A DNA stretch of 64,000 nucleotides from a virus. A program made the translations under genes and the position numbers. Positions 1-64,000 of the stretch are shown here, piece after piece; within the stretch, counting starts at the first letter, position 1, and the number at the start of each line of letters is the position of its first letter. The notes beneath the pieces were generated by a model. That model saw only the letters and a program-made list of their open reading frames with translations, was not told the DNA's origin and made no database searches. The stretch lies in the IMG/VR virus record IMGVR_UViG_3300031088_000001; one strand, 5' to 3'.

Positions 1-20
1 CCAGTGATCTGGTCTCTCTC

Positions 21-398
21 ATGCACCTCCATCGGCTGTCGATGTTCCGGCGCCCGATGGAGGATAGCATCAACCATGTCAACTTCATGTTGAACGTTGG
101 TGTGTTGCACTACGACAGGGAGACGCAGCAACGAGTGTCGGCTGTCCAGATTCAACGTGTGTACACCGACGTCGATCAACAACGGAAGGGCCACTTCAAA
201 GCCTTCCTCCTCGCAATCGAAGCCGAAGCTGTACGGCTCAACTATGGTGTGGTGCGAGTCGATCAGGTGCACAATGAGCACTTGCTCGCATTCCTGGAGC
301 GATCTGGGTATGTGCGCTATGACGACGAAGTTGCACCTGTAATGGTAAAGCGACTGCCGCTTATGGTGAATCACCCATGGAACCAAGACACGCAATAA
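21..398 (+). CDS. GNAT-like N-acetyltransferase (possibly 5'-truncated by the window edge)
   Basis: ORF 21-398. Motif-A-like segment VYTDVDQQRKGHFKAFLLAIEAEA followed by NEHLLAFLERSGY. The frame stays open upstream to nt 3, so the true start may lie outside the window. Confidence 0.45.
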   Translation: MHLHRLSMFRRPMEDSINHVNFMLNVGVLHYDRETQQRVSAVQIQRVYTDVDQQRKGHFKAFLLAIEAEAVRLNYGVVRVDQVHNEHLLAFLERSGYVRYDDEVAPVMVKRLPLMVNHPWNQDTQ

Positions 399-895
399 TT
401 CTCACTGGCCTGTTCTGTTTGTGGACGCTGCTCATAATCTGGTTCTCACACAACCGTGCGCAGAAGCTCCGCAAAGATCAGGAAGCCTTCCAGAAGTTCA
501 TGGTTGAAAAGAGCGACGAACTCCAAGCGTCCATGAACGAACTGCGCACGCAAGGCCGTCTGGTCAACAACGTGCAACGAGCCACAAGCGGCGCGCTGTG
601 CAGTGCAGCCCGACTGCTGGCCGATGTGGTCATGAGCGTCAAGCACATTGCCAACTTGAGCAATGGTCACGAAAAGAAAGACCAGTTCGACAACCACATT
701 CGGGCGATCCTTGACGCCATCGAGAAGATCGACCTGAGTGCTGCTGAAAACCAGATGGTCAAACTCGGAGAATACCATGACGAACAAGAACGCCTCGAAC
801 AATCAGGTCGACGTAATGACACGGCTCGCAGCCGAATCAAACGGGGTGTCGACCGAGCATGTTACCTTAGCAATGAGAAACAAGGTAAAGAATGA
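377..895 (+). CDS. membrane-anchored coiled-coil protein, unknown function
   Basis: ATG at 377. N-terminal TM segment ILTGLFCLWTLLIIWF followed by a charged helical region. Hand-counted third-position GC drops after about nt 775, where the next gene's frame takes over. Confidence 0.55.
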   Translation: MEPRHAIILTGLFCLWTLLIIWFSHNRAQKLRKDQEAFQKFMVEKSDELQASMNELRTQGRLVNNVQRATSGALCSAARLLADVVMSVKHIANLSNGHEKKDQFDNHIRAILDAIEKIDLSAAENQMVKLGEYHDEQERLEQSGRRNDTARSRIKRGVDRACYLSNEKQGKE

Positions 896-959
896 CCTGT
901 GGCCGTTGATGTACACCGCAGGTCTGGGGCAAGTCCGCAAAGCGGCCGGCCTGAACTAA
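777..959 (+). CDS. small hypothetical protein (60 aa)
   Basis: Internal ATG of ORF 738-959 with GGAG 6 nt upstream. GC3 is about 70% by hand count, versus about 36% for the overlapping tail of 377-895. A terminator-like hairpin follows its stop directly. Confidence 0.5.
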   Translation: MTNKNASNNQVDVMTRLAAESNGVSTEHVTLAMRNKVKNDLWPLMYTAGLGQVRKAAGLN

Positions 960-963
960 ACGC

Positions 964-1000
964 AAGGCAGTGACGCCCAATGGGATAGCTGCCTTTTATT
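964..1000 (+). terminator. putative intrinsic terminator
   Basis: AAGGCAG (964-970) pairs with CTGCCTT (989-995) and runs into TTTTATT. The loop is large (18 nt) with an inner CCC/GGG pairing. Confidence 0.4.
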
Positions 1001-1016
1001 TGGCCTGTTTATGCAC

Positions 1017-1030
1017 TACTGATTTCAGTA
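1017..1030. promoter_or_regulatory. 14-bp perfect palindrome TACTGATTTCAGTA (operator-like, copy a)
   Basis: 6-2-6 inverted repeat immediately 5' of the AAGGAG SD of gene 1042-1425. Related copies lie at 1456-1469 and 8580-8593. Confidence 0.5.
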
Positions 1031-1041
1031 AAGGAGCAGTC

Positions 1042-1425
1042 ATGCTGCGATTCACTGCACAACATAACCAAGAGGTTGTAGCGACGCATAGCTTGAGCAA
1101 CCCGAGCCGTTGGGAGTCTGTGCTGAACAACACCTTCATTCAGCCGTACGCTGGTGAAGTCATTAAGCTGGAACGCTGGCAGTTCCTCCAGATCATCGTC
1201 AACATTAGCGCTGAGTCCCAGAAGCTGCTGGGTATGATCGGGCACAAGATGGGCAACCTCCACACGCTGGTGCACGCCAAACGGCACCCGGCCTACGTCA
1301 ACATTCGCGTCGGTGAGATTGACGACCCGATGGTTGATCTGATGGAGCTCAACGCCGTGCTGGGTCTGCTATACTCTGCGGCTAAGGGTAGCGACGTGGT
1401 CACGCTAACCAACGCGACTACCTAA
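1042..1425 (+). CDS. hypothetical protein (127 aa)
   Basis: Internal ATG of ORF 970-1425, preceded by AAGGAG. Confidence 0.65.
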   Translation: MLRFTAQHNQEVVATHSLSNPSRWESVLNNTFIQPYAGEVIKLERWQFLQIIVNISAESQKLLGMIGHKMGNLHTLVHAKRHPAYVNIRVGEIDDPMVDLMELNAVLGLLYSAAKGSDVVTLTNATT

Positions 1426-1449
1426 CCTATAATCTTCACCACTAAGTCC

Positions 1450-1479
1450 TTGTACTACTGATTTCAGTTATGCTATAAT
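1450..1479 (+). promoter_or_regulatory. sigma70-like promoter with extended -10
   Basis: TTGTAC (1450-1455), 18-nt spacer, then TGcTATAAT with TATAAT at 1474-1479. It lies in the 117-nt intergenic region upstream of the two HTH genes. Confidence 0.6.
1456..1469. promoter_or_regulatory. palindrome TACTGATTTCAGTT (operator-like, copy b) inside the promoter spacer
   Basis: Starts immediately after the -35 hexamer. Matches copy a at 13 of 14 positions. Confidence 0.5.
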
Positions 1480-1489
1480 GGTCGAGTGA

Positions 1490-1502
1490 AGCATACTATG
1501 CT
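1490..1502. promoter_or_regulatory. second palindrome AGCATAcTATGCT just downstream of the -10 element
   Basis: Perfect 6-1-6 inverted repeat about 11 nt after TATAAT. The region is bracketed by ACTAAGTCC (1441-1449) and GGACTTAGT (1520-1528). Confidence 0.4.
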
Positions 1503-1542
1503 CGCACTTCATTGGTTATGGACTTAGTTAAGGTAAACGAAC

Positions 1543-2082
1543 ATGACAACAAAACTACGCGGCGCACCAAAGCACGTCACCGAGGCAGCGAATCAAGGGC
1601 TCAAGGTGAAAGCCAAACGCAAACTATTCGGCCTGTCATCTGCTGACGTCGGTCGCATGATTGGCTTTGATGGTGTTCGCCTGAGTCGCGCCGAGGCTGG
1701 CTTGCGAGTAGTTGGCGCCTACGGCATTCTCAACCGTGCCCTGCACTTCCTGAAGGTGCTGGAGCAGAAGCACGGCGTTCGCCCACTCAAGGCTGTGAAG
1801 AAGACGCAACTCACTGTGGTCGCCAAGGCCATGGTTGAGCGCGTGTTTATCTCTGGTGCCGACGTGGTCACCGTGCCTGTCTCGGACGTGGAGCTGATCG
1901 TTACTCGGGAGACAGGTGCCGAAGTGTTTGTGGTGAACGAGCTGGCGATGCTGCTGGCTGCGTACTGCGCACGTACCAAGACGACCCAGGGTGAAATGTA
2001 CAACGTCGCCCTCAACAACGGGATCGTGACGTTCACGCGGTCCGCAAACTTTGCACCAATCGCATGGGAGGTTCTGCCATGA
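1543..2082 (+). CDS. HTH DNA-binding protein (XRE-like N-terminus) with an unknown C-terminal domain
   Basis: KRKLFGLSSADVGRMIGFDGVRLSRAEAG resembles a Cro/CI-type helix-turn-helix. First gene downstream of the predicted promoter. Confidence 0.6.
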   Translation: MTTKLRGAPKHVTEAANQGLKVKAKRKLFGLSSADVGRMIGFDGVRLSRAEAGLRVVGAYGILNRALHFLKVLEQKHGVRPLKAVKKTQLTVVAKAMVERVFISGADVVTVPVSDVELIVTRETGAEVFVVNELAMLLAAYCARTKTTQGEMYNVALNNGIVTFTRSANFAPIAWEVLP

Positions 2083-2579
2083 GCCGCATTGCATTCCACA
2101 TCTTCTACGCCGAACAGCGCGCCAAGTCTGGTCTGAACCGTGCAGAGTTTGCATCCAAGATCGGCATCAGCCACGAGACTGGCAGCAAGTACGAGAACGG
2201 CGAGTGGTACCCGAGCTTCGCCACGCTGCGCAAACTCGAACGCACCATGGACCAGAATCTGGAGCTGTTCTACACGCCGCCTGCGTATCGTCTGGAGCTC
2301 GACATTCTGACCGACGCGCCCAAGGCACTACCCGAAGAGTTGCTACGCATCATTCGCAAGCGTCGTGCGTGCACCTTCAAGTACGTCGGTGACATTGGCC
2401 GCACGGGCGCGTGCACCTTTCAGTTTCAGTCGAAGACGCGAGCGCACCTCGAGGAGATTATCGACACTTACTCGGCGAACGACCCAAGCGAAGCCGTGTA
2501 CCTGAAGAACACCATCAAGATGGTCGACTTCAATCCCGATGACGAATTCGGTGGCGTCAAGAACAACACCGTCGAGTAA
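2079..2579 (+). CDS. XRE-family HTH transcriptional regulator
   Basis: Internal ATG after GGGAGG. GLNRAEFASKIGISHETGSKYENGEWYPSFATLRKL is a typical Cro/CI HTH. Overlaps the previous stop by 4 nt. Confidence 0.75.
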   Translation: MSRIAFHIFYAEQRAKSGLNRAEFASKIGISHETGSKYENGEWYPSFATLRKLERTMDQNLELFYTPPAYRLELDILTDAPKALPEELLRIIRKRRACTFKYVGDIGRTGACTFQFQSKTRAHLEEIIDTYSANDPSEAVYLKNTIKMVDFNPDDEFGGVKNNTVE

Positions 2580-2645
2580 GAGATAAGTTTGCCTGTGCGT
2601 TCTGCGGAGCGCACAGTTGAGCTGGACTCACTCAAGGAGCAACAC

Positions 2646-3878
2646 ATGGACAAGACTAGCCTCCCGAAAGGCATCACGCTCGAAGGCTTCACGCCAGAGG
2701 GTAACCTGATTCTCACCAACGCGATGACTGCGTGGCCTGACGTTGTGAGCCATGGCGGCCGCCGGTTCAAAGCGCTGGCAGAAGACGCGAACGACACCAC
2801 GCGCATCTATGTCCAGACAAGTGGCGGGCTGCCAGACGGTACGTATACCCTGGGCACCGACAGCGTCGGCAATCTCGTACTCGGCATGCAGGCGGGTGAA
2901 GCGGTAGACTGGCCAGAGTCGTTTGAACTCGACGGTGTGAAGTATGTCGGCATTCCGTGCGTGCCAAACACCATGCGTGTGTACGCCGTTGCCGAGAACG
3001 TCGCGAAGGTTGAGCCGGTAACGCACGACTACAACTTCCACAAAGAACATCGCACCAGCCCGACGGCACTCGCCATGTGCCACGGTGACCGCGAGACCTT
3101 GCTGGAAATGACCAAGCAACCTGAGTACGACGTGCGCAACGTCAAGGTCACGATCACCTGCAACGGCTATGACCTGAGCCCTACAGAGTTTGATGCCTGG
3201 GTCAATGACATGGTCAGTCGTCGCGTAGCCAGCACCATGCGCGCCAAGGGCCTGCACAGTATCGAGTCGGCCGCACGTCGCCGCGTTATCGACGGTGTTC
3301 GTGGTCACTTCGACAGCATCGAAACCAGCATCGCCGAACTGATGCAGGTGATGGACATGCACCGCGACAGTCTCGACGGTATCGGGCGCATGTTCTGGGA
3401 TCACAAAGAGCAGAGCGAACTGGCAAGCCTCGGCTGCTTTAGCGTCGTGATGCCCAAGGCCCTCGAAACGTATATGGCCGAGCCGTCGCAACAATGGCGC
3501 CACAATGCCATGCTGTTCTTCATCGACCTGGTGCGCAACACCTACCAGAACGTGGACGAGTACGGCCGTGAGAAGTTTGAACGCCTAGCGTCGAACATCC
3601 GTGCGCAACTTGAAGCCAACGAGTGCGAACTGTTCGACTCGTGGTATGGCGTCGCCAAACAAGGTCACCAGATCAACGTAGCTGAGCTGGTAGAGTTGTT
3701 GGAAGCACGTTGGTTGGAAGAAGTGCGACCTGCGATAGATCAACTCGCCACAGAGCCTGATCCGCAAGGGCAGAAGACACGCAAGATTCAAGCGATCACG
3801 CGCACCTGCCGTACAGCCGCAATTACCGAATACCTTGAAGGCAAAGGTATCACTTGCAAGAAGGAAGAAGCCGAATGA
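2646..3878 (+). CDS. hypothetical protein (410 aa)
   Basis: Internal ATG of ORF 2589-3878, preceded by AAGGAG. ATGA-coupled to the downstream nucleotidyltransferase gene. Confidence 0.65.
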   Translation: MDKTSLPKGITLEGFTPEGNLILTNAMTAWPDVVSHGGRRFKALAEDANDTTRIYVQTSGGLPDGTYTLGTDSVGNLVLGMQAGEAVDWPESFELDGVKYVGIPCVPNTMRVYAVAENVAKVEPVTHDYNFHKEHRTSPTALAMCHGDRETLLEMTKQPEYDVRNVKVTITCNGYDLSPTEFDAWVNDMVSRRVASTMRAKGLHSIESAARRRVIDGVRGHFDSIETSIAELMQVMDMHRDSLDGIGRMFWDHKEQSELASLGCFSVVMPKALETYMAEPSQQWRHNAMLFFIDLVRNTYQNVDEYGREKFERLASNIRAQLEANECELFDSWYGVAKQGHQINVAELVELLEARWLEEVRPAIDQLATEPDPQGQKTRKIQAITRTCRTAAITEYLEGKGITCKKEEAE

Positions 3879-4723
3879 GTGCTGCACTGCAATATCGCCC
3901 ATCTGTTCGTCTACACCTGGAAGAAATCGCCAAGCGCGAAGGCATCGTGTTCATCCACGTTGCTGACGCTGGCAGCCGTAGCTGGGGTTCGCACACCGAC
4001 GAATCAGACATTGACCTGAAGTGCATCCACGTCAAACTTCCATGGGCACGCAGCATCGAGGACTCCATCGAAACCCTGCGCGACGATTCGCAAGTTCGCG
4101 TGCTGGGCAATCAAGGTCCGATGGAAGTGAAGATCGACCTGCAATCGTTTGAACTGCGCAAGGCGCTCCAGTTGTTGAGCCGTAGCGACCCAGTGTTCTA
4201 CGATATGCTGTACAGTCCGGGCGTCATGGCGCAATCGCCTATGGTCCAGTCGTGCATAGAGTCCATCGTGGTGTCGTATCAGAACCGAGCGCTCATGGCC
4301 CGACGCTATACGGAAATGGCGTACAACAATCTCTGGCCGGAGCGTACCTCACGCGACCCTGAGACGAGAAACTCACCGCCCACAAAGCGTATGTTGATGC
4401 TGGCGCTGCGCTTCCTGATGTTGGGTGAAGCGGTAATGCAGGACAAAGATTACAAGGTGCGCGACTATCCGGGCCTGATCAAATTCCATGTGGCACCCGG
4501 GTATGCACGCATGTGGCCAGACGTCATGGACTACAATGACGTGGAAGTCAAACACCACACAGCGATCATGCGCGACTACCTGGACTTCGTGACGCGCAAG
4601 CTCAAGGAGAACCCACTGGAAGGCGAGCGCAATCGCGATCTGCAACTCTGCCAACGTGCGTACTCCGCAATCACCAAGCACGTTATCCTCAACTACACTG
4701 AATCGCACCTCGACTGGAAGTAA
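3875..4723 (+). CDS. Pol-beta-fold predicted nucleotidyltransferase (PF10127 / RlaP-like, as I recall the family)
   Basis: HVADAGSRSWGSHTDESDIDLKCIHV fits the GS-x-GS...D-x-D nucleotidyltransferase signature. The downstream segment ELRKALQLLSRSDPVFYDMLYSP matches the helical part of that family. Confidence 0.7.
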   Translation: MSAALQYRPSVRLHLEEIAKREGIVFIHVADAGSRSWGSHTDESDIDLKCIHVKLPWARSIEDSIETLRDDSQVRVLGNQGPMEVKIDLQSFELRKALQLLSRSDPVFYDMLYSPGVMAQSPMVQSCIESIVVSYQNRALMARRYTEMAYNNLWPERTSRDPETRNSPPTKRMLMLALRFLMLGEAVMQDKDYKVRDYPGLIKFHVAPGYARMWPDVMDYNDVEVKHHTAIMRDYLDFVTRKLKENPLEGERNRDLQLCQRAYSAITKHVILNYTESHLDWK

Positions 4724-4726
4724 CCT

Positions 4727-5077
4727 ATGCTGATCCTGATGTTCCAAAGCCGTGAAGTTCTCGCTCGGCATCTGGCTAAGCAGTGCAAGCGCATTGCAGA
4801 AATTTCTCTGATCCAAGAAGACCTCGTGGACATTGAGTACCAGGACGGTGATCGGGTGAAGAAGTTTGTGGCTATCGGCGTGAGCGAATCGCATCTACCG
4901 TTGTCGCTCGGTCTGGTTACTTCATCGTCGCTGGCATTCACGGTGCACGGCGATGGCAGTCGCACGCCACACAGCTTTGACACGCTGGACCTGAGCCATC
5001 ACAAGCCAGTGGGTGAAGTGCTCGACCTCGTTCAGTCCAAAGTCACTGTCGAGACCAAGTGGAGGTTGACCAAATGA
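4727..5077 (+). CDS. hypothetical protein (116 aa)
   Basis: ORF packed tightly between its neighbours. ATGA overlap with the next gene. Confidence 0.6.
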   Translation: MLILMFQSREVLARHLAKQCKRIAEISLIQEDLVDIEYQDGDRVKKFVAIGVSESHLPLSLGLVTSSSLAFTVHGDGSRTPHSFDTLDLSHHKPVGEVLDLVQSKVTVETKWRLTK

Positions 5078-5865
5078 AAGCTAACGAAGTAACTACCAAG
5101 TATGCTCTGGTCTTTCGCGCACGGCTAAACTTGGGCAACCTCTTGAAGACATTCCAACAAGAGGCTTACCAGGCCAAGTTGACTGAATGTACCCACAAGT
5201 TTGTGTACGGCAATCAAGACCTGCAGATGGTTGTCGTTAGCCGCAAGCGCTTGGACACGCCAGCAAACAATCTGCTGACGCCCAACATCCCGCTGCGCTG
5301 GCGGCAAGAAGCGATTGCAGTGATCGAGCTGGATACCCTCGCCGGCTACTGCAACGTCAAAGGCACGTTCATGGCGCAAGAGCTAAGGGATGCGATTGCC
5401 ATGTACGCATCGCAACTGCCTGTGTACGACGGGCCTCTCGGGGTCTTGGTGGCAGAACAGCCAGCAGCCCGACCTGCAACGCCGAAGTACAAGCACGTCC
5501 TGATCTACCCGCATCGCACCGACCTGCTGGAGCGCCTGCACAACTACGGCCACGCAGCATACGCCGAAGAGTTCAGTGAGTCCATCAACATCCTGGGCTT
5601 CGACAACGTGCTGTACAAGCTGCTGACCGTTGATCTGCCGATGCCGATGGAACTCTGTGGTCAGAAGGACCTAGCTGTGCATGCCGACTGGCGCAAAGAC
5701 TTGGTCGCAGCGTACCGTCTTGAAAGCAGTCAGGTACACACGGCAGTGCCGCGTGCTGAGAACGATCGTGGCTTGCGCCTGTTTATCAACCTGCTGATTG
5801 ACCACTTACCGACTTACACAGGACCTATGGCGTACCTGATCGGCACGAAACAACAGTCGTCCTAG
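5074..5865 (+). CDS. hypothetical protein with an apparent internal duplication
   Basis: Internal ATG after GGAGG. Both halves end in similar segments: AMYASQLPVYDGPLGVLVAEQ and LLIDHLPTYTGPMAYLIGTKQ. Confidence 0.6.
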   Translation: MKANEVTTKYALVFRARLNLGNLLKTFQQEAYQAKLTECTHKFVYGNQDLQMVVVSRKRLDTPANNLLTPNIPLRWRQEAIAVIELDTLAGYCNVKGTFMAQELRDAIAMYASQLPVYDGPLGVLVAEQPAARPATPKYKHVLIYPHRTDLLERLHNYGHAAYAEEFSESINILGFDNVLYKLLTVDLPMPMELCGQKDLAVHADWRKDLVAAYRLESSQVHTAVPRAENDRGLRLFINLLIDHLPTYTGPMAYLIGTKQQSS

Positions 5866-5884
5866 TTCAGGACGCGGAGGAAGT

Positions 5885-6442
5885 ATGAACACCAACAGTG
5901 AAATGCGTCGCATCACCGAAGTGAAGCAAGGCGCTAGTGGCGGATTCCAAGTTCGTTTCTACTCGCCACAGACAATCAACCAGTGGTTCCCGATGGGTGA
6001 TGACCGAGAGGCAGCACTCAAAAAGGCGAAGACCTGGCGTAACTCGCGTGAGCGTGAGTTTGGCATTACCAGCAGCGACTATGGTGTGCGTCGCCCGCGT
6101 AAGCGCCACGGTAACAGCAAGGCAGACACTGGTGTGTTTGTCGCAATCGGCTACAAGGGTGACCGCTTCTACGCCGACGTCATGGGTGTGCTCAACTACA
6201 CCGACGAGACAGGTAAGTCGAAGCGCAAGCAGAAGGCTCACAGCATCCTCAAGCACGGCTACCACACAGCGTACTTGCTGGCGCTGAAAGATCGCTGCGA
6301 AATGGCTGGGCTGCCGTTGCCGGAAGAAGTGACGATTCCCAAGCTGTCCAGCGACCAGATCGACAAGCTGCGCCAGGAAGGTGCAACGCTCAAAAGTCTC
6401 ACGGAGAAGGCAACTGTGCCGTGGACGGGTGTTCTGGCATAA
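5885..6442 (+). CDS. possible AP2-like DNA-binding protein
   Basis: Two segments (GGFQVRFYSP...AALKKAKTWR and TGVFVAIGYKGDRFYADV...HTAYLLALKDR) loosely fit the beta-sheet-plus-helix AP2 / integrase DNA-binding pattern seen in phage proteins. Confidence 0.4.
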   Translation: MNTNSEMRRITEVKQGASGGFQVRFYSPQTINQWFPMGDDREAALKKAKTWRNSREREFGITSSDYGVRRPRKRHGNSKADTGVFVAIGYKGDRFYADVMGVLNYTDETGKSKRKQKAHSILKHGYHTAYLLALKDRCEMAGLPLPEEVTIPKLSSDQIDKLRQEGATLKSLTEKATVPWTGVLA

Positions 6443-6457
6443 CTCAATTTATTGAGT
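6442..6457. promoter_or_regulatory. 16-bp perfect palindrome ACTCAATTTATTGAGT
   Basis: Begins at the stop codon of 5885-6442 in a 36-nt intergenic gap. It has no T-tract, so it looks more like an operator or protein-binding site than a terminator. Confidence 0.35.
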
Positions 6458-6478
6458 GCCAACACTGGAGTATCGAAC

Positions 6479-7048
6479 ATGAAACTAATCCAACATGCAA
6501 CTGTCCCATCGAAGACCACCTGGAAACAGGAAGGTAAGTTGAAGTCCCTGCTGCGCGTCCTACACATATCGCACACTGGCCTGCCGGAGTTTAGTGACGG
6601 GGCGATACCCGACGCGCTACTGCGCTTCATCAACGATCGGGCTTGCAAGACCTTTGGTAGCATCACGCTGCGGACTGGGGAGCTCCTACGCAATGCGACC
6701 GAGGAACAGAAGAACAAGCGAGTCACCATCCACTACCTGATTCGTGAAGAACAGGAAAGCCAACTGCTGGATATGTTGGAGCGATGGAGTGAGCAGCCGC
6801 CTAAGCTGCGCGTACCAGTGAGCCCTGCTGCACCCAAAGCGATGTTGTTTTGCATCGACAAAGGCGAAGAGGCGTTCATCTGGACAGCGACGCAAGGCAG
6901 ACAGCTACTGGAAGAAACGCTGCCAGTGAGCGCACGCACGTTCCGCCAGAACGGACACACGTTGCGCCCGACTGCAACTACACTCGACGGCATCTTGAAC
7001 AGCATGGTGCCTGTCGTCGAAGATCGTTACTCCCGAATGGAGAACTAA
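6479..7048 (+). CDS. hypothetical protein (189 aa)
   Basis: Internal ATG of ORF 6452-7048, preceded by GGAG. Confidence 0.6.
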   Translation: MKLIQHATVPSKTTWKQEGKLKSLLRVLHISHTGLPEFSDGAIPDALLRFINDRACKTFGSITLRTGELLRNATEEQKNKRVTIHYLIREEQESQLLDMLERWSEQPPKLRVPVSPAAPKAMLFCIDKGEEAFIWTATQGRQLLEETLPVSARTFRQNGHTLRPTATTLDGILNSMVPVVEDRYSRMEN

Positions 7049-7049
7049 C

Positions 7050-7586
7050 ATGGGTAAAAGCATTGGCGAAATGCTGGACAATCCGATTGATCAGGAAGCC
7101 ATAGCGATCCTGCAAAACTATGAGCGGCACGCAAACAATGCCAGACAGTTCTTTCTGGCGGTCGCTGGCGAACCTATCGAAGCAGGTCGCGTGGTAGCAA
7201 TCGACAAGAGTGCACCGCGTATTTCTGGCATGCCTGTTGTCTTTGAACTGCCGTACGGGGCTCAGAATCGGGCTAAGCGTATCGAGTCCAAGAAGCAAGC
7301 GCGCCGTGTCTTTGGACTTCCATGTGTGGTGCACGACAGCATTTACATGGGCGACAACCCAGAGCGCATCCTGTTCTACGTCGGTGACGGGAAGCATACG
7401 AGCTACCCTATCCACGATGCGCGCGGTTATGGCGGACATATGGACTGGCCGAGTGTAGGTACTGTTGGACACTGTGACTTCGGACCTCCTCGAATTCCAG
7501 ACGTACACGACCTATGCTGGCGCGACAGCTACCCAACGTACCTCGCGCAATTCATTAAATCGTTAGCACAAGGAACCCAAGCATGA
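7050..7586 (+). CDS. hypothetical protein (178 aa)
   Basis: ORF starts 2 nt after the previous stop. Confidence 0.6.
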   Translation: MGKSIGEMLDNPIDQEAIAILQNYERHANNARQFFLAVAGEPIEAGRVVAIDKSAPRISGMPVVFELPYGAQNRAKRIESKKQARRVFGLPCVVHDSIYMGDNPERILFYVGDGKHTSYPIHDARGYGGHMDWPSVGTVGHCDFGPPRIPDVHDLCWRDSYPTYLAQFIKSLAQGTQA

Positions 7587-8098
7587 TGCTCATTACTCTC
7601 CTGTCCGCCGCACTTGCCTATGCCATCGTATGCGCTAGCGGAGAGCACCCACGCATCGTCGACCTGTGGACGTTGTTGAACAGTCCGAACTTGATCTGGC
7701 AGTTCCTGTTCTTCACCGTGCTGTTTACGGCACTGGGTATCGCAGCGAAAGAGTACCGTGCCAAGGCTGCGATTCTGCGCGCTGCAATGTCACGTCGCCG
7801 TCACCCGAAGCTGCGCAAGCTGATTCTTGCGGGCGTTGGTGAAGGCAGCTTCGCGTACCTAGCCAAGCAAGTGCAGTACGGTACGCAGGGTGAAGCCAAC
7901 TGGCTGCCTGCCATGAGCACCGTGTATGTGATCTGCCTTGCAGACGAAGTGAAAGAGGACCCTACACGCGAACCCACTGCCGTGTGCGTCCCGTACTTTG
8001 AAGGCGCCAAGAACTACTCGCCGTCGATGACGGTTGAGGTGCCGCTGCAAGACCTGTACAAACACGTTCCCCGCCACTTGATTCCGGAGCTGATCTAA
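7583..8098 (+). CDS. membrane protein (two predicted TM helices)
   Basis: Hydrophobic segments LITLLSAALAYAIVCA and LIWQFLFFTVLFTALGIAA. ATGA overlap with the upstream gene. Confidence 0.6.
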   Translation: MMLITLLSAALAYAIVCASGEHPRIVDLWTLLNSPNLIWQFLFFTVLFTALGIAAKEYRAKAAILRAAMSRRRHPKLRKLILAGVGEGSFAYLAKQVQYGTQGEANWLPAMSTVYVICLADEVKEDPTREPTAVCVPYFEGAKNYSPSMTVEVPLQDLYKHVPRHLIPELI

Positions 8099-8578
8099 AT
8101 GAGCCATAACGACAAAATCACCGAGGGCTTTGCTCGCCTGTGTGCGGCAACTGGCCGAGAAGTAAGCGAGGTGCTGCGCGAGTTCATGGTGCACACCTAC
8201 GACGAGTGCAACACGCACGGCATCAAGTTGAATGTACACGTGCGGCCGATGAACGGCGAGAACACCTCGTACCTCGCAGTTGTCGAAGTCGATCCAAAGC
8301 GCGTGCCAAAGAACATGGCGTTCATGCTGCCGGAACTGACTGGCTGGCACCTGGAAGAGGACGAGCGCTATGACTTGCCCTCGCTCATTGGTAGGACGCA
8401 ACTGGTGAAGCGTGGTCGGTGGCAGGGCGTCTACCAGCAGGACGACGATGCGTTCTTCATTCAGGAGCGCGCACTGATGGCCACAACTGGTGAGTTGATT
8501 CGCCATCGGCTAGAGCAAACATTCCAGCGCCTGATCGCACGCTTTGGTGAGCACGCAGTTGGCAGCGACGCTGTTTGA
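8099..8578 (+). CDS. hypothetical protein (159 aa)
   Basis: ORF abuts the previous stop. Confidence 0.6.
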   Translation: MSHNDKITEGFARLCAATGREVSEVLREFMVHTYDECNTHGIKLNVHVRPMNGENTSYLAVVEVDPKRVPKNMAFMLPELTGWHLEEDERYDLPSLIGRTQLVKRGRWQGVYQQDDDAFFIQERALMATTGELIRHRLEQTFQRLIARFGEHAVGSDAV

Positions 8579-8603
8579 CTACTGATTGCAGTTAAAGTGT
8601 AAA
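8574..8603 (+). promoter_or_regulatory. promoter-like element containing palindrome copy c (TACTGATTGCAGTT, 8580-8593)
   Basis: TTTGAC/TTGACT at 8574-8580, the palindrome directly after it, and TGTAAA at 8598-8603. The register is the same as in the promoter at 1450-1479. Confidence 0.4.
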
Positions 8604-8617
8604 CGCAAGGTGAGAGC

Positions 8618-9016
8618 ATGATTACCGAACTCGACACATTCCTCGATGCACCGGAAGCACGCGCAAAGGCCGACAAGGTGATTGAACGCTTGATTGCCAA
8701 GTATGGCCAGCCGTTCGACTTCGGTCGCAATCGCCTTGTGTTTGCCAACGACCGTATCGTCTTCAAGTTCCCGCGCAACCTCGCTGGTGAAACTGACAAC
8801 TGCTGGGAGGGTAGCTGTCAGGGTCCAACGAAAGCACGTGGGAAACGCTTGGTAGTAGACGGGTTCATCTGCGTTATGCAGGAACGGTTGCAGCGCATCT
8901 ACGCTGACGTACCGAGACCCGAAGTGCTGCCCAAGTGGACAGACAGTGTGGACTGTATGCAAGTCGGTTACGATAAACACGGGTGCCTGAAAGTTTACGA
9001 CTACGGGCCTCGATAG
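8618..9016 (+). CDS. hypothetical protein with weak protein-kinase-like motifs
   Basis: RIVFKFPRNLAGETDNCWE resembles a VxK...E N-lobe pattern. ICVMQE is hinge-like. DCMQVGYDKHGCLKVYDYG resembles a catalytic-loop and DFG-like segment. At 132 aa it is far too short for a canonical kinase. Confidence 0.55.
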   Translation: MITELDTFLDAPEARAKADKVIERLIAKYGQPFDFGRNRLVFANDRIVFKFPRNLAGETDNCWEGSCQGPTKARGKRLVVDGFICVMQERLQRIYADVPRPEVLPKWTDSVDCMQVGYDKHGCLKVYDYGPR

Positions 9017-9030
9017 AAAGGACTACGAAC

Positions 9031-9609
9031 ATGAGCGAGACCCTGTTCACCTCGGACCTGCATTTCTACCATGAGCACATCTGCACCTACAACCCACGCC
9101 CATGGACGAATGCTGAAAACACCGAGCGCTTGATCGACGTTTGGAACTCGCAAGTTCGCCCGGGCGATACCGTCTACCACGGCGGTGACTTCTCGTTCCT
9201 CAAAGCGCGTGAAGTTGATCGCCTTGAGCATCTGGTTGAAGCGCTTAACGGCAACAAGATTTTCATTCTGGGTAACCACGACCACATCGAACTGTGGAGT
9301 GAGCTACGCAAGCGCAACCTGAGTCGCGTGCGCAGCATCACCGACAGCAAGTGGATCAAGGTGCACGGCAAAGACATTGCCATGTGCCACTACCCGTGGG
9401 AAGTCTGGCGCAATAGCCATTACGGCTCGTGGCATCTGCACGGCCACTGTCATGGATCAATGCCTCAACGCGGGAAGCGACTCGACGTTGGCATCGACAA
9501 CCACCCACAGCATAAGCTGTTCACCTTTGAAGAAATCAAGGCCTACATGGACGCTCAAGAAGTATGGGCGCCAGATGGGCACAAGGTACGAATCAAGGAG
9601 ACTGTATGA
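9031..9609 (+). CDS. calcineurin-like metallophosphoesterase
   Basis: The ordered motifs SDLHFYH, GGDFSF, LGNHDH, a CHYP His, and HLHGHCHG match the DxH / GDxx / GNHD / H / GHxH signature. ATG is preceded by GAAAGGA. Confidence 0.8.
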   Translation: MSETLFTSDLHFYHEHICTYNPRPWTNAENTERLIDVWNSQVRPGDTVYHGGDFSFLKAREVDRLEHLVEALNGNKIFILGNHDHIELWSELRKRNLSRVRSITDSKWIKVHGKDIAMCHYPWEVWRNSHYGSWHLHGHCHGSMPQRGKRLDVGIDNHPQHKLFTFEEIKAYMDAQEVWAPDGHKVRIKETV

Positions 9610-10172
9610 ACCTGTTGGCGCGTATTAAATCGCTGCTCGCTGAACCTGAACCGTCTTTCGCAGATGCTGCCGTGCAGTTTGTGGCTGACCATCTGCTGGA
9701 CAACAATGCAACCCTGCTTATCACCGACGCCCACATGCGCGAGACGTATATCGCCCTCGTGAAGAAGCTGCGGCCAATGGAGGGAGGTGCGCTCAACGTA
9801 GCCAGTCTGGAAACGGTCGGTGCTATGGAGACTGCGATCATTGTCCACAGCCACTTCGATCAGGCGTTGTTGCATGACGCCTTGATGACCGCGAAGAACG
9901 TTGTGGTGATTGTCGCTGAGCACAAGCACAATTCGGAGGTCAGCGAGCTGGAGTACACGCGCCAACGGTTTGACCTACACGAAATCGACTTCGCCTACTA
10001 CAGGCTGGCGGAGAACCCGCGACGGGCCGATCCAGACATTGCTCACCTTGAGATTGAGCTGGATGCCTTGTGCGAGCAACTCAATGAGGTAGATGTATGC
10101 GCCAACCTGACTTCCACAACCGAGTCGTCGCCATTCGGAAAGCCATCGGGGATTTCACACCTGGCGAGCTAG
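9606..10172 (+). CDS. hypothetical protein (188 aa)
   Basis: Internal ATG after AAGGAG. ATGA-coupled to the phosphoesterase gene. Its 3' end overlaps the next gene by 76 nt. Confidence 0.55.
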   Translation: MNLLARIKSLLAEPEPSFADAAVQFVADHLLDNNATLLITDAHMRETYIALVKKLRPMEGGALNVASLETVGAMETAIIVHSHFDQALLHDALMTAKNVVVIVAEHKHNSEVSELEYTRQRFDLHEIDFAYYRLAENPRRADPDIAHLEIELDALCEQLNEVDVCANLTSTTESSPFGKPSGISHLAS

Positions 10173-10651
10173 TTCGGTGTGAGCGTGACGCAAAGCACGC
10201 CCTGATCTGGAAGAAAAACAAAGACACAGGGAAGCAGGTGAAGGAGACGCTCACCACTTCCCAATTCGTTGAGCACTGTTATGACGTTCCGCATTACGAT
10301 TCCATCCTATCGGCGCTGCGAGCACATGCTGATACTTTCGGTATCATGTATTCTGTTGGCACTGGCACTTACCGCGTCGTTGGCTTTCGTTTTGGTGCTG
10401 CGTGTCGTGTCGCTGTTCCTGTCTTCGAAGGCGGGAAAGTGGTTAAGCAACGTTACGTCACGTCCACAAAGCACCTGAACATTGCCGCCAAGTCATTCGA
10501 CCTGTGCGTGTACAAGCTGTTTGCACGCGCTGTCGTTGGTGACCTGTACGGCTATTACTACCACAAACAAGTCGAACGTCTCTACTGGGACGGGATCATT
10601 GGCGAGTTCAGAACGGAAGTGGTTGAACTCAAGACATTAAGGAAAACCTGA
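10097..10651 (+). CDS. hypothetical protein (184 aa)
   Basis: ATG preceded by GAGG. Hand-counted GC3 is similar in both frames across the overlap, so the start is uncertain. Confidence 0.55.
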   Translation: MRQPDFHNRVVAIRKAIGDFTPGELVRCERDAKHALIWKKNKDTGKQVKETLTTSQFVEHCYDVPHYDSILSALRAHADTFGIMYSVGTGTYRVVGFRFGAACRVAVPVFEGGKVVKQRYVTSTKHLNIAAKSFDLCVYKLFARAVVGDLYGYYYHKQVERLYWDGIIGEFRTEVVELKTLRKT

Positions 10652-10652
10652 A

Positions 10653-10925
10653 ATGGTGCGTACCTTGCTTCGGGCATTTCGGAAGCCCATCCCAACGCGC
10701 TCACAACTCAACGATGTACTGGCAGCGTCGAAGGACGTCCTGCTTAACTGCGGTACCGAAGAAGCGGAGAAGACTATCCGTGCAGCGCTGCGTAAGTATC
10801 GCCTGCCGGGTCGGCCGAGCATCCGCTTCGTTCCGGGTCGCAACTGCTACCACGTGTCGCTGATCGCCAACGGATTCAGCGGTGAAGCACGCATCGACGT
10901 GCCCAAGTCCGTAGGCGGATTGTAA
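10653..10925 (+). CDS. hypothetical protein (90 aa)
   Basis: ORF starts 2 nt after the previous stop. Confidence 0.55.
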   Translation: MVRTLLRAFRKPIPTRSQLNDVLAASKDVLLNCGTEEAEKTIRAALRKYRLPGRPSIRFVPGRNCYHVSLIANGFSGEARIDVPKSVGGL

Positions 10926-10934
10926 GGAGAAACC

Positions 10935-11453
10935 ATGTTCATTCTTTGCTTGAAAGACTGCACACCTTGGCCAGACAACGGCAACGAAGTCAAGTTCAGG
11001 GCAGGCACCGTCTTTGCCGTCAAATCCGTGAACGATGGTATCGCTAAAGTTCGGCAGTGGCCTGAAGACGCAACCTTCTTCGGTCGTGTTGCCAACCACG
11101 TGCTCGGGTCTATCGACTACGCGGATATGCCCGAGGTACCGCAATACATCTTCCGTCCAGAGCATGGGCGCCAGACGTATGTAGCACAGCATCATCGCTT
11201 GGTACCGTGGATGGAGCTGATGAAGAGGATGCTCCAGAAAACGGCAATGCACGGAATCACTGTTACCCAGATCGTACGGGAGAACGGTAGCAAAGAAAGC
11301 TACGCGCTCCACGCTCTGGATGAATTCACCATTCGTACTATCACGCGACTGCCCAGGGGTAGTAAGCCTGAGTTTGAAGCTGTACTGTGGTCCAACGAAC
11401 AGGCGTACACCATACGCTTCGATCATCCAAAAGAGATTCTCGGAGACCAATAG
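10935..11453 (+). CDS. hypothetical protein (172 aa)
   Basis: ATG preceded by AAGGAGA. Confidence 0.6.
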   Translation: MFILCLKDCTPWPDNGNEVKFRAGTVFAVKSVNDGIAKVRQWPEDATFFGRVANHVLGSIDYADMPEVPQYIFRPEHGRQTYVAQHHRLVPWMELMKRMLQKTAMHGITVTQIVRENGSKESYALHALDEFTIRTITRLPRGSKPEFEAVLWSNEQAYTIRFDHPKEILGDQ

Positions 11454-11487
11454 CCCAGTGACGGGCAGAACACGGAGGGGTTAGCAA

Positions 11488-11712
11488 ATGCGTCACCTGA
11501 TTGATCGCGTTGTTGAGTTAACCGATGGCCCCGTTGTGCTGCACTCACTGGCTGACAACAAGATGCTGGTTGTGCAGAAAGGGGATCGACTGATACTGGT
11601 CGACCTCAACCAAGAACTGCACGCCCAGTTGACCACCGTTGTGTTTCGGGTCAACGGTGAGGTGTACAAAACCGAAATGGACTTTCCAGACATTCTACTT
11701 ACTGAGGTATAA
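11488..11712 (+). CDS. hypothetical protein (74 aa)
   Basis: ATG preceded by GGAGGGG. Confidence 0.55.
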   Translation: MRHLIDRVVELTDGPVVLHSLADNKMLVVQKGDRLILVDLNQELHAQLTTVVFRVNGEVYKTEMDFPDILLTEV

Positions 11713-11713
11713 C

Positions 11714-12010
11714 ATGAACCAGAACGCATCTACCCTGGGTTTCAGCGCGATTGCTCCAGACGCCGTACTGATGTTTGATCGCGAAGTGAGCTTGGGCGTA
11801 GTCCCTGCTGGCGTGCGAGTTGCAGCCCGCGAGGAAAGCGAAAACACCTACATGATTGTCTTCCGCTCCAAGGATGACGAAGAGTTGGCCGTTGCATCTG
11901 CAATCGACTTCTCCAACTCCGTGAAGGGATTCGACACTGAAATCCATCGCCACTTCGACGATCAGTATGCCTACGCCATTGTCATGGTGAGGCCTGTGAG
12001 GCTAAAATGA
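11714..12010 (+). CDS. hypothetical protein (98 aa), possibly related to the N-terminal part of the next two genes
   Basis: Internal ATG of ORF 11639-12010 after GAGG. YMIVFRSKDDEELAVASAIDFSNSVKGF loosely resembles DIVFRIEGDAAHVKEAREAIGEFVKSVG in the next gene. Confidence 0.55.
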   Translation: MNQNASTLGFSAIAPDAVLMFDREVSLGVVPAGVRVAAREESENTYMIVFRSKDDEELAVASAIDFSNSVKGFDTEIHRHFDDQYAYAIVMVRPVRLK

Positions 12011-12513
12011 GCCAAGATAAAGTATACCCGTTCAACGACCAGCTCCATCCAGAAGGGTTGTTCGCGGGTGCGATGCTCCCGGCACTTCCACAGATTGCCG
12101 TTGCGCTGTCTGTCGGTAAAAGCAACATGGTGCCAATTCGCATTGACGAGGACGACGTCCTGCATCTGGGCATCTTCGCGCAGACCAAGACTAGCCCGAT
12201 CACTGACATTGTGTTTCGCATCGAGGGTGATGCCGCACACGTCAAGGAAGCGCGTGAAGCAATCGGCGAGTTTGTGAAGTCGGTGGGCGCAAGCCTGCAC
12301 GACAGCGACAAGCACCTGTGTGTTCGTGAGGTGCACAGCCGATATACCACCACGGTGTTCTACATCGTCCGCTTCTACTTCAACATCGACTTCGATTGTA
12401 CCGAGCATCCCGAAATGCGACTCGGCGAAGAAACCAGGCCGTACCTGTGCCCAGTGTGCGGTGCAATGCAAATCAGTGGCGTTCCACATATCGCAGGAGA
12501 TAACCATGACTGA
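12007..12513 (+). CDS. hypothetical protein with a C-terminal C/H-CPVC zinc-binding-like motif (paralog 1)
   Basis: C-terminus FYFNIDFDCTEHPEMRLGEETRPYLCPVCGAMQISGVPHI. ATGA overlap upstream. Confidence 0.65.
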   Translation: MSQDKVYPFNDQLHPEGLFAGAMLPALPQIAVALSVGKSNMVPIRIDEDDVLHLGIFAQTKTSPITDIVFRIEGDAAHVKEAREAIGEFVKSVGASLHDSDKHLCVREVHSRYTTTVFYIVRFYFNIDFDCTEHPEMRLGEETRPYLCPVCGAMQISGVPHIAGDNHD

Positions 12514-13057
12514 GCAAGTAGACAAGCTGGTAGTGTTCGCAGGCAAGTACACAGAAGCGAAGTTTGGCGAGCTGGACATTCCGGTGTTCCCGCAGACCGA
12601 GCACATGAGCGTTGACTTGGTGAACTCCAAGAACGCCATCCAGCCGCTGCGCTACAAGACTGGCGACATTGTGATTCAGGAGCTGCAGGGCGACGTTGCC
12701 GAGAAGCCTGTGTTCGACATGGTCTTCCAGTTGTTCGGCACGCCTGAGAACGTCGAAGCCAGCAAGAAAGCCATCGGTGACTGGGCAAAGGCCTGGGTGC
12801 CAACGCTCGAAGCTGCAAACGTGCATCTGGCACAGCGCTACCTGTACTCGGACAACCCGAAGTACAAGAAAGGTGGCGAGGAGTATGTTGAAGGTGGTGT
12901 GCTGCGCGTGCTCTGGATTCGCCTGTACAACAACGCCGACTTCGACTGCACCGAGCACCCTGAGTTCCTCGGCGGCGAACCGATCGGTATGTACCACTGC
13001 CCAGTCTGCAACGATATGCAGATGGCTGGCATGCCGCACGTCAAAGACGAGGAGTAA
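12506..13057 (+). CDS. hypothetical protein with a C-terminal C/H-CPVC zinc-binding-like motif (paralog 2)
   Basis: Internal ATG of ORF 12320-13057 after GGAGA. C-terminus LYNNADFDCTEHPEFLGGEPIGMYHCPVCNDMQMAGMPHV aligns with the previous gene. Confidence 0.65.
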   Translation: MTEQVDKLVVFAGKYTEAKFGELDIPVFPQTEHMSVDLVNSKNAIQPLRYKTGDIVIQELQGDVAEKPVFDMVFQLFGTPENVEASKKAIGDWAKAWVPTLEAANVHLAQRYLYSDNPKYKKGGEEYVEGGVLRVLWIRLYNNADFDCTEHPEFLGGEPIGMYHCPVCNDMQMAGMPHVKDEE

Positions 13058-13060
13058 CCC

Positions 13061-13453
13061 ATGGCCGTCATCTTGTCTGACGCACAGATGGCGATTATCA
13101 AGAAGGCTCTCCGCAACGCTGACACGTACGGGCTTAGTCTCGCACGCCAAGCGTTGGAGAGCTTGACTGAACAATCGCTGGAAAAGCGCGTGAAGGAACG
13201 GTTCAAAGGGTTGGACAACTACGTGGACGAGGATGAAATCCGCACCATGTCGTTCAACCTCAATCAGATGGAGCAAGGCCTGAACGGGGCGCAAGCTATC
13301 GAGGTGATGCTGGAGCACGTCACACCGGGCGCGTACTCGCCACAAGTGTACAGCGAAGCATATCGCCGACGCGAAAAGGGTGAGCGCAAGTTTACCCTGC
13401 CCAACACAGACGAAACCAAGAAACGTCGTGGTAGCGACGAAGAAATGGAATAG
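13061..13453 (+). CDS. hypothetical protein (130 aa)
   Basis: ORF 3 nt after the previous stop. Charged and helical. Confidence 0.6.
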   Translation: MAVILSDAQMAIIKKALRNADTYGLSLARQALESLTEQSLEKRVKERFKGLDNYVDEDEIRTMSFNLNQMEQGLNGAQAIEVMLEHVTPGAYSPQVYSEAYRRREKGERKFTLPNTDETKKRRGSDEEME

Positions 13454-13490
13454 TGTGAAGTAGATAGACAGGAAGTTCTGGAGCTCGAAC

Positions 13491-14171
13491 ATGAAAGTAC
13501 CACCGTCCTACTTGGCGTTGCTGGAAGACATTATCGCAACGTTACCCGTAGACCAAACGCAACCCACCCACTACTGGCTGTACCGCGGTCGAGACTGGCC
13601 TAAGCTCTCGAAGCAGTTCCGTGAGGCCGTCGTACAGCGCAAAGAGACGCTGACGGTCACACTGAAAGAGTTTGCCAAGCAGTACAAGGCCTACGACGTC
13701 TGGAGCGCGTGGCATCCACTGTCTGGTCTGATCTGCGAAGGCCTGATCTACGATTCGCCAATCGACGTGTGCCACGGCCTGTTGAACGTCGAGTCGTATC
13801 AGGAAGTCGAGTACGAGGGTGTCACCCGTATCGCGTGCAAACCCAACAAGCCTGCGAAGGCTGGTGCCAAGTTGTTTAAGGCGTTGAAGACACTGCAAGA
13901 CGCTGAGGCCTCGCCTGTCGAGTTCAGTGACTTCGTGCTATCCCACTTTGAAATCTGGCGAGGCATGGGGTCCTCCGTGATTCGAGGTGAGCGCACTGCC
14001 GTGATACCACCAAAGGTCTACGACACGGCGCTGGGGTTGTTTATCAGCACGCCAAGCGATAGACTGTACGAAATGCCGCAGAGCCTTGAACAGGTCACTG
14101 CAACCGCTTTGTCTTTCGCGTCCGAGATTGACGCATCCATCAAACGTAGCCGCAATACCACTGGGGAGTAA
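13491..14171 (+). CDS. hypothetical protein (226 aa)
   Basis: ATG preceded by GGAG. Confidence 0.6.
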
Positions 14172-14175
14172 CACC

Positions 14176-14487
14176 TTGAACCGTTCCGTATATTCGTCCC
14201 GCACCGCTGACAAATTCGTCGTTCGCCTTCCTGATGGTATGCGTGAGCGTATCGCCGAAGTGGCACGCAATCATCACCGCAGCATGAACAGCGAAATCAT
14301 CGCACGCCTGGAGCAAAGCCTCGTTCAGGAAGGTGCGCTGGGTGACGAGCCGCAATTGCGCATGGACAGCCCAGAGCTGAGCCTGCATGAGCGCGAACTG
14401 CTCAAGTCCTTCCGTGCTCTGGACCCACGCAAGCAAAGCGCGCTCGTGGCACTGATCGCACCTGAGGGTGCAGTCGAGCGTGATTGA
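14176..14487 (+). CDS. Arc/MetJ-type ribbon-helix-helix DNA-binding protein
   Basis: [37 protein letters not shown] closely follows the Arc repressor pattern (...RSVNSEI..R...S.). I chose the in-frame TTG at 14176, which has GGGGAG upstream, to avoid an 86-nt overlap. Confidence 0.75.
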
Positions 14488-14590
14488 CCGCATCAATATG
14501 CTGGCCGTGTACATGCGTATACGGCTAGAGGAACGACGCCAGCGTAAACAGCGTCGGCGCGCCAAACGTGCAAACAAGAAGGCTCAGTGA
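14480..14590 (+). CDS. possible small Arg/Lys-rich peptide (36 aa from GTG, or 30 aa from ATG 14498)
   Basis: Below the 60-aa cutoff of the ORF track. Sequence [40 protein letters not shown] lies 9 nt upstream of the GTG, which overlaps the Arc-like stop. GC3 is about 60%. Confidence 0.3.
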
Positions 14591-14628
14591 CGGTTGTCAT
14601 TGGGCCTTTCCTCTTAAGGAACTCGAAC

Positions 14629-14958
14629 ATGCAGATGAAGTACATCGTGGTCACGGCAACGAACCGTGATCTGGAGCAGGATTACGAACTGATCCTGTTG
14701 TTCCCGTGCGTCATTACCCACAAGAACTTCTTCGAGACCGTCTACCGTATGGGTCGCCAACGCCACGGTATGCGCATCGACGTGGAAGATGTTGTCAGTG
14801 CTGGCTTCGTGCGCTTCGGCTCGGCAGGGCTTGAGTGCTACGGCGAGAGTGAATCACTCAACAAGAAATCGCGACCGATTGATACTGCCATTCTCCAGAA
14901 CCAAAGCGAATACGCCCAGTCATCGCAGGTGAAATACCATGAACGTTTCCTCCGCTGA
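14629..14958 (+). CDS. hypothetical protein (109 aa)
   Basis: Internal ATG of ORF 14587-14958 after AAGGA. Confidence 0.6.
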   Translation: MQMKYIVVTATNRDLEQDYELILLFPCVITHKNFFETVYRMGRQRHGMRIDVEDVVSAGFVRFGSAGLECYGESESLNKKSRPIDTAILQNQSEYAQSSQVKYHERFLR

Positions 14959-15364
14959 GATTGTTTGGTGTATCGTGGCCTTTCTGTTCTGCCGCGCGTA
15001 CATGCTCGCCACCACGTGGATGCTGGTGTGCTCGACTGCCGGTGAACTGAGTCTGCACCGTATGGGCATCACGCAAGCGAACGCTCGCTACCTGAGCCTG
15101 TCGTACCGCGATTATGGCAAAGAGGTTCTACGGCACTTCTTCCTGCCACTCGCGGCATTCAGCCCAGTACGTGTCGGTGATGGTCGCTTGGTGGCGCACG
15201 GTCGCTGGGGCATGTACAAGTTTATGAAACTCCGCCACATCAAAGGTGACCCGATGGCAATCCCGTTCCGAGAGACGGTGCTGAACGTCGGGTACCACGA
15301 ACTGCAAAAGATGCCGGGCGCGAAGCTCCGCATGATCGAAGACGGCTTCAAGGTAGAAGGATAA
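14939..15364 (+). CDS. membrane protein (141 aa)
   Basis: N-terminal hydrophobic segments IVWCIVAFLFCRAYMLATTWMLVC. AGGTGA upstream. Confidence 0.55.
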   Translation: MNVSSAEIVWCIVAFLFCRAYMLATTWMLVCSTAGELSLHRMGITQANARYLSLSYRDYGKEVLRHFFLPLAAFSPVRVGDGRLVAHGRWGMYKFMKLRHIKGDPMAIPFRETVLNVGYHELQKMPGAKLRMIEDGFKVEG

Positions 15365-15369
15365 GCACC

Positions 15370-16164
15370 ATGGCCAAGAAAAACCCACTCACCTCGTTGT
15401 TGGTAATGCTGCGCAAGCACTACCCGAATTCTGTCCAGCTGGGCGTTGACGAGGACTTCATCTACTTCAACGACTCCAACGTGACGATCAAGGCGAATGC
15501 GCACGGCCGTGGGGGTGTGACGTTGCAACTGGGCAACATGGTGCGGCATCACCGCATGCCGACGTACATTCTGGCAGCACTCACTGCAATGCGCCTCATC
15601 GAAGCGCAGCTCCGTATCCCGGCGCAACATAATCCAGGGTCGCGCCGACTGCACTTCCATGATGCCTATCTGGAAGCTGTTCGCGCAATCCCAGGGTACG
15701 AAAAGGTGAAAGCCAAGATCGACCCTAAGCGCAATCCGGGCAACGACATTGTGCTGGACTTCACCTACGATGGGCGTGCGCTGTTCCGTGTAGACGTTGG
15801 CCTGTTCTCGTCCGATCTGGGCCGCACGTGCGGTCAAGGTGCTGAGTGCGCCACGTTCTTCTGCAACAACTTCGGCACTGAGTTTCACACGCTGGAGGAG
15901 CTGCTCAAGCTGCTCACGGACGAATCGCGTCCAGCACCGCGTGAAGTGGATGCACAATACGATGGCAACCGCGTGTGCTTCCTCGCAGACTCGCACTTCG
16001 CCAGCTCGTTCATCTACCTGACAGCCAGAGGGTACCGCAACTTCAAGGCCCACAAGGTCGTTGTCGCTGGACGAGTGGACAGCAAAGAAACGGTGATCGC
16101 CAAGTTCCTGAACAGCGACACTGAACATACCGTGTACGTAGGAGAAGGAACCAATGACTTCTGA
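15370..16164 (+). CDS. hypothetical protein (264 aa), N-terminal region similar to the next gene
   Basis: LRKHYPNSVQLGVDEDFIYF...AHGRGGVT compares with LKKLYPQMQFELRDFGGQQAVYL...ANGGGTY in 16154-17011. Confidence 0.6.
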   Translation: MAKKNPLTSLLVMLRKHYPNSVQLGVDEDFIYFNDSNVTIKANAHGRGGVTLQLGNMVRHHRMPTYILAALTAMRLIEAQLRIPAQHNPGSRRLHFHDAYLEAVRAIPGYEKVKAKIDPKRNPGNDIVLDFTYDGRALFRVDVGLFSSDLGRTCGQGAECATFFCNNFGTEFHTLEELLKLLTDESRPAPREVDAQYDGNRVCFLADSHFASSFIYLTARGYRNFKAHKVVVAGRVDSKETVIAKFLNSDTEHTVYVGEGTNDF

Positions 16165-17011
16165 ATGCCAGTTGGAGTATCTGAAAAAACTCTACCCACA
16201 GATGCAGTTTGAATTGCGTGACTTTGGCGGGCAGCAGGCCGTGTACCTGCAAGGCACCTTCATTCGCTTCGATGCCAAGCGTTGGGCGAATGGCGGCGGT
16301 ACCTACGTCTTCATGGGCGTCGGCGCCAAGCTGCACCCTGTAACCCGACCACGTATGTCAGAGGCGCTCGACTTCGCCCAGCAGCAATGCAAGGCGCTGC
16401 GCAAGACGCACTCCCACCAGCGTCAGGAGCTCAACCAGTTCGTCGAGAACCTGCGCGAGTCGGACGTCTTCGAGCCTGCAGAAGTCGAAATGACCATCGA
16501 CGGCTTCGGTGACCATGCCAGCAATATCCCACGTGTGGACGTGCGCTTCATCGGCGTGGAGACAGTGATCGCGTCGATTCGTTTCCTGCGCTACTCGCCT
16601 GCTGACCTGAACGGTGAAATCGAAGTGCTGTTCGGCGACGAGGTGTTTGAGTTTGACAGCGTGCCCAAGGTGCTCGACTTCTTCGGCGGCTGGGAAGTCT
16701 TCCGTCGCACGGACCGTCGCGTTGAAACTCACAAGGTGCAACTGCGCGCACACGGTCTTGGCACGATTGCTCTGGTACCGTACAAGGAACTCACCCTGTA
16801 CGCACCGTACCTGCTGGTGATGCAAGCCAACGCATTCGCTGTCGAGCAAGCGAAGGTGACAGTCACTGCGCAGACCGAGAGTACCTACGAAGGTGCGAAC
16901 GTCACTGGCATCAACGGTGCGCTGGCTGAAATCTTCACCCAAGAACAAACTCTCGCATACGTGTCGGCGGTAGTGGAACCGTCGCTGCAATGGGACTACA
17001 GCTTCAAATAA
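16154..17011 (+). CDS. hypothetical protein (285 aa)
   Basis: ORF with an 11-nt overlap upstream. Apparent paralog of 15370-16164. Confidence 0.6.
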   Translation: MTSECQLEYLKKLYPQMQFELRDFGGQQAVYLQGTFIRFDAKRWANGGGTYVFMGVGAKLHPVTRPRMSEALDFAQQQCKALRKTHSHQRQELNQFVENLRESDVFEPAEVEMTIDGFGDHASNIPRVDVRFIGVETVIASIRFLRYSPADLNGEIEVLFGDEVFEFDSVPKVLDFFGGWEVFRRTDRRVETHKVQLRAHGLGTIALVPYKELTLYAPYLLVMQANAFAVEQAKVTVTAQTESTYEGANVTGINGALAEIFTQEQTLAYVSAVVEPSLQWDYSFK

Positions 17012-17021
17012 GGAGAGACAA

Positions 17022-18548
17022 GTGGGAACTTACAACTACCTGCGTGGCGAAGCAACCATCAAGCCCGAACTTGTAGACGTGGTTAAGCAGATCGTCGAGC
17101 GCGAAGACTACTGGCACAAGCTGCCAGTGCCTGAGCACTTCAAGCGTCTGCACGCTTTCCATCTGCTGTGCCTAGCCGATCGCCATCGCTTAGTTCCGAG
17201 CGCATTCAGCAACGGCAACAAACAGGCACCAAGCTGGGACGAGCCGATCAAGACACATCTTGACGGTAATAAGCTGGTCTTCGGCATGTGCTTCAAGAAC
17301 TACGAAAATACGCAGGAAGCCTTCGTTGCGCTGCTCCCGCATCTGGCTACTGACTGGTGGGCTGAACAAGACTGGAGCGACGCCAGCTACTTCATTCCAG
17401 ACCCAGATCAACCCGAGCGCTACCTGACGCGTTGGAACAGCCACGAAGAAGGCAAGGGTGCTCCAGCTATCGACTTCCAGTACGTGCTCAAAGAAGCAGA
17501 ACGGGAGATTGAGGAAATCGCCGAGGTGCGCCTGAAGAAGTCGTGTGTCAACTTCGAAGGCTGGACCGGCGAGAGTGCGTTGGCACTGGACGACACCTAC
17601 CTGCGTGATCCGTGGCTGCTGGGCATCGCACACCACTACAGCCTGCAGTTGAAGAAGAAAAAGCGAGAGCGTGAGGTCAATCGCCCGACGCCATTGCTGG
17701 ACTTGCTCAACATCATGCCGGAAGCGTTGATGGGGCAGAACGTGCGGATTGAGCGTGCGTCGAATCCAACACCTCAGAATAGCAAAGGCTTCGAGTTCAA
17801 GACCACACCCGTAGCCACTTGGCCTAAGCCACACCCGCATCAGATCGCAGAAGGTGAGCGTATTCGCGCCATGTTCGGCGACAGCGATATTGGCATGAAC
17901 CCATTCAACCGTACGGTCATTGTGACGGAGGGTCCAGTTGACGAAATGCAGCTTGGTAAGCTGGGACTACCTGACCATCTGATTAGCGCGACCGAAATGC
18001 TTTCTGGTGGCATCAAGCCTGGGATGTTCTACAGCTTCTCCACACCGCACTCACCGCGCCCGAGCATCGCCGAAACATTCATGCGCACTGCCATGGGCGG
18101 CAAGTCCAACATAGCGCTGCGCTTGACACTGGCTCGCCTTGCCATCTTGGCAGAGGGTATGTCACCGCCAAAAGACGCTGAGCCACCACAGGGTGAATCG
18201 CTGTTCGAGGCACTGTTCGATTCGTTCAGCAACAACCAGCCGAAGTTCTTCCTGGACTCGTACCCTGCAGGGCTGGGCAAGACTGGCACGGTGACTCGTG
18301 GTGTACGCGGCTGGGCTGGTGAGCCGGGGCCTGCTGGTCCAGGTATCTGGGACATTGATACAGGTGCACTGCCACCACCAGCAGCGGAAGACCCAAGCAC
18401 CAAAGACAAGCTGCAAGGGTTAGCATGGCAGCACCAGCAACGTGTCGAAGCGAAGGCGGCAGCTGCCAATCCAAAGTCGCGTCCATCCAAACCCGGCGCC
18501 AAAGAAAAGCGTAAACAGCAGAAAGCAAGCCGCAAAAGGAACCGCTAA
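17022..18548 (+). CDS. hypothetical protein (508 aa) with a Lys/Arg-rich C-terminal tail
   Basis: GTG start after GGAGAGA. The tail reads KSRPSKPGAKEKRKQQKASRKRNR. Confidence 0.6.
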   Translation: MGTYNYLRGEATIKPELVDVVKQIVEREDYWHKLPVPEHFKRLHAFHLLCLADRHRLVPSAFSNGNKQAPSWDEPIKTHLDGNKLVFGMCFKNYENTQEAFVALLPHLATDWWAEQDWSDASYFIPDPDQPERYLTRWNSHEEGKGAPAIDFQYVLKEAEREIEEIAEVRLKKSCVNFEGWTGESALALDDTYLRDPWLLGIAHHYSLQLKKKKREREVNRPTPLLDLLNIMPEALMGQNVRIERASNPTPQNSKGFEFKTTPVATWPKPHPHQIAEGERIRAMFGDSDIGMNPFNRTVIVTEGPVDEMQLGKLGLPDHLISATEMLSGGIKPGMFYSFSTPHSPRPSIAETFMRTAMGGKSNIALRLTLARLAILAEGMSPPKDAEPPQGESLFEALFDSFSNNQPKFFLDSYPAGLGKTGTVTRGVRGWAGEPGPAGPGIWDIDTGALPPPAAEDPSTKDKLQGLAWQHQQRVEAKAAAANPKSRPSKPGAKEKRKQQKASRKRNR

Positions 18549-18748
18549 TGGCTAAGTCAATTGAGTTTTCCATGGAGTGCGTCAACGGCGGGCGTGGCAG
18601 TCACGGTACTGTCGGTCAGCTTGACGGGGGCTTCCGCTTCTACGTCTGCCTTGATGGTCAGTATGCTGACACCGTCATGCCACGTGCATCGCTGGTCGAA
18701 ATGCGTGACGCGATCAACAAGGCTCTGGAGGAAACATCAGATGCCTAG
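18548..18748 (+). CDS. small protein with weak HicA-like features
   Basis: 66 aa. GRGSHG...TVMPRASLVEMRDAINKAL resembles the HicA pattern GSH...tvP.H...l..I.k. Overlaps the next gene by 8 nt. Confidence 0.55.
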   Translation: MAKSIEFSMECVNGGRGSHGTVGQLDGGFRFYVCLDGQYADTVMPRASLVEMRDAINKALEETSDA

Positions 18749-19079
18749 GCGCTACTACAAAGGACGTGTGAGCAAGGGCATGGCGTCGATCCCTGACGGT
18801 CCACGCTACTACATCTGGACGCGCTACGATGCAGAGCGCCAAGTGTACGTTGCCACCTTCCCTGACTTGGTAAACGTGGCAAGTGCCGAAGGTGCGTCGA
18901 TTACCGAAGCGTGCCTTGCTGTGCAGGCCAACTTCAACGCGCTGAACTACAACCCGCCTCGCCTTCCCAAGCAGCGCATGTACACCGACATGGTGAACAA
19001 GCCAGAGTTCAAAGGTGGTAGCTGGAGCACGTACTATCCGAAGTTCTCTAGCGTGCGCTTGGGCGACATTGACCACTAG
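18741..19079 (+). CDS. HicB-like (UPF0150-type) protein
   Basis: Internal ATG of ORF 18561-19079 after GGAGG. YVATFPDLVNVASAEGASITEACLAVQANFNAL fits the HicB N-terminal pattern (...fPdlpGc.t.Gdt.eEa...a.eal). Confidence 0.5.
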   Translation: MPRRYYKGRVSKGMASIPDGPRYYIWTRYDAERQVYVATFPDLVNVASAEGASITEACLAVQANFNALNYNPPRLPKQRMYTDMVNKPEFKGGSWSTYYPKFSSVRLGDIDH

Positions 19080-19088
19080 GAGGCAGCT

Positions 19089-19559
19089 ATGGCGAAGATC
19101 ACGCAGGAAGAAGCTGAGGCAATGCTTCAACGCAACAACATCGCAGTGACGGACGAGAATATCCGTTTGACCATGACGATGGTTGCGCTTGACATATCGG
19201 AAGACTTTCTCAAGGACTCATTCAACGTGAGTCCTGAGGTGGCCGAAATGTTTGACAACCACAACCGCCTTCGCGAGAGTGCAAAGAAGTCATTGAAGTC
19301 ATTCTCCACGCGCATCTTGGATGCACTGCTCGCATCTGGCAAGACGTTGTTGATTACCAACAGCCAGCGAGAAGGTGAGAAGCCTCGTGTCGATGTGGAC
19401 TTGATTGACAAGGACACTGTGCGCAATATTCTCAGCATGGGACCAAAGCATTCGATAGGAGCGTTCCAGTATGATAGGTCCCGGATTGTTCGATTCAATG
19501 AACAAACTGGGGAGACTATCCCTAGTCAACATGAAGGTGGACCGTCCACCAAGCACTAG
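19089..19559 (+). CDS. hypothetical protein (156 aa)
   Basis: ATG after AGGAGG. The last roughly 30 codons have low GC3 and overlap the next gene. Confidence 0.55.
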   Translation: MAKITQEEAEAMLQRNNIAVTDENIRLTMTMVALDISEDFLKDSFNVSPEVAEMFDNHNRLRESAKKSLKSFSTRILDALLASGKTLLITNSQREGEKPRVDVDLIDKDTVRNILSMGPKHSIGAFQYDRSRIVRFNEQTGETIPSQHEGGPSTKH

Positions 19560-19845
19560 GAAGACAGTCACCATCTACATCGGCAGGCCCAGTGTGTTGC
19601 AGAACCGCTGGCCTACTCCGTACTACGGCACACGCAGCGAAGTATGCGACCGCTATGATCGCTGGCTGGAGAAGCGTGTTGCCAAGAACAATCGCCGCAT
19701 CATGGCTGAACTCAATCGCATCGCCGATCTGGTCGAAGCTGGTTATGATGTGGTGCTTGAGTGTTACTGCAAACCCAAACGCTGTCACGGTGATAGCGTC
19801 CTCAAACAAGTTCGCCTCATATTAAAGAACAGGAGTAAGCGATGA
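19471..19845 (+). CDS. DUF4326-like protein
   Basis: TIYIGRPS...RYDRWL...VLECYCKPKRCHGDSVL matches the DUF4326 pattern (yiGR...C.C.P..CHgdvl). ATG 19471 has AGGAG 9 nt upstream. ATG 19531 is an alternative start. Confidence 0.65.
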   Translation: MIGPGLFDSMNKLGRLSLVNMKVDRPPSTRKTVTIYIGRPSVLQNRWPTPYYGTRSEVCDRYDRWLEKRVAKNNRRIMAELNRIADLVEAGYDVVLECYCKPKRCHGDSVLKQVRLILKNRSKR

Positions 19846-20453
19846 AAGAAGTATTTGTGGCAGCAGCCGCAGCACTGGTACTGGTTGGGTGTGAGCAACA
19901 GGACGAGCCACCTACGCCCGAAGAAGAGGCGAAGTACCTTGAAGATCAGGCTGCATCCGCAACTCGACAGCAGATGGCTGCCGATCAGGAAGACCTGAAA
20001 CAGACCGTTGCCGAACTGCGCAAGAAGGACCCGTCTGTCAAAGATGCCTACTTCACCTACAACGAAAAGGGTGAGAAGGAACTCAACATCGTGCGCGAAG
20101 AAGCCAACGGGTCGAGCTCCAGTTCCGTGTGGCCACTGCTCGCTGGTGCGGCTACTGGCTACGCAGTCGCGTCTATGATGAACAATCGTGGTGGCTACAG
20201 CGGGTATGCCGCATCGAATCCTCCGCGCTCCTACCAGTCGTATGCTGACGAGGATGATCGTCGCCGTCGTACCAACGCAGGTACCGCAGCGTACACGTCC
20301 ACCATGATGAACAACAATCGTTCTGCGATTCGTTCGTCGCCAAGCTTCCGCAGCTCGGCTACAAAGGCAGTTATCTCCTCCCGCACCTCGGGAGTTTTTG
20401 CAGGTTCGACTGGCGCTCGTGGCGGCGCGCACGCAGTATCTTCTGGGAGCTAA
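19842..20453 (+). CDS. lipoprotein, DUF1190 (YgiB/YjfM)-like
   Basis: Signal peptide with lipobox LVGC. VWPLLAGAATGYAVASMMNNRGG and a Ser/Arg/Gly-rich tail resemble E. coli YgiB (FWMPLMAGYMMGRLMGG ... SSRSMGG). Confidence 0.6.
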   Translation: MKEVFVAAAAALVLVGCEQQDEPPTPEEEAKYLEDQAASATRQQMAADQEDLKQTVAELRKKDPSVKDAYFTYNEKGEKELNIVREEANGSSSSSVWPLLAGAATGYAVASMMNNRGGYSGYAASNPPRSYQSYADEDDRRRRTNAGTAAYTSTMMNNNRSAIRSSPSFRSSATKAVISSRTSGVFAGSTGARGGAHAVSSGS

Positions 20454-20456
20454 GCA

Positions 20457-21749
20457 ATGCGTATTCAGAATCACCCAATCAATCTGAACCTCGACACCTT
20501 GATGGACGAGGAGCTGCCGTGGACCCAGGCGTTCTATCGCGAGGCGAACAGCAACGAACTCAAACAGGACGTGCGCGAATACTTCCAGTACGCCACAGAG
20601 CACGCGCACAACATGCCGTTCTACGTCCTCCAGCAGTCGGCCTGCGCCAAAATCGAAACCATCTTCGAGCGCACCTATGCGTGTTTGCACGATGCAGTAG
20701 GTCTGCTGTTCAAAGAGAACCGTGCGGTGATCGAGCGCTACATGGGCAGCGAACTTCTGGCCAAGCATCCTGAGTTCCTGGACTATGCGCGCTGGACTTA
20801 CACGTCGCGCAGTTCGCACAAGCAACCAATCTACGGGCGCTTTGACGCGGCATTCGATCCTGCGACCAACGAAGTCACTGGCATCTACGAGTTCAACGGT
20901 GACACTCCGACCATGCTGTTTGAGTCGGTGAACCTCCAGACGCTGCTGTGTAAGCAAGTGACCGGCGACGAAGAATGCCAGCTCAACAGCCTGTGGCCGC
21001 TGATGGACGAGCTGTTCGGGCATCTTGGACAAATCCCAGGGCACTCCGCAGTCGTCTTCCATCAAGACTCGTTCGAGGACATGGCGACGTGCGAAACCAT
21101 CGCACAGATCATGAGCCAGATCAACCCGAACGTGTTCTTCGTGGACATTAACGAGCTGGACTTCGATCACTCGGAACCGTCCAAGCCATTTGTCTTCGGC
21201 GACTATCGCCTGGACGCCGTATTCATCCTGCACCCGTGGGAAGAAATGGTCGAAGCTGCGCCGAGCGTATTCTCCAATTGGGGCAAGTGGTGCCAGAACG
21301 TCACCTTCTTCGAGCCTGCATGGCGCTGGTTCGCATCGAACAAAGGCATCTGGGCGTACATCACCGAGGTCATGAAGTTTGGCGGCCTGTCGCAGTACGC
21401 AGACCTGCCACTGCTCAAGACCTACATGGAGCCGTCGCCGTTCATCAACACGAACGCGCCGTACGTCTCGAAACCCAACATGGGTCGCATGTCCGCCAAC
21501 GTCACGATCCACACGCAAACCGGTGAAGCGTACACGTCGGAAGGTCCGTACGACGGCACTACCCGTGTCTATCAAGAGTTCTGCCCAGCACATCAACTCA
21601 ACGGACGCAACGACTTCATCATCGGTATGTTTGTAGTGCCGGACGAAGGCGGCGCCACGTGTACCGCAGCAACGCTGTGCATCCGCGAGTTCAACGGCAA
21701 GGTGGTTGGCTGGCATAACGAACGCTGGATTCCCCACTATCTGGAGTAA
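20457..21749 (+). CDS. glutathionylspermidine-synthase-like ATP-grasp amide ligase (YgiC/YjfC-like)
   Basis: IYGRFDAAFDPATNEVTGIYEFNGDTPTMLFES, LHPWEEMV...FFEPAWRWFASNKGIWAYI and YVSKPNMGRMSANVTI...EGPYDG each align by eye with conserved blocks of E. coli YgiC. Confidence 0.85.
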   Translation: MRIQNHPINLNLDTLMDEELPWTQAFYREANSNELKQDVREYFQYATEHAHNMPFYVLQQSACAKIETIFERTYACLHDAVGLLFKENRAVIERYMGSELLAKHPEFLDYARWTYTSRSSHKQPIYGRFDAAFDPATNEVTGIYEFNGDTPTMLFESVNLQTLLCKQVTGDEECQLNSLWPLMDELFGHLGQIPGHSAVVFHQDSFEDMATCETIAQIMSQINPNVFFVDINELDFDHSEPSKPFVFGDYRLDAVFILHPWEEMVEAAPSVFSNWGKWCQNVTFFEPAWRWFASNKGIWAYITEVMKFGGLSQYADLPLLKTYMEPSPFINTNAPYVSKPNMGRMSANVTIHTQTGEAYTSEGPYDGTTRVYQEFCPAHQLNGRNDFIIGMFVVPDEGGATCTAATLCIREFNGKVVGWHNERWIPHYLE

Positions 21750-21752
21750 GCG

Positions 21753-22172
21753 ATGAACCGTATCTCATTGGCAAGTCTGCAACTCACTGGGCTCAACAAG
21801 CGCGAGTCTACCGATCTGGTGGCGGTGTTCAACCACGCGGACAACGACGTGTTCCAGACGTATGCCGCCTACAACTTCGTCAACACCGTAGACATTCGCG
21901 TGGCGATGAAGATGCGCTTCGATGCGTACATGACCAACAAGGCTGCGGAGCTCTGGAAGTCCGTAGAGGTCATCTGTGACGAACGCAACAACACGCCTGA
22001 CAAGGTGGAAGAGAATCGGCTGGCAATCGACGTGCTTATCACGTGGCGCAATGGGCAGCACGCGCAACTGCACTACACCTACCACAAGTCGGAGTATGAG
22101 GACTTCGTGAAGAACTTCTCCACGAACATGCTCAACGACCTGGATGCGATTCACGCACGGGAGGGTGAATGA
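21753..22172 (+). CDS. hypothetical protein (139 aa)
   Basis: ORF 3 nt after the previous stop. Confidence 0.6.
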   Translation: MNRISLASLQLTGLNKRESTDLVAVFNHADNDVFQTYAAYNFVNTVDIRVAMKMRFDAYMTNKAAELWKSVEVICDERNNTPDKVEENRLAIDVLITWRNGQHAQLHYTYHKSEYEDFVKNFSTNMLNDLDAIHAREGE

Positions 22173-22903
22173 GTAACCTTCCCGCAGTTCGATCTGCCGT
22201 AGCCGAGCGTGCCAAGCCTCTTGCTGACCTGATCAAGGAGCTGCAGGAAGCGTCGAACGATCCAAAGCTGGAAGCTGAGATTCTTACCCACCTCGACTTC
22301 TTCATCCTCAACGTGCGCGCTGGTTGGCAGGGTCGACTTGGGATCACGGACGTCGTTAAACAAAACGACACCATGTACTTCGGCAACGGTAAGCAGTACA
22401 TTCCGCCACCAAAACGCGATCTAGACATTGCAATGGATAGTGGGTACTCGGAGCAACTGGCTCTCGACATACGCGGCTTCTTTGAAGGTGCGATGCGTGC
22501 GATGGACCAGTGGCCGTTCCGTGGCTGGTGGCCAAACACCATCAACTTCAACCATCACTCGCTTGATGGTTACGGTTGCGAAACCACTTGGACGTTCCCG
22601 CTCTTGGAGTGTTCGCCAGCGTTTGATCGCCAGATGGCTCTCCTGTCACTGATGATTAACGTCAGCCAAGATATGCAGGACCGCGTGGACGCACTGCTCG
22701 CACGCACGAAGGGCATGGAGCTCAGCGGGTTCGAGGCGAAGCTCCGCGAGGTGTGCCAGCACTTGAGCGAGTTCTACTGGCACGTGCTCACCAACCCATT
22801 CAGTCCGTGGCGCGACGATCCATTCGCGCAGCCGTATCGTTCGAGCGCACAGCAAGAGAATGGCTTACCACTACATCCAAGGGAGTTGGGCTATGAGGGG
22901 TAA
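22169..22903 (+). CDS. hypothetical protein (244 aa)
   Basis: ATGA overlap upstream. Confidence 0.6.
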   Translation: MSNLPAVRSAVAERAKPLADLIKELQEASNDPKLEAEILTHLDFFILNVRAGWQGRLGITDVVKQNDTMYFGNGKQYIPPPKRDLDIAMDSGYSEQLALDIRGFFEGAMRAMDQWPFRGWWPNTINFNHHSLDGYGCETTWTFPLLECSPAFDRQMALLSLMINVSQDMQDRVDALLARTKGMELSGFEAKLREVCQHLSEFYWHVLTNPFSPWRDDPFAQPYRSSAQQENGLPLHPRELGYEG

Positions 22904-23189
22904 AGTGACGGAAGTGAAGTACCCGTGCGTTATCAACAACGGCATCCAGTGCAAGTGTGGCGGCTTGCTCTGGTCCGTCAACCGACTTGAGGACGAGTAC
23001 GATCACGGCTGCGCAGAACTCGATGGGCCGTGTCCGAAGTGTAAAACAGAATACAAGAAGCCGCACTCTGTTATCCTTGCTGGCGGCGAGTGGCGCGACG
23101 ACAAGCAAAAGGTCGAGTACCCAGAGCCGTCACCGCCTGCCGATCTTCGCAATGGTGTCCAAGTCAAAATGGTCCCACTGGAGGCATAA
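22893..23189 (+). CDS. Cys-rich small protein (zinc-ribbon-like)
   Basis: Internal ATG after GGGAG. CVINNGIQCKCGG...HGCAELDGPCPKCKTEY contains paired Cys motifs. Confidence 0.55.
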   Translation: MRGKVTEVKYPCVINNGIQCKCGGLLWSVNRLEDEYDHGCAELDGPCPKCKTEYKKPHSVILAGGEWRDDKQKVEYPEPSPPADLRNGVQVKMVPLEA

Positions 23190-23836
23190 TGCTTATCAAC
23201 AACAACACGGGAGTCGCACTGACTTCCCGAGACCTGCAAGACTTCCATCCTGCCGAACTGCGCTATGTGTACGTGCTGGACGGCAGCAACTCTACGCGCA
23301 ACAAGCTGGTGGAGCTGCGCAATCTGCCGTTCGACCTGCCTGAGATTCAGCGTCGCCAAATCCCGCACCCGCTGGATGCCCGCTACGGTGAAGTGCCGGC
23401 CGATGTTCTCGCGTTCGCTGCGACGGTTGAAGTGCCTGAGTTGGTTGACTTGAGCTGGATCGTGCTCGACACGGACAGCAATCGCGTTATCAAGGCGCCG
23501 GAGTTTAGCTCCGACTATGACACAGTGGTCGTCCAGCTGTACAACTTCGGCGTCGAGCGTCTGCCGATGACCGCAACCAACCTGATGAAGTTTATCGACA
23601 ACATCCGCAAGCGCTATCACAGTGCGCGGGAAGAGCTGATGAACACCTACGGGTTGGAAGTCGATCCGCTGACTACCAAGTTCAAGCAGGACAACGTTGT
23701 CGCCATGTCGCTGGTGATCGAAGAAGACCTGCAGAAGCTCACGTGGGTCGAGAATCACCTCAAGCGCCTCAACAACAAGAACCCGAAGATCGCTTCGGCT
23801 GACGCGGTCGAGCGGGTACGGAAAGCCTACAAATGA
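23189..23836 (+). CDS. hypothetical protein (215 aa)
   Basis: Internal ATG after GGAGG. TAATG overlap with the upstream stop. Confidence 0.6.
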   Translation: MLINNNTGVALTSRDLQDFHPAELRYVYVLDGSNSTRNKLVELRNLPFDLPEIQRRQIPHPLDARYGEVPADVLAFAATVEVPELVDLSWIVLDTDSNRVIKAPEFSSDYDTVVVQLYNFGVERLPMTATNLMKFIDNIRKRYHSAREELMNTYGLEVDPLTTKFKQDNVVAMSLVIEEDLQKLTWVENHLKRLNNKNPKIASADAVERVRKAYK

Positions 23837-24243
23837 GCAAAGCCAACTCACGGTTCAAAGACCGCATAGTCCTGTTTGCTGTGAGCCACACGTTCAAGCG
23901 GGTGTACATTCTGCGCAACGTCCCACGAAAGATTGCCCGACGTATGACGGACAATGCAGGTAACTCGGGGAAGATTTTGCTCTGCCTGTACAACCAATGG
24001 TTGGATGTTGAGGAGCGCCGTGACGTTCAGTGCGTGCGCTTTGCCAATCTGCTGTCGAAAGACTTCTACCGCGCAATGTATCGCTATGTTGACCATGGCA
24101 TTGAGCTAGAGTCGACCGACGAAGGCTTGGATAACTATCAAGTCGTTGGCGATTCGCGCGGTGTGTTGCAATACAAACGTGCGACCGGGTGCTTCCTAGA
24201 TTACATCAACGGTTGGAAGAACGGTCACGTCGAAAGGATTTGA
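23833..24243 (+). CDS. hypothetical protein (136 aa)
   Basis: ATGA overlap upstream. Confidence 0.6.
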   Translation: MSKANSRFKDRIVLFAVSHTFKRVYILRNVPRKIARRMTDNAGNSGKILLCLYNQWLDVEERRDVQCVRFANLLSKDFYRAMYRYVDHGIELESTDEGLDNYQVVGDSRGVLQYKRATGCFLDYINGWKNGHVERI

Positions 24244-24246
24244 GGC

Positions 24247-24549
24247 ATGAATTTTAAGCGAACCGTCTACATTCTCGGAGCGATGCACTACGGCTTGGAT
24301 ACGCCGCAGCAAATTGCAGATCACTCCGGGCTGGAGCTTGTAGCAATCGACAGGTCCATTCGAGACCATGCGAAGAAGTTTGGCATCACCTTCGAAAAAG
24401 ATTCCGGTACCAAGCTGCGTGCGACGTACCGCTACAGCGTGACCGACTGGGGTGCATTGAATCCTGACTGGGTGCGCGACAACATGGACCGCATCGCGGT
24501 TGAACTTGACCTACCGAATATGGGTGAACGGAAATGGAAATTCAATTAA
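24247..24549 (+). CDS. hypothetical protein, possible winged-helix DNA binding
   Basis: YILGAMHYGLDTPQQIADHSGLELVAIDRSIRDHAKKFG looks like a wHTH. Weak call. Confidence 0.5.
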   Translation: MNFKRTVYILGAMHYGLDTPQQIADHSGLELVAIDRSIRDHAKKFGITFEKDSGTKLRATYRYSVTDWGALNPDWVRDNMDRIAVELDLPNMGERKWKFN

Positions 24550-25052
24550 GCGCCAACACGTGGATCGACAATGACGTGCTCAACCTAAGCGAGCATCAAG
24601 TGGTAGAGCTCCAACGTATCGCGAGCCTGCCTGGGTTCAGTGGCTTGCTGGAACCCAACTTGAACCAGCGTCGTTCGCGCGGTCCTGTTGTCGTCACGTA
24701 CCTCAACGGCAGTCGTCGTGTGCAGATGCTGCTGGGCGTGTATCGCACAATGCCGTGGCCACAAGACCAGCAGTTCACGCAACTGCACCAACGTGACGTA
24801 GCGATCAGCGCGCAGAAGCTGGTTATCCTGAAGGCGCTCAAGTCTCCGTTCAATCAGGAGCTGGGCAACTCGCTGGAAGAAAGTACGGCGCGTGTGCAGC
24901 GTGCGCTCCAGCAGGTCAACGCTATGGAGACGATCAGTCCACTGAATGCGCTGGAGACGGCTGCGGTGTTTATCCATCATGCCAACTTGAAGCTGGCGTT
25001 CAAGGTGGTCGAGGATATTGACGAACAAACAGGGGCGCGCCGACATGGATAA
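24534..25052 (+). CDS. hypothetical protein (172 aa)
   Basis: ORF with a 16-nt overlap upstream. Confidence 0.55.
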   Translation: MEIQLSANTWIDNDVLNLSEHQVVELQRIASLPGFSGLLEPNLNQRRSRGPVVVTYLNGSRRVQMLLGVYRTMPWPQDQQFTQLHQRDVAISAQKLVILKALKSPFNQELGNSLEESTARVQRALQQVNAMETISPLNALETAAVFIHHANLKLAFKVVEDIDEQTGARRHG

Positions 25053-25779
25053 GGTTGCTGGCGATACCGAGTTTGAACAGCACGCCCGTGACGTTCGCCA
25101 AGTTGAGTTCCTTGCGTACCAAGCAGCGCTGCTCTCCTACGAGGGTAACCTGCGAGAGACGCCTGCCGACACGTATCACCCGCTGCCGCCGCTTCCTCCC
25201 AAAGGCTTGCAGGATGCGCTGTTCACCATCAAGCAGTCTCAGGAGTACATCAGCAAGCAGTGGCGTGGTGGAAATGAAATCAACGGCATTCCCACTCGGC
25301 GTGATCTGTACCTTGAACTCTGGACGATGCTCGAACGTCACAAAGAACTGTTGGCGCGGGTTTGTGGTGTGAAGATGCCACGCGTAGATGACGTGCATGG
25401 CTTCCTGCACACGCAGCGCAACCTAGACAGCAGCGAGTTGATCGCAGAACGTCTGGCCGAGTTTGGCAACCACCACTACCTGCACAAAGGTGACTTGTAC
25501 GGTGATCTGCGCAGAGCCATCGAGGCAATCGACCCAGCCGCTCGCGTCACCATTCACGGTAAGACGCGAACCATGTGGGTGCAGACTGAGTACATCCTGC
25601 TGGCGATCGGGTACATCGGCGGTGGTTATGTGCTGGCTGCGGACGCTGACATGGAGCTACCAGAGGGTGTGCAGCGCTTGAGCTACAAGACCTTGATCAC
25701 GGAGTTTGCTGTCCGTGCTGAGGAGTGGAAGAACCGTGACGAAGATACGCCGCTGGATCGACTCCTGCGACGTGAATGA
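25045..25779 (+). CDS. hypothetical protein (244 aa)
   Basis: Internal ATG of ORF 25018-25779. Followed by a strong terminator. Confidence 0.6.
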   Translation: MDKVAGDTEFEQHARDVRQVEFLAYQAALLSYEGNLRETPADTYHPLPPLPPKGLQDALFTIKQSQEYISKQWRGGNEINGIPTRRDLYLELWTMLERHKELLARVCGVKMPRVDDVHGFLHTQRNLDSSELIAERLAEFGNHHYLHKGDLYGDLRRAIEAIDPAARVTIHGKTRTMWVQTEYILLAIGYIGGGYVLAADADMELPEGVQRLSYKTLITEFAVRAEEWKNRDEDTPLDRLLRRE

Positions 25780-25781
25780 CC

Positions 25782-25818
25782 AAAGGGCGTGTGAGGCTTC
25801 GGCTTCCGCGCCCTTTTT
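25782..25818 (+). terminator. intrinsic terminator (about 12-bp stem, UUCG tetraloop, T5 tract)
   Basis: GGGCGTGTGAGGC-TTCG-GCTTCCGCGCCC followed by TTTTT, starting 3 nt after the stop of 25045-25779. Confidence 0.8.
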
Positions 25819-25868
25819 CGTTTGGCACTAATTTATACCCATAATTCCATCAACCGGAGCTTTGGGTA

Positions 25869-26129
25869 ATGATCGCAGAAGCGCTGACACAAGAAGACCG
25901 CAACATTCTGAGCAAGATGCTGGAAGACATTAAAGCCATCAGCGTGGTCAAGGAGCCAGGGAAGTATTTCGCATTCCTGAAGACAGCCATCAAGGTAGCA
26001 CAGCGTCGTGGTGCAGGCAGCTACGCGGATCGTTTCACCGACATGCTGCTGGGCGCGCAGCTCCAGTATCGGGCATACGAAAAGCGCCGTGACCAATATA
26101 ACCAGATGAACAAATCAAAGGTGGCATGA
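25869..26129 (+). CDS. hypothetical protein (86 aa)
   Basis: ORF between two terminators. GGAG lies about 10 nt upstream. Confidence 0.55.
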   Translation: MIAEALTQEDRNILSKMLEDIKAISVVKEPGKYFAFLKTAIKVAQRRGAGSYADRFTDMLLGAQLQYRAYEKRRDQYNQMNKSKVA

Positions 26130-26476
26130 TGGAGAAGACGACCTACACGTCGATCACTAAGGATGACCTGAACATCCTGGAAGCCCAGATGGTCGAACTG
26201 TTTGGCTGCACTAAGCTATGGCGTGGTGATGACGGCAAGCTGTTTGCAGAGGGTGGCGGGGACACGTGGTCGGGTGGGGAGTCGGACTTCAACTACGGGC
26301 TGCGCATTGCGAACAACCTGGGCTTTCGCCAGTATCAAGGGTCGAAGAACAACTGGGAGACGCGAGTGGGCTTCGTACAGAAGTTTACCACGGGTACGGT
26401 GTGGGCTGATTTCAAAGAGACAAAGGGTTGCAAGGAAATGGGATACCACACGTATCTGCGGATTTTCAGCAACTAA
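26126..26476 (+). CDS. hypothetical protein (116 aa)
   Basis: ATGA overlap upstream. Last gene of the + block. Confidence 0.6.
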   Translation: MMEKTTYTSITKDDLNILEAQMVELFGCTKLWRGDDGKLFAEGGGDTWSGGESDFNYGLRIANNLGFRQYQGSKNNWETRVGFVQKFTTGTVWADFKETKGCKEMGYHTYLRIFSN

Positions 26477-26480
26477 AGGA

Positions 26481-26505
26481 AAAGGGAGCCTAGGCTCCCT
26501 TTTTC
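26481..26505. terminator. bidirectional intrinsic terminator between the convergent blocks
   Basis: GGGAGC-CTAG-GCTCCC palindrome (26484-26499), flanked by an A-run on one side and TTTTT on the other. Confidence 0.8.
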
Positions 26506-26516
26506 AGGTCTACGGA

Positions 26517-26927
26517 TTAGCGCAGACGTTGGATGCGGTCTTGGTAGACCTTGATCTTGTGCCGAAGTTCCATGTTCTCGCGGGCATACTCCCACGCATG
26601 TTTCTCACCAGCTTTCGACGCACGGGCTTTACCCTTATCGCCAGTTTGGTCAGCAATGATCTTCTTGTTGTGCGCGATCTTCTTCTCCAGCTGCGCAACC
26701 ATCGACTCTAGCTTGTGGATACGATCATCCGCAGCCTTGTCTCGGGTCTTCTTGTCAGTAGCTTTGCGCTTCTGTTTGGCGTAGATGGAGTTTGGATGGT
26801 CCTTGACGTACTTGTCCTGCTTGCTCTTGGTGAGCTTCGCAAACCAGTTGCCAATGTTGAGCGCCTCAGCGCGATTACGGGCCCGTCTCTTTGGACGAGT
26901 CTTGGAGCGGCGCATCGTGGCAGCCAT
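26517..26927 (-). CDS. highly basic coiled-coil protein, unknown function
   Basis: MAATMRRSKTRPKRRARNR... is Lys/Arg-rich throughout. Last gene of the - strand operon. Confidence 0.6.
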   Translation of the reverse strand: MAATMRRSKTRPKRRARNRAEALNIGNWFAKLTKSKQDKYVKDHPNSIYAKQKRKATDKKTRDKAADDRIHKLESMVAQLEKKIAHNKKIIADQTGDKGKARASKAGEKHAWEYARENMELRHKIKVYQDRIQRLR

Positions 26928-26928
26928 G

Positions 26929-27129
26929 TTAACCTCGCTTGATCTTCGCTAACCTCTCAGGGAGTAGTTGTTTCACCCTGATCTTTTCTTCGTCGCTGTA
27001 GCCATTCCAGTCGCGCACTTCCGCGAGAGTTCGGCCACACCCTCTGCAATCCTCGTCACTCACACAATGGCTGCAACGGCCAACGCACGGACTTCCTGTG
27101 GGTGTATCACGATTTCCCATGATGCTCAT
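26929..27129 (-). CDS. DUF1289-like Cys-rich protein
   Basis: SPCVGRCSHCVSDEDCRGCGRTLAEVRDWNGYSDEEK matches the DUF1289 pattern SPC.G.C...C.GC.RT..E...W. The internal ATG forms an ATGA overlap with the upstream stop. Confidence 0.75.
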   Translation of the reverse strand: MSIMGNRDTPTGSPCVGRCSHCVSDEDCRGCGRTLAEVRDWNGYSDEEKIRVKQLLPERLAKIKRG

Positions 27130-27524
27130 GTTGCAACGATTCCCCATGCCATGATCAGGACTCTGATCGAAGCAGCAAGGCGAATGGACGTCCACGAACC
27201 TCCGAGAGCAATGGTACCAGTAGCGCCACGCAGCGCATACCCTGAGCCACTGTTCATGTTGAAACTGGAGTTCATGGTCGCCCATATCCTGTCGTAGACG
27301 TTTGCTTGTGCCGCAGCAACTGCGGTCACGCTGACGTGCATCGGTGCAGATGCGAACTTGGCAGCAGACCAATCAACGGTGAAGTTGCCGTTGGTATCTG
27401 TCACCGCCTCGCCCATCCAGACTCGCAACGAGCCTGACTTCAATGCACCGTCCTTCGTGTACACGGAGATACCAGGTAGAATCTCCTTGTTCGTAGGTAC
27501 GATCACCTTGCCGTTGATCTTCAT
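27126..27524 (-). CDS. hypothetical protein (132 aa)
   Basis: ORF 3 nt downstream of the Nudix gene stop. Confidence 0.6.
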   Translation of the reverse strand: MKINGKVIVPTNKEILPGISVYTKDGALKSGSLRVWMGEAVTDTNGNFTVDWSAAKFASAPMHVSVTAVAAAQANVYDRIWATMNSSFNMNSGSGYALRGATGTIALGGSWTSIRLAASIRVLIMAWGIVAT

Positions 27525-27527
27525 GCG

Positions 27528-28265
27528 TCACTCCTTGATCGGTTGTCCCTCGGCGAGTGTGTTGCTGATGAAGCGGCCGACGACCCGACTCACTACACCG
27601 ACGACGTTATCCAGCGTGGTGTGTTTGAAGTGCTGCGCTTCGTGATTGCCGTGCATGTAGTCCCAATGAACAGTCACTTTCTCGGCAGTTGGGTGTTGGC
27701 CCCAGTCCTCGATACGCAGACGCAAGGTACGATCATCACCCTGCTTGACGATCACGTTGACGGTGTTGTCGTCTGCGACGTCCACTTCACCAGCGTTGTC
27801 CACGATCACGGGCAGCGCACGCACGAACTGAGCGATGTTGTCCATGTTGCTGTTGGCTGCAAGGCCGAGCATACGCTCTTCCTTGAGAGCTTTCAGCATT
27901 GGACGAATCAACTTCGGTACGGTCTTCATGGCGTCTTTGTACGAGAACCACTTACGCTTGCGCAGATGCTTCTCAGGCCAGTCTTCTGTATCGCGAGTGT
28001 ACAGCATACCGTACATCGTGACCTTCTGGTCCTTGCCCTGCTTCTTGTACTCGTACTTGCCAAGCGTGCTCAGGATGCGACCTGTAACACCCGCCTCTTC
28101 GTAGGTCTCCTTGAGCGCCGATTGCTGTGGCGTCAAGTCAGGCTCTACGCCACCCTTGGGGAATACCCAGTTCTTACCGTCGCTCGACTTGACCAGCAAG
28201 ATTTCGTAGTCGAACTTGCGGTTGTAGCGGAAGACGACGCAACCACTCTGTTTACGCACAGCCAT
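27528..28265 (-). CDS. Nudix hydrolase with an unknown C-terminal extension of about 110 aa
   Basis: Nudix box GGVEPDLTPQQSALKETYEEAGV (G-x5-E-x7-[RK]-E-x2-EE-x-G-U), preceded by WVFPKG. Confidence 0.85.
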   Translation of the reverse strand: MAVRKQSGCVVFRYNRKFDYEILLVKSSDGKNWVFPKGGVEPDLTPQQSALKETYEEAGVTGRILSTLGKYEYKKQGKDQKVTMYGMLYTRDTEDWPEKHLRKRKWFSYKDAMKTVPKLIRPMLKALKEERMLGLAANSNMDNIAQFVRALPVIVDNAGEVDVADDNTVNVIVKQGDDRTLRLRIEDWGQHPTAEKVTVHWDYMHGNHEAQHFKHTTLDNVVGVVSRVVGRFISNTLAEGQPIKE

Positions 28266-28890
28266 TTTCAGGCTCCTTCCAGGCTACTCGCGGAGCTTCA
28301 CGCGACTCGCGGCGCTCTCGCAACTTGGTGAACAGATCCTCGAACATGCGGCGCACAGCAGCGAACGGGTCATTGTCACTGGCTTCGGCAGTCAGTGGCT
28401 CTGGCGCTCCTGCATTAGGCTCAGCGACAGGCGCTTCGACTGGGCACAGTTGTTCTTTCGGGTCGTGCCAGACACCTTCAGGATCGAGAATCCAGTTGTC
28501 TGGAATCACGATGCCACGATCGAGGTCTTCCAGTCGGCGATTGGCAACGCGAATCTGGTCGAGCGCCTTGTTGCGGCAGATACGCAGGGTGCGTTCCCAC
28601 TCAGCGACGATATCCTCGTAGGTACTGACGAAAGTGCTGTCAATGTCCTTGACGGTGATGGCGTCGTAGAAGTATTTGCCAGTGATGTTCCCGTCGGTGT
28701 CCGACTCGGCGCACTGCAAGGCTAGATCGTAGGTGACCTTGGAGCCGCTGAACTGCACCTTGTCGATGCGACCCTTGAGCGCCATTGCGTCTGCTACTTC
28801 AGGACGCAGGTTCCACATATCGGGATAGAAGTAGACGATGGTGCCAATCGCGTAACGGCTCGGCAGTGCCGAAGCAATGGAGATAATCAT
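28252..28890 (-). CDS. hypothetical protein (212 aa)
   Basis: Internal ATG 28890 lies 4 nt after the upstream stop, with AGGGTG as SD. The longest ORF starts at 28926. Confidence 0.55.
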   Translation of the reverse strand: MIISIASALPSRYAIGTIVYFYPDMWNLRPEVADAMALKGRIDKVQFSGSKVTYDLALQCAESDTDGNITGKYFYDAITVKDIDSTFVSTYEDIVAEWERTLRICRNKALDQIRVANRRLEDLDRGIVIPDNWILDPEGVWHDPKEQLCPVEAPVAEPNAGAPEPLTAEASDNDPFAAVRRMFEDLFTKLRERRESREAPRVAWKEPENGCA

Positions 28891-28894
28891 GGGA

Positions 28895-29347
28895 TCACCC
28901 TTGAGCAGGTACCAGGAAGTCTTCACGGCCGTCGCCGTAAGTCACGTAGAAGCCTTTGCGATTCAGCGGATGCTTGGAGATATACTCGGCATCCACGTCA
29001 ACGAAGATTTCTTCGTCGTAGGCGCAGAAGATGCGATGACCTTCGATCTTGCCTACTGGGAAGATTTCCAGAATCTCGTCCTCGTGAGGCTCGGCTGCCT
29101 CGGTCTGGTCGAGGTAGGCGTTGGAAACAGTGACGCTGATCAGGTCAACCTGCTCGCCTTCTTGAACAGATTCCACATCGAGGTGTACTTCGATACCTTG
29201 GCGGGTAACGATCACGCTCTCACCACTTGGAGCGAGTGCAGCGTCCATGAACAGGTCGCGGACCTGCTGCATGTCTTCGATGGTTGGTTGCCAGTCTTCG
29301 TTACCTTCGACTGTTACGTGAAACACATCGCGTTTTTGCTGAGTCAT
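28895..29347 (-). CDS. acidic hypothetical protein (150 aa)
   Basis: ATG preceded by AAGGAA. Confidence 0.6.
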   Translation of the reverse strand: MTQQKRDVFHVTVEGNEDWQPTIEDMQQVRDLFMDAALAPSGESVIVTRQGIEVHLDVESVQEGEQVDLISVTVSNAYLDQTEAAEPHEDEILEIFPVGKIEGHRIFCAYDEEIFVDVDAEYISKHPLNRKGFYVTYGDGREDFLVPAQG

Positions 29348-29366
29348 GGTAATTCCTTGATTGAAG

Positions 29367-30254
29367 TTATGCAGCTTGAATGTCTGCTGTCTTTGTATTC
29401 GGGAACGCTCGACCAGTACCCCAAATCAAGCGGCAAGCGCCATTTTGTGCAGCAGTTCCAGGCCCAGAGGAGCCGGCGCCATAGTAAGGGCCTGGGGACG
29501 AACCTGGGACACCGTGATCAGACCTATTAAGCGGTACTCCATTTTCAGCCTTACCTTGCAATCCAACACCGCCACCTATGTAACTACTACCTCCGGACCC
29601 TGGCATTGACACACCAGTACCGCCACCGCTATCGACGTCTGGAGCACCACCTATATTCCATGAGTAATAACCAGAAGTACCGGAACCGCCGTTACCTCCT
29701 TTACCGCCGTTACCTGTGTAGCCTGCTGCTCCGCCGCCTCCGCCACTTGACGCATCATTCGGACCAGACCAAGAACCACCAAATCCACCATTACCACCGT
29801 TGCCACCACCTTTGTTTGTCAACGACACATGATGGGTGTAAGTACCTCCAAGGCCTCCAGGCCCACTGCCATTTGAAAACGACCCTGCGCGTCCATGGCG
29901 ACCAGATGTTGCAGCCATAAGCACGACACCTTTGCGGGATACGCTAGTCACCACGGTGCTAACAGCATTGTATATGGCCGTAACTTGCGAGGCTTGACCG
30001 ACCACGATATCAAGAACTTCGCCGGGTGTTACTGGAATTTCGTTGGCCCAGCATAAGGCACCACCGCCACCGCCACCACCCATGCGGCGACCATTTTCTC
30101 CGCTGCCTGCTCTACCGCCAGGGCCTACGCACACGGCACTAAGCATAGTGACCCCGTCGGGTACAACGAACTGTCGAGATTCGAGAATCGTGATCTGGCC
30201 AATTGGTTGTCTTGGGACCAAGCTGGGGGATTGTCTAGGAATTAGAGTCAGCAT
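29367..30254 (-). CDS. glycine-rich fibre-like protein (paralog 1) with an MLTLIP N-terminal tag
   Basis: Internal ATG after AGGAAG. VVPDGVTMLSAVCVGPGGRAG...GGGGGGGALCWANEIPVTPGEVLDIVVG, long Gly runs, and C-terminus CRLIWGTGRAFPNTKTADIQAA. Confidence 0.7.
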   Translation of the reverse strand: MLTLIPRQSPSLVPRQPIGQITILESRQFVVPDGVTMLSAVCVGPGGRAGSGENGRRMGGGGGGGALCWANEIPVTPGEVLDIVVGQASQVTAIYNAVSTVVTSVSRKGVVLMAATSGRHGRAGSFSNGSGPGGLGGTYTHHVSLTNKGGGNGGNGGFGGSWSGPNDASSGGGGGAAGYTGNGGKGGNGGSGTSGYYSWNIGGAPDVDSGGGTGVSMPGSGGSSYIGGGVGLQGKAENGVPLNRSDHGVPGSSPGPYYGAGSSGPGTAAQNGACRLIWGTGRAFPNTKTADIQAA

Positions 30255-30356
30255 TGTACTTCCTGTGGGTGCCTTTAACACCCGTGCGTCGCATCTGCGA
30301 GGTGATCGCCGTAAGGAAGGCACCGTTCCAGACAGCTTTAGATCATGTTGCGTCAG

Positions 30357-30373
30357 TTTTCGATTACACGTTT
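30357..30373. repeat. 17-nt direct repeat TTTTCGATTACACGTTT (copy 1 of 2)
   Basis: Identical to 31187-31203, which encodes the last residues of the endolysin-like gene. Here it is non-coding and sits just upstream (in - strand sense) of paralog 1. Confidence 0.8.
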
Positions 30374-30377
30374 GGTA

Positions 30378-31175
30378 CTAGGCAGCTTCTGTAATGTCCG
30401 CTGTTCTGGTTTTAGGGAAGGCGCGACCTTTACCCCAGATGAATCGCACAGCGCCACCTTGAGCTTCCGCACCTCCAAAGAATGGACCCGGTGGGGAACC
30501 GTTAGCTTGCGCAGAGTATCCGGTGAAGCTGCCTTGACCGTTTGTTCCTTGGCCTTGCAAACCTACGCCTCCGCTGGCACTACCCTTGTTGGAGCCGCCG
30601 CCTCCACCTGCACCGACACCACCGCCGACCGAGCCATTAGCAAAGCCACCGTCACCCGCATATCCACCAGCGCCACCAGCTGAGGGTGGAGCGCTACCTG
30701 ACGTCATACCGTTAGAGCCCGCGGCACCCTTACCACCACCCCACGTACCTGCAGGCAAAGTAGATGTGAACGTACCGCCAGCACCACCCGTTCGCTGGGG
30801 AGTGCCGCCATTGGCTGAGTTCCCATTGCCGCCATTCTTACCTGCACCAGCGCGCAGTATGACGGTGCCGTTGACTGCGATGGTCGTATCTGTCTGACTT
30901 CCAAGGGTACCAATCTTTACTTCGATGGTATCACCAGGGTTAACAGGTAAGGAGTTTGCCCAACATAGTGCACCGCCTCCACCAGCACCTGCGAAGTAGG
31001 TTACGCTGGGAAAACCAAAGACATAGTTGGCACCACGAGTACCACCTGATCCCACCGCTACGACGCAAAGATTCTCAGCTCCGTCTGGAACAGTGAAGGT
31101 TTGCGAAGAGGTCAGCGTCTGCTGTCCAACAACCGTCGATGGCATGCTTGACTTGACTGGGATTAGCGTGAGCAT
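30378..31175 (-). CDS. glycine-rich fibre-like protein (paralog 2) with an MLTLIP N-terminal tag
   Basis: FTVPDGAENLCVVAVGSGG...GGGGALCWANSLPVNPGDTIEVKIG, Gly runs, and C-terminus VRFIWGKGRAFPKTRTADITEAA. GAGGAA SD. Confidence 0.7.
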   Translation of the reverse strand: MLTLIPVKSSMPSTVVGQQTLTSSQTFTVPDGAENLCVVAVGSGGTRGANYVFGFPSVTYFAGAGGGGALCWANSLPVNPGDTIEVKIGTLGSQTDTTIAVNGTVILRAGAGKNGGNGNSANGGTPQRTGGAGGTFTSTLPAGTWGGGKGAAGSNGMTSGSAPPSAGGAGGYAGDGGFANGSVGGGVGAGGGGGSNKGSASGGVGLQGQGTNGQGSFTGYSAQANGSPPGPFFGGAEAQGGAVRFIWGKGRAFPKTRTADITEAA

Positions 31176-31182
31176 CCGTTCC

Positions 31183-31644
31183 TCACTTTTCGATTACACG
31201 TTTACGGTTGGAGAGCGTGCAGGAAACGCTGATCCAATGTTCCTTGTGCTGCAGGACGTCGAAGTCCTTGAGCGATTTGATGAACGCGAAGATGGCGTCG
31301 TTATCACCACGCAGGCATACAGCTTGCGCGGTGTAGTGCTGCTTCATCGCCAGATACTCTTGCCACTGCTGTTCGCGGATGGGCTTCTTGTTCTCGATAC
31401 ACCACATGGCGAACGCTTTGCGGCTGTACTCGCGCTCCAGGTTCTCGCAGCGATACCACGACGTGATGTACTGCGGCCCAAGCTCAGCCCACAAAGGCTC
31501 AAGCACTTTCTCGGCAAGCAAGGCCGCGTTGTCTGCGTAGTCCTGATTGGGTACGATGTTGTCGATGCCAAGGCGGAATGCCGTTTCGTCGAACTGGACG
31601 TCGTACATGGTGAAGCTCTTGCTGATCTGAATACGGTTGTCCAT
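31183..31644 (-). CDS. putative endolysin, divergent peptidase M15 (VanY / M15_3-like)
   Basis: FTMYDVQFDETAFRLGIDNIVPNQDYADNAALLAEKVLEPLW...ITSWYRCENL follows the N-terminal M15 pattern (F.l.Ef..S.tA...gIdN.P......N...L...vL.p.r......i.SgyR...lN). The metal-ligand positions look altered. It lies next to the holin and spanin candidates. Confidence 0.5.
   Translation of the reverse strand: MDNRIQISKSFTMYDVQFDETAFRLGIDNIVPNQDYADNAALLAEKVLEPLWAELGPQYITSWYRCENLEREYSRKAFAMWCIENKKPIREQQWQEYLAMKQHYTAQAVCLRGDNDAIFAFIKSLKDFDVLQHKEHWISVSCTLSNRKRVIEK
31187..31203. repeat. 17-nt direct repeat TTTTCGATTACACGTTT (copy 2 of 2)
   Basis: Lies within the 3' end of 31183-31644, where the - strand reads AAACGTGTAATCGAAAA = K R V I E K. 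Confidence 0.8.
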
Positions 31645-32111
31645 TACATCACCAGGAAAATGCCCATGAATATGATGACTGCCTTGTGGATCAGCAGCTC
31701 GGTTGTGAGTTCGCGGTACTGCTGGCGTCGCTGGTTCTCGGTGTCAGCGTAGCGCTCTGCGTAGTAGTTACCACGTTCCTCTTCCAGCTTGAGATTCTCC
31801 AGCATCAGGTTGCGCTGGGTCACCAAGCCGTTGTGCGCTGTGAGCAGTAACTGCAACGCTTCGGTGTTCTGCTTGGCTGCTTGCCGATAGGCATTCAGTT
31901 GGTTCATCCCAGCAGTGTCCAGAGTGGCGAAGCGCTCCTCGCCAATCGTCTGAATCTTGATCTGGGGCACCGCAGGTAGATCGACAGCTTTGGCGTTGAG
32001 ACTGTCCACTGGAGCCAACGCGCTGTAGCGATCACTCTTGTCTGGCTGCACTTGGGTCATGCTGCACCCAGTGAGTACGCTCAAGGCGAGCACTGCCAAT
32101 ACCATTTTCAT
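31644..32111 (-). CDS. candidate unimolecular spanin (lipoprotein signal, coiled coil, C-terminal TM)
   Basis: MKMVLAVLALSVLTGC carries the lipobox LTGC. The central part is heptad-like (NQLNAYRQAAKQNTEALQLLL...). The C-terminus is LIHKAVIIFMGIFLVM. ATG 32111 chosen; ATG 32105 is also possible. Confidence 0.55.
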   Translation of the reverse strand: MKMVLAVLALSVLTGCSMTQVQPDKSDRYSALAPVDSLNAKAVDLPAVPQIKIQTIGEERFATLDTAGMNQLNAYRQAAKQNTEALQLLLTAHNGLVTQRNLMLENLKLEEERGNYYAERYADTENQRRQQYRELTTELLIHKAVIIFMGIFLVM

Positions 32112-32162
32112 GTTCGTTACCTGTGCGAAAACCCGCAGCACGGTCAGCACTGCGGGTCCTGG

Positions 32163-32561
32163 TTATGCGCTTTTGGGCGCGTCGGGTAGTTGCTGGACGA
32201 TTTCCTGCATCTTCGCCTCTTGCACTTGGATCGCAGCCTCTTGGCGAGCGATCACGTCAGCGGCAGCACCGGTCACAGGTACCTTGTTGAGCAAGTTGTC
32301 GCACGCAAAGCCAATGGCCATGTACGTCAGCTTGGACGACTCAGGGTCTGTGATGATGGTGAACGCAAACGCTGCAATCGTACCGATGATGGCAGTCTGC
32401 GAGCGCACTGGGTTTGTGGTCCAGTAAGCCAGCAGCCCGATATCGAGTTCACGACAGCGCTTTGCCCAGTTAATGAGAACGCCAATGACAACGCACAGGA
32501 AGTACGTCAGTGCCACGGCGGGTTCGACACCAAGTAGCCCTTTGACTGCCTCGGTTATCAT
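32163..32561 (-). CDS. putative holin (2-3 TM helices, charged C-terminus)
   Basis: TM segments AVALTYFLCVVIGVLINWA and TAIIGTIAAFAFTIIT, a possible third at LTYMAIGFA, then a hydrophilic tail. Sits in the lysis cluster. Confidence 0.6.
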   Translation of the reverse strand: MITEAVKGLLGVEPAVALTYFLCVVIGVLINWAKRCRELDIGLLAYWTTNPVRSQTAIIGTIAAFAFTIITDPESSKLTYMAIGFACDNLLNKVPVTGAAADVIARQEAAIQVQEAKMQEIVQQLPDAPKSA

Positions 32562-32572
32562 GTTGCACGCTC

Positions 32573-32875
32573 CTACTTATCCTCGTTCCAGTTGCGCACA
32601 GCATCGTCCAAACTCTTGTCGGGAGTGACGGGCTTTGGAGCCAGGGTCTGTTCGATCTGCGTGTGTTGGTCCTTTATCACGACCTGCTGTTGCTCCAGGT
32701 CTTTGACGTTTTCATCCGCCTTGGTCATATCTGGTGGAGGTGGAGCAGTCACAGTTGAGCTACTACCACCCTTGGGAAAGGCGCGCACAACAACCGCTAC
32801 TGCCACCCCGAGCAGCAAAGCTCCCAACCACTTGAGCCACTTCACGGAAGAAGTCAACGCACCTTTAACGTCCAT
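32573..32875 (-). CDS. single-pass membrane protein (antiholin, i-spanin-like, or unknown)
   Basis: N-terminal TM WLGALLLGVAVAVVVRAF followed by a Pro-rich and charged segment. Confidence 0.55.
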   Translation of the reverse strand: MDVKGALTSSVKWLKWLGALLLGVAVAVVVRAFPKGGSSSTVTAPPPPDMTKADENVKDLEQQQVVIKDQHTQIEQTLAPKPVTPDKSLDDAVRNWNEDK

Positions 32876-32877
32876 AG

Positions 32878-33111
32878 CTATTCACCTTCTCGATAGTGCT
32901 GGTGAGACGCACGCTTGAGCACCCGATGGAGCCGGCGAGCCAGATCACCTTGGATTGCCCGAGATTGATCTTCAAACTCAGGTTCACGATCAGCTTCCTT
33001 CTTGCGCTTACCCTTGGGCAGTTGCTTCTGGAGCTGGGCTTTTACTGGTGGTAGAATATCGAAACTCACGTTCATGGCATACGTCCGAAAGGATAGTCCA
33101 TAGCCAAGCAT
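32878..33111 (-). CDS. small basic hypothetical protein (start uncertain; ATG 33075 is an alternative)
   Basis: ORF fills the gap, but no clear SD is present and GC3 is only about 48% by hand count. Confidence 0.35.
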   Translation of the reverse strand: MLGYGLSFRTYAMNVSFDILPPVKAQLQKQLPKGKRKKEADREPEFEDQSRAIQGDLARRLHRVLKRASHQHYREGE

Positions 33112-33131
33112 CTGACTATGGACTAAATTAT

Positions 33132-35720
33132 TCAGCCTAGTTTGGACCGACCCTTTTGGGCAATGCGGAAATTGCGGAGTGAAATGTCGCTACTCCACAC
33201 GACCTGACCACTACTCCCACCAAGACGACGGTTGAAGTACATGACAGAAGGGGTGTCCAGCTGAATGTCGATCGGGAACGCGGACTCGCCGATCATCACA
33301 CCGTCAACCCAGCATTGCATCATACCGTTGTCACGGGTAATCTGCATTTTGTACCACTTGTTCATCTGCACTGGGAAGTCGTACAGGCGATAGAAAGTCG
33401 CGTTGCCTCCGTGGTCGGTTGACAAATAGAAGTAACCGTTCGTGGTGTTGTACTGCACTTCCCAGTTTACCAACTTGCCAGGAGCAGCCCAAGTACCCCA
33501 ATATACCAAGGTAATCATGGACGTGCCCGATTGAGATGCAGCCGCAGCGCAGTTGAATTCAATATCAACTGTGAAATCTGTGGTGCCGAACACCATAGAA
33601 CTTGACGGTTGAATTGACAAGTACGAACCTGCAGGTAAACGGACGAAGCCGTCGTTGTAGACAGGAGAGCCATACGCCGACACGAAGGTCTCCAACTTAC
33701 CATTTGTTACCAGAGGAATCACGTCAGGAGTGATGAACTCCAAGACGGGACGCCAAAGTTGGCTTGCTACAGCGCCAGTGTTCGACGATATACCAGCGAT
33801 AGCGTTGTTGGTACCACGACATACACGCGATGTGGTTGTTGTTGACAGGTACTCTTGGCACCATGACCCAGGCACATCCAAACCCAGCTCTTCATTGGTG
33901 AAGGCAGCCCAACGAGTAGCTGCTGAGGCGCTCACGCTCACGCGATTCATCAGCAACGTCCACTCAGACACAGACGCACCCGCAGCACCGTTGCCAGTGT
34001 ATGGGTTAGTGTTGGAGCCTGTGGGAAGGCGAACGCGGAAGTGCCCACCAGCAGTCGTGATGCGTTTGGTCTGCTGCACAGGGCTGGATGAAGGCAGCGG
34101 CTGCACGCCAGTACCCGTCTCCAGGCCATAGACAGCACCTGCTTGGTAGAGTGCCTGCCACGAGATACCGGTGCGCAGTGGCTTCTTCGGAATAAACAGG
34201 ATCTTTCCGTCGAGAGCAAACTTCAACCACGTAGTGTCAGCATTGACGGGCGTACCTTCAGTGAGTCCAAGGTACGCCGCAAGGTCAACACCTTGCATGA
34301 CTTCACTCATAGGCACTTCACCGAAGTAACCCTGATTGAAGTTACCCGCGATCGGCTTCTGTGGACCTGGGCCGTTGTATGGTGTGCGCACGCGCGGCAG
34401 TGCTACACGCGGACGCCCGATGTTACCGTTGTAAAGCGCTTTTGCTGCAATGCGGATGTTGGTGACGTGTAGGGCATCCGAGTTTGCCGGAAAGCTGTCC
34501 CAGTTGTCACGCAAGCCACGAAACGCCGAGTTGTTGATTATTGGCAGAGGAGCGTTCATCTGCCCAACAAGGTCACCGTCGAAGTACATGGAGACGATGT
34601 TACCGACCTTCTCTACTACGACATGGACGTCCGCACCGTACTTCGGAAGAAGCCTGTTGGCATTGAACGCATACGTCGAAGTGCCAGAATAGACATAGGC
34701 AAACTGGAGTTGCAGCGCGCCTGTGAAGAACAAGCACCACGAGTTACCGGCTTGCCCACCGTACGCCCACTGTGTGATAACGCCACACTGCCCGTTACCC
34801 ATAGCTTGAGTGATGCGGAACTTGCACTCAATGGTAAAATCACCTGCACCAAAGTACGCCAATGGTGCCTCGAAGCGAGACGACGAAGGCTGCTGCGTGA
34901 TGATGCGATTCCACTGCATCGCAGCGGTACCAGAGAGCGTGAAAGGCTCGCGGGTGATTTCGTTGACAAACTCGTTACGACGGAAGCTGGACTGGAAGAC
35001 AATGCCACGCTGCTCTTCCTCAGTGTACGTCTCATACACCAGAGCAGGCAGTTCCGTTGGCGGAGTAAACGGGCCATTGTAAGCGGACACGCCGCGCATC
35101 ATGCGAATGTTCCAGCGTTTACCCGTGGCACCGCGACGGATGTTAACGAATTCCGTCGAAGTGAACGCTGCTGTATTGTTGTTCGCAACGTAGATAGGTA
35201 CACCGTTTAAGTAAATCGTCAACACTCCGGCAACACGACCCACGGCGAAATGGTTACTCGTGTTCAGAGCGATCTTGAAATTTGTGCCTATCAGGTAAGG
35301 GGCGACGCCTGCACCTGTGGGTGTCAGCATGAAGTAGATGGCAAGATCACCAGCTACTACCAAGTTGAAGGCGCGGTTGGAGTCATCTGCCGCAGTAGTA
35401 TCCATAGACAAAATACAGCCGCCGAACACGCCGACGCTACTGAAATTCGCCCAACCTTCAATGCTGAAATCTTCACTTGCGGTGATGTAAGTTGGTGGTG
35501 TGCCGTAGAGGGCAGCTGCGTTCTCGTTAGTTGTCAACACGGTACCGTCAGCTTCAACCGTGGCGCCAGAGCCCAAAGTCAACAAGGTCTCACTGGCTTC
35601 ATCCAGAGGCAGTCCTTCCTTAAAGGTTAGTTGCGACCAGACGTACTGATTGTTAGGCGGTGGGCCTCCAGTGCTGCGGGCTACAGGCCACGGAGACAGT
35701 TTGGGGATGATAGATAGCAT
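33132..35720 (-). CDS. tail-fibre / receptor-binding protein with three LamG (concanavalin-A-like) domains and an MLSIIP N-terminal tag
   Basis: Repeated LamG hallmarks: EDFSIEGWANF...LTIYLNGVPI, GDFTIECKFRI...VSMYFDGDLVG, and TDFTVDIEFNC...MQCWVDGVMIG. Confidence 0.75.
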   Translation of the reverse strand: MLSIIPKLSPWPVARSTGGPPPNNQYVWSQLTFKEGLPLDEASETLLTLGSGATVEADGTVLTTNENAAALYGTPPTYITASEDFSIEGWANFSSVGVFGGCILSMDTTAADDSNRAFNLVVAGDLAIYFMLTPTGAGVAPYLIGTNFKIALNTSNHFAVGRVAGVLTIYLNGVPIYVANNNTAAFTSTEFVNIRRGATGKRWNIRMMRGVSAYNGPFTPPTELPALVYETYTEEEQRGIVFQSSFRRNEFVNEITREPFTLSGTAAMQWNRIITQQPSSSRFEAPLAYFGAGDFTIECKFRITQAMGNGQCGVITQWAYGGQAGNSWCLFFTGALQLQFAYVYSGTSTYAFNANRLLPKYGADVHVVVEKVGNIVSMYFDGDLVGQMNAPLPIINNSAFRGLRDNWDSFPANSDALHVTNIRIAAKALYNGNIGRPRVALPRVRTPYNGPGPQKPIAGNFNQGYFGEVPMSEVMQGVDLAAYLGLTEGTPVNADTTWLKFALDGKILFIPKKPLRTGISWQALYQAGAVYGLETGTGVQPLPSSSPVQQTKRITTAGGHFRVRLPTGSNTNPYTGNGAAGASVSEWTLLMNRVSVSASAATRWAAFTNEELGLDVPGSWCQEYLSTTTTSRVCRGTNNAIAGISSNTGAVASQLWRPVLEFITPDVIPLVTNGKLETFVSAYGSPVYNDGFVRLPAGSYLSIQPSSSMVFGTTDFTVDIEFNCAAAASQSGTSMITLVYWGTWAAPGKLVNWEVQYNTTNGYFYLSTDHGGNATFYRLYDFPVQMNKWYKMQITRDNGMMQCWVDGVMIGESAFPIDIQLDTPSVMYFNRRLGGSSGQVVWSSDISLRNFRIAQKGRSKLG

Positions 35721-35786
35721 GGCGAATTCTCTTTAACTTGAAGCTGTCTTTGTGAGACGGGCTCGTCCTTGAGCCGTCGTCATTCC

Positions 35787-38700
35787 CTACACGAAGTCGA
35801 AGGACACCATGCGCCCTTCTTGCAGCGTACCCCAGTACGAAGCAGCTCCGCTCCAGTACACGGACGTGCCTGTACCCATTGCAGCAAGCGGTGTTGTGAA
35901 GCCGCTGTACGGCTGACCACTTAGGTTACCGAACTGCGTACCGTTTATCTCCAGCGTGTTTGTCCACAGAGGAATGTCTGGAGTCGGTGTGATGTTCGTC
36001 ACCTCCCAGCCGATAATCATGTAGTTATTGCGGTCAATGAACAAGCCTTTGATACGGCGCACAATTCCGCCAATCTGCCAGAGTTTCTGCGAGCAACTGC
36101 CCAACGAAATCCAGCCGACTTGGGACGTGTAGTCGCTATTCTCCATGTAACCGTAGAGCGTACCGACACCACCTTGATGGAACCCGAGAGTGATGTGAGG
36201 CTTGGGCTTGCGCACTCGTGGATACTGCGGGAACTTAGGCACGTTGCCTTTGTACTGCGATACCTTAGAGCAACGCAGATCGCGCAAGACGCCAGCGTAG
36301 GAGCTAATGTCACCTCGCTGAATTGCTGTAGGTGATTGTCCGAAGTCGCCAGCGTAGGTTGCAGTAGCACTAGGCACGCCATCGACATACAGCGTGATGG
36401 TAGACCCAACGCGCTCAACAACCACGTAGTATTCCACACCAGCGACAACCGTGATGGTTGACTCCAGCACGACCAGATCAGTCAGCGCAGCACCAGTCTT
36501 CGACAGCACAGCGCCAATGTGACCGTTCATGATACGGAAGTGCCACGAGTTGTCACTGCGCGAGTTCAGGAACTGCCCGATGACTGAGCAAGGGTAGGCT
36601 GCAATGGTGTTGAACAACATGCGGCATTCAATCGTGAAGTCGGCTGCCATAAATGGCGGAGTAGTCTTCGAGAACTGGAATCCACCGCCGTTTGGAATCT
36701 GCAACTGGTTGTTGATTACCAGAGCACCGCCAGAGACAGCAACATACGCCGAGGAGATTTGCTCGATCGGGTTGCTACCGTTGAATTGGGCAACGACGTT
36801 CGCTTGGTCTGCATCGGAGTAGCGACGATCTGGGAACGCTGGGAAGCCGTTGAGCAGCGTAGGCTTGCCGTTGTACATCGCCTTGTCAGCAATACGAATG
36901 TCCCACATCTGTCCAGTGCCGGACCAGAAGTTACCCGCGGCCGACGAGTTGGAGATTGTGTGAGGCATTGCACCGCGGATCGGTGTCGCAATCGTACCCG
37001 CTTTGGTATCGAGCAGAACGCCAGTGTACGCATCCAGCACGTAGATCGTGACGACGCCGTTAACTCGCTCAACGATGATGCGATAGGACAGGCCAGTGGT
37101 GAGCGCAAGATTGGAGATTACGTAGGTAGCACTGGAGCCTGCGGTGTTCGCAGCGATCCCGAAGTACACCTTGCGGTCGTTACCAATGCTGAACGCCCAG
37201 CGGTTACGGTCATCCGACGCTGTGCCGTAGTACCACTCAGCGAGCAAGATGCAACCGTTGGTACCCGTCGCAGTCACCAGCAACGAGGTCTCCAGCGTGA
37301 AGTCACCGGCACCCCAAGGCTCCATCGGAATCTGATGGCAGTTGCCAGTTGCAGACTGCGTGCCACCGAAATACAGACGCCCACGGCGCACATAGCTTGT
37401 GGTGTAACCGAGCAGGTTAACCAGGCGCCCGTTCGCCACGTTGTGGTTGGAGTCTCGACGCATATCGAACTGACAGCGGATAGCGGCCGCATCTTCATCC
37501 GAGTAGACAGTGCGAACGTGCTCCATAGGTGCCAAATCAGGCGTGAAGCTCTCGGTGTGTCGGCAGATGCCGCGGTCGATGTAGAAGTTGCGACGCCAGC
37601 CGTTGAAGCCGTTGCTGGAGCCAGTCATACCCAGGCTCAAGCCTTTGACTGCTGCCTGCTGCGCCTGACTTGCACCAGTGTCAATCGCGTTGATGGTCTG
37701 CTTGACACCGTTGTAGAAGATGTACAGAACACCGTTCTTGCGACCCAACTCAATGTGGAAGTCCACGTTGGCAGCCAGTGTCAGAACGCCTGATGGGATC
37801 ACTGCAACTTGGGTCCCGTCTGCCTTATAGAACCGGAACAGGAAGTTCTGGAAATTGGTAGCCCAGTTGCAGTACCAAGTACCACGTCCACCTTGCGCAT
37901 CACCCGAGAAGATGTGCAGGTCTTTACCCACGTTTGCCGCAAGCTGGGTCGCAGGCGTGAGCGTGATACCCACAGTGAAGTCTTCGGTACCATCGAACAA
38001 CACCATGTCGTCTTCGTACAGACCTTGGCCGTCGGACGTTGTACGCATACGCTGATTGGCAAGCGTAGGCATTGTGTTCCACGACGTCATGAATTTCTCG
38101 GTCACGTCGTCGATGTGCTCATTGTCCTTGAACGACACAAGACGCCAGCGGTACGCATCGCCGATGGTGTTGATAACGCGCTCGCGGGTACTCACGGTGT
38201 TGAACGCTGATCCTGCCGTGTACGCAAGACCCCACGTGGTCCAGTCCGTCGAGGTGAAGATTTTGGTACCGCCAACGATGAACGAGTTCTTGTCGTAGGA
38301 GCTAATGTCCGAGAGCTTTTGCCCAGCACCGCCAAACATGGTGGTCGTGTTCGGCAGCGTTTGCCAGTTGTCACCATCGACACCGAAGAAGATCGTTGGG
38401 CCGCTGCTGGTATTACCTACAGCATAGAACGCATTGCTGTTGGCGTTGTAGCTCATACCGCCATCAACCATGTCTTCGTTGCTGCCGCCGTTACGTGTCT
38501 TCGTCCAGACGCCGTCTTTCTTGCGGTTGATCGACGCACCTTGTTGCAGCGAAGCTAGGGTAGTTGCACTGCCTGCGATGGCCGACTGGACAATGTAGGT
38601 CGAACCCGAGACAGCGTTCTCGTTGACAGCCACGTAGCCCGTACCGTTCCAGTTGAACACGGTGTAACCCGCACCCGATGCGCCACCGTTCTGGTAAATC

Positions 38701-39161
38701 TTGCCGTCAGCATCCCAGCGACGCGCACGCCGCTTGAAGTAGTTGGTGTGCATAGAGGAAGCGTTGATGCGCGTCCACGTAGCGCCGTTGTCCGTAGTGT
38801 AGATACACATACGGTTATTGGTGATGACTAGAAAACGACCAGCGTCATATACAATCGACGCTTGTGCCATTGGCACGTTAGTTATGATATCCGTAGAGAC
38901 CGTGAGCTTAGTCCACGTCACGCCGTCGTCAGTAGACTTCAGGATCGTGGAACTTGCGCCGACAATCATCCAGACGCCACCACCATATGCTGCCATGTGC
39001 AGTTCAGTAGTGACACCAGACGCGGGTTCCGTCCATGTAACGCCGTCGGTAGTACGAGCGATCAGGCCATTAGCACCGACTGCGATTGTAGTGAATCCTT
39101 TCTGGGTCTTCAAAGGTCTGGCGATTGGCCAGAGTGAAAACTTAGGGATGAGTGAGAGCAT
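35787..39161 (-). CDS. tail-fibre / receptor-binding protein: N-terminal BNR (Asp-box) beta-propeller plus LamG domains, with an MLSLIP N-terminal tag
   Basis: Asp-boxes RTTDGVTWT, KSTDDGVTWT, YTTDNGATWT. LamG hallmarks EDFTVGITLTP, GDFTLETSLLV, ADFTIECRMLF, each followed by ...Y.(N/D)G. ATG 39161 chosen over GTG 39167 because it reproduces the shared N-terminus. Confidence 0.75.
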   Translation of the reverse strand: MLSLIPKFSLWPIARPLKTQKGFTTIAVGANGLIARTTDGVTWTEPASGVTTELHMAAYGGGVWMIVGASSTILKSTDDGVTWTKLTVSTDIITNVPMAQASIVYDAGRFLVITNNRMCIYTTDNGATWTRINASSMHTNYFKRRARRWDADGKIYQNGGASGAGYTVFNWNGTGYVAVNENAVSGSTYIVQSAIAGSATTLASLQQGASINRKKDGVWTKTRNGGSNEDMVDGGMSYNANSNAFYAVGNTSSGPTIFFGVDGDNWQTLPNTTTMFGGAGQKLSDISSYDKNSFIVGGTKIFTSTDWTTWGLAYTAGSAFNTVSTRERVINTIGDAYRWRLVSFKDNEHIDDVTEKFMTSWNTMPTLANQRMRTTSDGQGLYEDDMVLFDGTEDFTVGITLTPATQLAANVGKDLHIFSGDAQGGRGTWYCNWATNFQNFLFRFYKADGTQVAVIPSGVLTLAANVDFHIELGRKNGVLYIFYNGVKQTINAIDTGASQAQQAAVKGLSLGMTGSSNGFNGWRRNFYIDRGICRHTESFTPDLAPMEHVRTVYSDEDAAAIRCQFDMRRDSNHNVANGRLVNLLGYTTSYVRRGRLYFGGTQSATGNCHQIPMEPWGAGDFTLETSLLVTATGTNGCILLAEWYYGTASDDRNRWAFSIGNDRKVYFGIAANTAGSSATYVISNLALTTGLSYRIIVERVNGVVTIYVLDAYTGVLLDTKAGTIATPIRGAMPHTISNSSAAGNFWSGTGQMWDIRIADKAMYNGKPTLLNGFPAFPDRRYSDADQANVVAQFNGSNPIEQISSAYVAVSGGALVINNQLQIPNGGGFQFSKTTPPFMAADFTIECRMLFNTIAAYPCSVIGQFLNSRSDNSWHFRIMNGHIGAVLSKTGAALTDLVVLESTITVVAGVEYYVVVERVGSTITLYVDGVPSATATYAGDFGQSPTAIQRGDISSYAGVLRDLRCSKVSQYKGNVPKFPQYPRVRKPKPHITLGFHQGGVGTLYGYMENSDYTSQVGWISLGSCSQKLWQIGGIVRRIKGLFIDRNNYMIIGWEVTNITPTPDIPLWTNTLEINGTQFGNLSGQPYSGFTTPLAAMGTGTSVYWSGAASYWGTLQEGRMVSFDFV

Positions 39162-39395
39162 AAGCACCTACTTGCATGGATTGGTGCGTTGTTGGGATTG
39201 ACCATTACGCAGTGTTGAAATTACACCACCTGCTTGAACTTAGGGAAAGACCCATGTGGTAATACGGCACCGCACACAACCAAGAATGTGATCTTCAAGT
39301 AGTGCAGACTCCAAATCCGCAGTTCAAACGTTCTCCGGTCTAGTTACAAGACAGGGCGCGAAGCGTGGTACAAATATCGGCAGTGTGATTACCTA

Positions 39396-40850
39396 CTATG
39401 CTTGGATTAATTCTATGGTGTAGGTCTCACCGTCAACGAAGTCAGCGAGTGTGTTCCACCAACTGTATATGGTATTACCTAGACCGACCTGCGCAGTAAT
39501 TGTTGAATTAAGGTCGAAATAGAACCATTTACCATTTGCCTTGATCCCTTTGTACTTAGCACGAATATCCGCGTGCGCTCCTGTGATTTCTATGGAGAAT
39601 CCGTTATACCCGTTGTTACCTGAGGCCTGTATCCAATCACAGCAAATCCGAACACCTTCACCTGTCGTGTTTTGAATCGTACCCGCGTTACCTGCAAGCC
39701 CATAACTGCCGTTTGTGTTGTCCACATAACCAGTTGAGCCCAAGTTAGCGTCACTGCCGACTTGCCTGCCTGCAGTAATGGTGAAGGCTTTTGCGATTTT
39801 CTCCTCAACCTTCCAGATGTTGGTCTTGGTAGTTGAGTTGGCAGTAAACAGGCTATGCGTGACAAAGTGCTGCGATCCCCATCGGTAACCCGCTTGGAAA
39901 ATACCAGAGAGCTTGTCGATGGTCTTCCAGTTCTTTACCGAGAGGTCATCAAGTAGCGCCTTGATTTTGGCTACATAGGCTGTTACCTGCGCTTGTGTCG
40001 CGTTAGGATCGTCAGGTTGCGGCGCGAGTGAGGCGATCATCAGGGTGTTGTTTTTCACGAGGAACAGATACTTGTCAACGTGGGCGATGGATTGGACTCC
40101 ATATGGTCGCATGTCCAACAGGCCTGCAGTCTGACCCTGAGTAGGGCCTACATACAGCAGCATCTGCTGGTTTGTGCTCTGGAACCCATAGAACACGTTA
40201 TACCCGAAATACACGTAACGGGCATTTGAGGTCACACCCATACTTGGACCCAGCCCACCGTACTGAATAAACGTTGGGAAGTTCCAGCAGACGAACACGT
40301 TGCTGCCAGATGCTGACCAGGATGTGGAGCCGACTAAGGCATTCTTGCTCTTACCCCAGTAGTACGGGTCGACTGCGGGCGGTGAAGCGGTAGACTTGAC
40401 CGTCGCCGTGCCTGACATATCTTTGGAGTTCGGCCGTGCCTCATAAGCGTTCTGGCTAGATCGGATGATCTGGTAGACCAACTCATTTTTGAAGGCGGTT
40501 AGTGAGCCGTGTCCGTACGTACTACCTGCCATCTTGGTAGTGAAGGTCTTACCGTCTGTGGCTAGCTGGGAGATACTCGCAACGGATCGGCTCGATACCA
40601 ACTTGTCCCCGACAGCGTAGAGTGACGGATAGGGAACACCAGTGTTGAAGTTTGTGGATTCAAATTGGAAGTTCGGGTCAATTCGCTCCACTGGTTGGTT
40701 AGGCGTATAGAACACATTGGGATCGTGGTGAAGCTGATAGTTCATACCAAGATCGCTGATCCTAGCCTTTGTGTACGTGCCGAGAAGTGATACGTCTTGC
40801 CCAAGTCGATCTTTGGGCCAGAGAGCAAAGCGAGGTACTAGGCTAAGCAT
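39396..40850 (-). CDS. fibre-like structural protein of unknown fold with an MLSLVP N-terminal tag
   Basis: Internal ATG 40850 after AGGGA. N-terminus MLSLVPRFALWPKDR. The longest ORF (40943) would run through the upstream terminator. Confidence 0.65.
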   Translation of the reverse strand: MLSLVPRFALWPKDRLGQDVSLLGTYTKARISDLGMNYQLHHDPNVFYTPNQPVERIDPNFQFESTNFNTGVPYPSLYAVGDKLVSSRSVASISQLATDGKTFTTKMAGSTYGHGSLTAFKNELVYQIIRSSQNAYEARPNSKDMSGTATVKSTASPPAVDPYYWGKSKNALVGSTSWSASGSNVFVCWNFPTFIQYGGLGPSMGVTSNARYVYFGYNVFYGFQSTNQQMLLYVGPTQGQTAGLLDMRPYGVQSIAHVDKYLFLVKNNTLMIASLAPQPDDPNATQAQVTAYVAKIKALLDDLSVKNWKTIDKLSGIFQAGYRWGSQHFVTHSLFTANSTTKTNIWKVEEKIAKAFTITAGRQVGSDANLGSTGYVDNTNGSYGLAGNAGTIQNTTGEGVRICCDWIQASGNNGYNGFSIEITGAHADIRAKYKGIKANGKWFYFDLNSTITAQVGLGNTIYSWWNTLADFVDGETYTIELIQA

Positions 40851-40862
40851 GTTTTTGTCCCT

Positions 40863-40900
40863 AAATGAAAAAGGGTCGGCAGCCGTGAGACTACCAACCC
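40863..40900 (-). terminator. intrinsic terminator (- strand)
   Basis: On the - strand, GGGTTGG-14 nt-CCGACCC is followed by TTTTTCATTT, directly after the stop of 40906-41436. Confidence 0.55.
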
Positions 40901-40905
40901 TGGTA

Positions 40906-41436
40906 TTACGCTGCGGCTGTGACGTAGCAGCAGGCTGGCTCACTTACTTGTCCATAAGCATTGACCATTCGGTAGCTGAACGAGTCATTGCCCGTGAAGC
41001 CATTACTGACATACGACATACGCCGACCATCGTTGCTCACACGCGCTACACCATTCTGTGGTTGCCCCAAAATCTGAGGCCAGAACGGTATGGACGTGAC
41101 GAACGAGTTACCTTCTGCCTGTACCATGTTGCTGGTGACGTTGATCGTGGTGTCTTCAAACGGAAGGATTTCCGAGTAGACGCGCACAATGTAGTCCCCA
41201 GGTTCCCGTACAACCAGCTTCCCATCCTCGAAGTAATACTCAGGGAAGAATCCCTCTTCGCGGTTGAGCGTGATCCCGTCAAGCGTGAACACGTCGAACA
41301 TATTGCGGTTGATCGGTACCATGACCAGATAGTCGGTGAACGACGTGTCCTGATAGCTGACACTGCGCGCCTTTACAAGCCCGCGCAGATTTGCCGTGAT
41401 GGGTTTGGCGTAGCGGAATTGACTTTGAGTAATCAT
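40906..41436 (-). CDS. structural protein with a C-terminal Ig/cadherin-like segment
   Basis: VSNDGRRMSYVSNGFTGNDSFSYRMVNAYGQVSEPA resembles bacterial Ig-like / VCBS repeats (..G.D.F.Y...D..G..S..A). Confidence 0.55.
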   Translation of the reverse strand: MITQSQFRYAKPITANLRGLVKARSVSYQDTSFTDYLVMVPINRNMFDVFTLDGITLNREEGFFPEYYFEDGKLVVREPGDYIVRVYSEILPFEDTTINVTSNMVQAEGNSFVTSIPFWPQILGQPQNGVARVSNDGRRMSYVSNGFTGNDSFSYRMVNAYGQVSEPACCYVTAAA

Positions 41437-44390
41437 CAGCCACCTCTCACATAGCCGAAACGTTTCTTGAACTCAGGCTGCGTGACAGGGCACGACGCGG
41501 CGACAGCTACTGGCAAGGTGACGAAAATCCACTTGCCGTCGATCTGACGATACTCCACTTCCAGCTCAAGTCCCAACGTGGCGACGTAAGCCTCAGCCTG
41601 TGCTTGTGTTGCAAACACACCGCGCGATTCGTCGGCCATGGTGTAGCTATTACGCTTCGGCGTCTCGAACGACGGTGCGGCTTTGGCCACTTCCTTGATC
41701 GAAGACACGTTGCGCACGTAAGCCATGGGTTGCTCAGAACGAGTGAGCGCTTGACGCCGCTCATACGCAGTGTTTACACCATAGACAACACGCGACGGAC
41801 GCATAACGAAGCTCAGCGACACCTCGATGCGCTTGTTGTTCGGACGCAGACCCTCGATGAAAGGCATCGGGGAGAACGCCTGACCAAGCGTGTGATGACG
41901 CTGGTAGATCGCATCAACAAAACTCACTGGGTAGCGATAGAACTTGTCCACACCCATAGTGAATTGCCACGCACGGCTCACTTGCGGCTGTTCCCAAACA
42001 GTATCCAGATACATCGGAGCGTTCAGGTGATCCAGCTTGATCTCCATGTCGCGGTACATCGGAGCCTTGGCGGCATAGCGATAGTACGCGAGCGGGCGAT
42101 ACCGTGGAGTGCTCAGCGGAGTCTGCTTGTACGTCAATGGTGAATACTGCGGCGCGTTCAGGTGATTAAGCCTGAAGTTGTCCTTCACGTCGATCTGTAC
42201 CAGCTTGACTGTAGCCACATCGCGGCTGAACTCAGACTGGGTGTATACCGTCTTGCCGAGATAGGAGCGGTTGGCGTCCCAGGCACTGAACAGTATCAGC
42301 TTATCCCAATGCGTGCGCTGGGCTTCGGCTTCTGCCTGCACCTTAAGCACTGTCTGGGAAGGTAGGCGATCCGCAGTCTGGAGTTGCGACTTGGCAAATT
42401 GCGACTTGGTAAGTACAGGTGACGGCACAGCGTTGAGCTTGATGATGCGAGTCTTGTCGCACACTGGCGAGTACCCATCAGCGCTCAGCACTGTAGGTTG
42501 CGTGCTTACATCAGGCTCGTCGGCAGTCCAGCTCTGCACCGAGTTGCTATCGTACCAATCACCGACAAGCGGCTCATTACTCACACGCTCTGGCGGCTCG
42601 TACACAACGGTCAAACCACGAGGCACATCGACCACGTTCTCTTCCCAGACCAATGCACCGTTAAGCTGCATCATCAGGATTGTCCACGTCGCCACAGGTT
42701 TGTCGTACACGGTGTTGATGGTGTACGCAATACGCTGCGCCAAGAGGCTTACTGGGGTGGCGTGAACCACAACAATGTCACCGTTCTTGATCGTGCCTGT
42801 CTTACCGAAGTCACCCCCGTTGACGCTGAACTCGATGATGGATTCATCGGTGTCAATGTCCACGCTGAACCCGTCAGTCATACCTTCGACAGCGAAGAGG
42901 TCCTCGTATTGCACGCGCGGCAGAGCATCGTTCACTTGGTCAAGCGTGCTCAACGTTGGGAACAGCTTCGGCTCGGTGCGCAACTGGAACGTGGTTGCCC
43001 GACGGCCCATGAACGTGACCGCTTGCGCATCGTAGTACGACGCCCGTGCCGGTACGCTGATCTTTACCACGTCGTCTTTCTTCAGGTAACCCGAAGTCCA
43101 CGGAAGACCGTTGACCGTGACCGTCGCGTTCGTGGTGCCGAGCTTGACAAACTCTGGGCGAACCCAGTTGACTGTCCACGTGTACTCATACGCGGCGTTG
43201 TACGGCACGTTCTCCACGATGGTCTGCACAGGGCTGACGTTCGCTTCCGCAGAGGTGACGTCCGCAGCATCCGAATACAGGTCGGTGACAACAACCTCGC
43301 CCATGTAAGCAGCACCAGCCGACCGCACAGTGGTAGCGACGTCGGTCGCATTACCAAGTGTTTGGTCATACTTGATGATGCCAGTGGTGTCGAGGAAGGA
43401 CACGTAGATTTCACTGCGGTAGACCACTACGTCCAGAGGAACCTTGGAGTAGTAGACCGTCTTCTCCAGTGCCTTGGAGTTGCGGTTGATAAGCAGCAAA
43501 CAGCGGTTCGTTGCGTCAACCACATAGACGTATACATCGTTCAGGTCCATGTCGAAGTACAAACCTGGGCGAGCCAGAATCTGCGTCACGGTGAACGAAC
43601 CTGCAACCCGCGCAACTGTGGTGATACCCGAAGCCATGCCCAGATAGAGCAGGCCAGAGTTGTCGCACACAATCGAGGTCAAGCCTGTGAACGTGCCAGT
43701 CTGGGTATACAGCAGCGCGCCCGCGTTGCTCCAGACTTCGATACGGTCAGCGAAGCCGATGACAATGTTGCCTTCCATGTCGCCAGTGGCAGCCAGAGGC
43801 GTACCAGTCAGCGTGTAGGACGAGTCAACGGCGAACAGGTTGGTGAGTTTGTACAGCTTGCCAGCAGTGACTACCCAAGGCACGGCAGCAACGTTGTCAG
43901 CTTCGCTCCAGATAGGAGAAAAGGTGATCGCGACAGGTGTTTCCGCAAAGGTGAGTTTCTTCACCTCGTCGGCAGTGTTGAAGAACCAGATTTCCTTCTT
44001 GGCGTAGTCGATGGATGCGACTGCATCGGCAACGGTGAAGGTTCCGGTGGCTGCGTAGGACAGTTGCTTGCTCGACCCTGGCTTGTACAGCTTGCCATAG
44101 GTAGAGCCGGTGATCGCCTTGTACGCCTGGGTAGTGACGTAACGCAGAGTCTTGGGCAGGTCAACGAACCAGAGGTAAGTCTTCCCGGCGAGAACCACGC
44201 TAATCTCGGCGTATGCAGTCACGGTAGTCGTGAGACGTGCCGTGTCACCTTTCGTAACCTGAATGTCCGTATTCGCAGCGTAGTCTTGGCCCTTGTACGT
44301 GACCACGCAACCCGCTTTCAGAACACCAGTGGCGTCTAGGGTTACGTCTACGTAGGTTGAGCCAGAAGCCAAGCTAACTGGAATAAACAT
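41436..44390 (-). CDS. large baseplate/tail structural protein (984 aa) with a beta-propeller-like region
   Basis: Long ORF in the structural operon. Segments such as VYVYVVDATNRCLLLINRNS and IYVSFLDTTGIIKYD resemble NHL/YVTN-type blades. Confidence 0.6.
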   Translation of the reverse strand: MFIPVSLASGSTYVDVTLDATGVLKAGCVVTYKGQDYAANTDIQVTKGDTARLTTTVTAYAEISVVLAGKTYLWFVDLPKTLRYVTTQAYKAITGSTYGKLYKPGSSKQLSYAATGTFTVADAVASIDYAKKEIWFFNTADEVKKLTFAETPVAITFSPIWSEADNVAAVPWVVTAGKLYKLTNLFAVDSSYTLTGTPLAATGDMEGNIVIGFADRIEVWSNAGALLYTQTGTFTGLTSIVCDNSGLLYLGMASGITTVARVAGSFTVTQILARPGLYFDMDLNDVYVYVVDATNRCLLLINRNSKALEKTVYYSKVPLDVVVYRSEIYVSFLDTTGIIKYDQTLGNATDVATTVRSAGAAYMGEVVVTDLYSDAADVTSAEANVSPVQTIVENVPYNAAYEYTWTVNWVRPEFVKLGTTNATVTVNGLPWTSGYLKKDDVVKISVPARASYYDAQAVTFMGRRATTFQLRTEPKLFPTLSTLDQVNDALPRVQYEDLFAVEGMTDGFSVDIDTDESIIEFSVNGGDFGKTGTIKNGDIVVVHATPVSLLAQRIAYTINTVYDKPVATWTILMMQLNGALVWEENVVDVPRGLTVVYEPPERVSNEPLVGDWYDSNSVQSWTADEPDVSTQPTVLSADGYSPVCDKTRIIKLNAVPSPVLTKSQFAKSQLQTADRLPSQTVLKVQAEAEAQRTHWDKLILFSAWDANRSYLGKTVYTQSEFSRDVATVKLVQIDVKDNFRLNHLNAPQYSPLTYKQTPLSTPRYRPLAYYRYAAKAPMYRDMEIKLDHLNAPMYLDTVWEQPQVSRAWQFTMGVDKFYRYPVSFVDAIYQRHHTLGQAFSPMPFIEGLRPNNKRIEVSLSFVMRPSRVVYGVNTAYERRQALTRSEQPMAYVRNVSSIKEVAKAAPSFETPKRNSYTMADESRGVFATQAQAEAYVATLGLELEVEYRQIDGKWIFVTLPVAVAASCPVTQPEFKKRFGYVRGG

Positions 44391-44403
44391 GGGCGGCTCC
44401 GTG

Positions 44404-44440
44404 GAAACGAAAAAGGGAGCTAAAGATAGTCTTTAGCCCC
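44404..44440 (-). terminator. intrinsic terminator (- strand)
   Basis: On the - strand, GGGGCTAAAG-ACTAT-CTTTAGCTCCC is followed by TTTTTCGTTT, 15 nt after the stop of 44455-45450. Confidence 0.7.
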
Positions 44441-44454
44441 CAGTGAATGCCGAA

Positions 44455-45450
44455 TTAGACGGCTTCAGGTACACCGCCACCCGACACGAGGAGCAGCAGA
44501 CGCATGCCGGCGTTGTTCGGCTTGTTGGCCTTCATCGCGCGGTAGATACGATCCGAAGTCTCGCCGTAGACGCGAACCGGGATTTCCGATTCTTCGCCGA
44601 TCACGTCAGCCGAGGTGTACGCGAACAGGTCGAGTTCCTCGGTGTAAGCGTAACGGTCGGTGTTCAGACGGTTCGGGAAGGTCACCAGGTACTTGTTACC
44701 CTTGGCGATTGCAACCTGATCCTGGCTGTTCAGGATCGCCGCGCTGTTCACCGAGTCGGCGTCAGCCGGCTTGCTGATGGATGGACGGAAGACGTCCTTC
44801 TCGTTGACAACGAACTTCATCGGGCCCGAGGTATCGCACTCGTAGACCACGAAGATCGGCGAGTTGTCGGTGATCAGGGCGACACCGGTGTCCTTGTTCA
44901 CAGGAACTTGGACGTTGAAGAAGCTGTAACGCGGGTTGGCGTCGGAAGCATCTTCCCAGACGAACAGGGTGATACCGCGTGGGGTGGCTACCAGCAGGTA
45001 GGACAGGGTAGTACCCAGGTCGTAGCCGCTGTTCTGCACGTCACGGTTGATGAAGGTGTCGCCGATCACAGGCTGCGGTTTGGTCCAGGAAGTACCCAGC
45101 TGACCCATGACACGAGTACCATTGATATCTACGCCCGAACCTGGGAACGAGGTGACGGCACCCGCAGTGGTGATCTGCTGTGGGTTGGCAATTGCCATCT
45201 TGATCTTGCCCGCACCAGCAGTAGCGCCCGACAGGTCGAGCAGCAGACGCCATGGTTGGGTTTCGTTCAGTGGGTTGACGCCCGCCGAAGAGTCGAAGAC
45301 GAACTTGCCTGCACCACTGGTGACAGAGAAGTTCTGGCCCGAAGCCGGCAGAACCTGAGTCAGACCCGCGCTTTTCAGGTCGGCGAACAGTGCGGTCGCG
45401 AACTGATCGAGACCTTGCAGTTTGGACTTCTTGTAAATCTTACCAGCCAT
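44455..45450 (-). CDS. virion structural protein of unknown family (331 aa), probably abundant
   Basis: GGAGAAACAAC-ATG start and its own downstream terminator. No family recognised. Confidence 0.65.
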   Translation of the reverse strand: MAGKIYKKSKLQGLDQFATALFADLKSAGLTQVLPASGQNFSVTSGAGKFVFDSSAGVNPLNETQPWRLLLDLSGATAGAGKIKMAIANPQQITTAGAVTSFPGSGVDINGTRVMGQLGTSWTKPQPVIGDTFINRDVQNSGYDLGTTLSYLLVATPRGITLFVWEDASDANPRYSFFNVQVPVNKDTGVALITDNSPIFVVYECDTSGPMKFVVNEKDVFRPSISKPADADSVNSAAILNSQDQVAIAKGNKYLVTFPNRLNTDRYAYTEELDLFAYTSADVIGEESEIPVRVYGETSDRIYRAMKANKPNNAGMRLLLLVSGGGVPEAV

Positions 45451-45462
45451 GTTGTTTCTCCG

Positions 45463-46023
45463 TTACACTGATAGGTAACCACACAAGGTGATCGAAATGT
45501 CCGCAATCGTGGAATCCACGAGGTCCGGAGCTGTGATGATGAGGATGTCGCCACGCTCAACCCGAATTGGGTCGGTCGTAGCAGGAACAAACTCAGCTTC
45601 TTCCACGAAGGCTTTAAAGCGGATAGTGCCTACGGGGATAAACTCCGATTTGCGCGTGATGCCGACGCTAAAGTCTTGCTGCGAACCAGAGGCTTGCAGC
45701 GCATACGCAATGGCACCAGCCAGCGATCCTTGCAGATAGAAAGTCCTGGAAGCGACCACATACAGCACTTTGGCAGAAGGGTCAGGCTTACCGAGTACAG
45801 TACCCGACAAGTCGTAGGACAACGCGCTGTGCGCAGGGTTGCGAAGATTCCAACCCTGATGGAACTCGTAGATTCCCGGGATGAAGTTTCCCGAGACTTC
45901 CGTGAGTTCCCACAGCGAGCCGTCTGTAGGACTCGAAGGGAACTGAGGCCCTCGGCGCGCATCGTCGAGCATCTGAATAGAGAGGCCCGAACCGGCGACA
46001 AGTTGCAATCCGTCAGCGATCAT
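45463..46023 (-). CDS. structural hypothetical protein (186 aa)
   Basis: Internal ATG 46023 after AGGAG. TAATG overlap with the upstream stop. Confidence 0.6.
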   Translation of the reverse strand: MIADGLQLVAGSGLSIQMLDDARRGPQFPSSPTDGSLWELTEVSGNFIPGIYEFHQGWNLRNPAHSALSYDLSGTVLGKPDPSAKVLYVVASRTFYLQGSLAGAIAYALQASGSQQDFSVGITRKSEFIPVGTIRFKAFVEEAEFVPATTDPIRVERGDILIITAPDLVDSTIADISITLCGYLSV

Positions 46024-46235
46024 TAGGCTACTCCTGCTCGGCCCGCACGCGGGACTGACCACTCGATGTGACACTCAGTCAGAGATACAGGCTTGACAGC
46101 CTTCGGCAGGATCTTTTGAACCACGCCGTCAATCTCCACATACGCATCCACCACTGGGGCTCTGGTGAATAAATTATGCCGAACAATCCAGGTGGAAGCC
46201 GGCTCTAGTTGCTGGTGCTCGTAACGGACACTCAT
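46023..46235 (-). CDS. small protein consisting of one copy of the shared W-x-[IV]-x-H-x-L domain
   Basis: MSVRYEHQQLEPASTWIVRHNLFTRAPVVDAYV...IEWSVPRAGRAGVA. ATGA overlap upstream. Confidence 0.6.
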   Translation of the reverse strand: MSVRYEHQQLEPASTWIVRHNLFTRAPVVDAYVEIDGVVQKILPKAVKPVSLTECHIEWSVPRAGRAGVA

Positions 46236-46831
46236 ATGCACCGCGCCTTGCCCGTGACTGGGCTATTGAAAGTTGCGGTTGCAGAGAGCATATCCTCCGA
46301 GTGAACAAGCGTCACTGGTTGGATTTCCATGTTCCCGACGAAGCAGCGGATGATCGGCGTATAGCCCAGCTGGTGGTTGATGACCCACACTTGCTGATCC
46401 TGGAAGTTCTGCTCGTATGCGACTTGCGCACGCGGCAGTCCTTCGGTGGCACCCATGATGAGGATGGCACGACCTGCTTGCGGTTGAGCGAAGCTGATTG
46501 TGGCGTGGTTGAATTTGAAGTCAACCTCGTCGAACTCAATCGCCTTGTTGTCACCACTGACTACCTGAACGATACACCCTGCGGTCTGCAGGGCGTGGTC
46601 GATTTCCCAAGTGGCCGAAGCTACAAACTGGTCATGGACGTGAGTCTGTAGTTCGGTACTCATAGGCAGCCAAGCTGGCACGCCATTCGCAATCTCCAAG
46701 CAGATAAAAATCCGCCGGTTCATGAAAATGAACGTGCCCGGTTTCGGTTCAGACGGCCAAGATTCAACGGGTTCCAACGTTACGTTCTTCAGGAGGTTGC
46801 CCTGAAGATCGAAGTGGCCGTTGATTTTCAT
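46232..46831 (-). CDS. fibre-associated protein with two copies of the W-x-[IV]-x-H-x-L domain
   Basis: The N-terminus MKINGHFDLQGNLLKNVTLEPVESWPSEPKPGTFIF resembles that of 46844-48538. The domain copies contain ATWEIDHAL and QVWVINHQL. Confidence 0.65.
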   Translation of the reverse strand: MKINGHFDLQGNLLKNVTLEPVESWPSEPKPGTFIFMNRRIFICLEIANGVPAWLPMSTELQTHVHDQFVASATWEIDHALQTAGCIVQVVSGDNKAIEFDEVDFKFNHATISFAQPQAGRAILIMGATEGLPRAQVAYEQNFQDQQVWVINHQLGYTPIIRCFVGNMEIQPVTLVHSEDMLSATATFNSPVTGKARCI

Positions 46832-46843
46832 GAAGCCTCCTGA

Positions 46844-48538
46844 TTATGCCGCTACCTTCTTGCCGTTGATGACGATGTACACCTTCTGAGCAACGGCCAG
46901 AGTGACGACCAGGTTATTGGCGTCAGTCAGGGTAACGTTGTCAGGCAGAATCTGCGTGAAGGTTTCGTCGTATACGGCGACAGTTGCCCAACGGTAGTTC
47001 AGACCGTGGTTGATGCTGTAGGTGTCCTGTGCAGCACCAGTGGTGCCGTCGAACACTACTTGGCTTGCACCGGCGCCAGCTTCCAGCGTGTCGATGCGGT
47101 CAGCCAGAGGGCCAGTGATATCGGTCACCGACTTGCGGTTCGCGATGCTGTTGTCGCCAGCCGGAGCAGGAACAGTGACGTCGCCAGTAACAGCGCCGCC
47201 TTCTGCAAGGCTCAGGTAGGTATCGCTCAGGTCACCAACTTTCAGACCAGCAGCACCCAGCGACAGGGTAGCGCCGTCGAGCTTGACGCTCAGCGCAGTA
47301 CCGGCACCGCCTTGCAGACCGTTACCCAGTGCAGCGGCAGCGATGGTACGAGCAGTCACGCCTTCGTCAGCGATGGACACACCGTCAGCCGAAACGGCCA
47401 GGCCGCTGGAGGCTTTCAGTTTCAGTGCCAGCACAGCGTCTTCTTCGGTCGAAGCAGCGCCAGAGGTCGGATCAACCAGAGCCAGACCGCCAGTAGTACC
47501 AACGTCGATACCGACTTCACCGTCAGGCAGGTTGGTCACACCAGCACCGAACTTGACGCTGATGGTGTTGCCTTCTTTCAACAGGCCAGCCGAAACAGTG
47601 ACGCCGCTCAGGCCGCCATGCTCGCTCCAGTTGGTACCGTTGAACTTCATGAACTTGACAGCGTTGCGGTCCCAGACCAGGACGCCAGGACCACGCTCGC
47701 TCACGTCGTACACGACTTTGAAGCTGGCGCCGTCCTTCTGAACAATGTCACCATCTTCCAGACCGGCGATGGTGCCGAAGCCCGAGTCGAGTGCGTCTGC
47801 ATCGGTGATGATATAGCGAACAGCGTTGTCAGGCAGAGTGTTGCTCAGGTCAGGGATGGTGCTGGCGTCAACCTGAGTAGCCAGAACGTCCGCTTGGAAG
47901 TCCAGGTCAGCTTTCAGGTTGTCAATGTCGATCAGACGAACAGGGTCAGTCGGATCAACTGGAGCAGCCAGGTTCTTCGCGGTGTTGGTGCCGCCGAAGT
48001 TCAGGTTGCCGTTGATGGCATCGCCAGCCTTGTTCAGCGGGGTGAAGCCCAACTCAGCTTGTTTGCCGTCGATCTGGCCCTGAATGGCAGAAGTGACGCC
48101 ATCCAGGTAGCCCAGTTCTTCGACGTTGACAGTCGCGCTGCCAGTGATCTTACCGTCAGCATCGGACACGACAACAACGCTTGGAGCCAGGTCCAGAGTT
48201 GCAACGGTCGATGCAGCACCGGTGATTTCATCCTGCTTGGCACCCAGACCATCGGTCAGTTGCTTGAAGCTGGCAGGGTTCAGGTCTTCGGTGCCTGGGC
48301 CACTCAGGATCAGAGGGCCGGTCAGGGTACCGCCGTCGAGCGACAGGTAGTTGTCGAGATTGCCACCGGAGGCGACGGTCAGGACCTCTTCACCATCGTA
48401 CCAGCGCAGAGCTTTGTCGGTGGTGTTGACCCAAACCAGACCTACCTTCAGGTCTTCGGCTGCCGGATCACTGGTGAGACGCTGCGGCTTGAGGCCACGA
48501 ATCTCACCAAGCAGGGTGAGGTTACCATTTTTCAGCAT
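46844..48538 (-). CDS. tail fibre protein (564 aa)
   Basis: Fibre-type motifs LSLDGGTLTGPL and GYLDGVTSAIQGQIDGK, with Ala/Gly/Thr/Val-rich repetitive beta sequence. GGAG SD. Confidence 0.75.
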   Translation of the reverse strand: MLKNGNLTLLGEIRGLKPQRLTSDPAAEDLKVGLVWVNTTDKALRWYDGEEVLTVASGGNLDNYLSLDGGTLTGPLILSGPGTEDLNPASFKQLTDGLGAKQDEITGAASTVATLDLAPSVVVVSDADGKITGSATVNVEELGYLDGVTSAIQGQIDGKQAELGFTPLNKAGDAINGNLNFGGTNTAKNLAAPVDPTDPVRLIDIDNLKADLDFQADVLATQVDASTIPDLSNTLPDNAVRYIITDADALDSGFGTIAGLEDGDIVQKDGASFKVVYDVSERGPGVLVWDRNAVKFMKFNGTNWSEHGGLSGVTVSAGLLKEGNTISVKFGAGVTNLPDGEVGIDVGTTGGLALVDPTSGAASTEEDAVLALKLKASSGLAVSADGVSIADEGVTARTIAAAALGNGLQGGAGTALSVKLDGATLSLGAAGLKVGDLSDTYLSLAEGGAVTGDVTVPAPAGDNSIANRKSVTDITGPLADRIDTLEAGAGASQVVFDGTTGAAQDTYSINHGLNYRWATVAVYDETFTQILPDNVTLTDANNLVVTLAVAQKVYIVINGKKVAA

Positions 48539-48553
48539 GAAAATACTCCAGGA

Positions 48554-49345
48554 TCAGGAAGCGATCTCTACGATTTGGATACGAGGGTTGGATTGCAGCT
48601 CGGTGAGCAACCTCCCAAGAGGCTGATCGCCAACGACAACTCCGTTCTTCAACGCAATATCGTCATCCGTGTAGTTTTTGATGACCACTGGGACAACGAT
48701 ATCAGGTAGCAAGACCTTGTCGAGGTAATGCGTGAGTCGTTCCTTGACGATGAAGATGTTGGTCTTCTTGTAATACTCAAGGTCGTCCACGCCGATGTAC
48801 GTGATCAGGCTATCAACCTGACTTCGGTTCGACGTGATCGTCTTGGGCACCAAGTTGGAACCAAGCAGGCAGTCGACCTCGTAGAGTTCAAACAGGGTCG
48901 ACTGCAATGCTCCTACTAAGGCCTCGATGATCTTCGGATAGGCCTCAAGGTGCGACATACCCACAGTAGCACGGACCCGACGCTTGAAGTTGTTCGGGAT
49001 GTGCTTATGCACCGCGCCCCATACCTCAAGGAACTGAGGCAGGAACACGTCGCTGTGGATTTTGAAGATGTGCTTGTTCGAGTTGATAATCTCACCAAAA
49101 CGCTGGAAGATTATCTGGATGTCCGATTCATCCACGGTGTTGCGATTGAGCAGCAGGCTTTCCACCTTGGTAGCCCAGTCAGAGTAGCTGTTGAAGAACA
49201 GCAACTGGATTTCGCGGGCGACCTGGCTAAACTGCTTCCGTTCGTCGATCAACTCAGTCAGGATGAATGACTTGGAGTTGTAGTAGCGCTCCAAAGCCTT
49301 AGAACTCACAGAACGAAAGCGTATGTTGTTAAGCACGTAGGCCAT
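48554..49345 (-). CDS. hypothetical cytoplasmic protein (263 aa), first gene of the lower-GC insert
   Basis: K/N/I/F/Y-rich composition. Sampled rows give about 43-58% GC, versus about 58-65% in the flanking fibre genes. Confidence 0.6.
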   Translation of the reverse strand: MAYVLNNIRFRSVSSKALERYYNSKSFILTELIDERKQFSQVAREIQLLFFNSYSDWATKVESLLLNRNTVDESDIQIIFQRFGEIINSNKHIFKIHSDVFLPQFLEVWGAVHKHIPNNFKRRVRATVGMSHLEAYPKIIEALVGALQSTLFELYEVDCLLGSNLVPKTITSNRSQVDSLITYIGVDDLEYYKKTNIFIVKERLTHYLDKVLLPDIVVPVVIKNYTDDDIALKNGVVVGDQPLGRLLTELQSNPRIQIVEIAS

Positions 49346-49356
49346 GGGTGCAATTC

Positions 49357-49911
49357 CTACAAACCTCTGTTCTGCATGGTCTTGGCTATGGACATGCCAG
49401 TGAGTACGCCGGCGACTTGCGATTGCTTGTCGCTGATTTCAGCAACCTGACGAGCCAGAGACTCAAGCAGGCGGCTGAGGCGTTCGACTTCTCGCTGGAT
49501 GTTATCATTCTTACGACCAATGTCCTCAGAGGAATTGTCAAGTGTCGAGTCGAGTTTGCGCAGTGCGTCCTGCACCTCGTGGAAGACCTTTTCAAGGCTC
49601 CCGCTCAACAGGGTTGATTGTTGCTCGACGGCCGCACGCAATTGCGCGACCACGTTCACTAACTCGGTGATGTTCTGCTGGCTCTGCAGGCTAGTCGTTA
49701 GCTCCTGCATGAACTTCTGGACGTTCGCCTTTTGCAGGTCAAACTCATCACCCATTCTCTTTTGAAGCTCCGTGTTTGCAGCACGAAGCAGCTTCATTTC
49801 CTCTTGCTGAGGAATGACGAAGAACCAATAGCCAGCCAAGCACGCAATGGCGATCACTGCCGCAATCGCAACCGGCAGGGGGCTACTGAAAATGGTTTGT
49901 ATGGCGTCCAT
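49357..49911 (-). CDS. membrane-anchored coiled-coil protein (184 aa)
   Basis: N-terminal TM LPVAIAAVIAIACLAGYWFFVI followed by a long heptad-like region. Confidence 0.6.
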   Translation of the reverse strand: MDAIQTIFSSPLPVAIAAVIAIACLAGYWFFVIPQQEEMKLLRAANTELQKRMGDEFDLQKANVQKFMQELTTSLQSQQNITELVNVVAQLRAAVEQQSTLLSGSLEKVFHEVQDALRKLDSTLDNSSEDIGRKNDNIQREVERLSRLLESLARQVAEISDKQSQVAGVLTGMSIAKTMQNRGL

Positions 49912-49920
49912 TGAGCAGCC

Positions 49921-50202
49921 TCATTGGCATTTGTCATCGCTCGGTATCACTCGGATTGTCTTGATGTTAGGACTCTCCGGATCGGACTCAATCAGGATTT
50001 CTGACACACGAGGCTCAGTCATGGAGCACAGGTCTCCAGTCGTAGGACTCTCGGTGCAAACGGAACGCACGCAGGCGAGTGTTGAATAGACCACGGACTC
50101 TCGACTTGGATTGCGGTAACCGTACGTCCAGAGAACGTAAAGCATTGCCGCGACCAGGACGAGTATCAGTACCCTAGAAATCCGTGAATGGTTGATTACC
50201 AT
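49921..50202 (-). CDS. small single-pass membrane protein with four Cys (93 aa)
   Basis: N-terminal TM VLILVLVAAMLYVLWTY. Cys residues occur in the extracytoplasmic part. Confidence 0.55.
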   Translation of the reverse strand: MVINHSRISRVLILVLVAAMLYVLWTYGYRNPSRESVVYSTLACVRSVCTESPTTGDLCSMTEPRVSEILIESDPESPNIKTIRVIPSDDKCQ

Positions 50203-51056
50203 TAGCCTCCCTCCACGATATCAAATTTCCCCATCGACTTCCTGTACAACGAAAGCCAGCTGGGCTTGGACTTGAGTCGTGACAGGTTGGCACACGAGCT
50301 GATGTGGAGGTTTAGTGGTTTGTTGTACGACGCTATTGCGAGTGACGCCGCTTCTTTTGGAGTTGGGCCAACCGCCAGCGCAGTCTTAAACCCGCTACGG
50401 CAGATGCCGACGTCAATGTGGCGCCTGTTCGTAGCTACCATGATCTTCTCTAGCTCGGCGTATCCGACCGTATTGTTCCATTCATCTTTCAGTCCGAAGA
50501 CGTTCATCACGATTGTGCCGACGGCTTCTTTCTGGAGATCGAGCAACAACTTGCGGTATTCAAGTACGGTGTTTACGATGTGGATTTCCACGTCCAGTCC
50601 TTCCAGACGAGTTTTTAACTCGGTCAGGCGTAGCGTTGCGAGCGCTGAACTGTCCGTGACGATGTAGGTCTTTGCCCACTTTTCGTTGTAACTGCTGGCA
50701 GCCTTGAGGGCTACCGTGTTGAAGCTGTCTGCACCGATAAGCACCGAGCTGTACTTCGATGGGAAGCCAGTATCGAACTCAGGTTCACCGAGATAGAGAA
50801 TCAAACTCGGCTTGCTGCGCTCGACAGCGGCTTTCAGTACGCGCTTCAAACTCTCCCTGGAGTACGCGGAAGTGTCGTAGGTAAACCGACGGGCGTTGAA
50901 CACGAAGATGTGAGGCTCGCGCTCGACTGCAAGGAGTTGGGCTACAATGGAGTTACCATACAGATCGTGAACCGTTGCGGACTGCACAACCAGTAGGCTT
51001 TGGGCATCTACCGTTAGGCAGTAAATTAGCGAGGCAAGTGCCCAGAGCCCTTTCAT
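50202..51056 (-). CDS. secreted/periplasmic protein (284 aa) with a possible periplasmic-binding-protein-like alpha/beta fold
   Basis: Sec-type signal MKGLWALASLIYCLTVDAQS. Alternating beta-alpha pattern. No family recognised with confidence. Confidence 0.6.
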   Translation of the reverse strand: MKGLWALASLIYCLTVDAQSLLVVQSATVHDLYGNSIVAQLLAVEREPHIFVFNARRFTYDTSAYSRESLKRVLKAAVERSKPSLILYLGEPEFDTGFPSKYSSVLIGADSFNTVALKAASSYNEKWAKTYIVTDSSALATLRLTELKTRLEGLDVEIHIVNTVLEYRKLLLDLQKEAVGTIVMNVFGLKDEWNNTVGYAELEKIMVATNRRHIDVGICRSGFKTALAVGPTPKEAASLAIASYNKPLNLHISSCANLSRLKSKPSWLSLYRKSMGKFDIVEGG

Positions 51057-51061
51057 GGTGT

Positions 51062-51898
51062 TTACCTTATGCCAATGATCGCCGCAGTGCCGGAGCGTGG
51101 AGCGGCGAATGTGATGCGGACATTGTTGCCGTCCAGAGGGATTTGCTCAGCGGGAATCATGTAATCCCCGTTGGGCAACGCGACTGCGATGATGAGGTTC
51201 TCAGTACCTAGGTCGTGAGCGATCAGCCACTCCAGGTCCTCATCTTCCTGCGTGTGCAGAAACTTTGGAACACCGTCACCGCCGCCAAGCTCAAGGGCTT
51301 TCACCTTGTTCTCAACGGTAGTTGTACGGGTACCCAGGGCACGCACCGAGTTGCGCACACTGGTAAGCTGTTGGTACACGGATGCTGCGAGCGACTGAGC
51401 AGCGGACGTCAGCTTCTCAACGAACGAACGAGGCACGGCTTCATCAGCCGCGTAGTCCTCGCTTGTTCCAAGAGTGCGTGGGTACACAGGCCCAGTGAAG
51501 CGGCCGCCAGTTGCATCGAATGCACCCAGGTCGAATGCCGTCAAGTCGTGCGTGTTGCCGATGTTGCGATTCAGTTCTTGGAAGTCCTGATCGCTAGGAC
51601 GAGGCTCGTCCCACATCTGCGCGTTCCAGAAGTTGGACTCCGTTGCCGCAGTCCACGTATGCGTGTGGTTTGCACTCGCACCGCGGTTGACACGGCGCAG
51701 TGCCGTTGACGTACTCGGGTCGATCCAGATGAGGTCCAGTGGAGCCACGACTTCAATCGGCTCCACCTTGCTCACGATGATGTTGATGCGGGTTTTGCTT
51801 GGCCCGTCTGTGGTAAGCAGCACGGGATTAGAGTCAGTCAGGCCTCGGACTTGCGCTGCCTGAATGAGTCTTGCAATCGGCAGGACCATGGGATTCAC
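51062..51898 (-). CDS. tail-fibre-like protein (278 aa) ending in the W-x-[IV]-x-H-x-L domain
   Basis: GGRFTGPVY fibre motif, a coiled segment, and C-terminus LEWLIAHDLGTENLIIAVALPNGDY...RITFAAPRSGTAAIIGIR. Confidence 0.65.
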   Translation of the reverse strand: MNPMVLPIARLIQAAQVRGLTDSNPVLLTTDGPSKTRINIIVSKVEPIEVVAPLDLIWIDPSTSTALRRVNRGASANHTHTWTAATESNFWNAQMWDEPRPSDQDFQELNRNIGNTHDLTAFDLGAFDATGGRFTGPVYPRTLGTSEDYAADEAVPRSFVEKLTSAAQSLAASVYQQLTSVRNSVRALGTRTTTVENKVKALELGGGDGVPKFLHTQEDEDLEWLIAHDLGTENLIIAVALPNGDYMIPAEQIPLDGNNVRITFAAPRSGTAAIIGIR

Positions 51899-51920
51899 CT
51901 CGATTTACACTGCGTCTAAA

Positions 51921-52367
51921 TTATCCACAATGGAGAGAGACGAGGTGGTCCCCGATCGCTGTCGCCACTTTCTTGGCATCCTCCTTGGAGAGTTCCACGA
52001 GCTTGAAGCCGCCGGGTACGTAGGCAATCGCACGGACTTGCTTGACGTTGCTGGCGAGGTCAAGCTGGAGTACCGCCAGAGCACTAGGCTCCAGCGAGTA
52101 GCACACATCGTTCACGACAAGGCCAGCAACGATCTGCGAGGCCACATCAGGGCGAACAGGCACGGGCTCCACATCATGCACGGACGTCTCATGGAGCTTC
52201 CCGTCGATGATCCGATAGCGATGTGGGCGTGCGCCAACTTCTTCCTTGGTGCTAATGTCCAGTTCGATCACATGCTCTGTGTCAGGCTTACCCGTCACAG
52301 GGTTGTGAAAGGCAAGAATCTCGCCAGACACGGGATCGTACTCCACGAGGTAAAACGGCATTTCCAT
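51921..52367 (-). CDS. hypothetical protein, possible fibre assembly factor
   Basis: 148 aa, directly downstream of a collagen-like fibre gene. N-terminus MEMPFYLVEYDPVSGEILAF. Weak call. Confidence 0.5.
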   Translation of the reverse strand: MEMPFYLVEYDPVSGEILAFHNPVTGKPDTEHVIELDISTKEEVGARPHRYRIIDGKLHETSVHDVEPVPVRPDVASQIVAGLVVNDVCYSLEPSALAVLQLDLASNVKQVRAIAYVPGGFKLVELSKEDAKKVATAIGDHLVSLHCG

Positions 52368-52378
52368 ACACCACCTCC

Positions 52379-53188
52379 TTAAGGAGCGTCGCTGCCAATG
52401 ACGAAGTAGTAGAAGTCCCAGCCGGTGGCAGCCACAGGTTGAGTCCCGCCAGCACCATCGCTCTCTTGTGCAAGCAGCGAGGTGTCCACGGAAAGCTCTG
52501 CGTTACCCTTGTTCACCCGATCAATCCGCACAGCGTTCTTGACGTTGCTCTTCGGGTTAATGAACTGGATGTGCATTGTCCGAGGCTTGTCGGTGATGAA
52601 CGACTCTGGGAAGATCACGCGCTGGAAAAGCGCAGCCTCGGTCGACGTGAAGCGGCCCCAGCACTTCAAGCTGAGGTTGTCGAATCGCTCGTAGGCATCG
52701 ACTTCACCCACGCCGAACGTTGGCGTCTTACCATCTTGCCCTGCTGGGCCAGTCGGACCGGTGGGACCCGTCGGGCCAGTAGCGCCCTGAACACCGGGAC
52801 CACCACTCGAACCTGCAGGACCGGTTGCACCCTGAGGACCCGGATCACCTTTGGGGCCAACGCAACCCTGATCGCCGACACGGCCGTCTTTACCGTTACG
52901 ACCGTTCGAGCCGGGTTTGCCTTGAGGGCCAGTGGGACCCGTAGGCCCCACTCCCACCGACTGCGTTGTAAGGAAGCCACGGATCAGCAGCGTACTGCGA
53001 TCCGCGCGGTTGAGAACGAGTGAGCCCGTCTCCGAGTCATAATCACCGGAGACGATTGTGGTATCACCGTTCAGATTCTCGTCATCCTGAAGCTCCAGCT
53101 CATTGCCGTTGAACTTCACAATGTCGTTGGTATCACCCGTGCCCGGATCGAGCAGCGGCAATGGCACCCTGGTCAGTCTACCAGTCAT
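52379..53188 (-). CDS. collagen-like (G-X-Y) fibre protein A
   Basis: About 28 uninterrupted G-X-Y triplets (GVGPTGPTGPQGKPGSNGRNGKDG...) containing GCVGPKG. The N-terminal domain ...GDYDSETGSLVLNRADRSTLLIRGF is shared with the paralogs. Confidence 0.85.
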   Translation of the reverse strand: MTGRLTRVPLPLLDPGTGDTNDIVKFNGNELELQDDENLNGDTTIVSGDYDSETGSLVLNRADRSTLLIRGFLTTQSVGVGPTGPTGPQGKPGSNGRNGKDGRVGDQGCVGPKGDPGPQGATGPAGSSGGPGVQGATGPTGPTGPTGPAGQDGKTPTFGVGEVDAYERFDNLSLKCWGRFTSTEAALFQRVIFPESFITDKPRTMHIQFINPKSNVKNAVRIDRVNKGNAELSVDTSLLAQESDGAGGTQPVAATGWDFYYFVIGSDAP

Positions 53189-53195
53189 AGTCTTC

Positions 53196-53366
53196 TCACT
53201 TCACGTTGAGCCATTTGGTGTTGTCCGAGGAGCGCACCTTGGTGTTGAGCGGGTTCATCTGAATCCACGACTTGTTGTCGCTCGCCCTGACTTTCCAACC
53301 CAGCTTGTCAAAGTTTTGAATCCACGGGTCGCTAACGGACTGTCGAACACGGAGTCTGACTGCCAT
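53196..53366 (-). CDS. small protein made of three Trp-containing repeats (56 aa)
   Basis: Internal ATG with TAATG overlap. Repeats VRQSVSDPWIQNF, VRASDNKSWIQMN and VRSSDNTKWLNVK. GC3 is about 77%. Confidence 0.6.
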   Translation of the reverse strand: MAVRLRVRQSVSDPWIQNFDKLGWKVRASDNKSWIQMNPLNTKVRSSDNTKWLNVK

Positions 53367-56300
53367 TATCCGATCTCCCCAATGCTGTTGGCTTGACCTT
53401 TCCAATCTGCTGCTTTGGTCAGGTACTGGACTTGGTTGTTGTAGCGCACGCTGAATCCAGCATAGCCAGGCGTACAGTTCGGGATGTTCTTGTATCGCAG
53501 GATCACGTTGCGAGTCCCCGCGCGTACATCCACAGTGAGTGTTGCCACGCCAATTGGACCAGAGCCCACCTTCTTACAGTCAATGTACAACTCATAGTCA
53601 TCGTCCGAGATAACGGTGATAACGTGCGAGCCGCTGTACGTGAACGGGATGAAGGCTTGCATCAGGTACATGACGTTGCCAGCAGCGCAATCGAAGTTTG
53701 GCTGCACGTGCAGGAGATTGCAGCCATCAGGACCACCAGCGCGCTCGAACACTTGCTCGCTTGGGTTCTGGTTGCAGATCGCGCTGTCGTCATCCATGAT
53801 CGTGCCGAAGCCACCAGACTTGGTGATGTTACCCTTCGACGCATTGCCGATGGTCATGCCCACGGTGCGATCAGGTTGCTGCACGTCGTTACCGAAGACT
53901 GGGACACAGACCTGCTTGGAAGTCTCACCCGGTGCGAACGTCACGGTACCCGATGTTGGCTGATAGTCACGCTCCTCAACCTTGATGCGCAGTGCACCTT
54001 CACTACCGCCTGCAGGAATCTTCTCGCAGTGCAGACCATCCCACGCTTGGTGATCGCCCCACGCAGTAATCATGGCAGCTACGCTGATAGCACTACGATC
54101 CACTGAGCCGTAGAACTCCATCCCGAACAGGTTAGCCAACTGGTTGGCACCAGACTCGAAGACGTAGTGGTCAGTGATGACAACAAGGCCACCACCGCGC
54201 TTAGCGTATTCGGCGAAGTTGGCTACCGAACCCTCCTTCAAGATACCTTCAGCCGCTACACCAGTTGCTGTCACCCGCGAACCCATGAAGATGATGGTGT
54301 CATACGTCAGGAGCTCAGCCAGTGGGATAGCACCCACAGAGTTCCACGCGTACACGTCTTTCATCACAGGCGTGAAGCCAGCAGCCGTGACAGTGCCCGG
54401 CAAGCTGATCCCGAACCCGTTGGGCTGACTGTCGAGCGTGTAGTTCCCACCAGTCGCGTTGTCGCAGGTAATCAACACCTTGCCTGTGCGATTGTTGGTG
54501 CGCGCAGTCCACTGGATCAAGTTCTTCAGGTAGGTGAATGCAGGCGGCAGACCAATGCCAGACACGAACACGGAGCTGAACGTGGCGTTTGCTTGCGACT
54601 GGGCACAGAAGCCCCAGCTGGTCTGGCCTGTGAATGCGCTCAGGTCAGCATCTGCACTCAGGTCCACTTCGATCTTGGTGCCTTCATCCAGTGCAACCGA
54701 ACCAAAGGGTGAGCAGTAGATCGTGATGATGTTGCAGTCACGCTCAACCCGCACACGGGTCTGCCCACGACCATTCCAGTTCCCGTTGCCGCCAGAAGTC
54801 TTCGTGGCGAGCACCTTAGTAGGTACACCGTTGACAAGCAGCGTCAGATTGAAGTTACCACTGCCATAACCTCCCATGCCACCGGGTACACGCGATGCAA
54901 CCAGATGGTAGTTGTCAGCACCAACACGGGCGAACGCAGCTACCAAGCCGATCATATCGTCATCCGCCTCGCCAGACGACAGCGTGGCCTCAAACGTGTA
55001 GCTCATGTACGACAGCGGCGAACAGAACGAAATCATCTTGGAACTGTTCGTGGTCGACTGGATGTTCCCGCTCGACAACCGCCATGCAGTAGCTTGCGAT
55101 GCAGCAGGGATTGTGGTAGGGTCCGAGTAATACTCGTCGCCTGCCGTCCGCCACCACGAGTCGAATACGGCCTGACCAGTAGGTGCATCCTGCGGCGCCC
55201 TGTAGGCATTGTTGTAGAACTTGGGGAACCCGCCATCGAATGCTGCACGACCAACGCCACAGTCCGCGACTGCGATAAAGGGGTTGTTGAACTCGTCGTT
55301 CGCCAGAATCCGGCCTTGGCAGATGAAGGGCTTAGCAGTACCGCCACCCGATTGGTAATCGACAGTCACAGGCATGGACTGCGGCTTATCCATAGTCACG
55401 GTCCAGCAGAGTTGAGCAGTCTCACCCTCCTTACCTTCCTTGACAATCGGATCGTCGATGCTGATGTTTGGATCCTCATCACCCGGGCACGTATGCAGGA
55501 ACGACCACGAGGTCTTACCGCTACCTGTTACCCGAATCTGAATCTTCTGGCCACCAGCGGGGTTGTAGTTGAAGTACAGCCAGTGATCGCCAGTAACAGG
55601 CCCACCAGTCGTCGCAACCAACGTACCGCCTTGATAGACGTCCAGCTTATCGGGGATGTTGTACATCTGGTAACGCACACCCACCTTACCAGCATTCGGA
55701 CCCATATCGACATAGGTGTCAGTAACGCCAGCACCACCAGAAGTCACGGCGCTCTGATCCGAACACGGCCGTGGGTCATCTTCACTGCCCTTCTCGCCCG
55801 GACAGGTGATCAGGTAAATCCACGAGGTCCCAGGGTCCCGTGCAGTGATGCGCACCATGACAAGCTGCGATTCACTAGGCGAATAGTCAAACTTCACATG
55901 GCCTTCGCCTGCCACGTATCCGCCAGTAGACTTGAGCAACCGTCCGTCTTGGAATACTTCGAGCTTATCCGGCTGGTTCCACATCTGGTAGTGTATGTCT
56001 ACCAAGCCAGCCTTATCACCCATGGCGTGATAGAACTCAAACGTTCCCAACCCGCCTTCTTTCTTCACCTCGAACGTACCGTGGCATGGACGTGGATCAG
56101 TGATTTCACCGTCCGTATCGTCGTCACCCACGCACTTCATCTGGAGCGTCCACTTCGACGCCTTAGTAGCACGTACACGGACAAACACCAGTGGGTCGTT
56201 ATTCACAGGTGTGAACACGAACTGCAATACGCCTTTGCCAGTACGCTGCCCACCAGTGGATGCAATGACCTTGCCACGGTAGTACACATCGACACTAACA

Positions 56301-57016
56301 GCACCAGCGTTCGCCATCCATGGCATACGCACTGCACCGCCTTCCTTGCCCATGTTCAGGTAGAACTCCCAGATACCCTTACCGCTACCATTGATAGCAC
56401 TTGGGCACTCGAATGGGCAATCAAACCCACCAGCGATCTTTGTACCGCAGTCCATGTCCGGACGGATAATGAGGACACCCTTCTCCTCACAGACACCCAG
56501 TCCGGGACGGTAGATACACGAGCCCTTGTCGCCCGCTCCATCACCATCGCTATCTGGCAGATCATAGCCACCTGGATATGGTGCTCCTTCCTGCCATCCA
56601 GAGCCGCCTTGGCCGGATCCCTTATCCCCATTATTGTACCAAGGGCTGCCAGGACCGTTCAAACCGCCTCCTATTCCGCCCGACCCAGACCCAGGGTCCG
56701 TGCCGTTACCGCCCGCCCCTCCGTTGCCTCCATTGCCACCTGTTCCACCGCCGGAGCCGTTACCACCACCTGAACCATTGCTGCCCTTACCGTCCGGTGT
56801 GCCGCCGTACTCATCCTCAGTGTCACAACTGGCTAGGCCTTCCGCCTTGCAATCAATGTCCAGCCAATAGGTCTCAGCACCATGGCGAACCTTCATGCCC
56901 TGTGCAGGAGTGATGCGTGTCCAGCCTGTGTTGCTTGGATTGCGCACCCGCCATTCACTCTGGCAGATATCCAACCACTTGGTGTTGGCCGCATTCCTGA
57001 TTCTTAGTCTACTCAT
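53366..57016 (-). CDS. giant multidomain adhesin-like fibre protein (1216 aa)
   Basis: N-terminal Trp repeats, a Gly/Asn/Ser-rich linker, three copies of a roughly 100-aa beta-sandwich repeat (F.FY..MG...G.V...YQM.N.PDKL.V.Q.G), Calx-beta-like segments (GTVTFAPGETSKQVCVPVFGND), and a PA14-like C-terminus (VISDDDYELYIDCKKVG). Confidence 0.8.
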   Translation of the reverse strand: MSRLRIRNAANTKWLDICQSEWRVRNPSNTGWTRITPAQGMKVRHGAETYWLDIDCKAEGLASCDTEDEYGGTPDGKGSNGSGGGNGSGGGTGGNGGNGGAGGNGTDPGSGSGGIGGGLNGPGSPWYNNGDKGSGQGGSGWQEGAPYPGGYDLPDSDGDGAGDKGSCIYRPGLGVCEEKGVLIIRPDMDCGTKIAGGFDCPFECPSAINGSGKGIWEFYLNMGKEGGAVRMPWMANAGAVSVDVYYRGKVIASTGGQRTGKGVLQFVFTPVNNDPLVFVRVRATKASKWTLQMKCVGDDDTDGEITDPRPCHGTFEVKKEGGLGTFEFYHAMGDKAGLVDIHYQMWNQPDKLEVFQDGRLLKSTGGYVAGEGHVKFDYSPSESQLVMVRITARDPGTSWIYLITCPGEKGSEDDPRPCSDQSAVTSGGAGVTDTYVDMGPNAGKVGVRYQMYNIPDKLDVYQGGTLVATTGGPVTGDHWLYFNYNPAGGQKIQIRVTGSGKTSWSFLHTCPGDEDPNISIDDPIVKEGKEGETAQLCWTVTMDKPQSMPVTVDYQSGGGTAKPFICQGRILANDEFNNPFIAVADCGVGRAAFDGGFPKFYNNAYRAPQDAPTGQAVFDSWWRTAGDEYYSDPTTIPAASQATAWRLSSGNIQSTTNSSKMISFCSPLSYMSYTFEATLSSGEADDDMIGLVAAFARVGADNYHLVASRVPGGMGGYGSGNFNLTLLVNGVPTKVLATKTSGGNGNWNGRGQTRVRVERDCNIITIYCSPFGSVALDEGTKIEVDLSADADLSAFTGQTSWGFCAQSQANATFSSVFVSGIGLPPAFTYLKNLIQWTARTNNRTGKVLITCDNATGGNYTLDSQPNGFGISLPGTVTAAGFTPVMKDVYAWNSVGAIPLAELLTYDTIIFMGSRVTATGVAAEGILKEGSVANFAEYAKRGGGLVVITDHYVFESGANQLANLFGMEFYGSVDRSAISVAAMITAWGDHQAWDGLHCEKIPAGGSEGALRIKVEERDYQPTSGTVTFAPGETSKQVCVPVFGNDVQQPDRTVGMTIGNASKGNITKSGGFGTIMDDDSAICNQNPSEQVFERAGGPDGCNLLHVQPNFDCAAGNVMYLMQAFIPFTYSGSHVITVISDDDYELYIDCKKVGSGPIGVATLTVDVRAGTRNVILRYKNIPNCTPGYAGFSVRYNNQVQYLTKAADWKGQANSIGEIG

Positions 57017-57031
57017 TGGTAGAACTCCAAC

Positions 57032-57547
57032 TTATGGCTTGACCCACAGTGCCCCAGGGACAACGTGGACGGCAGCATCCAGCACTGGGTCAGCGGTCTG
57101 AATCCAGATTTGAACGACGCCATCCTTGCCATCAGGGCCGGTGGGTCCAGTTGCACCGTTAGGGCCTGTAGCCCCTGGGTTGCCTTGTTCGCCGCGAGGG
57201 CCTTGACGACCGGGTGGGCCAGCTGGGCCTTGACAGCCAGTAGCACCCTTCTCACCGTCAGTACCATTGAGACCATCACGGCCGTCTTGACCTGCTGGGC
57301 CAGTGGGGCCTGCTTGGCCAACGCCCATGTCGCTGACAGTGGTGAACCCAGAGAGCTGGAGGCTTTCACCATTGCGCAGGACGAGCGTCAGGGTGCCAGA
57401 GGTGGCGTCGTAGTTACCAGCCGTGATGCCGTAGTCGTTCTGGTTGAGGCTATCCTCTTCCACCACGACGTTGTTACCATCGAAGCGCACGTCACTACCA
57501 GAGCGACCTTTGGCATCGAGCAATTTGAGTGGAACGCGAGTCAGCAT
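57032..57547 (-). CDS. collagen-like (G-X-Y) fibre protein B
   Basis: [48 protein letters not shown]... N-terminal domain [25 protein letters not shown]. Confidence 0.85.
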
Positions 57548-57559
57548 AAGGTCACCTTG

Positions 57560-58255
57560 TTATGGCCATGGAGTGCCGATGGGTGGGTCAGTCGCAGGAG
57601 GCGTTACAGTGCCGCCACCGCCGCCACCCGATGCAGGAGTTTCAGTGGCGCTTGGGTTAACCCAGAGCCAGCCAGCGCCCACGTTACCAGGGTCAGTAGT
57701 GGAGACGACGATGTTCACGGTACCTGCAGGGCCAGGAGCACCCGGCTTACCAGTAGGGCCTTGCTCACCTCTGGGACCAGTGGGGCCGATTGGACCTTGT
57801 GGGCCAGTGGGTCCGCGTTCACCCGGTGCACCCTTGGGACCCGGGCAACCACGAACGCCTTGCTGACCCATCATGCCATCGCGACCATCAGGGCCGGTAG
57901 CACCAGTGGCACCCTGTGGACCTGCTGGGCCTTGGCAACCCTCTTCGCCTTTCTCACCGTCCTTACCATCACGACCATCAACACCGTCTTTACCCGGCAA
58001 GCCCTGAGGACCTGTGGGACCAGCGGGGATGTTACCCGCTGTGGCAAAGCCATTGATACGGACAATGTCGCCGTTGCTCATGGTGAGCGTCAGGATACCC
58101 AGCTGGGCGTCGTAGTAGCCGCTGGAGACTTCACTGATATCCGACTCAAGCGGCGCACTGGCCTCAAGGTGTTCGTCCCTGACCACTACTTCGGTCTGGT
58201 CTGATTCACCCGGGGCATAGATCAACGAACTGTGGATTCGAGTCAAGCCTGTCAT
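57560..58255 (-). CDS. collagen-like (G-X-Y) fibre protein C
   Basis: [37 protein letters not shown]...[10 protein letters not shown]... N-terminal domain [25 protein letters not shown]. Confidence 0.85.
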
Positions 58256-58264
58256 GTTGAATCC

Positions 58265-59674
58265 TTATAGGTACTGCTGCACGGAGCTGTTGCCTGCCCA
58301 GTTGTCGTCAGTCTTGGATGAGGCAAACTCACCTTTGAGGCCGGCGTTCTTGGCATTCTTACCCGTGAAGTACAGCAGTTCGCCTGTGGAGGCGTTGTAG
58401 ATTTTCAGGGCACACCACGTTGGGATGCGCGCTGCGTTGTTGAGGAAGCGCAGGCGAACCTCAGTGGGTTTGTCCAGTGTCTTCGTGACTCGCGTGGTAC
58501 CACCTGGGTAGTCCGTCTGGCTGATGATCGCACAGTTCAGGAACAAGGTGGAGGCAACGCCCGGTGGAGTAATCAACTCGAAGGTGTACGCTGCACCAGC
58601 GGCCAGAGTACCACACATGACGACACTGTTTGGCCACCATGCAGTGTTTTGCCGTGCGAGTGGAAGTCCCGAGAGACCCAGTACACCGCCACCTGCATCG
58701 AAGTTGGCCCATGCAACATACCACGCAGTCGAGGTACCACCACACGAACTCTTCGGACTCTGGTTACCAAAGCTCGTACACAGGCTGATGCGCGCAGATG
58801 CAGTAGGTGGAGGCGATGGGTTAGCTGGCGCTGATGTATCAGGAGCAGGCGTTGCTGGCGCAGTAGTTGCACCGCACAGCTTACCAGTCCAGCCACACGT
58901 TGGCGCAACTGCATCAACACCGTCATCGTCCAAGCCCATGATTGCGACTTCTGGATCAGAGGCAGCGGCTAGGCCAAAGGCAACACCCTTACCGAACTTG
59001 GCACCTTGTGCACCTTGAGCGCCAGTGTTCTCTTCATCGCAACTTGGTCCAGTGAGGCCACGAGCGCCTTCAAACCCGTTACGTCCCTGTGGACCCATGA
59101 CACCACGATCGCCCGATGCACCCTCACAACCGTCTGGACCTTGCAAGCCCATGATGCCGGGATTACCTTCGACGCCTGGGTTACCAGCCTCACCCGGATC
59201 ACCCTTCTCACCTTCGCAACCGGTAGCGCCTTGAGCACCATCACGACCGAGACGTCCATTCTTCCCATCTTTACCCGGATCACCACGAGGACCTGTAGCA
59301 CCGTGACCCATCGCGTCTTGGCGCAGGAAGTTGAAGATGCGGTACTCTTCTTGGTTCTTCCGCACGAGGACAAGCGAACCCGTTTGTGGGTCGTAGCTCC
59401 ACTCCTCGATAAGGCGCCCGTTCTCCAGCGTGCGATCACGATAGTCGATGCTGTTGGACTCTTTGCGGAAGGCTTCCCTGCCATCCTGCCCAAACGTCTC
59501 GAACTGGTTGAGTTGTGGCTCAGTCAATGTCTGGCCAGTCATCAGGGCCTGAATCTCTTTCGAGTTCTTCACCCTGAGGTTTGTAATCACAGGCGCACCG
59601 ATGGGCACCCGGGATTGGTCTCCTAGGATAGACTTCCCAAGGAGTGGAGAGTCGGAAACACCTTTCACACTCAT
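58265..59674 (-). CDS. collagen-like (G-X-Y) fibre protein D with a PA14-like C-terminal domain
   Basis: GATGPRGDPGKDGKNGRLGRDGAQGATGCEGEKGDPG... The C-terminal roughly 190 aa (AAYTFELITPPGVASTLFLNCAII...LRFLNN...) resemble the C-terminus of 53366-57016. Confidence 0.8.
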   Translation of the reverse strand: MSVKGVSDSPLLGKSILGDQSRVPIGAPVITNLRVKNSKEIQALMTGQTLTEPQLNQFETFGQDGREAFRKESNSIDYRDRTLENGRLIEEWSYDPQTGSLVLVRKNQEEYRIFNFLRQDAMGHGATGPRGDPGKDGKNGRLGRDGAQGATGCEGEKGDPGEAGNPGVEGNPGIMGLQGPDGCEGASGDRGVMGPQGRNGFEGARGLTGPSCDEENTGAQGAQGAKFGKGVAFGLAAASDPEVAIMGLDDDGVDAVAPTCGWTGKLCGATTAPATPAPDTSAPANPSPPPTASARISLCTSFGNQSPKSSCGGTSTAWYVAWANFDAGGGVLGLSGLPLARQNTAWWPNSVVMCGTLAAGAAYTFELITPPGVASTLFLNCAIISQTDYPGGTTRVTKTLDKPTEVRLRFLNNAARIPTWCALKIYNASTGELLYFTGKNAKNAGLKGEFASSKTDDNWAGNSSVQQYL

Positions 59675-60132
59675 AGTGCACCTAGTGTATGCGACAATGC
59701 CTCCAGTATGGTATCAACCTGTTCACAGGCTGTTGCTTGCCCCACCATGGAGGTGCTGTCGTGTTGAATGAATCGCAGCTTGTTGTGCCGTTCGTTAAGC
59801 TGCGCAAACGTCTTGCGCGTGTCCTCAACCGTTAACCAGCCAAGGACCTCATCGAAACAGGACTGCTCGCAAGCGACGCTGCGGTGCAGTTGGTTCAGAT
59901 GCTGCTCAGACGGCAGCAGCTTGCCCACTTCGGTACGGATAATCTCCAGCGCCTTTGCCTTGTAGGAAATAAGCGATGGGCTGATCCGAACATTCGCACC
60001 GGTGACTTCAATGTCCAGCATGCCAGGGTTGTCCTCCAGCATCCTGTATATGTCGTCACCGATGGGAATGGCGTCGTGTGGCGGCTGTGTGCTGCGTCCA
60101 TAACTCCCATCGGGCATGACGTAGCAGATCAT
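59671..60132 (-). CDS. possible tail fibre assembly chaperone
   Basis: 153-aa ORF immediately downstream of the tail-collar fibre gene, which is the P2 H-G arrangement. MPDGSYGRSTQPPHDAIPIGDDIYRML loosely fits Tfa N-termini. Confidence 0.45.
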   Translation of the reverse strand: MICYVMPDGSYGRSTQPPHDAIPIGDDIYRMLEDNPGMLDIEVTGANVRISPSLISYKAKALEIIRTEVGKLLPSEQHLNQLHRSVACEQSCFDEVLGWLTVEDTRKTFAQLNERHNKLRFIQHDSTSMVGQATACEQVDTILEALSHTLGAL

Positions 60133-60139
60133 GGCTCAC

Positions 60140-62449
60140 CTATTTGGCAATCTTCGGCGTACCGATGATGTTGACGTTGACGTTCAGGAACGAACCGTAC
60201 TGGCTCACGTTCGCGTTCTTCACCCGCATCTTCACCACAACGTCGATGTAGCCCGCTGGGTGGTTCTTGGTCACAATGTCGTAGACCTGGGTGAGCGAGG
60301 CGTTGGAGTAGGCACGTTCGTTCTTGTCGCCACCAAGGGACGAGAAGCCAGCAGTACCAGTGCCTGCAATCTGGCGACCGTAATCAGGCTCTTGGCTCTT
60401 GGACGAACGGAAGCCAACCACGTACTCCATGATCTCCAAGCCTTCTTCCGTGACGAAGCCAGGGCCGAGTGCTGCTTGGAAGTCAGCGTGGACAGTCACC
60501 ATCACGTCACTGGAGAGATTGACACGGTGCGTGAACAGAATCTCCTGGGCGTCCTTCTGGTTCCGAGTATCCGTGAACTTGAAGTTAGCCTCTGCATCAG
60601 TCAGTTGCTCACTGATGGTCGATTCGATCCGGTACACAGGGTGCGAACCACTGATACGGATACCAGAGCCCGCGATCAGCGACACGCCAGGCACCGGCAG
60701 GACAATCGGCTTGGCACCATGACGCAGGAGCTTCAAGGTACGACCAGTGAGCACAGCATCCACAACTACGCCAGCAAGGTTGGTATTGCTACTGCCTTGT
60801 GCTGGCGCGTTGTCGTACAGGGTAATCTCGACACCCAGGCCTTTGCGAATCGGCCCAGTGAAGATCACCTTGTTGTCTACCAGCGTGTACTGGTTGCCGT
60901 GGATGTGCGCACCAGACTGGGATACCTCGATGTACTCAACCGACTGCGGGGTGAACGGCAGTTCGAGGAAGTACGTGTCGTCACTGGTGATCGTGGCGAT
61001 GGTCGAGATGGTGGTGCTGTAACCCTCGAAGTCTTCGATGCGGAAGCTACGCAACTCCACGTCAACGCCAGCAGGGATCGGTGCTACAAACTTGACCTCC
61101 TGCGTTGTGGCATCGTAGGTGAACGTGGTGAGCATCTGCCGAATACCGCGAATGTACGCCTTGATGTAGTTGGCGTCTTGCACGGGCTGGCTGATCTTGA
61201 AGTTCTGCGTGCTGCCATCACCCACCACATGGTCAACCTTGATCAACATGCGGCTGCCGTTCGACGGGATGCGGGTGAACAAACGCAGGTCAATTGGAAT
61301 CTGGGCGGCAATTGCCTCCACAAACTCAATCTCGTTGCCGCTCATATCGAACGCATCACGGTGCTGGGTTACACCACCAAGCGCTGGTTGCAGGTAGTTG
61401 ACGTTCTCGATTTCCAGATCGCCAAGGGCATAGCGTGCCTCGGTACCATCGCCTGTGTAGTTGATGGTGCTCATTACCAGCTTGGAAGGCGCACGGTACA
61501 GCGTGCTATTGATCCCACCAGACGACTTGGGCGGCGCCCAACGTGGGCATTCGTCATAACCACGAACGAGTACCCAGTCAGCAGGCACACCATCCATGAT
61601 CGGCGGGTAAGAGCACGCACCGCCTGCACCACCAGCACCTCCACGACGTCGCCATACAGCGATAGTCGATTGGGCATCGAGGCCAGTGACGGGCTGCGAG
61701 TCAGCTTCAACCAGCTTGGTACCCGACACACGGTAACGGCGCGACTTGCCTTGACCATTGCCGAGCACGACGTGGCCAATGACTATCTCGTTATCGTCGA
61801 GGTCGATTCCGCTGAGAGTAATCTCAGTAGCGCTGGCAGCCGTGGGCTTTCCGAAGAAGATACGATCATGGTCGCTAAATGCCCACTGGAAACCACCTGC
61901 ACCAGAACGCATAGCCAGAACAGGAGTAGCACTGCCATCCGAGTTATACGTGCCATCCAGTACCGTAACCGCATTGAACGAGCTTTCTCCAGGCGATTGC
62001 AGACGGAAGACGTTGGGCGTCGATGGAATGGACGAGTAGTCGCCAATGGTGACGTTGATGGTCGTCAGGTCACAACGGCTAGTTACCAGCAGGCAGTTGA
62101 AGCGAACCGTCTCACCCTTGATCAGGATGTAAGGCGTCTCGAAGACACAGCGCCCAAGCAACGTACGGCTGCTCAGGTATACGCAGGTCTCACGGACTTC
62201 CGTGTCTTCCTTGATCAGGTAGCCCGGGATTTCAAAGACAAAGCGAGCGGTGTTCTTGGAGAGCACTTCCACGTGATGGATGGTGCCCTCGAAGAGGTTG
62301 TTGCCCAGAATGTCGACGGCATCAGTCTTGCTCGGGGACTGCGAGGAGTCCCCAAACTTGAAGAAGGTAGCGTCAACGAGCTGGCCGCCTGCCGACGCGT
62401 TGTTGATCGCCTGTAGGCCAACGTCGGAAAGAATCAGCACTTCGCTCAT
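60140..62449 (-). CDS. tail fibre protein with a P2 gpH-like tail-collar N-terminal domain
   Basis: SDVGLQAINNASAGGQLVDATFFKFGDSSQSPSKTDAVDILGNNLFEGTI...VRETCVYLSSRTLLGRCVF...RFNCLLVTS follows the DUF3751 / tail-collar fibre pattern. Confidence 0.75.
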   Translation of the reverse strand: MSEVLILSDVGLQAINNASAGGQLVDATFFKFGDSSQSPSKTDAVDILGNNLFEGTIHHVEVLSKNTARFVFEIPGYLIKEDTEVRETCVYLSSRTLLGRCVFETPYILIKGETVRFNCLLVTSRCDLTTINVTIGDYSSIPSTPNVFRLQSPGESSFNAVTVLDGTYNSDGSATPVLAMRSGAGGFQWAFSDHDRIFFGKPTAASATEITLSGIDLDDNEIVIGHVVLGNGQGKSRRYRVSGTKLVEADSQPVTGLDAQSTIAVWRRRGGAGGAGGACSYPPIMDGVPADWVLVRGYDECPRWAPPKSSGGINSTLYRAPSKLVMSTINYTGDGTEARYALGDLEIENVNYLQPALGGVTQHRDAFDMSGNEIEFVEAIAAQIPIDLRLFTRIPSNGSRMLIKVDHVVGDGSTQNFKISQPVQDANYIKAYIRGIRQMLTTFTYDATTQEVKFVAPIPAGVDVELRSFRIEDFEGYSTTISTIATITSDDTYFLELPFTPQSVEYIEVSQSGAHIHGNQYTLVDNKVIFTGPIRKGLGVEITLYDNAPAQGSSNTNLAGVVVDAVLTGRTLKLLRHGAKPIVLPVPGVSLIAGSGIRISGSHPVYRIESTISEQLTDAEANFKFTDTRNQKDAQEILFTHRVNLSSDVMVTVHADFQAALGPGFVTEEGLEIMEYVVGFRSSKSQEPDYGRQIAGTGTAGFSSLGGDKNERAYSNASLTQVYDIVTKNHPAGYIDVVVKMRVKNANVSQYGSFLNVNVNIIGTPKIAK

Positions 62450-62452
62450 GGA

Positions 62453-62698
62453 TTAACCCTCGCAGTCGCTGATTGGCGTCGAGACACGGCAAGTCGGGCA
62501 GTAGTACACCTGACCAGCAGGGATCATCGCGGTGCCCATGGCTTTACGGCACTTCGGGCAGTTGCCTTCGCTGGTGTTATCGACAGCCGCGACTGCAATC
62601 TCGGCATTCCCATTAGCGACAGCCGTGTGCTGCACTGGCGCTTGTACTTCGGCGTGCGGGTTGTACACTTCACGGCCGGTGGTCATTTTTACTTTCAT
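62453..62698 (-). CDS. small zinc-ribbon protein (81 aa)
   Basis: CPKC-x17-CPTC near the C-terminus. Tightly packed between structural genes. Confidence 0.6.
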   Translation of the reverse strand: MKVKMTTGREVYNPHAEVQAPVQHTAVANGNAEIAVAAVDNTSEGNCPKCRKAMGTAMIPAGQVYYCPTCRVSTPISDCEG

Positions 62699-62707
62699 GG
62701 TAGTTCC

Positions 62708-64000
62708 TTAGTTCCCGAAGGTTACTTCGAAGGTCATCGTGCCGTTGCCGTCAAAGTCGGAGCGATACAGATACCAGTTGGATGTTGTGCCAGACGCATC
62801 AGTGCGCGCGACAGTGATTGGACCGTACTGCTCACCTACAGAGCCATCATCAGGCCAGGACGCTCCGTCGAATCCGCCTTCAAAGTTGGAGGCTTGGTCA
62901 ACGAACTTGGCGAGGCCGAGTGTCGCAGGGTAGCAGAAGTACATGTATTCGCCAGCGCCAGCAGTCAGCGTAAACTTCTGGCCAGATGCCATTGTAGGCA
63001 AATGGTTGGTCAGCTTGTCTGCAATCGCAGGGTCGTTACGCACGCCAATCTGGGCCAAGCCGTAGATCGGGGTACTGTCTACCTCAGCAATCACGCTAAT
63101 CTCCTTGGTCGCCGTGACAGTCTCGAACCCTTCCTTGTACGTGGCCTTCAGGATAAACTTGAACGCTTTGGAGGCGTCAATTACGTTCACCTGACCAGCG
63201 CCGTTGACAACTACGCGACCATCTGGGGAAACGATGCTCCACTCAGGCTGCACAGGATGCCCTTTGCCTGGTGTCTCAGTCTCACCATTACGGAAGAGCT
63301 CCGACGTGTAGAGTTCCTGCTTGGCGCCGTTGATTGTCTCAGGCCCGTAGATCGCCAGCGACTTCAACTGGTCCTCATCGCCGATGATGTTGATGACCAT
63401 CGAATCGACAAGGGTATAGGTGCCACACTGGTACGTCGAGGTGATCGTGGCAGTCGTGGACTTACCATTCACGGACCAGACGAAGCCAGCACTATCAATT
63501 GCAGCCACGAGAGGATCAGCGTCAATCGTCCAGTCACTACTCACCAATAGCTCATTCGCACACTCCTCGAACACGATGGCATGGGAGTACGAACCACGCT
63601 CGGTGACGTAGAAGGCGGCAGGTCCAATGATCCGGCTGCTCACAGGCTTGTCAGGCGAGTTGACGATACGTGGCGTTACGGTGATTTCAAACTCGGCAAT
63701 CTCCTTGAAGTAGCGGGCAATCGCCGTGACCTTGGTGTCCTTTTCAACCACACGTCCTTGCAGCACACCAGGCGATACAATGTCCGCCATTGGGTCTGGA
63801 TCGTTCAATGGGTCAGCAGACTGCACGGTCCACTGTGGGCTCACCGTTTCAAGCAACCCATCAGAGTACACAGCGGTACCCGTGAGCACAATCCTCGCAC
63901 CTTCCATGACCGTGTTAGGGCCACTGATAATCAAGCCCTGAATGATCCGTGTGTTCGGAATCAAGACAAGTGGCTTGCTCTGCACGTATGCCTTACCGCC
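62708..64000 (-). CDS. structural protein with bacterial Ig-like (Big_2-type) domains, 5'-truncated by the window edge
   Basis: IISGPNTVMEGARIVLTGTAVYSDGLLETVSPQWTVQSAD is Big_2-like. The frame stays open from the GTG at 63985 to nt 64000, so the start is probably outside the window. Confidence 0.65.
   Translation of the reverse strand, partial: GGKAYVQSKPLVLIPNTRIIQGLIISGPNTVMEGARIVLTGTAVYSDGLLETVSPQWTVQSADPLNDPDPMADIVSPGVLQGRVVEKDTKVTAIARYFKEIAEFEITVTPRIVNSPDKPVSSRIIGPAAFYVTERGSYSHAIVFEECANELLVSSDWTIDADPLVAAIDSAGFVWSVNGKSTTATITSTYQCGTYTLVDSMVINIIGDEDQLKSLAIYGPETINGAKQELYTSELFRNGETETPGKGHPVQPEWSIVSPDGRVVVNGAGQVNVIDASKAFKFILKATYKEGFETVTATKEISVIAEVDSTPIYGLAQIGVRNDPAIADKLTNHLPTMASGQKFTLTAGAGEYMYFCYPATLGLAKFVDQASNFEGGFDGASWPDDGSVGEQYGPITVARTDASGTTSNWYLYRSDFDGNGTMTFEVTFGN

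Follow-up and report, generated by a model that had tools for sequence, protein, structure and literature searches.

A conserved 15-residue N-terminus on five lectin-type proteins of a PaBG-related jumbo phage, a candidate docking peptide

Results

The source of the 64,000 nucleotides analyzed here (the window) is a jumbo phage, uncultured and akin to Pseudomonas phage PaBG. Downstream of its fibre and tail genes, the minus strand harbors a block that is headed by the gene for a conserved 331-aa protein and contains five genes whose products begin with the same short peptide, hereafter called the tag (Table 1). A lysis cassette splits tagged genes 1-3 from genes 4-5. The location of two tagged genes past this cassette is an unusual site for structural genes.

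Table 1. Features of the tagged gene block and its surroundings
Feature	Position	Strand	Remarks
Conserved 331-aa protein	44455..45450	minus	heads the block; phrog_12249
Candidate partner B, 984-aa protein	41436..44390	minus	overlaps the Ig gene start by its stop codon
Candidate partner A, 176-aa tandem Ig-like (Big_9) protein	40906..41436	minus	PF17963; adjoins the tagged set on its upstream side
Tagged 484-aa protein	39396..40850	minus	no known domain; family searches without match
Tag copy 1 (MLSLVPRFALWPKDR)	40806..40850	minus	first 15 codons of the 484-aa protein; PSSM 38.9 bits; SD AGGGA 5'
Tagged 1124-aa protein	35787..39161	minus	N-terminal BNR/Sortilin-like propeller (weak matches), then LamG-type regions
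Tag copy 2 (MLSLIPKFSLWPIAR)	39117..39161	minus	PSSM 44.1 bits
Tagged 862-aa protein	33132..35720	minus	three Laminin_G_3 stretches (PF13385, E=1.5e-24)
Tag copy 3 (MLSIIPKLSPWPVAR)	35676..35720	minus	PSSM 41.1 bits
Lysis cassette	31183..32875	minus	phrog_894, phrog_23384; synteny with PaBG gp210-213
Lysis cassette content			endolysin 31183-31644; lipoprotein/spanin-like 31644-32150; two membrane proteins
Tagged 265-aa Gly-rich protein	30378..31175	minus	phrog_4474; downstream of the endolysin gene, off the main cluster
Tag copy 4 (MLTLIPVKSSMPSTV)	31131..31175	minus	degenerate; M-P replaces W-P; PSSM 27.6 bits
Tagged 295-aa Gly-rich protein	29367..30254	minus	paralogue of 30378-31175; phrog_4474, E=2.7e-39
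Tag copy 5 (MLTLIPRQSPSLVPR)	30210..30254	minus	without W-P, R15 kept; PSSM 36.7 bits

An earlier note on this DNA had reported five shared N-termini, all of which were recovered on the minus strand with their ATGs at positions 30254, 31175, 35720, 39161 and 40850. In a six-frame translation of the whole 64 kb, the pattern ML[ST][LIVM][IV]P matched exactly five times, compared to 0.03 matches expected from residue frequencies, and each match was an SD-preceded ATG opening a long minus-strand ORF. The W-P core is missing from two of the five tags; searched as a DNA pattern, the W-P form gave three matches in the window and none in 100 shuffles. With a PSSM of the tag, the five copies scored 27-46 bits and the runner-up among 2,095 candidate starts 4.6, so that the search for the tag at ORF N-termini, which had been suggested, returned only these five starts in the window. 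SD-like elements (AGGAAG, GAGGA, AAGAG, AGGTG and AGGGA) are located 5-9 nt upstream of the tag ATGs. The statement that in three cases the motif emerges only if an internal ATG with its own SD is used was also confirmed, the longest ORFs of these genes opening further upstream at GTG codons (30323, 39167 and 40943). Apart from the SD, the upstream DNA of the tagged genes has nothing in common. The globular part of the proteins starts approximately 16-25 residues past Met1.

The five proteins had been described as fibre-like and otherwise unrelated. Judged from their domains, they are globular and lectin-type (Laminin_G_3, weak BNR/Sortilin matches, PHROG 4474), not fibre-like. Family searches with the cargo proteins, those of the relatives included, matched no beta-helix or lyase family, and the tagged bodies revealed no sign of the trimeric fibre/spike architecture of classical RBPs. 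Pairwise comparison of the five bodies yielded z=17 for the Gly-rich pair, which are paralogues as proposed, z=26 for the LamG regions of the 862-aa and 1124-aa proteins, and z ~0 for the other pairs. Hence, three mutually unrelated groups exist rather than five unrelated proteins. The threefold LamG assignment of the 862-aa protein was correct, and so was the classification of the 484-aa protein as unknown; of the BNR propeller plus LamG architecture suggested for the 1124-aa protein, the LamG part was recovered and the propeller is indicated by weak matches. In its centre, the 862-aa protein has a domain in common with phrog_1062/3589/16120, whose annotation is virion structural protein. The 265-aa protein covers positions 133-404 of the 407 positions of the phrog_4474 profile. 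Since it aligns only to this part, the alignment indicates that its tag stands in place of an N-terminal part of approximately 130 residues present in the phrog_4474 proteins of other phages.

To the window were compared PaBG, a 277-kb and a 149-kb IMG/VR contig, RCUJ01003306 and eight further metagenomic contigs. All 12 genomes contain the tag, with 22 clear instances, each downstream of the same gene pair at the same locus, and the consensus reads M-L-[ST]-L-I-P-[KR]-[LF]-[AS]-P-W-P-x-[PA]-R. The earlier note had suggested a search in related phages and had asked for conservation in orthologues, and the motif is indeed kept in every genome compared. In the complete PaBG genome, which was scanned with a PSSM built without the PaBG tags, gp215 (42.7 bits) and gp216 (36.3 bits) stood out from the next of 9,203 starts (7.0 bits), and the tag is confined to the adhesin locus. 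A Sec, Tat or lipoprotein signal peptide was considered for the tag and rejected upon inspection of the 22 instances, which have a hydrophobic run of at most four residues (L-x-L-I), as against the ~7 or more of an h-region, as well as prolines at positions 6, 10 and 12, no Ala-x-Ala and no Cys lipobox.

A near-identical orthologue of the 484-aa protein (P0075) is called from the same start, and a tagged homologue with 31% identity (L093) starts with MLSAIPQLAGWPYAR. The tag of the orthologue of the 862-aa protein (P0076) is changed at variable positions only. The body of the L087 orthologue is 48% identical to the 1124-aa protein, its tag agrees at 12/15 positions, and the tags are 53-80% identical where the bodies are 34-48% identical. 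Identical tag residues are encoded by the same codon in 16/61 cases within the window and in 349/1392 cases overall (~25%). Because synonymous codons are randomized while the residues are kept, and because conservation is higher in the tag than in the bodies, the sequence comparison demonstrates that selection acts on the peptide, not on the DNA. These data also bear on the idea that the common N-terminus is in itself functionless, either left over from a shared ancestor or a nucleotide feature such as a recombination linker for gene swapping or a translation-initiation signal. The tagged genes are adjacent and some are paralogous, as such a relic would have it. However, neither the codon usage nor the upstream DNA, which is alike only in the SD, nor the presence of the better conserved tag on bodies lacking detectable mutual homology fits this idea, which is disfavored and very improbable.

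Across the relatives, the tag is carried by LamG, BNR-like, Gly-rich, F5/8-C and fibrinogen-like proteins, the latter two supplementing the Laminin_G_3, BNR-like and Gly_rich_2-type domains of the window, and cargo proteins reach 1,231 aa. The tagged repertoire varies between one and five or more modules per genome, fusion and fission by way of adaptors being part of this variation. In L087 the tag forms the N-terminus of a 410-aa body that L096/L097 encode untagged behind a small tagged protein; such small tagged proteins of 83-133 aa appear to act as adaptors for untagged bodies in some relatives. Some relatives encode a second recurrent class of proteins (MxIHLxxGF.., 276-390 aa), which are translationally coupled behind tagged LamG genes. 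It is conceivable that these are chaperones and that the tag is a handle for a common assembly chaperone or folding factor, which binds the nascent N-terminus and hands the protein over or helps it to fold without being the final attachment point. Conservation, modularity and locus restriction of the tag would fit equally well. On the other hand, no coupled gene of this kind follows the tagged genes of the window, stand-alone small tagged proteins preceding untagged bodies would be left unexplained, and the chaperones of phage fibres usually have C-terminal regions as their targets. A role of the tag in chaperone recognition is thus regarded as unlikely.

The gene pair adjoining the tagged set was analyzed in view of the suggestion that its products form a baseplate socket for the tag. 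The AF2 model of the 176-aa protein (pLDDT 88.7) is all-beta. Its homologues form 45 clusters, and tagged genes were present downstream in every locus examined. In the AF2 model of the 984-aa protein, residues 1-573 comprise a sandwich at the N-terminus, a 7-bladed beta-propeller and PKD/Ig domains; the stretch ~574-922, hypervariable in the conservation profile, lies outside the model, and the conserved C-terminus ends with GYxxGG. Foldseek with this model detected 1l0q at E=1e-10 and propellers at TM ~0.7. Its family, with 29 clusters, shares contigs with the family of the Ig protein. A second copy of the propeller protein and the Ig protein, together with a protein possessing a diverged tag, exists in L088/L092, and the region examined in phage NCTB contains neither the gene pair nor the tag. 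Neither a baseplate fold nor a T4 gp10-like fold was detected by Foldseek in either candidate partner, which showed a propeller/PKD fold and generic Ig folds, and 20 tail-region proteins gave no gp9/gp10-type Pfam matches. A baseplate socket in particular is thus not supported by the folds. The two proteins are retained as candidate partners because they always accompany tagged genes and were co-duplicated with a tagged gene in one relative.

The virion proteins of PaBG are also informative. Its band 14 (gp263), an abundant virion protein, is the orthologue of the 176-aa protein, and the likewise abundant gp261 is that of the 331-aa protein (PMC7412058 Table 1, mapped to the genes here). The RefSeq label "tail sheath" on the latter orthologue is probably wrong; the 331-aa protein is multi-copy in related jumbo phages. 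The tagged adhesins of PaBG are absent from the 14 Coomassie-visible virion bands, and PaBG plaques have expanding haloes (PMC7412058). Both observations would be in line with tagged proteins that are not virion components but soluble or envelope-directed late proteins (e.g. receptor-masking, biofilm- or EPS-binding, or lysis-associated lectins), guided by the tag to a partner or compartment that they share outside the virion, as would the position of the tagged genes around the lysis cassette, two of them beyond the endolysin gene. By contrast, the tag does not have the features of a signal peptide, virion structural PHROGs match the central domain of the 862-aa protein, and there is tight linkage of the tagged genes to those for orthologues of abundant PaBG virion proteins (PMC7412058). 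A non-virion role is accordingly judged to be quite unlikely.

Discussion

With moderate confidence, the tag is favored as a peptide for docking or assembly at the N-termini of a modular set of adhesins, which would share one virion site, since it is conserved in 12 genomes, exceeds the bodies in conservation, is restricted to this clade and to one locus, occurs on shuffled bodies and adjoins the upstream gene pair. The earlier proposal of a shared docking tag for a multi-RBP set thus gives the best fit to the comparative evidence, from which physical attachment and incorporation of the tagged proteins into virions are inferred. The N-terminus of approximately 15 residues would be a transferable peptide that attaches variable globular lectin-type adhesins to one conserved virion site in PaBG-like jumbo myoviruses. 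Its likeliest partner would be the beta-propeller/PKD protein or the tandem-Ig protein, and in some relatives the small tagged protein may serve as adaptor for an untagged body. By this means, a phage could gain, lose or swap host-binding modules while the rest of the tail remains unchanged.

In phage T4, a capsid-targeting sequence of about ten residues is an N-terminal address label on unrelated internal proteins, which it targets to the prohead core and from which it is cleaved at L/I-x-E. The tag might analogously direct unrelated proteins into the prohead, to be removed by the maturation protease. It is likewise a short N-terminal peptide on unrelated proteins; moreover, PaBG virion proteins are proteolysed and the phage encodes a head maturation protease (PMC7412058). 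However, the 22 tags contain neither an L/I-x-E site nor any other conserved Glu-based cleavage motif, positions 13-16 being variable apart from R15. The cargo, with its lectin domains and its length of up to 1,231 aa, is encoded between tail-fibre and lysis genes, not with head genes, and does not resemble internal head proteins. Capsid targeting is hence hardly probable.

The suggestion that so short a tag is undescribed does not hold in general, as the principle of short-peptide docking is already known from small phages (K1-5/SP6, KP32/KP34). N-terminal hepta- and undecapeptides (7-11 aa) of the K1E/K1-5/SP6 tailspikes dock on a gp37-type adaptor (Leiman 2007, per PMC6872550), KP34-like phages possess the short peptide MALxxLV (PMC6872550), and docking by the conserved N-terminal peptide of RBP2 was demonstrated experimentally in KP32/K11/KP34 in 2026 (PMC13352976). 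What K1E/K1-5/SP6 and the window phage have in common is a very short conserved N-terminal peptide instead of a full anchor domain, by which different RBPs share, here putatively, one attachment protein. The former, all podoviruses, combine two trimeric enzymatic tailspikes with a T4 gp10-like adaptor, whereas the window belongs to a jumbo myovirus in which the globular lectin-type proteins number up to five or more, the motif is unrelated and no gp10-like domain was detected. In KP32/K11/KP34, a branching domain of RBP1 cooperates with the docking peptide of RBP2 (PMC6872550), which is needed for incorporation and can be moved from one cargo protein to another. This arrangement of an anchor/branching partner and a short peptide resembles the one suggested here, but those phages carry one secondary RBP per virion with depolymerase beta-helix cargo and other motifs (e.g. 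MALxxLV), and their partner was defined by experiment, while in the window phage synteny and co-duplication point to it. The multi-RBP jumbo phages PhiK64-1/RaK2 and the Menlow group, modelled as anchor-multibranched (PMC6872550), are large myoviruses as well and have long series of consecutive RBP genes, some with conserved N-terminal segments proposed as attachment elements. These segments, however, extend over roughly 90-300 residues in the published alignments, belong to depolymerase tailspikes and have no sequence kinship to the tag.

The window phage thus shares with the docking-peptide class the clustering of receptor-binding-type genes in the tail module (five tagged lectin-type genes) and the replacement of an anchor domain by a short shared N-terminal peptide straight before the globular domains (15 residues; 22 instances in 12 genomes); trimeric tailspike or depolymerase beta-helix cargo, also typical of the class, does not occur here. 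Against docking speaks that a T4 gp10-like branching domain, into which such peptides are known to fit, was not found among the two candidate partners and the 20 tail-region proteins analyzed. The missing W-P core of two window tags, the position of two tagged genes past the lysis cassette, the bodies without signs of a trimeric fibre or spike and the absence of the PaBG adhesins from the visible virion bands also count against it. A tentative and rather doubtful extension is that the clade evolved a peptide-in-socket system independently of T4 gp10-type branching. The propeller or tandem-Ig protein would capture M-L-S-L-I-P...P-W-P..R, the cargo would be a mixed set of exchangeable monomeric lectins, small adaptors would extend the system to untagged cargo, and duplicated pairs of socket and diverged tag would be orthogonal channels.

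Conclusions

For otherwise unannotated PaBG-like genomes, the tag motif provides a simple annotation rule, as it fixes true start codons and flags host-interaction genes. Should the tag prove to be a docking peptide, it would be a compact plug-and-play handle of 15 residues by which any binding module could be loaded onto a jumbo myovirus, the kind of design rule that is now exploited in Klebsiella podophages (PMC13352976). Short-peptide docking would then extend beyond gp10-like branching domains and tailspike cargo, and the tag would also explain how the adhesin repertoire of this clade varies while the rest of the tail is constant.

Shared N-terminus and start sites

The five tagged genes lie on the minus strand between positions 29367 and 40850. 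In a six-frame translation of the 64 kb, the pattern ML[ST][LIVM][IV]P matched five times, solely at the tag starts, compared to 0.03 matches expected from the residue frequencies, which confirms the five shared N-termini described in the earlier note. Searched as a DNA pattern, the W-P form gave three matches and none in 100 shuffles. An SD-like element is positioned 5-9 nt upstream of all five tag ATG codons, and for three of the genes the longest ORF opens at a GTG upstream of this ATG, in line with the previous statement that in these cases the tag appears only if an internal start is used. A PSSM scored the tags with 27-46 bits, all other candidate starts of the window and the related loci with at most 5.6 bits. 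The five start codons share one minus-strand frame (chance approximately 1 in 81), which is probably a coincidence.

Positions of tagged genes and of neighbouring or associated features (L001, PaBG locus; L092 and L099, loci of related contigs)
Locus	Position	Strand	Feature	N-terminus
Window	start 30254	minus	tagged protein, 295 aa	MLTLIPRQSPSLVPR
Window	start 31175	minus	tagged protein, 265 aa	MLTLIPVKSSMPSTV
Window	start 35720	minus	tagged protein, 862 aa	MLSIIPKLSPWPVAR
Window	start 39161	minus	tagged protein, 1124 aa	MLSLIPKFSLWPIAR
Window	start 40850	minus	tagged protein, 484 aa	MLSLVPRFALWPKDR
Window	40906-41436		176-aa tandem Ig-like protein	
Window	41436-44390		984-aa propeller/PKD protein	
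Window	44455-45450		331-aa protein	
Window	51062-51898		HNH endonuclease gene	
Window	52379-59674		four genes for collagen-repeat fibre proteins	
L092	12612-13442		second recurrent N-terminus	
L092	16596-17768		second recurrent N-terminus	
L099	11941-13071		second recurrent N-terminus	
L099	13355-14461		second recurrent N-terminus	
L001	27715-35442		~600-aa paralogues (PaBG gp222-gp218)	

Relatives and distribution of the tag

A megablast search yielded no nucleotide match to the region among 50,697 phage records, and it was through protein-level searches only that Pseudomonas phage PaBG (genus Baikalvirus, a jumbo myovirus of 258 kb) was found. The structural proteins of the window are 62-66% identical to their PaBG counterparts and an identical copy of the 176-aa protein is encoded on 65 metagenomic contigs of up to 266 kb, indicating that the window belongs to an uncultured jumbo phage of the PaBG clade. 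At the syntenic locus, PaBG encodes two "putative adhesins" beginning with MLSLIPRLAPWPL(V/P)R and a fibrinogen-like protein beginning with MFKIPSISPWPGDRP. Ten further related contigs were obtained by a degenerate-DNA scan of IMG/VR and by anchor-gene searches of IMG/VR, the JGI metagenomes and a collection of 15 billion proteins. At every related locus at least one tagged ORF was located downstream of the conserved gene pair for the 984-aa and 176-aa proteins, examples of the tag being MLSLIPKFALWPFVR, MLALIPARSPWPFVR, MLTLVPSRSPWPGPR, MLGLIRKFAQWPYPL, MLSAIPQLAGWPYAR, MLALLPKLAPWPFAR and MLSLIPRLSPWPTAR. The search in related phages that the earlier note had proposed thus recovered the tag, and 22 clear instances from 12 genomes gave the consensus M-L-[ST]-L-I-P-[KR]-[LF]-[AS]-P-W-P-x-[PA]-R. 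On the complete PaBG genome, a PSSM built without PaBG sequences ranked the two adhesins at the top (42.7 and 36.3 bits); the runner-up among 9,203 starts reached 7.0 bits. Hence, the tag is confined to the adhesin locus. With the five N-termini of the window as queries, an exhaustive HMMER scan recovered only the phage's own proteins or close orthologues and two repetitive false matches. A motif of approximately 16 residues gives such a scan low power, at which the outcome is consistent with a restriction of the tag to this clade. A 40-aa tag profile run against an index of 5.8 billion proteins was uninformative (164 word-sharing candidates, none scored).

In some relatives a second recurrent N-terminus was observed (MTIHLFEGF, MIHLLDGFNWP, MIYIADGFIWP, MIHFFEGFWWP) on proteins of 276-390 aa. 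The start of each of these genes overlaps the stop of a tagged gene, three times that of a LamG protein and once that of a small tagged protein of 83 aa. These products, of which the window contains none, may represent chaperones or another class of tag. In PaBG, the Ig gene and the tagged adhesins are separated by a family of ~600-aa paralogues that is absent from the window and has equivalents in the related loci L095 and L099. The paralogues begin with sequences that resemble the tag only loosely (MKLVPLRRKGIPAR, MRKLLPKPIK), and a 132-aa protein situated among the PaBG paralogues begins with MSLTSIFRLAPVRA. Within the window, an HNH endonuclease gene resides in the tail-fibre module beside four genes for collagen-repeat fibre proteins. 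From position 1 to ~26 kb plus-strand ORFs predominate, and beyond it minus-strand ORFs; this switch (~26000-26900) coincides with a change of sign in the AT skew.

Conservation at the peptide level

Residues that are identical between two tags are encoded by the same codon in only 16 of 61 cases for the window and in 349 of 1392 cases in total. Synonymous sites are thus randomised, and it is the peptide that is conserved. The DNA upstream of the tags has only the SD in common. Between homologous pairs the tag is 53-80% identical, compared to 34-48% for the bodies, and in a close orthologue of the 862-aa protein the tag is changed only at the variable positions 4, 7, 8, 13, 14 and 16. The codon evidence led to the rejection of a DNA repeat or recombination linker as the origin of the tag, and the motif composition to that of a signal peptide and of a capsid-targeting sequence. 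Likewise, the less well supported views that the tag is a capsid-targeting or processing signal, or that it is a functionless relic or a nucleic-acid signal, are both contradicted by motif composition and codon data. P6-to-R variants of the tag were considered for co-variation with the Ig-protein sequence; the lineages are few and not independent and were thus unusable.

Modularity of tag and cargo

The bodies behind the tag fall into three mutually unrelated groups (z ~0), a Gly-rich pair, two LamG-containing proteins and the 484-aa protein. The earlier description of the five as otherwise unrelated fibre-like proteins is accurate between these groups, but not within the Gly-rich pair (z=17) and the LamG pair (z=26), which are paralogous. 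It also has to be corrected in that none of the tagged proteins is fibre-like: Pfam and PHROGs gave three Laminin_G_3 stretches, weak matches to BNR/Sortilin-type propellers and the Gly-rich family phrog_4474, and the globular part begins ~16-25 residues past Met1. Across the 12 genomes, LamG, BNR-like, Gly-rich, F5/8-type-C and fibrinogen-like modules bear the tag. Sequence and profile searches of the PDB with the 984-aa, 331-aa, 484-aa and 176-aa proteins gave no significant match.

The Gly-rich domain of the window aligns to phrog_4474 from profile position ~133 on, so that the ~130-residue N-terminal region that it has in other phages is here replaced by the tag. In one relative, residues 32-441 of a 1060-aa tagged protein are homologous to untagged proteins of ~410 aa in two other genomes (E=1e-41 to 4e-63), where they follow a separate tagged protein of 112-115 aa. 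Small tagged proteins of 83-133 aa were found in several genomes. One and the same cargo can thus bear the tag itself or be accompanied by a tagged companion. The two Gly-rich tagged genes (29367-31175) are placed between the endolysin and NUDIX hydrolase genes. As PaBG has no tagged gene at the matching position (233311-234906), they appear to have been inserted outside the main adhesin cluster.

Candidate receptors of the tag

A conserved tag would call for a conserved receptor. The tagged set is always preceded by genes for a 960-1050-aa protein and a ~176-aa protein, the start of the smaller gene overlapping the stop codon of the larger one, and both families occur on the same contigs. Among 50,697 isolate records the 984-aa family was detected in PaBG only; the region examined of another phage, NCTB, contains neither the gene pair nor the tag. 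In one relative (loci L088/L092, 1-10531; IMG/VR 3300001594, JGI 3300001592) the unit of propeller, Ig and tagged protein is tandemly duplicated. The tagged protein of the second unit has 798 aa, Calx-beta-like and Gly-rich regions and a diverged tag (MLTNLPILSPKK), and two copies of the 331-aa gene lie between the units. AlphaFold predicted a tandem Ig-like fold for the 176-aa protein (pLDDT 88.7) with generic structural neighbours only. For the 984-aa protein, the first 573 residues were modelled confidently and match seven-bladed beta-propellers followed by PKD domains. Residues ~574-922, a segment of ~350 residues, were not modelled (pLDDT below 35) and do not possess a single conserved column across 29 homologue clusters, while the N-terminal 570 residues and the C-terminus, which always reads G-Y-x-x-G-G before the stop, are conserved. 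Some homologues contain short degenerate repeats in the hypervariable segment. Linkage makes the Ig protein and the propeller/PKD region of the 984-aa protein the strongest receptor candidates.

According to the PaBG proteome table mapped to GenBank numbering, the 331-aa and 176-aa proteins have orthologues that are abundant in the PaBG virion, and the tagged PaBG adhesins are absent from the 14 Coomassie-visible virion bands (PMC7412058). A role of the tagged proteins outside the virion, near the lysis genes, and a function of the tag as a chaperone handle are both less well supported than attachment to, or assembly on, a virion component. RefSeq and the PHROG family give the 331-aa orthologue the label "tail sheath"; since several other, larger PaBG genes elsewhere in the genome bear the same label, it looks wrong. 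In Lu11, NCTB and Erwinia Y3-type jumbo phages, members of the family are encoded at 2-5 places per genome.

Comparison with known docking peptides

The view that so short a tag had not been described does not hold in general. Tailspikes of K1E, K1-5 and SP6 possess N-terminal peptides of 7 and 11 residues on a gp10-like adaptor, and KP34-like phages have the docking peptide MALxxLV (PMC6872550). For KP32, K11 and KP34, docking by the conserved RBP2 peptide has been demonstrated by experiment (PMC13352976). The tag of the PaBG clade follows the same logic of a short N-terminal docking peptide. Unlike these systems, however, it belongs to jumbo myoviruses, has an unrelated motif, is carried by more cargo proteins, which are globular lectins and not trimeric spikes, and also occurs on stand-alone adaptors, while a gp10-like domain is not detectable. 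Neither the gene-pair proteins nor the other tail-region proteins scanned revealed a T4 gp10-like fold or family. By analogy, the tag may work like a docking peptide; membership of the gp10-branching family is not claimed. The earlier proposal of a shared docking tag is partly supported: the missing gp10-like fold and the lack of the adhesins in the 14 PaBG bands speak against it, but the evidence fits an N-terminal address peptide by which interchangeable lectin-type adhesins would be attached to, or helped to assemble on, a conserved virion component.

Follow-up and report, generated by a model that had tools for sequence, protein, structure and literature searches.

The window, i.e. the whole 64,000-nt stretch of DNA analysed here, comes from an uncultured relative of the Pseudomonas jumbo phage PaBG. 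On its minus strand, four consecutive genes lie between two fibre genes of the same strand. Read in the direction of transcription, these are g4 (50202–51056; 284 aa), encoding a predicted Sec-exported periplasmic protein, g3 (49921–50202; 93 aa) and g2 (49357–49911; 184 aa), encoding a bitopic inner-membrane protein and a bitopic membrane protein, respectively, and g1 (48554–49345; 263 aa), encoding a soluble cytoplasmic protein. Fibre B (51062–51898; 275–278 aa), a fibre-like protein whose likelier start is the ATG at 51889, is encoded upstream of g4, while fibre A (46844–48538; 564 aa), a virion fibre/tail protein, is encoded downstream of g1. The coordinates, lengths and spacing of the four ORFs (gaps of 11 nt and 9 nt and a 1-nt overlap) proposed in a first-pass annotation were all reproduced. 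The tight linkage taken there as the mark of the cassette does not set it apart, as its borders are equally tight (5 nt from fibre B to g4 and 15 nt from g1 to fibre A), and the count of promoter- and terminator-like sites between 44.4 and 54 kb was within the expectation from shuffled sequence, promoters of the sigma-70 type being the only ones scored. The further proposal that the four genes form one unit is supported by their fixed order, their close or overlapping starts and stops and their co-varying distances. The pairs g3–g2 and g2–g1 overlap or lie at most 15 nt apart in 17/17 taxa, and the distances of g1, g2 and g4 co-vary (Spearman 0.87–0.95, with 0.95 for g1 and g4; 0.75–0.81 against fibre A), the correlations of g3 with the other cassette genes being lower (0.72–0.78).

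The g1 product is the most conserved of the cassette proteins, with an invariant N-terminal NNIRFRS motif, and its relatives comprise 51 metagenome clusters and 71 isolated-phage records. It contains no TM-grade segment, and its AF2 model (pLDDT 95.4, pTM 0.91) consists of a long-helix bundle (residues 8–161) and a small alpha/beta domain (residues 180–262), which bears out the earlier description of a soluble helical protein. No match to this fold was found in the PDB by Foldseek (best E=0.29), and the matches in BFVD (TM 0.70–0.95) are uncharacterised phage proteins only; as modelled, g1 is a confidently predicted protein with a fold unlike any solved structure. From the layout of the reading frames, the g1 gene is clearly predicted to be translationally coupled to g2.

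The g2 product possesses an N-terminal TM helix (~residues 14–33) followed by a long coiled coil, and its C-terminal tail is conserved (...SDKQSQVxGxLxGM...NRGL). Its N-terminal tail contains no K/R in nine tabulated homologues and one Lys in the homologue of RsoM2USA, so that the membrane orientation is ambiguous; the positive-inside rule offers no more than a hint at the topology, since in lambda Rz, too, the C-terminal flank is the more positively charged one. Searches of g2 against Pfam, NCBIfam and PADLOC returned coiled-coil noise only. In several lineages of smaller phages the g2–g1 pair occurs alone, without g3–g4, and the g2-like proteins of these pair-only phages are probably g2 homologues, as judged from an hhalign comparison (probability 77%, E=2e-5).

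In 17/17 taxa, the g3 product contains four invariant Cys residues as well as K/R before the TM helix, and the exported mini-domain has the pattern C-x4-C-x9-C-x29–32-C, whose first Cys lies ~18 residues beyond the TM helix. At the level of sequence prediction, these features show g3 to span the membrane in an N-in/C-out topology and to expose its four-Cys domain on the exported side. The only holin-family match in Pfam among g1–g4 is that of g3 to Phage_holin_9 (E=0.099), which is under the cutoff.

Of the g4 family representatives, 48/51 carry a canonical Sec signal peptide, as had been claimed for g4 itself, and no further hydrophobic segment; in g4 itself the signal peptide (MKGLWALASLIYCLTVDA↓QS) is followed by an alpha/beta (Rossmann-like) body, and export by Sec to the periplasm is firmly predicted. 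Cys219 and Cys255 are conserved within the PaBG and Lu11 clades, and the Cys in the signal region is not conserved. The AF2 model of g4 is weak (pLDDT 55, from a 19-sequence alignment), with a beta-alpha-beta core at 120–210, and its top Foldseek matches are type-I periplasmic-binding-protein folds with E≥6e-3, none being ≤0.001. A broad g4 profile matched only designed Rossmann proteins in the PDB, Pfam searches with 19 close and 10 distant members gave nothing consistent, and single-sequence seeds from the distant subfamily found nothing. With its signal peptide and alternating beta-alpha pattern, g4 recalls type-I periplasmic binding proteins (LIVBP/LacI-like), but it has no significant match to them, its model is too weak to support a fold assignment and no transporter genes lie nearby. 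The 58 representatives of the family come from phage contigs only, with no Pfam domain in any of them, and g4 is a member of a secreted protein family without annotation. A word-search with the g4 profile added one extra sequence. The envelope targeting suggested for the cassette therefore holds for g2 (TM helix and coiled coil), g3 (TM helix) and g4 (Sec signal), g1 being soluble.

No family could be assigned to g1–g4 from Pfam, NCBIfam, PADLOC or PHROGs, and querying the PDB with single sequences or profiles of the cassette proteins yielded none either, which together with the Foldseek results agrees with the annotation's remark that the cassette matches no described system. In PADLOC, g1, g3 and g4 have no match and g2 has coiled-coil matches only, leaving a defence or counter-defence origin unsupported. 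A bacterial origin is likewise not borne out, as two GTDB scans found no relatives of g1 or g4 in 185,579 species genomes, although these scans were pattern-seeded and very distant relatives could escape them. The colinear block g4-g3-g2-g1-fibre A is present in 21/24 related loci as scored by HMMs, with PaBG, Lu11, Erwinia Y3/Alexandra and metagenomic clades among its carriers, and the synteny holds in relatives down to ~25% identity. Identity to PaBG is 76% for g1 and 54–60% for g3 and g4, and the mean pairwise identity is 0.42 for g1 vs 0.35 for g3/g4. The latter two genes are always accompanied by g2–g1, no separate occurrence having been found. As a whole, the cassette is an ancient phage-only module that has been passed on by vertical descent. 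A metagenome scan supplied one new usable locus only.

The cassette had originally been read as a lower-GC insert acquired horizontally. Its GC content is 52.3% vs 55.5% for the whole window, and 60-nt rows average 52.3% (43–60%) in the cassette, 59.0% in fibre A and 57.9% in fibre B; the lower GC relative to the fibres thus stands, but it is no anomaly. Ranked by GC among 2.5-kb windows, the cassette falls at the 3rd percentile, and the region at 38–41 kb is lower still (50.5%). The GC3 values of g1, g2, g3 and g4 (0.716, 0.659, 0.574 and 0.653) show no synonymous-site deviation from those of the fibres (0.653 and 0.656) or the mean of the window genes (0.646), and the Karlin codon bias B of g1, g2 and g4 is ordinary (0.28–0.30), that of fibre A being higher (0.47). 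The drop is confined to GC1 and GC2 and hence reflects amino-acid composition. The fibres are GC-rich because they are rich in Gly/Ala/Pro (26.5% vs 14.2% in the cassette), and the GC contrast owes as much to this richness. A shift towards K/N/I/F/Y is likewise seen against the fibres (24.4% vs 18.2%), but the cassette is close to the other window genes (21–22%). Among the relatives examined, none lacks the cassette and has the fibre genes directly joined. The insert reading fails on two counts, namely the normal composition of synonymous sites and the synteny of the block across relatives. A recently gained moron of lower GC, or a cassette for defence or counter-defence, placed between two fibre genes would be in line with a GC content ~3 points under the window mean and with the lack of a match of any of the four proteins to a known virion part; it is rejected as a foreign island and given almost no credence in view of the normal GC3 and codon bias, the retention of the genes in relatives, the absence of bacterial homologues and of any real PADLOC match, and the lack of a promoter or terminator of its own.

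Fibre A belongs to phrog_16122 (2e-159) and lies directly downstream of g1 in 21/24 loci, with a spacing of 14–61 nt, and does so throughout the jumbo clades. In PaBG, the homologue of fibre A (gp257) is seen among the virion bands after Coomassie staining (PMC7412058). The C-terminal domain that the two fibres were said to share is confirmed at the profile level, where both match phrog_21918 (3e-6 for fibre A and 6.5e-8 for fibre B), but not by direct BLASTP (E=0.65); the same module is found in the ORF at 46232–46831 (199 aa).

The window contains its own complete lysis cassette (31183–32875, minus strand), 16 kb from g1–g4, which encodes a 100-aa TM protein (32573–32875), a holin-like multi-TM protein of 132 aa (32163–32561), a u-spanin-type lipoprotein (~31644–32111), in whose sequence a lipobox (LTG↓C) and a C-terminal TM helix can be read, and an endolysin (31183–31644). 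Lu11 gp257–gp260 match these lysis genes in tblastn (1e-5, 7e-19, 2e-8 and 3e-23), and the endolysin and the lipoprotein belong to phrog_894 and phrog_23384, respectively. In other phages, lysis genes lie close to g2–g1. Locus L034 has the order GH108 endolysin (Pfam 1e-24), GTA-type holin, g2-like gene, g1 and portal; L047 has an Rz-like i-spanin (2e-6) with an overlapping lipoprotein, followed by the g2-like gene, g1 and a GH108 endolysin (4e-22); L043 has g1, an Rz-like spanin, a lipoprotein and a phrog_894 endolysin (6e-16); and L050 has the g2-like gene, g1, one further gene and a protein in which GH19 endolysin motifs are recognised by eye. A GH19 endolysin lies 3.5 kb downstream in the Vibrio phage pv27, and in the Lu11 clade holin-like, gp259 and endolysin genes directly follow fibre A. 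Three different endolysin families stand beside the pair, so that the linkage survives cassette shuffling, although L034, L043 and L047 all have SU10-type portals and may be non-independent lineages. The cassette lies apart from lysis genes in this window, PaBG, Y3 and the L039/L040 clades, and RsoM2USA-like loci have no lysis neighbours. None of g1–g4 is homologous to a known holin, antiholin or spanin or matches a PHROG lysis family, and the PHROG spanin families miss g2. The presence of g2–g1 inside the lysis clusters of smaller phages suggests that the cassette genes help in lysis control.

With an N-terminal TM helix and a coiled coil, although of ambiguous orientation, g2 has the outline of an i-spanin (compare the two-component lambda Rz/Rz1 and the unimolecular T1 gp11), and the L034 pair fills the usual spanin slot. 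Unlike in Rz/Rz1, however, g3 and g4 are devoid of a lipobox, no ORF is embedded, g1 is without an export signal, and no lipobox ORF that could be an o-spanin partner was found in any frame. A spanin function was rejected on account of the missing lipobox partner, the u-spanin-type gene of the window itself and the genuine spanins beside g2–g1 in L047 and L043.

Tentatively, the g2–g1 pair, which is the older core of the module, may be an accessory lysis regulator that was extended by the periplasmic g3 and g4 in jumbo phages; this is the reading favoured here. The module would be co-transcribed with the late fibre genes, and the pair, with g1 presumably bound to g2, would act at the inner membrane and regulate holin triggering or lysis timing in an antiholin-like manner. 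In the PaBG/Lu11/Y3 jumbo lineage, the pair would have gained the periplasm-facing partners g3 and g4, which could pass envelope information, e.g. on superinfection or envelope state, into the lysis decision, all four proteins acting inside the infected cell rather than as virion parts. Lysis inhibition (LIN) in T4 has one periplasmic and one cytoplasmic regulator, and the proposed arrangement would resemble that of RI, in the periplasm, and RIII, in the cytoplasm, which both act on the membrane holin T; gene t of this holin directly follows the tail-fibre genes 37–38. Like the T/RI/RIII set, the cassette combines a bitopic membrane protein, a small exported N-anchored protein and a soluble cytoplasmic partner, is placed for late expression and has its g2–g1 core within the lysis cassettes of other phages. 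It differs in that there is no sequence or fold similarity, g1 is far longer than RIII (263 aa vs 82 aa), a 284-aa periplasmic protein is added and the window has a separate multi-TM holin-like gene (32163–32561).

Within the favoured lysis-regulator reading, it is possible, though doubtful, that g1–g4 form a single inner-membrane complex which times lysis by sensing envelope state or secondary infection; g1 and the coiled coil of g2 would face the cytoplasm, g3 and g4 the periplasm. If this is true, the complex would provide control of the lysis-inhibition type, unrelated in sequence and fold to T4 RI/RIII and conserved over a large group of jumbo phages (Pseudomonas, Erwinia, Dickeya, Yersinia). 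Mere adjacency, in which g2–g1 is one unit and g3–g4 another without any four-part trans-envelope complex, would agree with the pair-only lineages and the lower distance correlations of g3; it is unlikely in view of the fixed gene order, the coupled genes, the high g1–g4 correlation and the fact that g3 and g4 never occur apart from g2–g1. The products could instead serve morphogenesis; g1, held at the inner membrane by g2, would then assist fibre A or the baseplate, either as a chaperone or as an assembly factor. This would explain the constant adjacency of g1 and fibre A in the late operon, and it is in keeping with the core-gene-like conservation, the embedding in that operon without internal transcription signals and the fact that fibre A and the full block occur together in phages of Erwinia, Dickeya, Pseudomonas and Yersinia. 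A gene beside a fibre gene is also the setting of T4 gp38/gp57A and Mu/P2 Tfa. However, g1 lies upstream rather than downstream of the fibre gene, its partners are membrane-bound or exported, and no Pfam or PDB sequence match to the Tfa, gp38 or gp57A types was found for it; its model, being unlike any solved structure, is unlike any solved fibre chaperone. Moreover, g1–g2 persists in Vibrio, Ralstonia and SU10-portal phages in which fibre A is undetectable (tblastn, E≤1e-3), by which a dedicated fibre A chaperone is downgraded, the exported g3 and g4 would have no role in cytoplasmic fibre assembly, and g1, g2 and g4 co-vary more among themselves than with fibre A. A morphogenetic role is thus considered rather unlikely. 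The fixed place beside fibre A over deep divergence would also suit it.

An envelope complex that blocks sibling DNA entry or progeny re-adsorption, i.e. superinfection exclusion or receptor masking, would be consistent with the periplasmic or membrane location of the products, and the lower conservation of the exported g3 and g4 relative to g1 would fit host-contacting proteins. T4 Imm/Sp, T5 Llp, P1 Sim and HK97 gp15 are likewise phage-made and sent to the membrane or periplasm, and the genes of Llp and gp15 form part of tail or receptor-binding modules, llp lying beside the T5 receptor-binding genes much as the cassette adjoins the fibre genes. These are, however, single small proteins, and exclusion genes are usually patchy and early-expressed, whereas the cassette consists of four genes that are deeply conserved, fixed across hosts of different orders and placed in the late operon without a promoter of their own. 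No lipobox and no similarity to the Imm, Sp, Llp, Sim or Cor-type families was found, and in smaller phages the g2–g1 core accompanies lysis genes rather than receptor-binding genes, making this explanation quite improbable. Still less probable by far is a role in the virion or in ejection, in which hydrophobic segments of the proteins would enter the envelope of the new host during infection. The genes do sit within a structural operon, but tailed virions assemble in the cytoplasm, from which the cleavable Sec signal of g4 and the exported Cys-rich domains of g3 would lead away. Cassette homologues are absent from the virion lists of PaBG (PMC7412058) and RsoM2USA (PMC8504454), which cover the 14 and 10 most abundant bands only and are too shallow to exclude low-copy components. 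The Y3 record labels fibre A, and not Y3_099–101, as a putative virion protein, and MS marks are absent from the Lu11 records.

The timing of lysis determines the burst size of a phage and ranks among its major fitness traits; to our knowledge, little is known of its regulation beyond T4 lysis inhibition and a few antiholins, and nothing for jumbo phages. The phage-only gene set delineated here recurs in dozens of isolated jumbo phages, including several biocontrol candidates against Erwinia, Dickeya and Ralstonia, and the linkage to lysis cassettes gives a concrete lead on its function. Should the role be morphogenetic instead, a membrane- or periplasm-linked step of fibre assembly would be as unexpected. 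RefSeq annotations are also corrected. The label 'ABC transporter' of the g1 family (RefSeq/PHROG, phrog_19088) was rejected, since the family has no ABC-related Pfam or NCBIfam match and its fold differs, as was the label 'HNH endonuclease' given to the fibre B family via phrog_24148, which is without Pfam support. The g3 gene, missing from the annotation of Lu11 and Y3, is present in both genomes.

The cassette comprises four minus-strand open reading frames, g1 (48554–49345), g2 (49357–49911), g3 (49921–50202) and g4 (50202–51056), with gaps of 11 and 9 nt and a 1-nt overlap, as the first-pass annotation had placed them, and lies between the tail-fibre genes fibre A (46844–48538, minus strand), downstream of g1, and fibre B (51062–51898, minus strand), upstream of g4. 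The borders (5 and 15 nt) are as tight as the spacing within the cassette. No promoter- or terminator-like site above chance occurs along the cassette until the terminator at 44441–44415, the only strong intrinsic-terminator-like hairpin in 44–54 kb (44415–44441, minus strand; 12-bp stem plus T-run), which directly follows the gene 44455–45450 and is probably the end of a long late transcription unit holding the cassette. The sole megablast match of the 46–53 kb region is the Pseudomonas jumbo phage PaBG (Baikalvirus; 74% identity), and the g1 protein is identical in two IMG/VR contigs, so the window derives from an uncultured PaBG-like jumbo myovirus.

The cassette had been read as a lower-GC insert acquired horizontally. 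The dip is real (52.3% against 55.5% for the window, the 3rd percentile among 2.5-kb windows), and the earlier hand counts fall near the computed values for 60-nt rows (cassette mean 52.3%, range 43–60%; fibres 58–59%), but as a signal of composition it is unremarkable. The drop is limited to codon positions 1 and 2, GC3 of g1 to g4 is 0.716, 0.659, 0.574 and 0.653 (fibres 0.653 and 0.656; window gene mean 0.646), and Karlin codon bias is an ordinary 0.28–0.30 for g1, g2 and g4, with a higher value in fibre A (0.47). The GC contrast with the fibres reflects protein composition, Gly+Ala+Pro making up 26.5% of the fibres versus 14.2% of the cassette. The reported shift towards K, N, I, F and Y is present (24.4%) but stays near the other window genes (21–22%). 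Across the window, GC is lowest, and below that of the cassette, at 38200–41500 (about 50.5% over 2.5 kb), a stretch containing the gene 39396–40850 (GC 0.504).

All four genes recur in unchanged order in PaBG (gp230–233, also named PaBG_00256–00253), in Lu11, in Erwinia phage Y3 and in more distant contigs. Using one HMM per gene, the colinear block g4-g3-g2-g1-fibre A is found in 19 of 22 g1-carrying loci and in two further jumbo contigs reached via a distant g4 subfamily, thus in 21 of 24 loci, some of which are the same phage entered twice. In phage NCTB, the neighbouring genes match in size. By tblastn, g1 occurs in 71 isolated-phage records, with carriers among Pseudomonas phages (PaBG, Lu11, HRDY3), Erwinia phages (Y3, Alexandra, Yoloswag, the SNUABM series), Dickeya phages JA and AD1, a Yersinia phage, Vibrio phages and Ralstonia phage RsoM2USA. 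The two fibre genes are never joined directly in the relatives examined, a search of 185,579 species genomes of bacteria and archaea found no relative of g1 or g4, and PADLOC yields coiled-coil noise only. Together with the normal synonymous composition and the tight borders, these results rule out a foreign insert and lead to rejection of both horizontal acquisition and a defence or counter-defence role; a horizontally acquired moron or defence cassette is barely credible. The cassette is an uncharacterised, phage-only gene set, probably inherited vertically.

The description of the cassette as an envelope-targeted unit with no known match has held up, given the Sec signal of g4, the TM helices of g3 and g2, and the absence of any family match; an HHpred-based re-annotation of PaBG likewise assigned no function to the cassette genes. 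Of 51 representatives of the g4 family (58 by exhaustive HMMER search), 48 carry a textbook Sec signal peptide: the n-region contains K/R, a hydrophobic core follows, and an AxA-type site directly precedes the conserved LxVVQS. No further hydrophobic segment is present, and a Pfam domain is absent in all ten distant representatives tested. AlphaFold models g4 poorly (pLDDT 55), the beta-alpha-beta core being confident, and Foldseek with this poor model returns mostly type-I periplasmic-binding folds, none at E≤0.001; a binding-protein-like fold is a guess. The g3 protein has K/R residues ahead of a TM helix and four invariant cysteines in 17/17 taxa (C-x4-C-x9-C-x29-32-C), a pattern that fits a small disulfide-bonded periplasmic domain. 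Neither GenBank nor RefSeq annotates its gene in Lu11 (locus L012, about 6205–6489) or Y3 (L011, 6202–6486), yet it is intact in both, an ORF with the TM helix and four Cys filling the apparent gap that separates the homologues of g4 and g2. The g2 protein contains a TM helix, a long coiled coil and a C-terminal tail that is conserved; Lys/Arg are missing from the short N-tail in nine homologues tabulated, the RsoM2USA homologue has one Lys there, and the orientation of g2 leans towards N-out/C-in with a cytoplasmic coiled coil. The soluble g1 is modelled confidently (pLDDT 95.4, pTM 0.91) as a long-helix bundle with a small alpha/beta domain, without a match in the PDB (best E=0.29) and matching only uncharacterised phage proteins in BFVD (TM 0.70–0.95). 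The RefSeq label 'ABC transporter' for g1 (from phrog_19088) has no support from Pfam, NCBIfam or this model, while the label 'HNH endonuclease' of the fibre B family (phrog_24148) has no Pfam support; both are likely misannotations propagated in RefSeq (PaBG, Lu11, Y3 and others).

In 17/17 taxa, g3>g2 and g2>g1 overlap or lie ≤15 nt apart. The g2-g1 pair occurs alone in Vibrio phage pv27, with the stop of g2 and the start of g1 overlapping, in RsoM2USA and similar contigs (order g1 then g2), and in several smaller phage contigs. An hhalign comparison over the C-terminal 66 columns (probability 77%, E=2e-5) supports the g2-like proteins of these pair-only phages as g2 homologues, so the pair is the older core, to which g3-g4 were added in the jumbo lineage.

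Lysis genes neighbour g2-g1 in the pair-only phages tabulated. Locus L034 encodes a GH108 endolysin (Pfam 1e-24), a GTA-type 3-TM holin (Pfam at threshold; PHROG holin 2e-6), g2-like, g1 and portal; L047 an Rz-like i-spanin (2e-6) with an overlapping 57-aa lipoprotein (lipobox FFLSC), g2-like, g1 and a GH108 endolysin (4e-22); and L043 g1, an Rz-like spanin, a lipoprotein (LFPGC), a phrog_894 endolysin (6e-16) and portal. L050 has g2-like, g1, one gene and then an opposite-strand protein in which GH19 endolysin motifs are recognised by eye, and pv27 has g2-like, g1 and a GH19 endolysin 3.5 kb downstream. In the Lu11 clade, g4-g3-g2-g1-fibre A is followed by a small TM protein, a holin-like protein, gp259 and an endolysin. 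The endolysins near g2-g1 belong to three unrelated families, so the association outlasts cassette turnover, although L034, L043 and L047 all have SU10-type portals and are not fully independent lineages. Assuming one endolysin per 100–280-kb genome, its presence within 3.5 kb by chance would, roughly, be a matter of a few per cent. Since these cassettes already contain holin, endolysin and spanins, g2-g1 would be an extra component. In pv27 (locus L015, 5100–12200), more than ten small paralogous genes surround g2-g1, their products ending in PEEFI or PEEFL; this family, with no function assigned, lies between g1 and the GH19 endolysin.

The cassette is tentatively interpreted as a vertically inherited accessory lysis module, and a link to lysis control is plausible. 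In this scheme, g2 would sit in the inner membrane as an anchor for g1, the pair would modulate holin triggering or lysis timing, and the exported g3 and g4 would add a periplasmic arm in jumbo phages. Observed are the conservation, the targeting signals, the coupling of the genes and, in other phages, the linkage to lysis cassettes, whereas an effect on lysis, contacts among the proteins and the g2 orientation are inferred. The closest analogue in function is lysis inhibition in T4, where the membrane holin T is the target of RI from the periplasm and of RIII from the cytoplasm; gene t comes after the tail-fibre genes. The cassette would be of greater interest if such a four-part envelope-sensing model were true. 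Pointing against a lysis module, the cassette lies 16 kb from the lysis genes in the window and is also unlinked in PaBG, Y3 and the L039/L040 clades, and lysis genes are absent around g2-g1 in RsoM2USA-like loci. The constant position next to fibre A could also be explained by a morphogenetic role.

A membrane-tethered assembly factor for fibre A is rather unlikely, as g1-g2 are kept where fibre A is not detectable, no likeness to g1 exists among solved chaperone structures, and such a factor would leave the exported proteins without a role. Two separate units, g2-g1 and g3-g4, are an unlikely arrangement; pairwise distances of g1, g2 and g4 co-vary (Spearman 0.87–0.95, versus 0.75–0.81 with fibre A, not phylogeny-corrected), and neither g3 nor g4 is found apart from g2-g1 among the loci examined. 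Superinfection exclusion, which envelope-targeted proteins might serve, is quite unlikely in view of the core-like conservation, the late-operon position and the absence of any resemblance to known exclusion proteins. A role as virion or ejection proteins is very improbable, given the Sec signal of g4 and the exported Cys domains; the Y3 authors label fibre A as a virion protein and Y3_099-101 not so, and the shallow virion proteomes of PaBG (14 bands; PMC7412058) and RsoM2USA (10 bands; PMC8504454) list no cassette homologues.

The window has a complete lysis cassette of its own, homologous to Lu11 gp257–gp260 (31183–32875, minus strand): a 153-aa phrog_894 endolysin (31183–31644), a u-spanin-type ORF inside 31644–32150, a 132-aa holin-like multi-TM protein (32163–32561) and a 100-aa TM protein. 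The u-spanin-type ORF, with likely start MKMVLAV, has a lipoprotein signal MKMVLAVLALSVLTG|C (lipobox LTG|C) and a C-terminal TM helix, as unimolecular spanins do. Its Lu11 homologue gp259 is annotated as 87 aa without the N-terminal signal and may be truncated. Proteins g2-g4 were considered as spanins and rejected, as they lack a lipobox partner and are not needed beside this ORF. Immediately downstream of the endolysin lie neighbouring genes for two paralogous Gly-rich proteins (29367–30254 and 30378–31175, minus strand), which start with MLTLIP and end with GRAFP(N/K)T(K/R)TADI; their inverted GC2 (0.63–0.65) and GC3 (0.41–0.46) are the oddest composition in the window.

The C-terminal module noted as common to fibres A and B is real but distant (direct BLASTP E=0.65); both match phrog_21918, as does ORF 46232–46831, which the module makes up. 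Homologues of the small ORF 46023–46241 in related loci are matched by the fibre B HMM as well, so four module copies lie within 6 kb (46023–51898 region). Fibre A residues 178–329 share 39–41% identity with virion proteins of the Bacillus jumbo phages PBS1, AR9, Goe21 and Internexus, and this fibre domain is thus common to very distant hosts. A fibre-like protein at 52379–53188 (minus strand) has a collagen-like Gly-X-Y run (GPTGPTGPQGKPG...), and in PaBG the N-terminal region of its homologue is duplicated in another fibre gene (L001 398–919, 47% identity). Upstream of it, the 1216-aa protein of 53366–57016 has a long Gly-rich N-terminal region.
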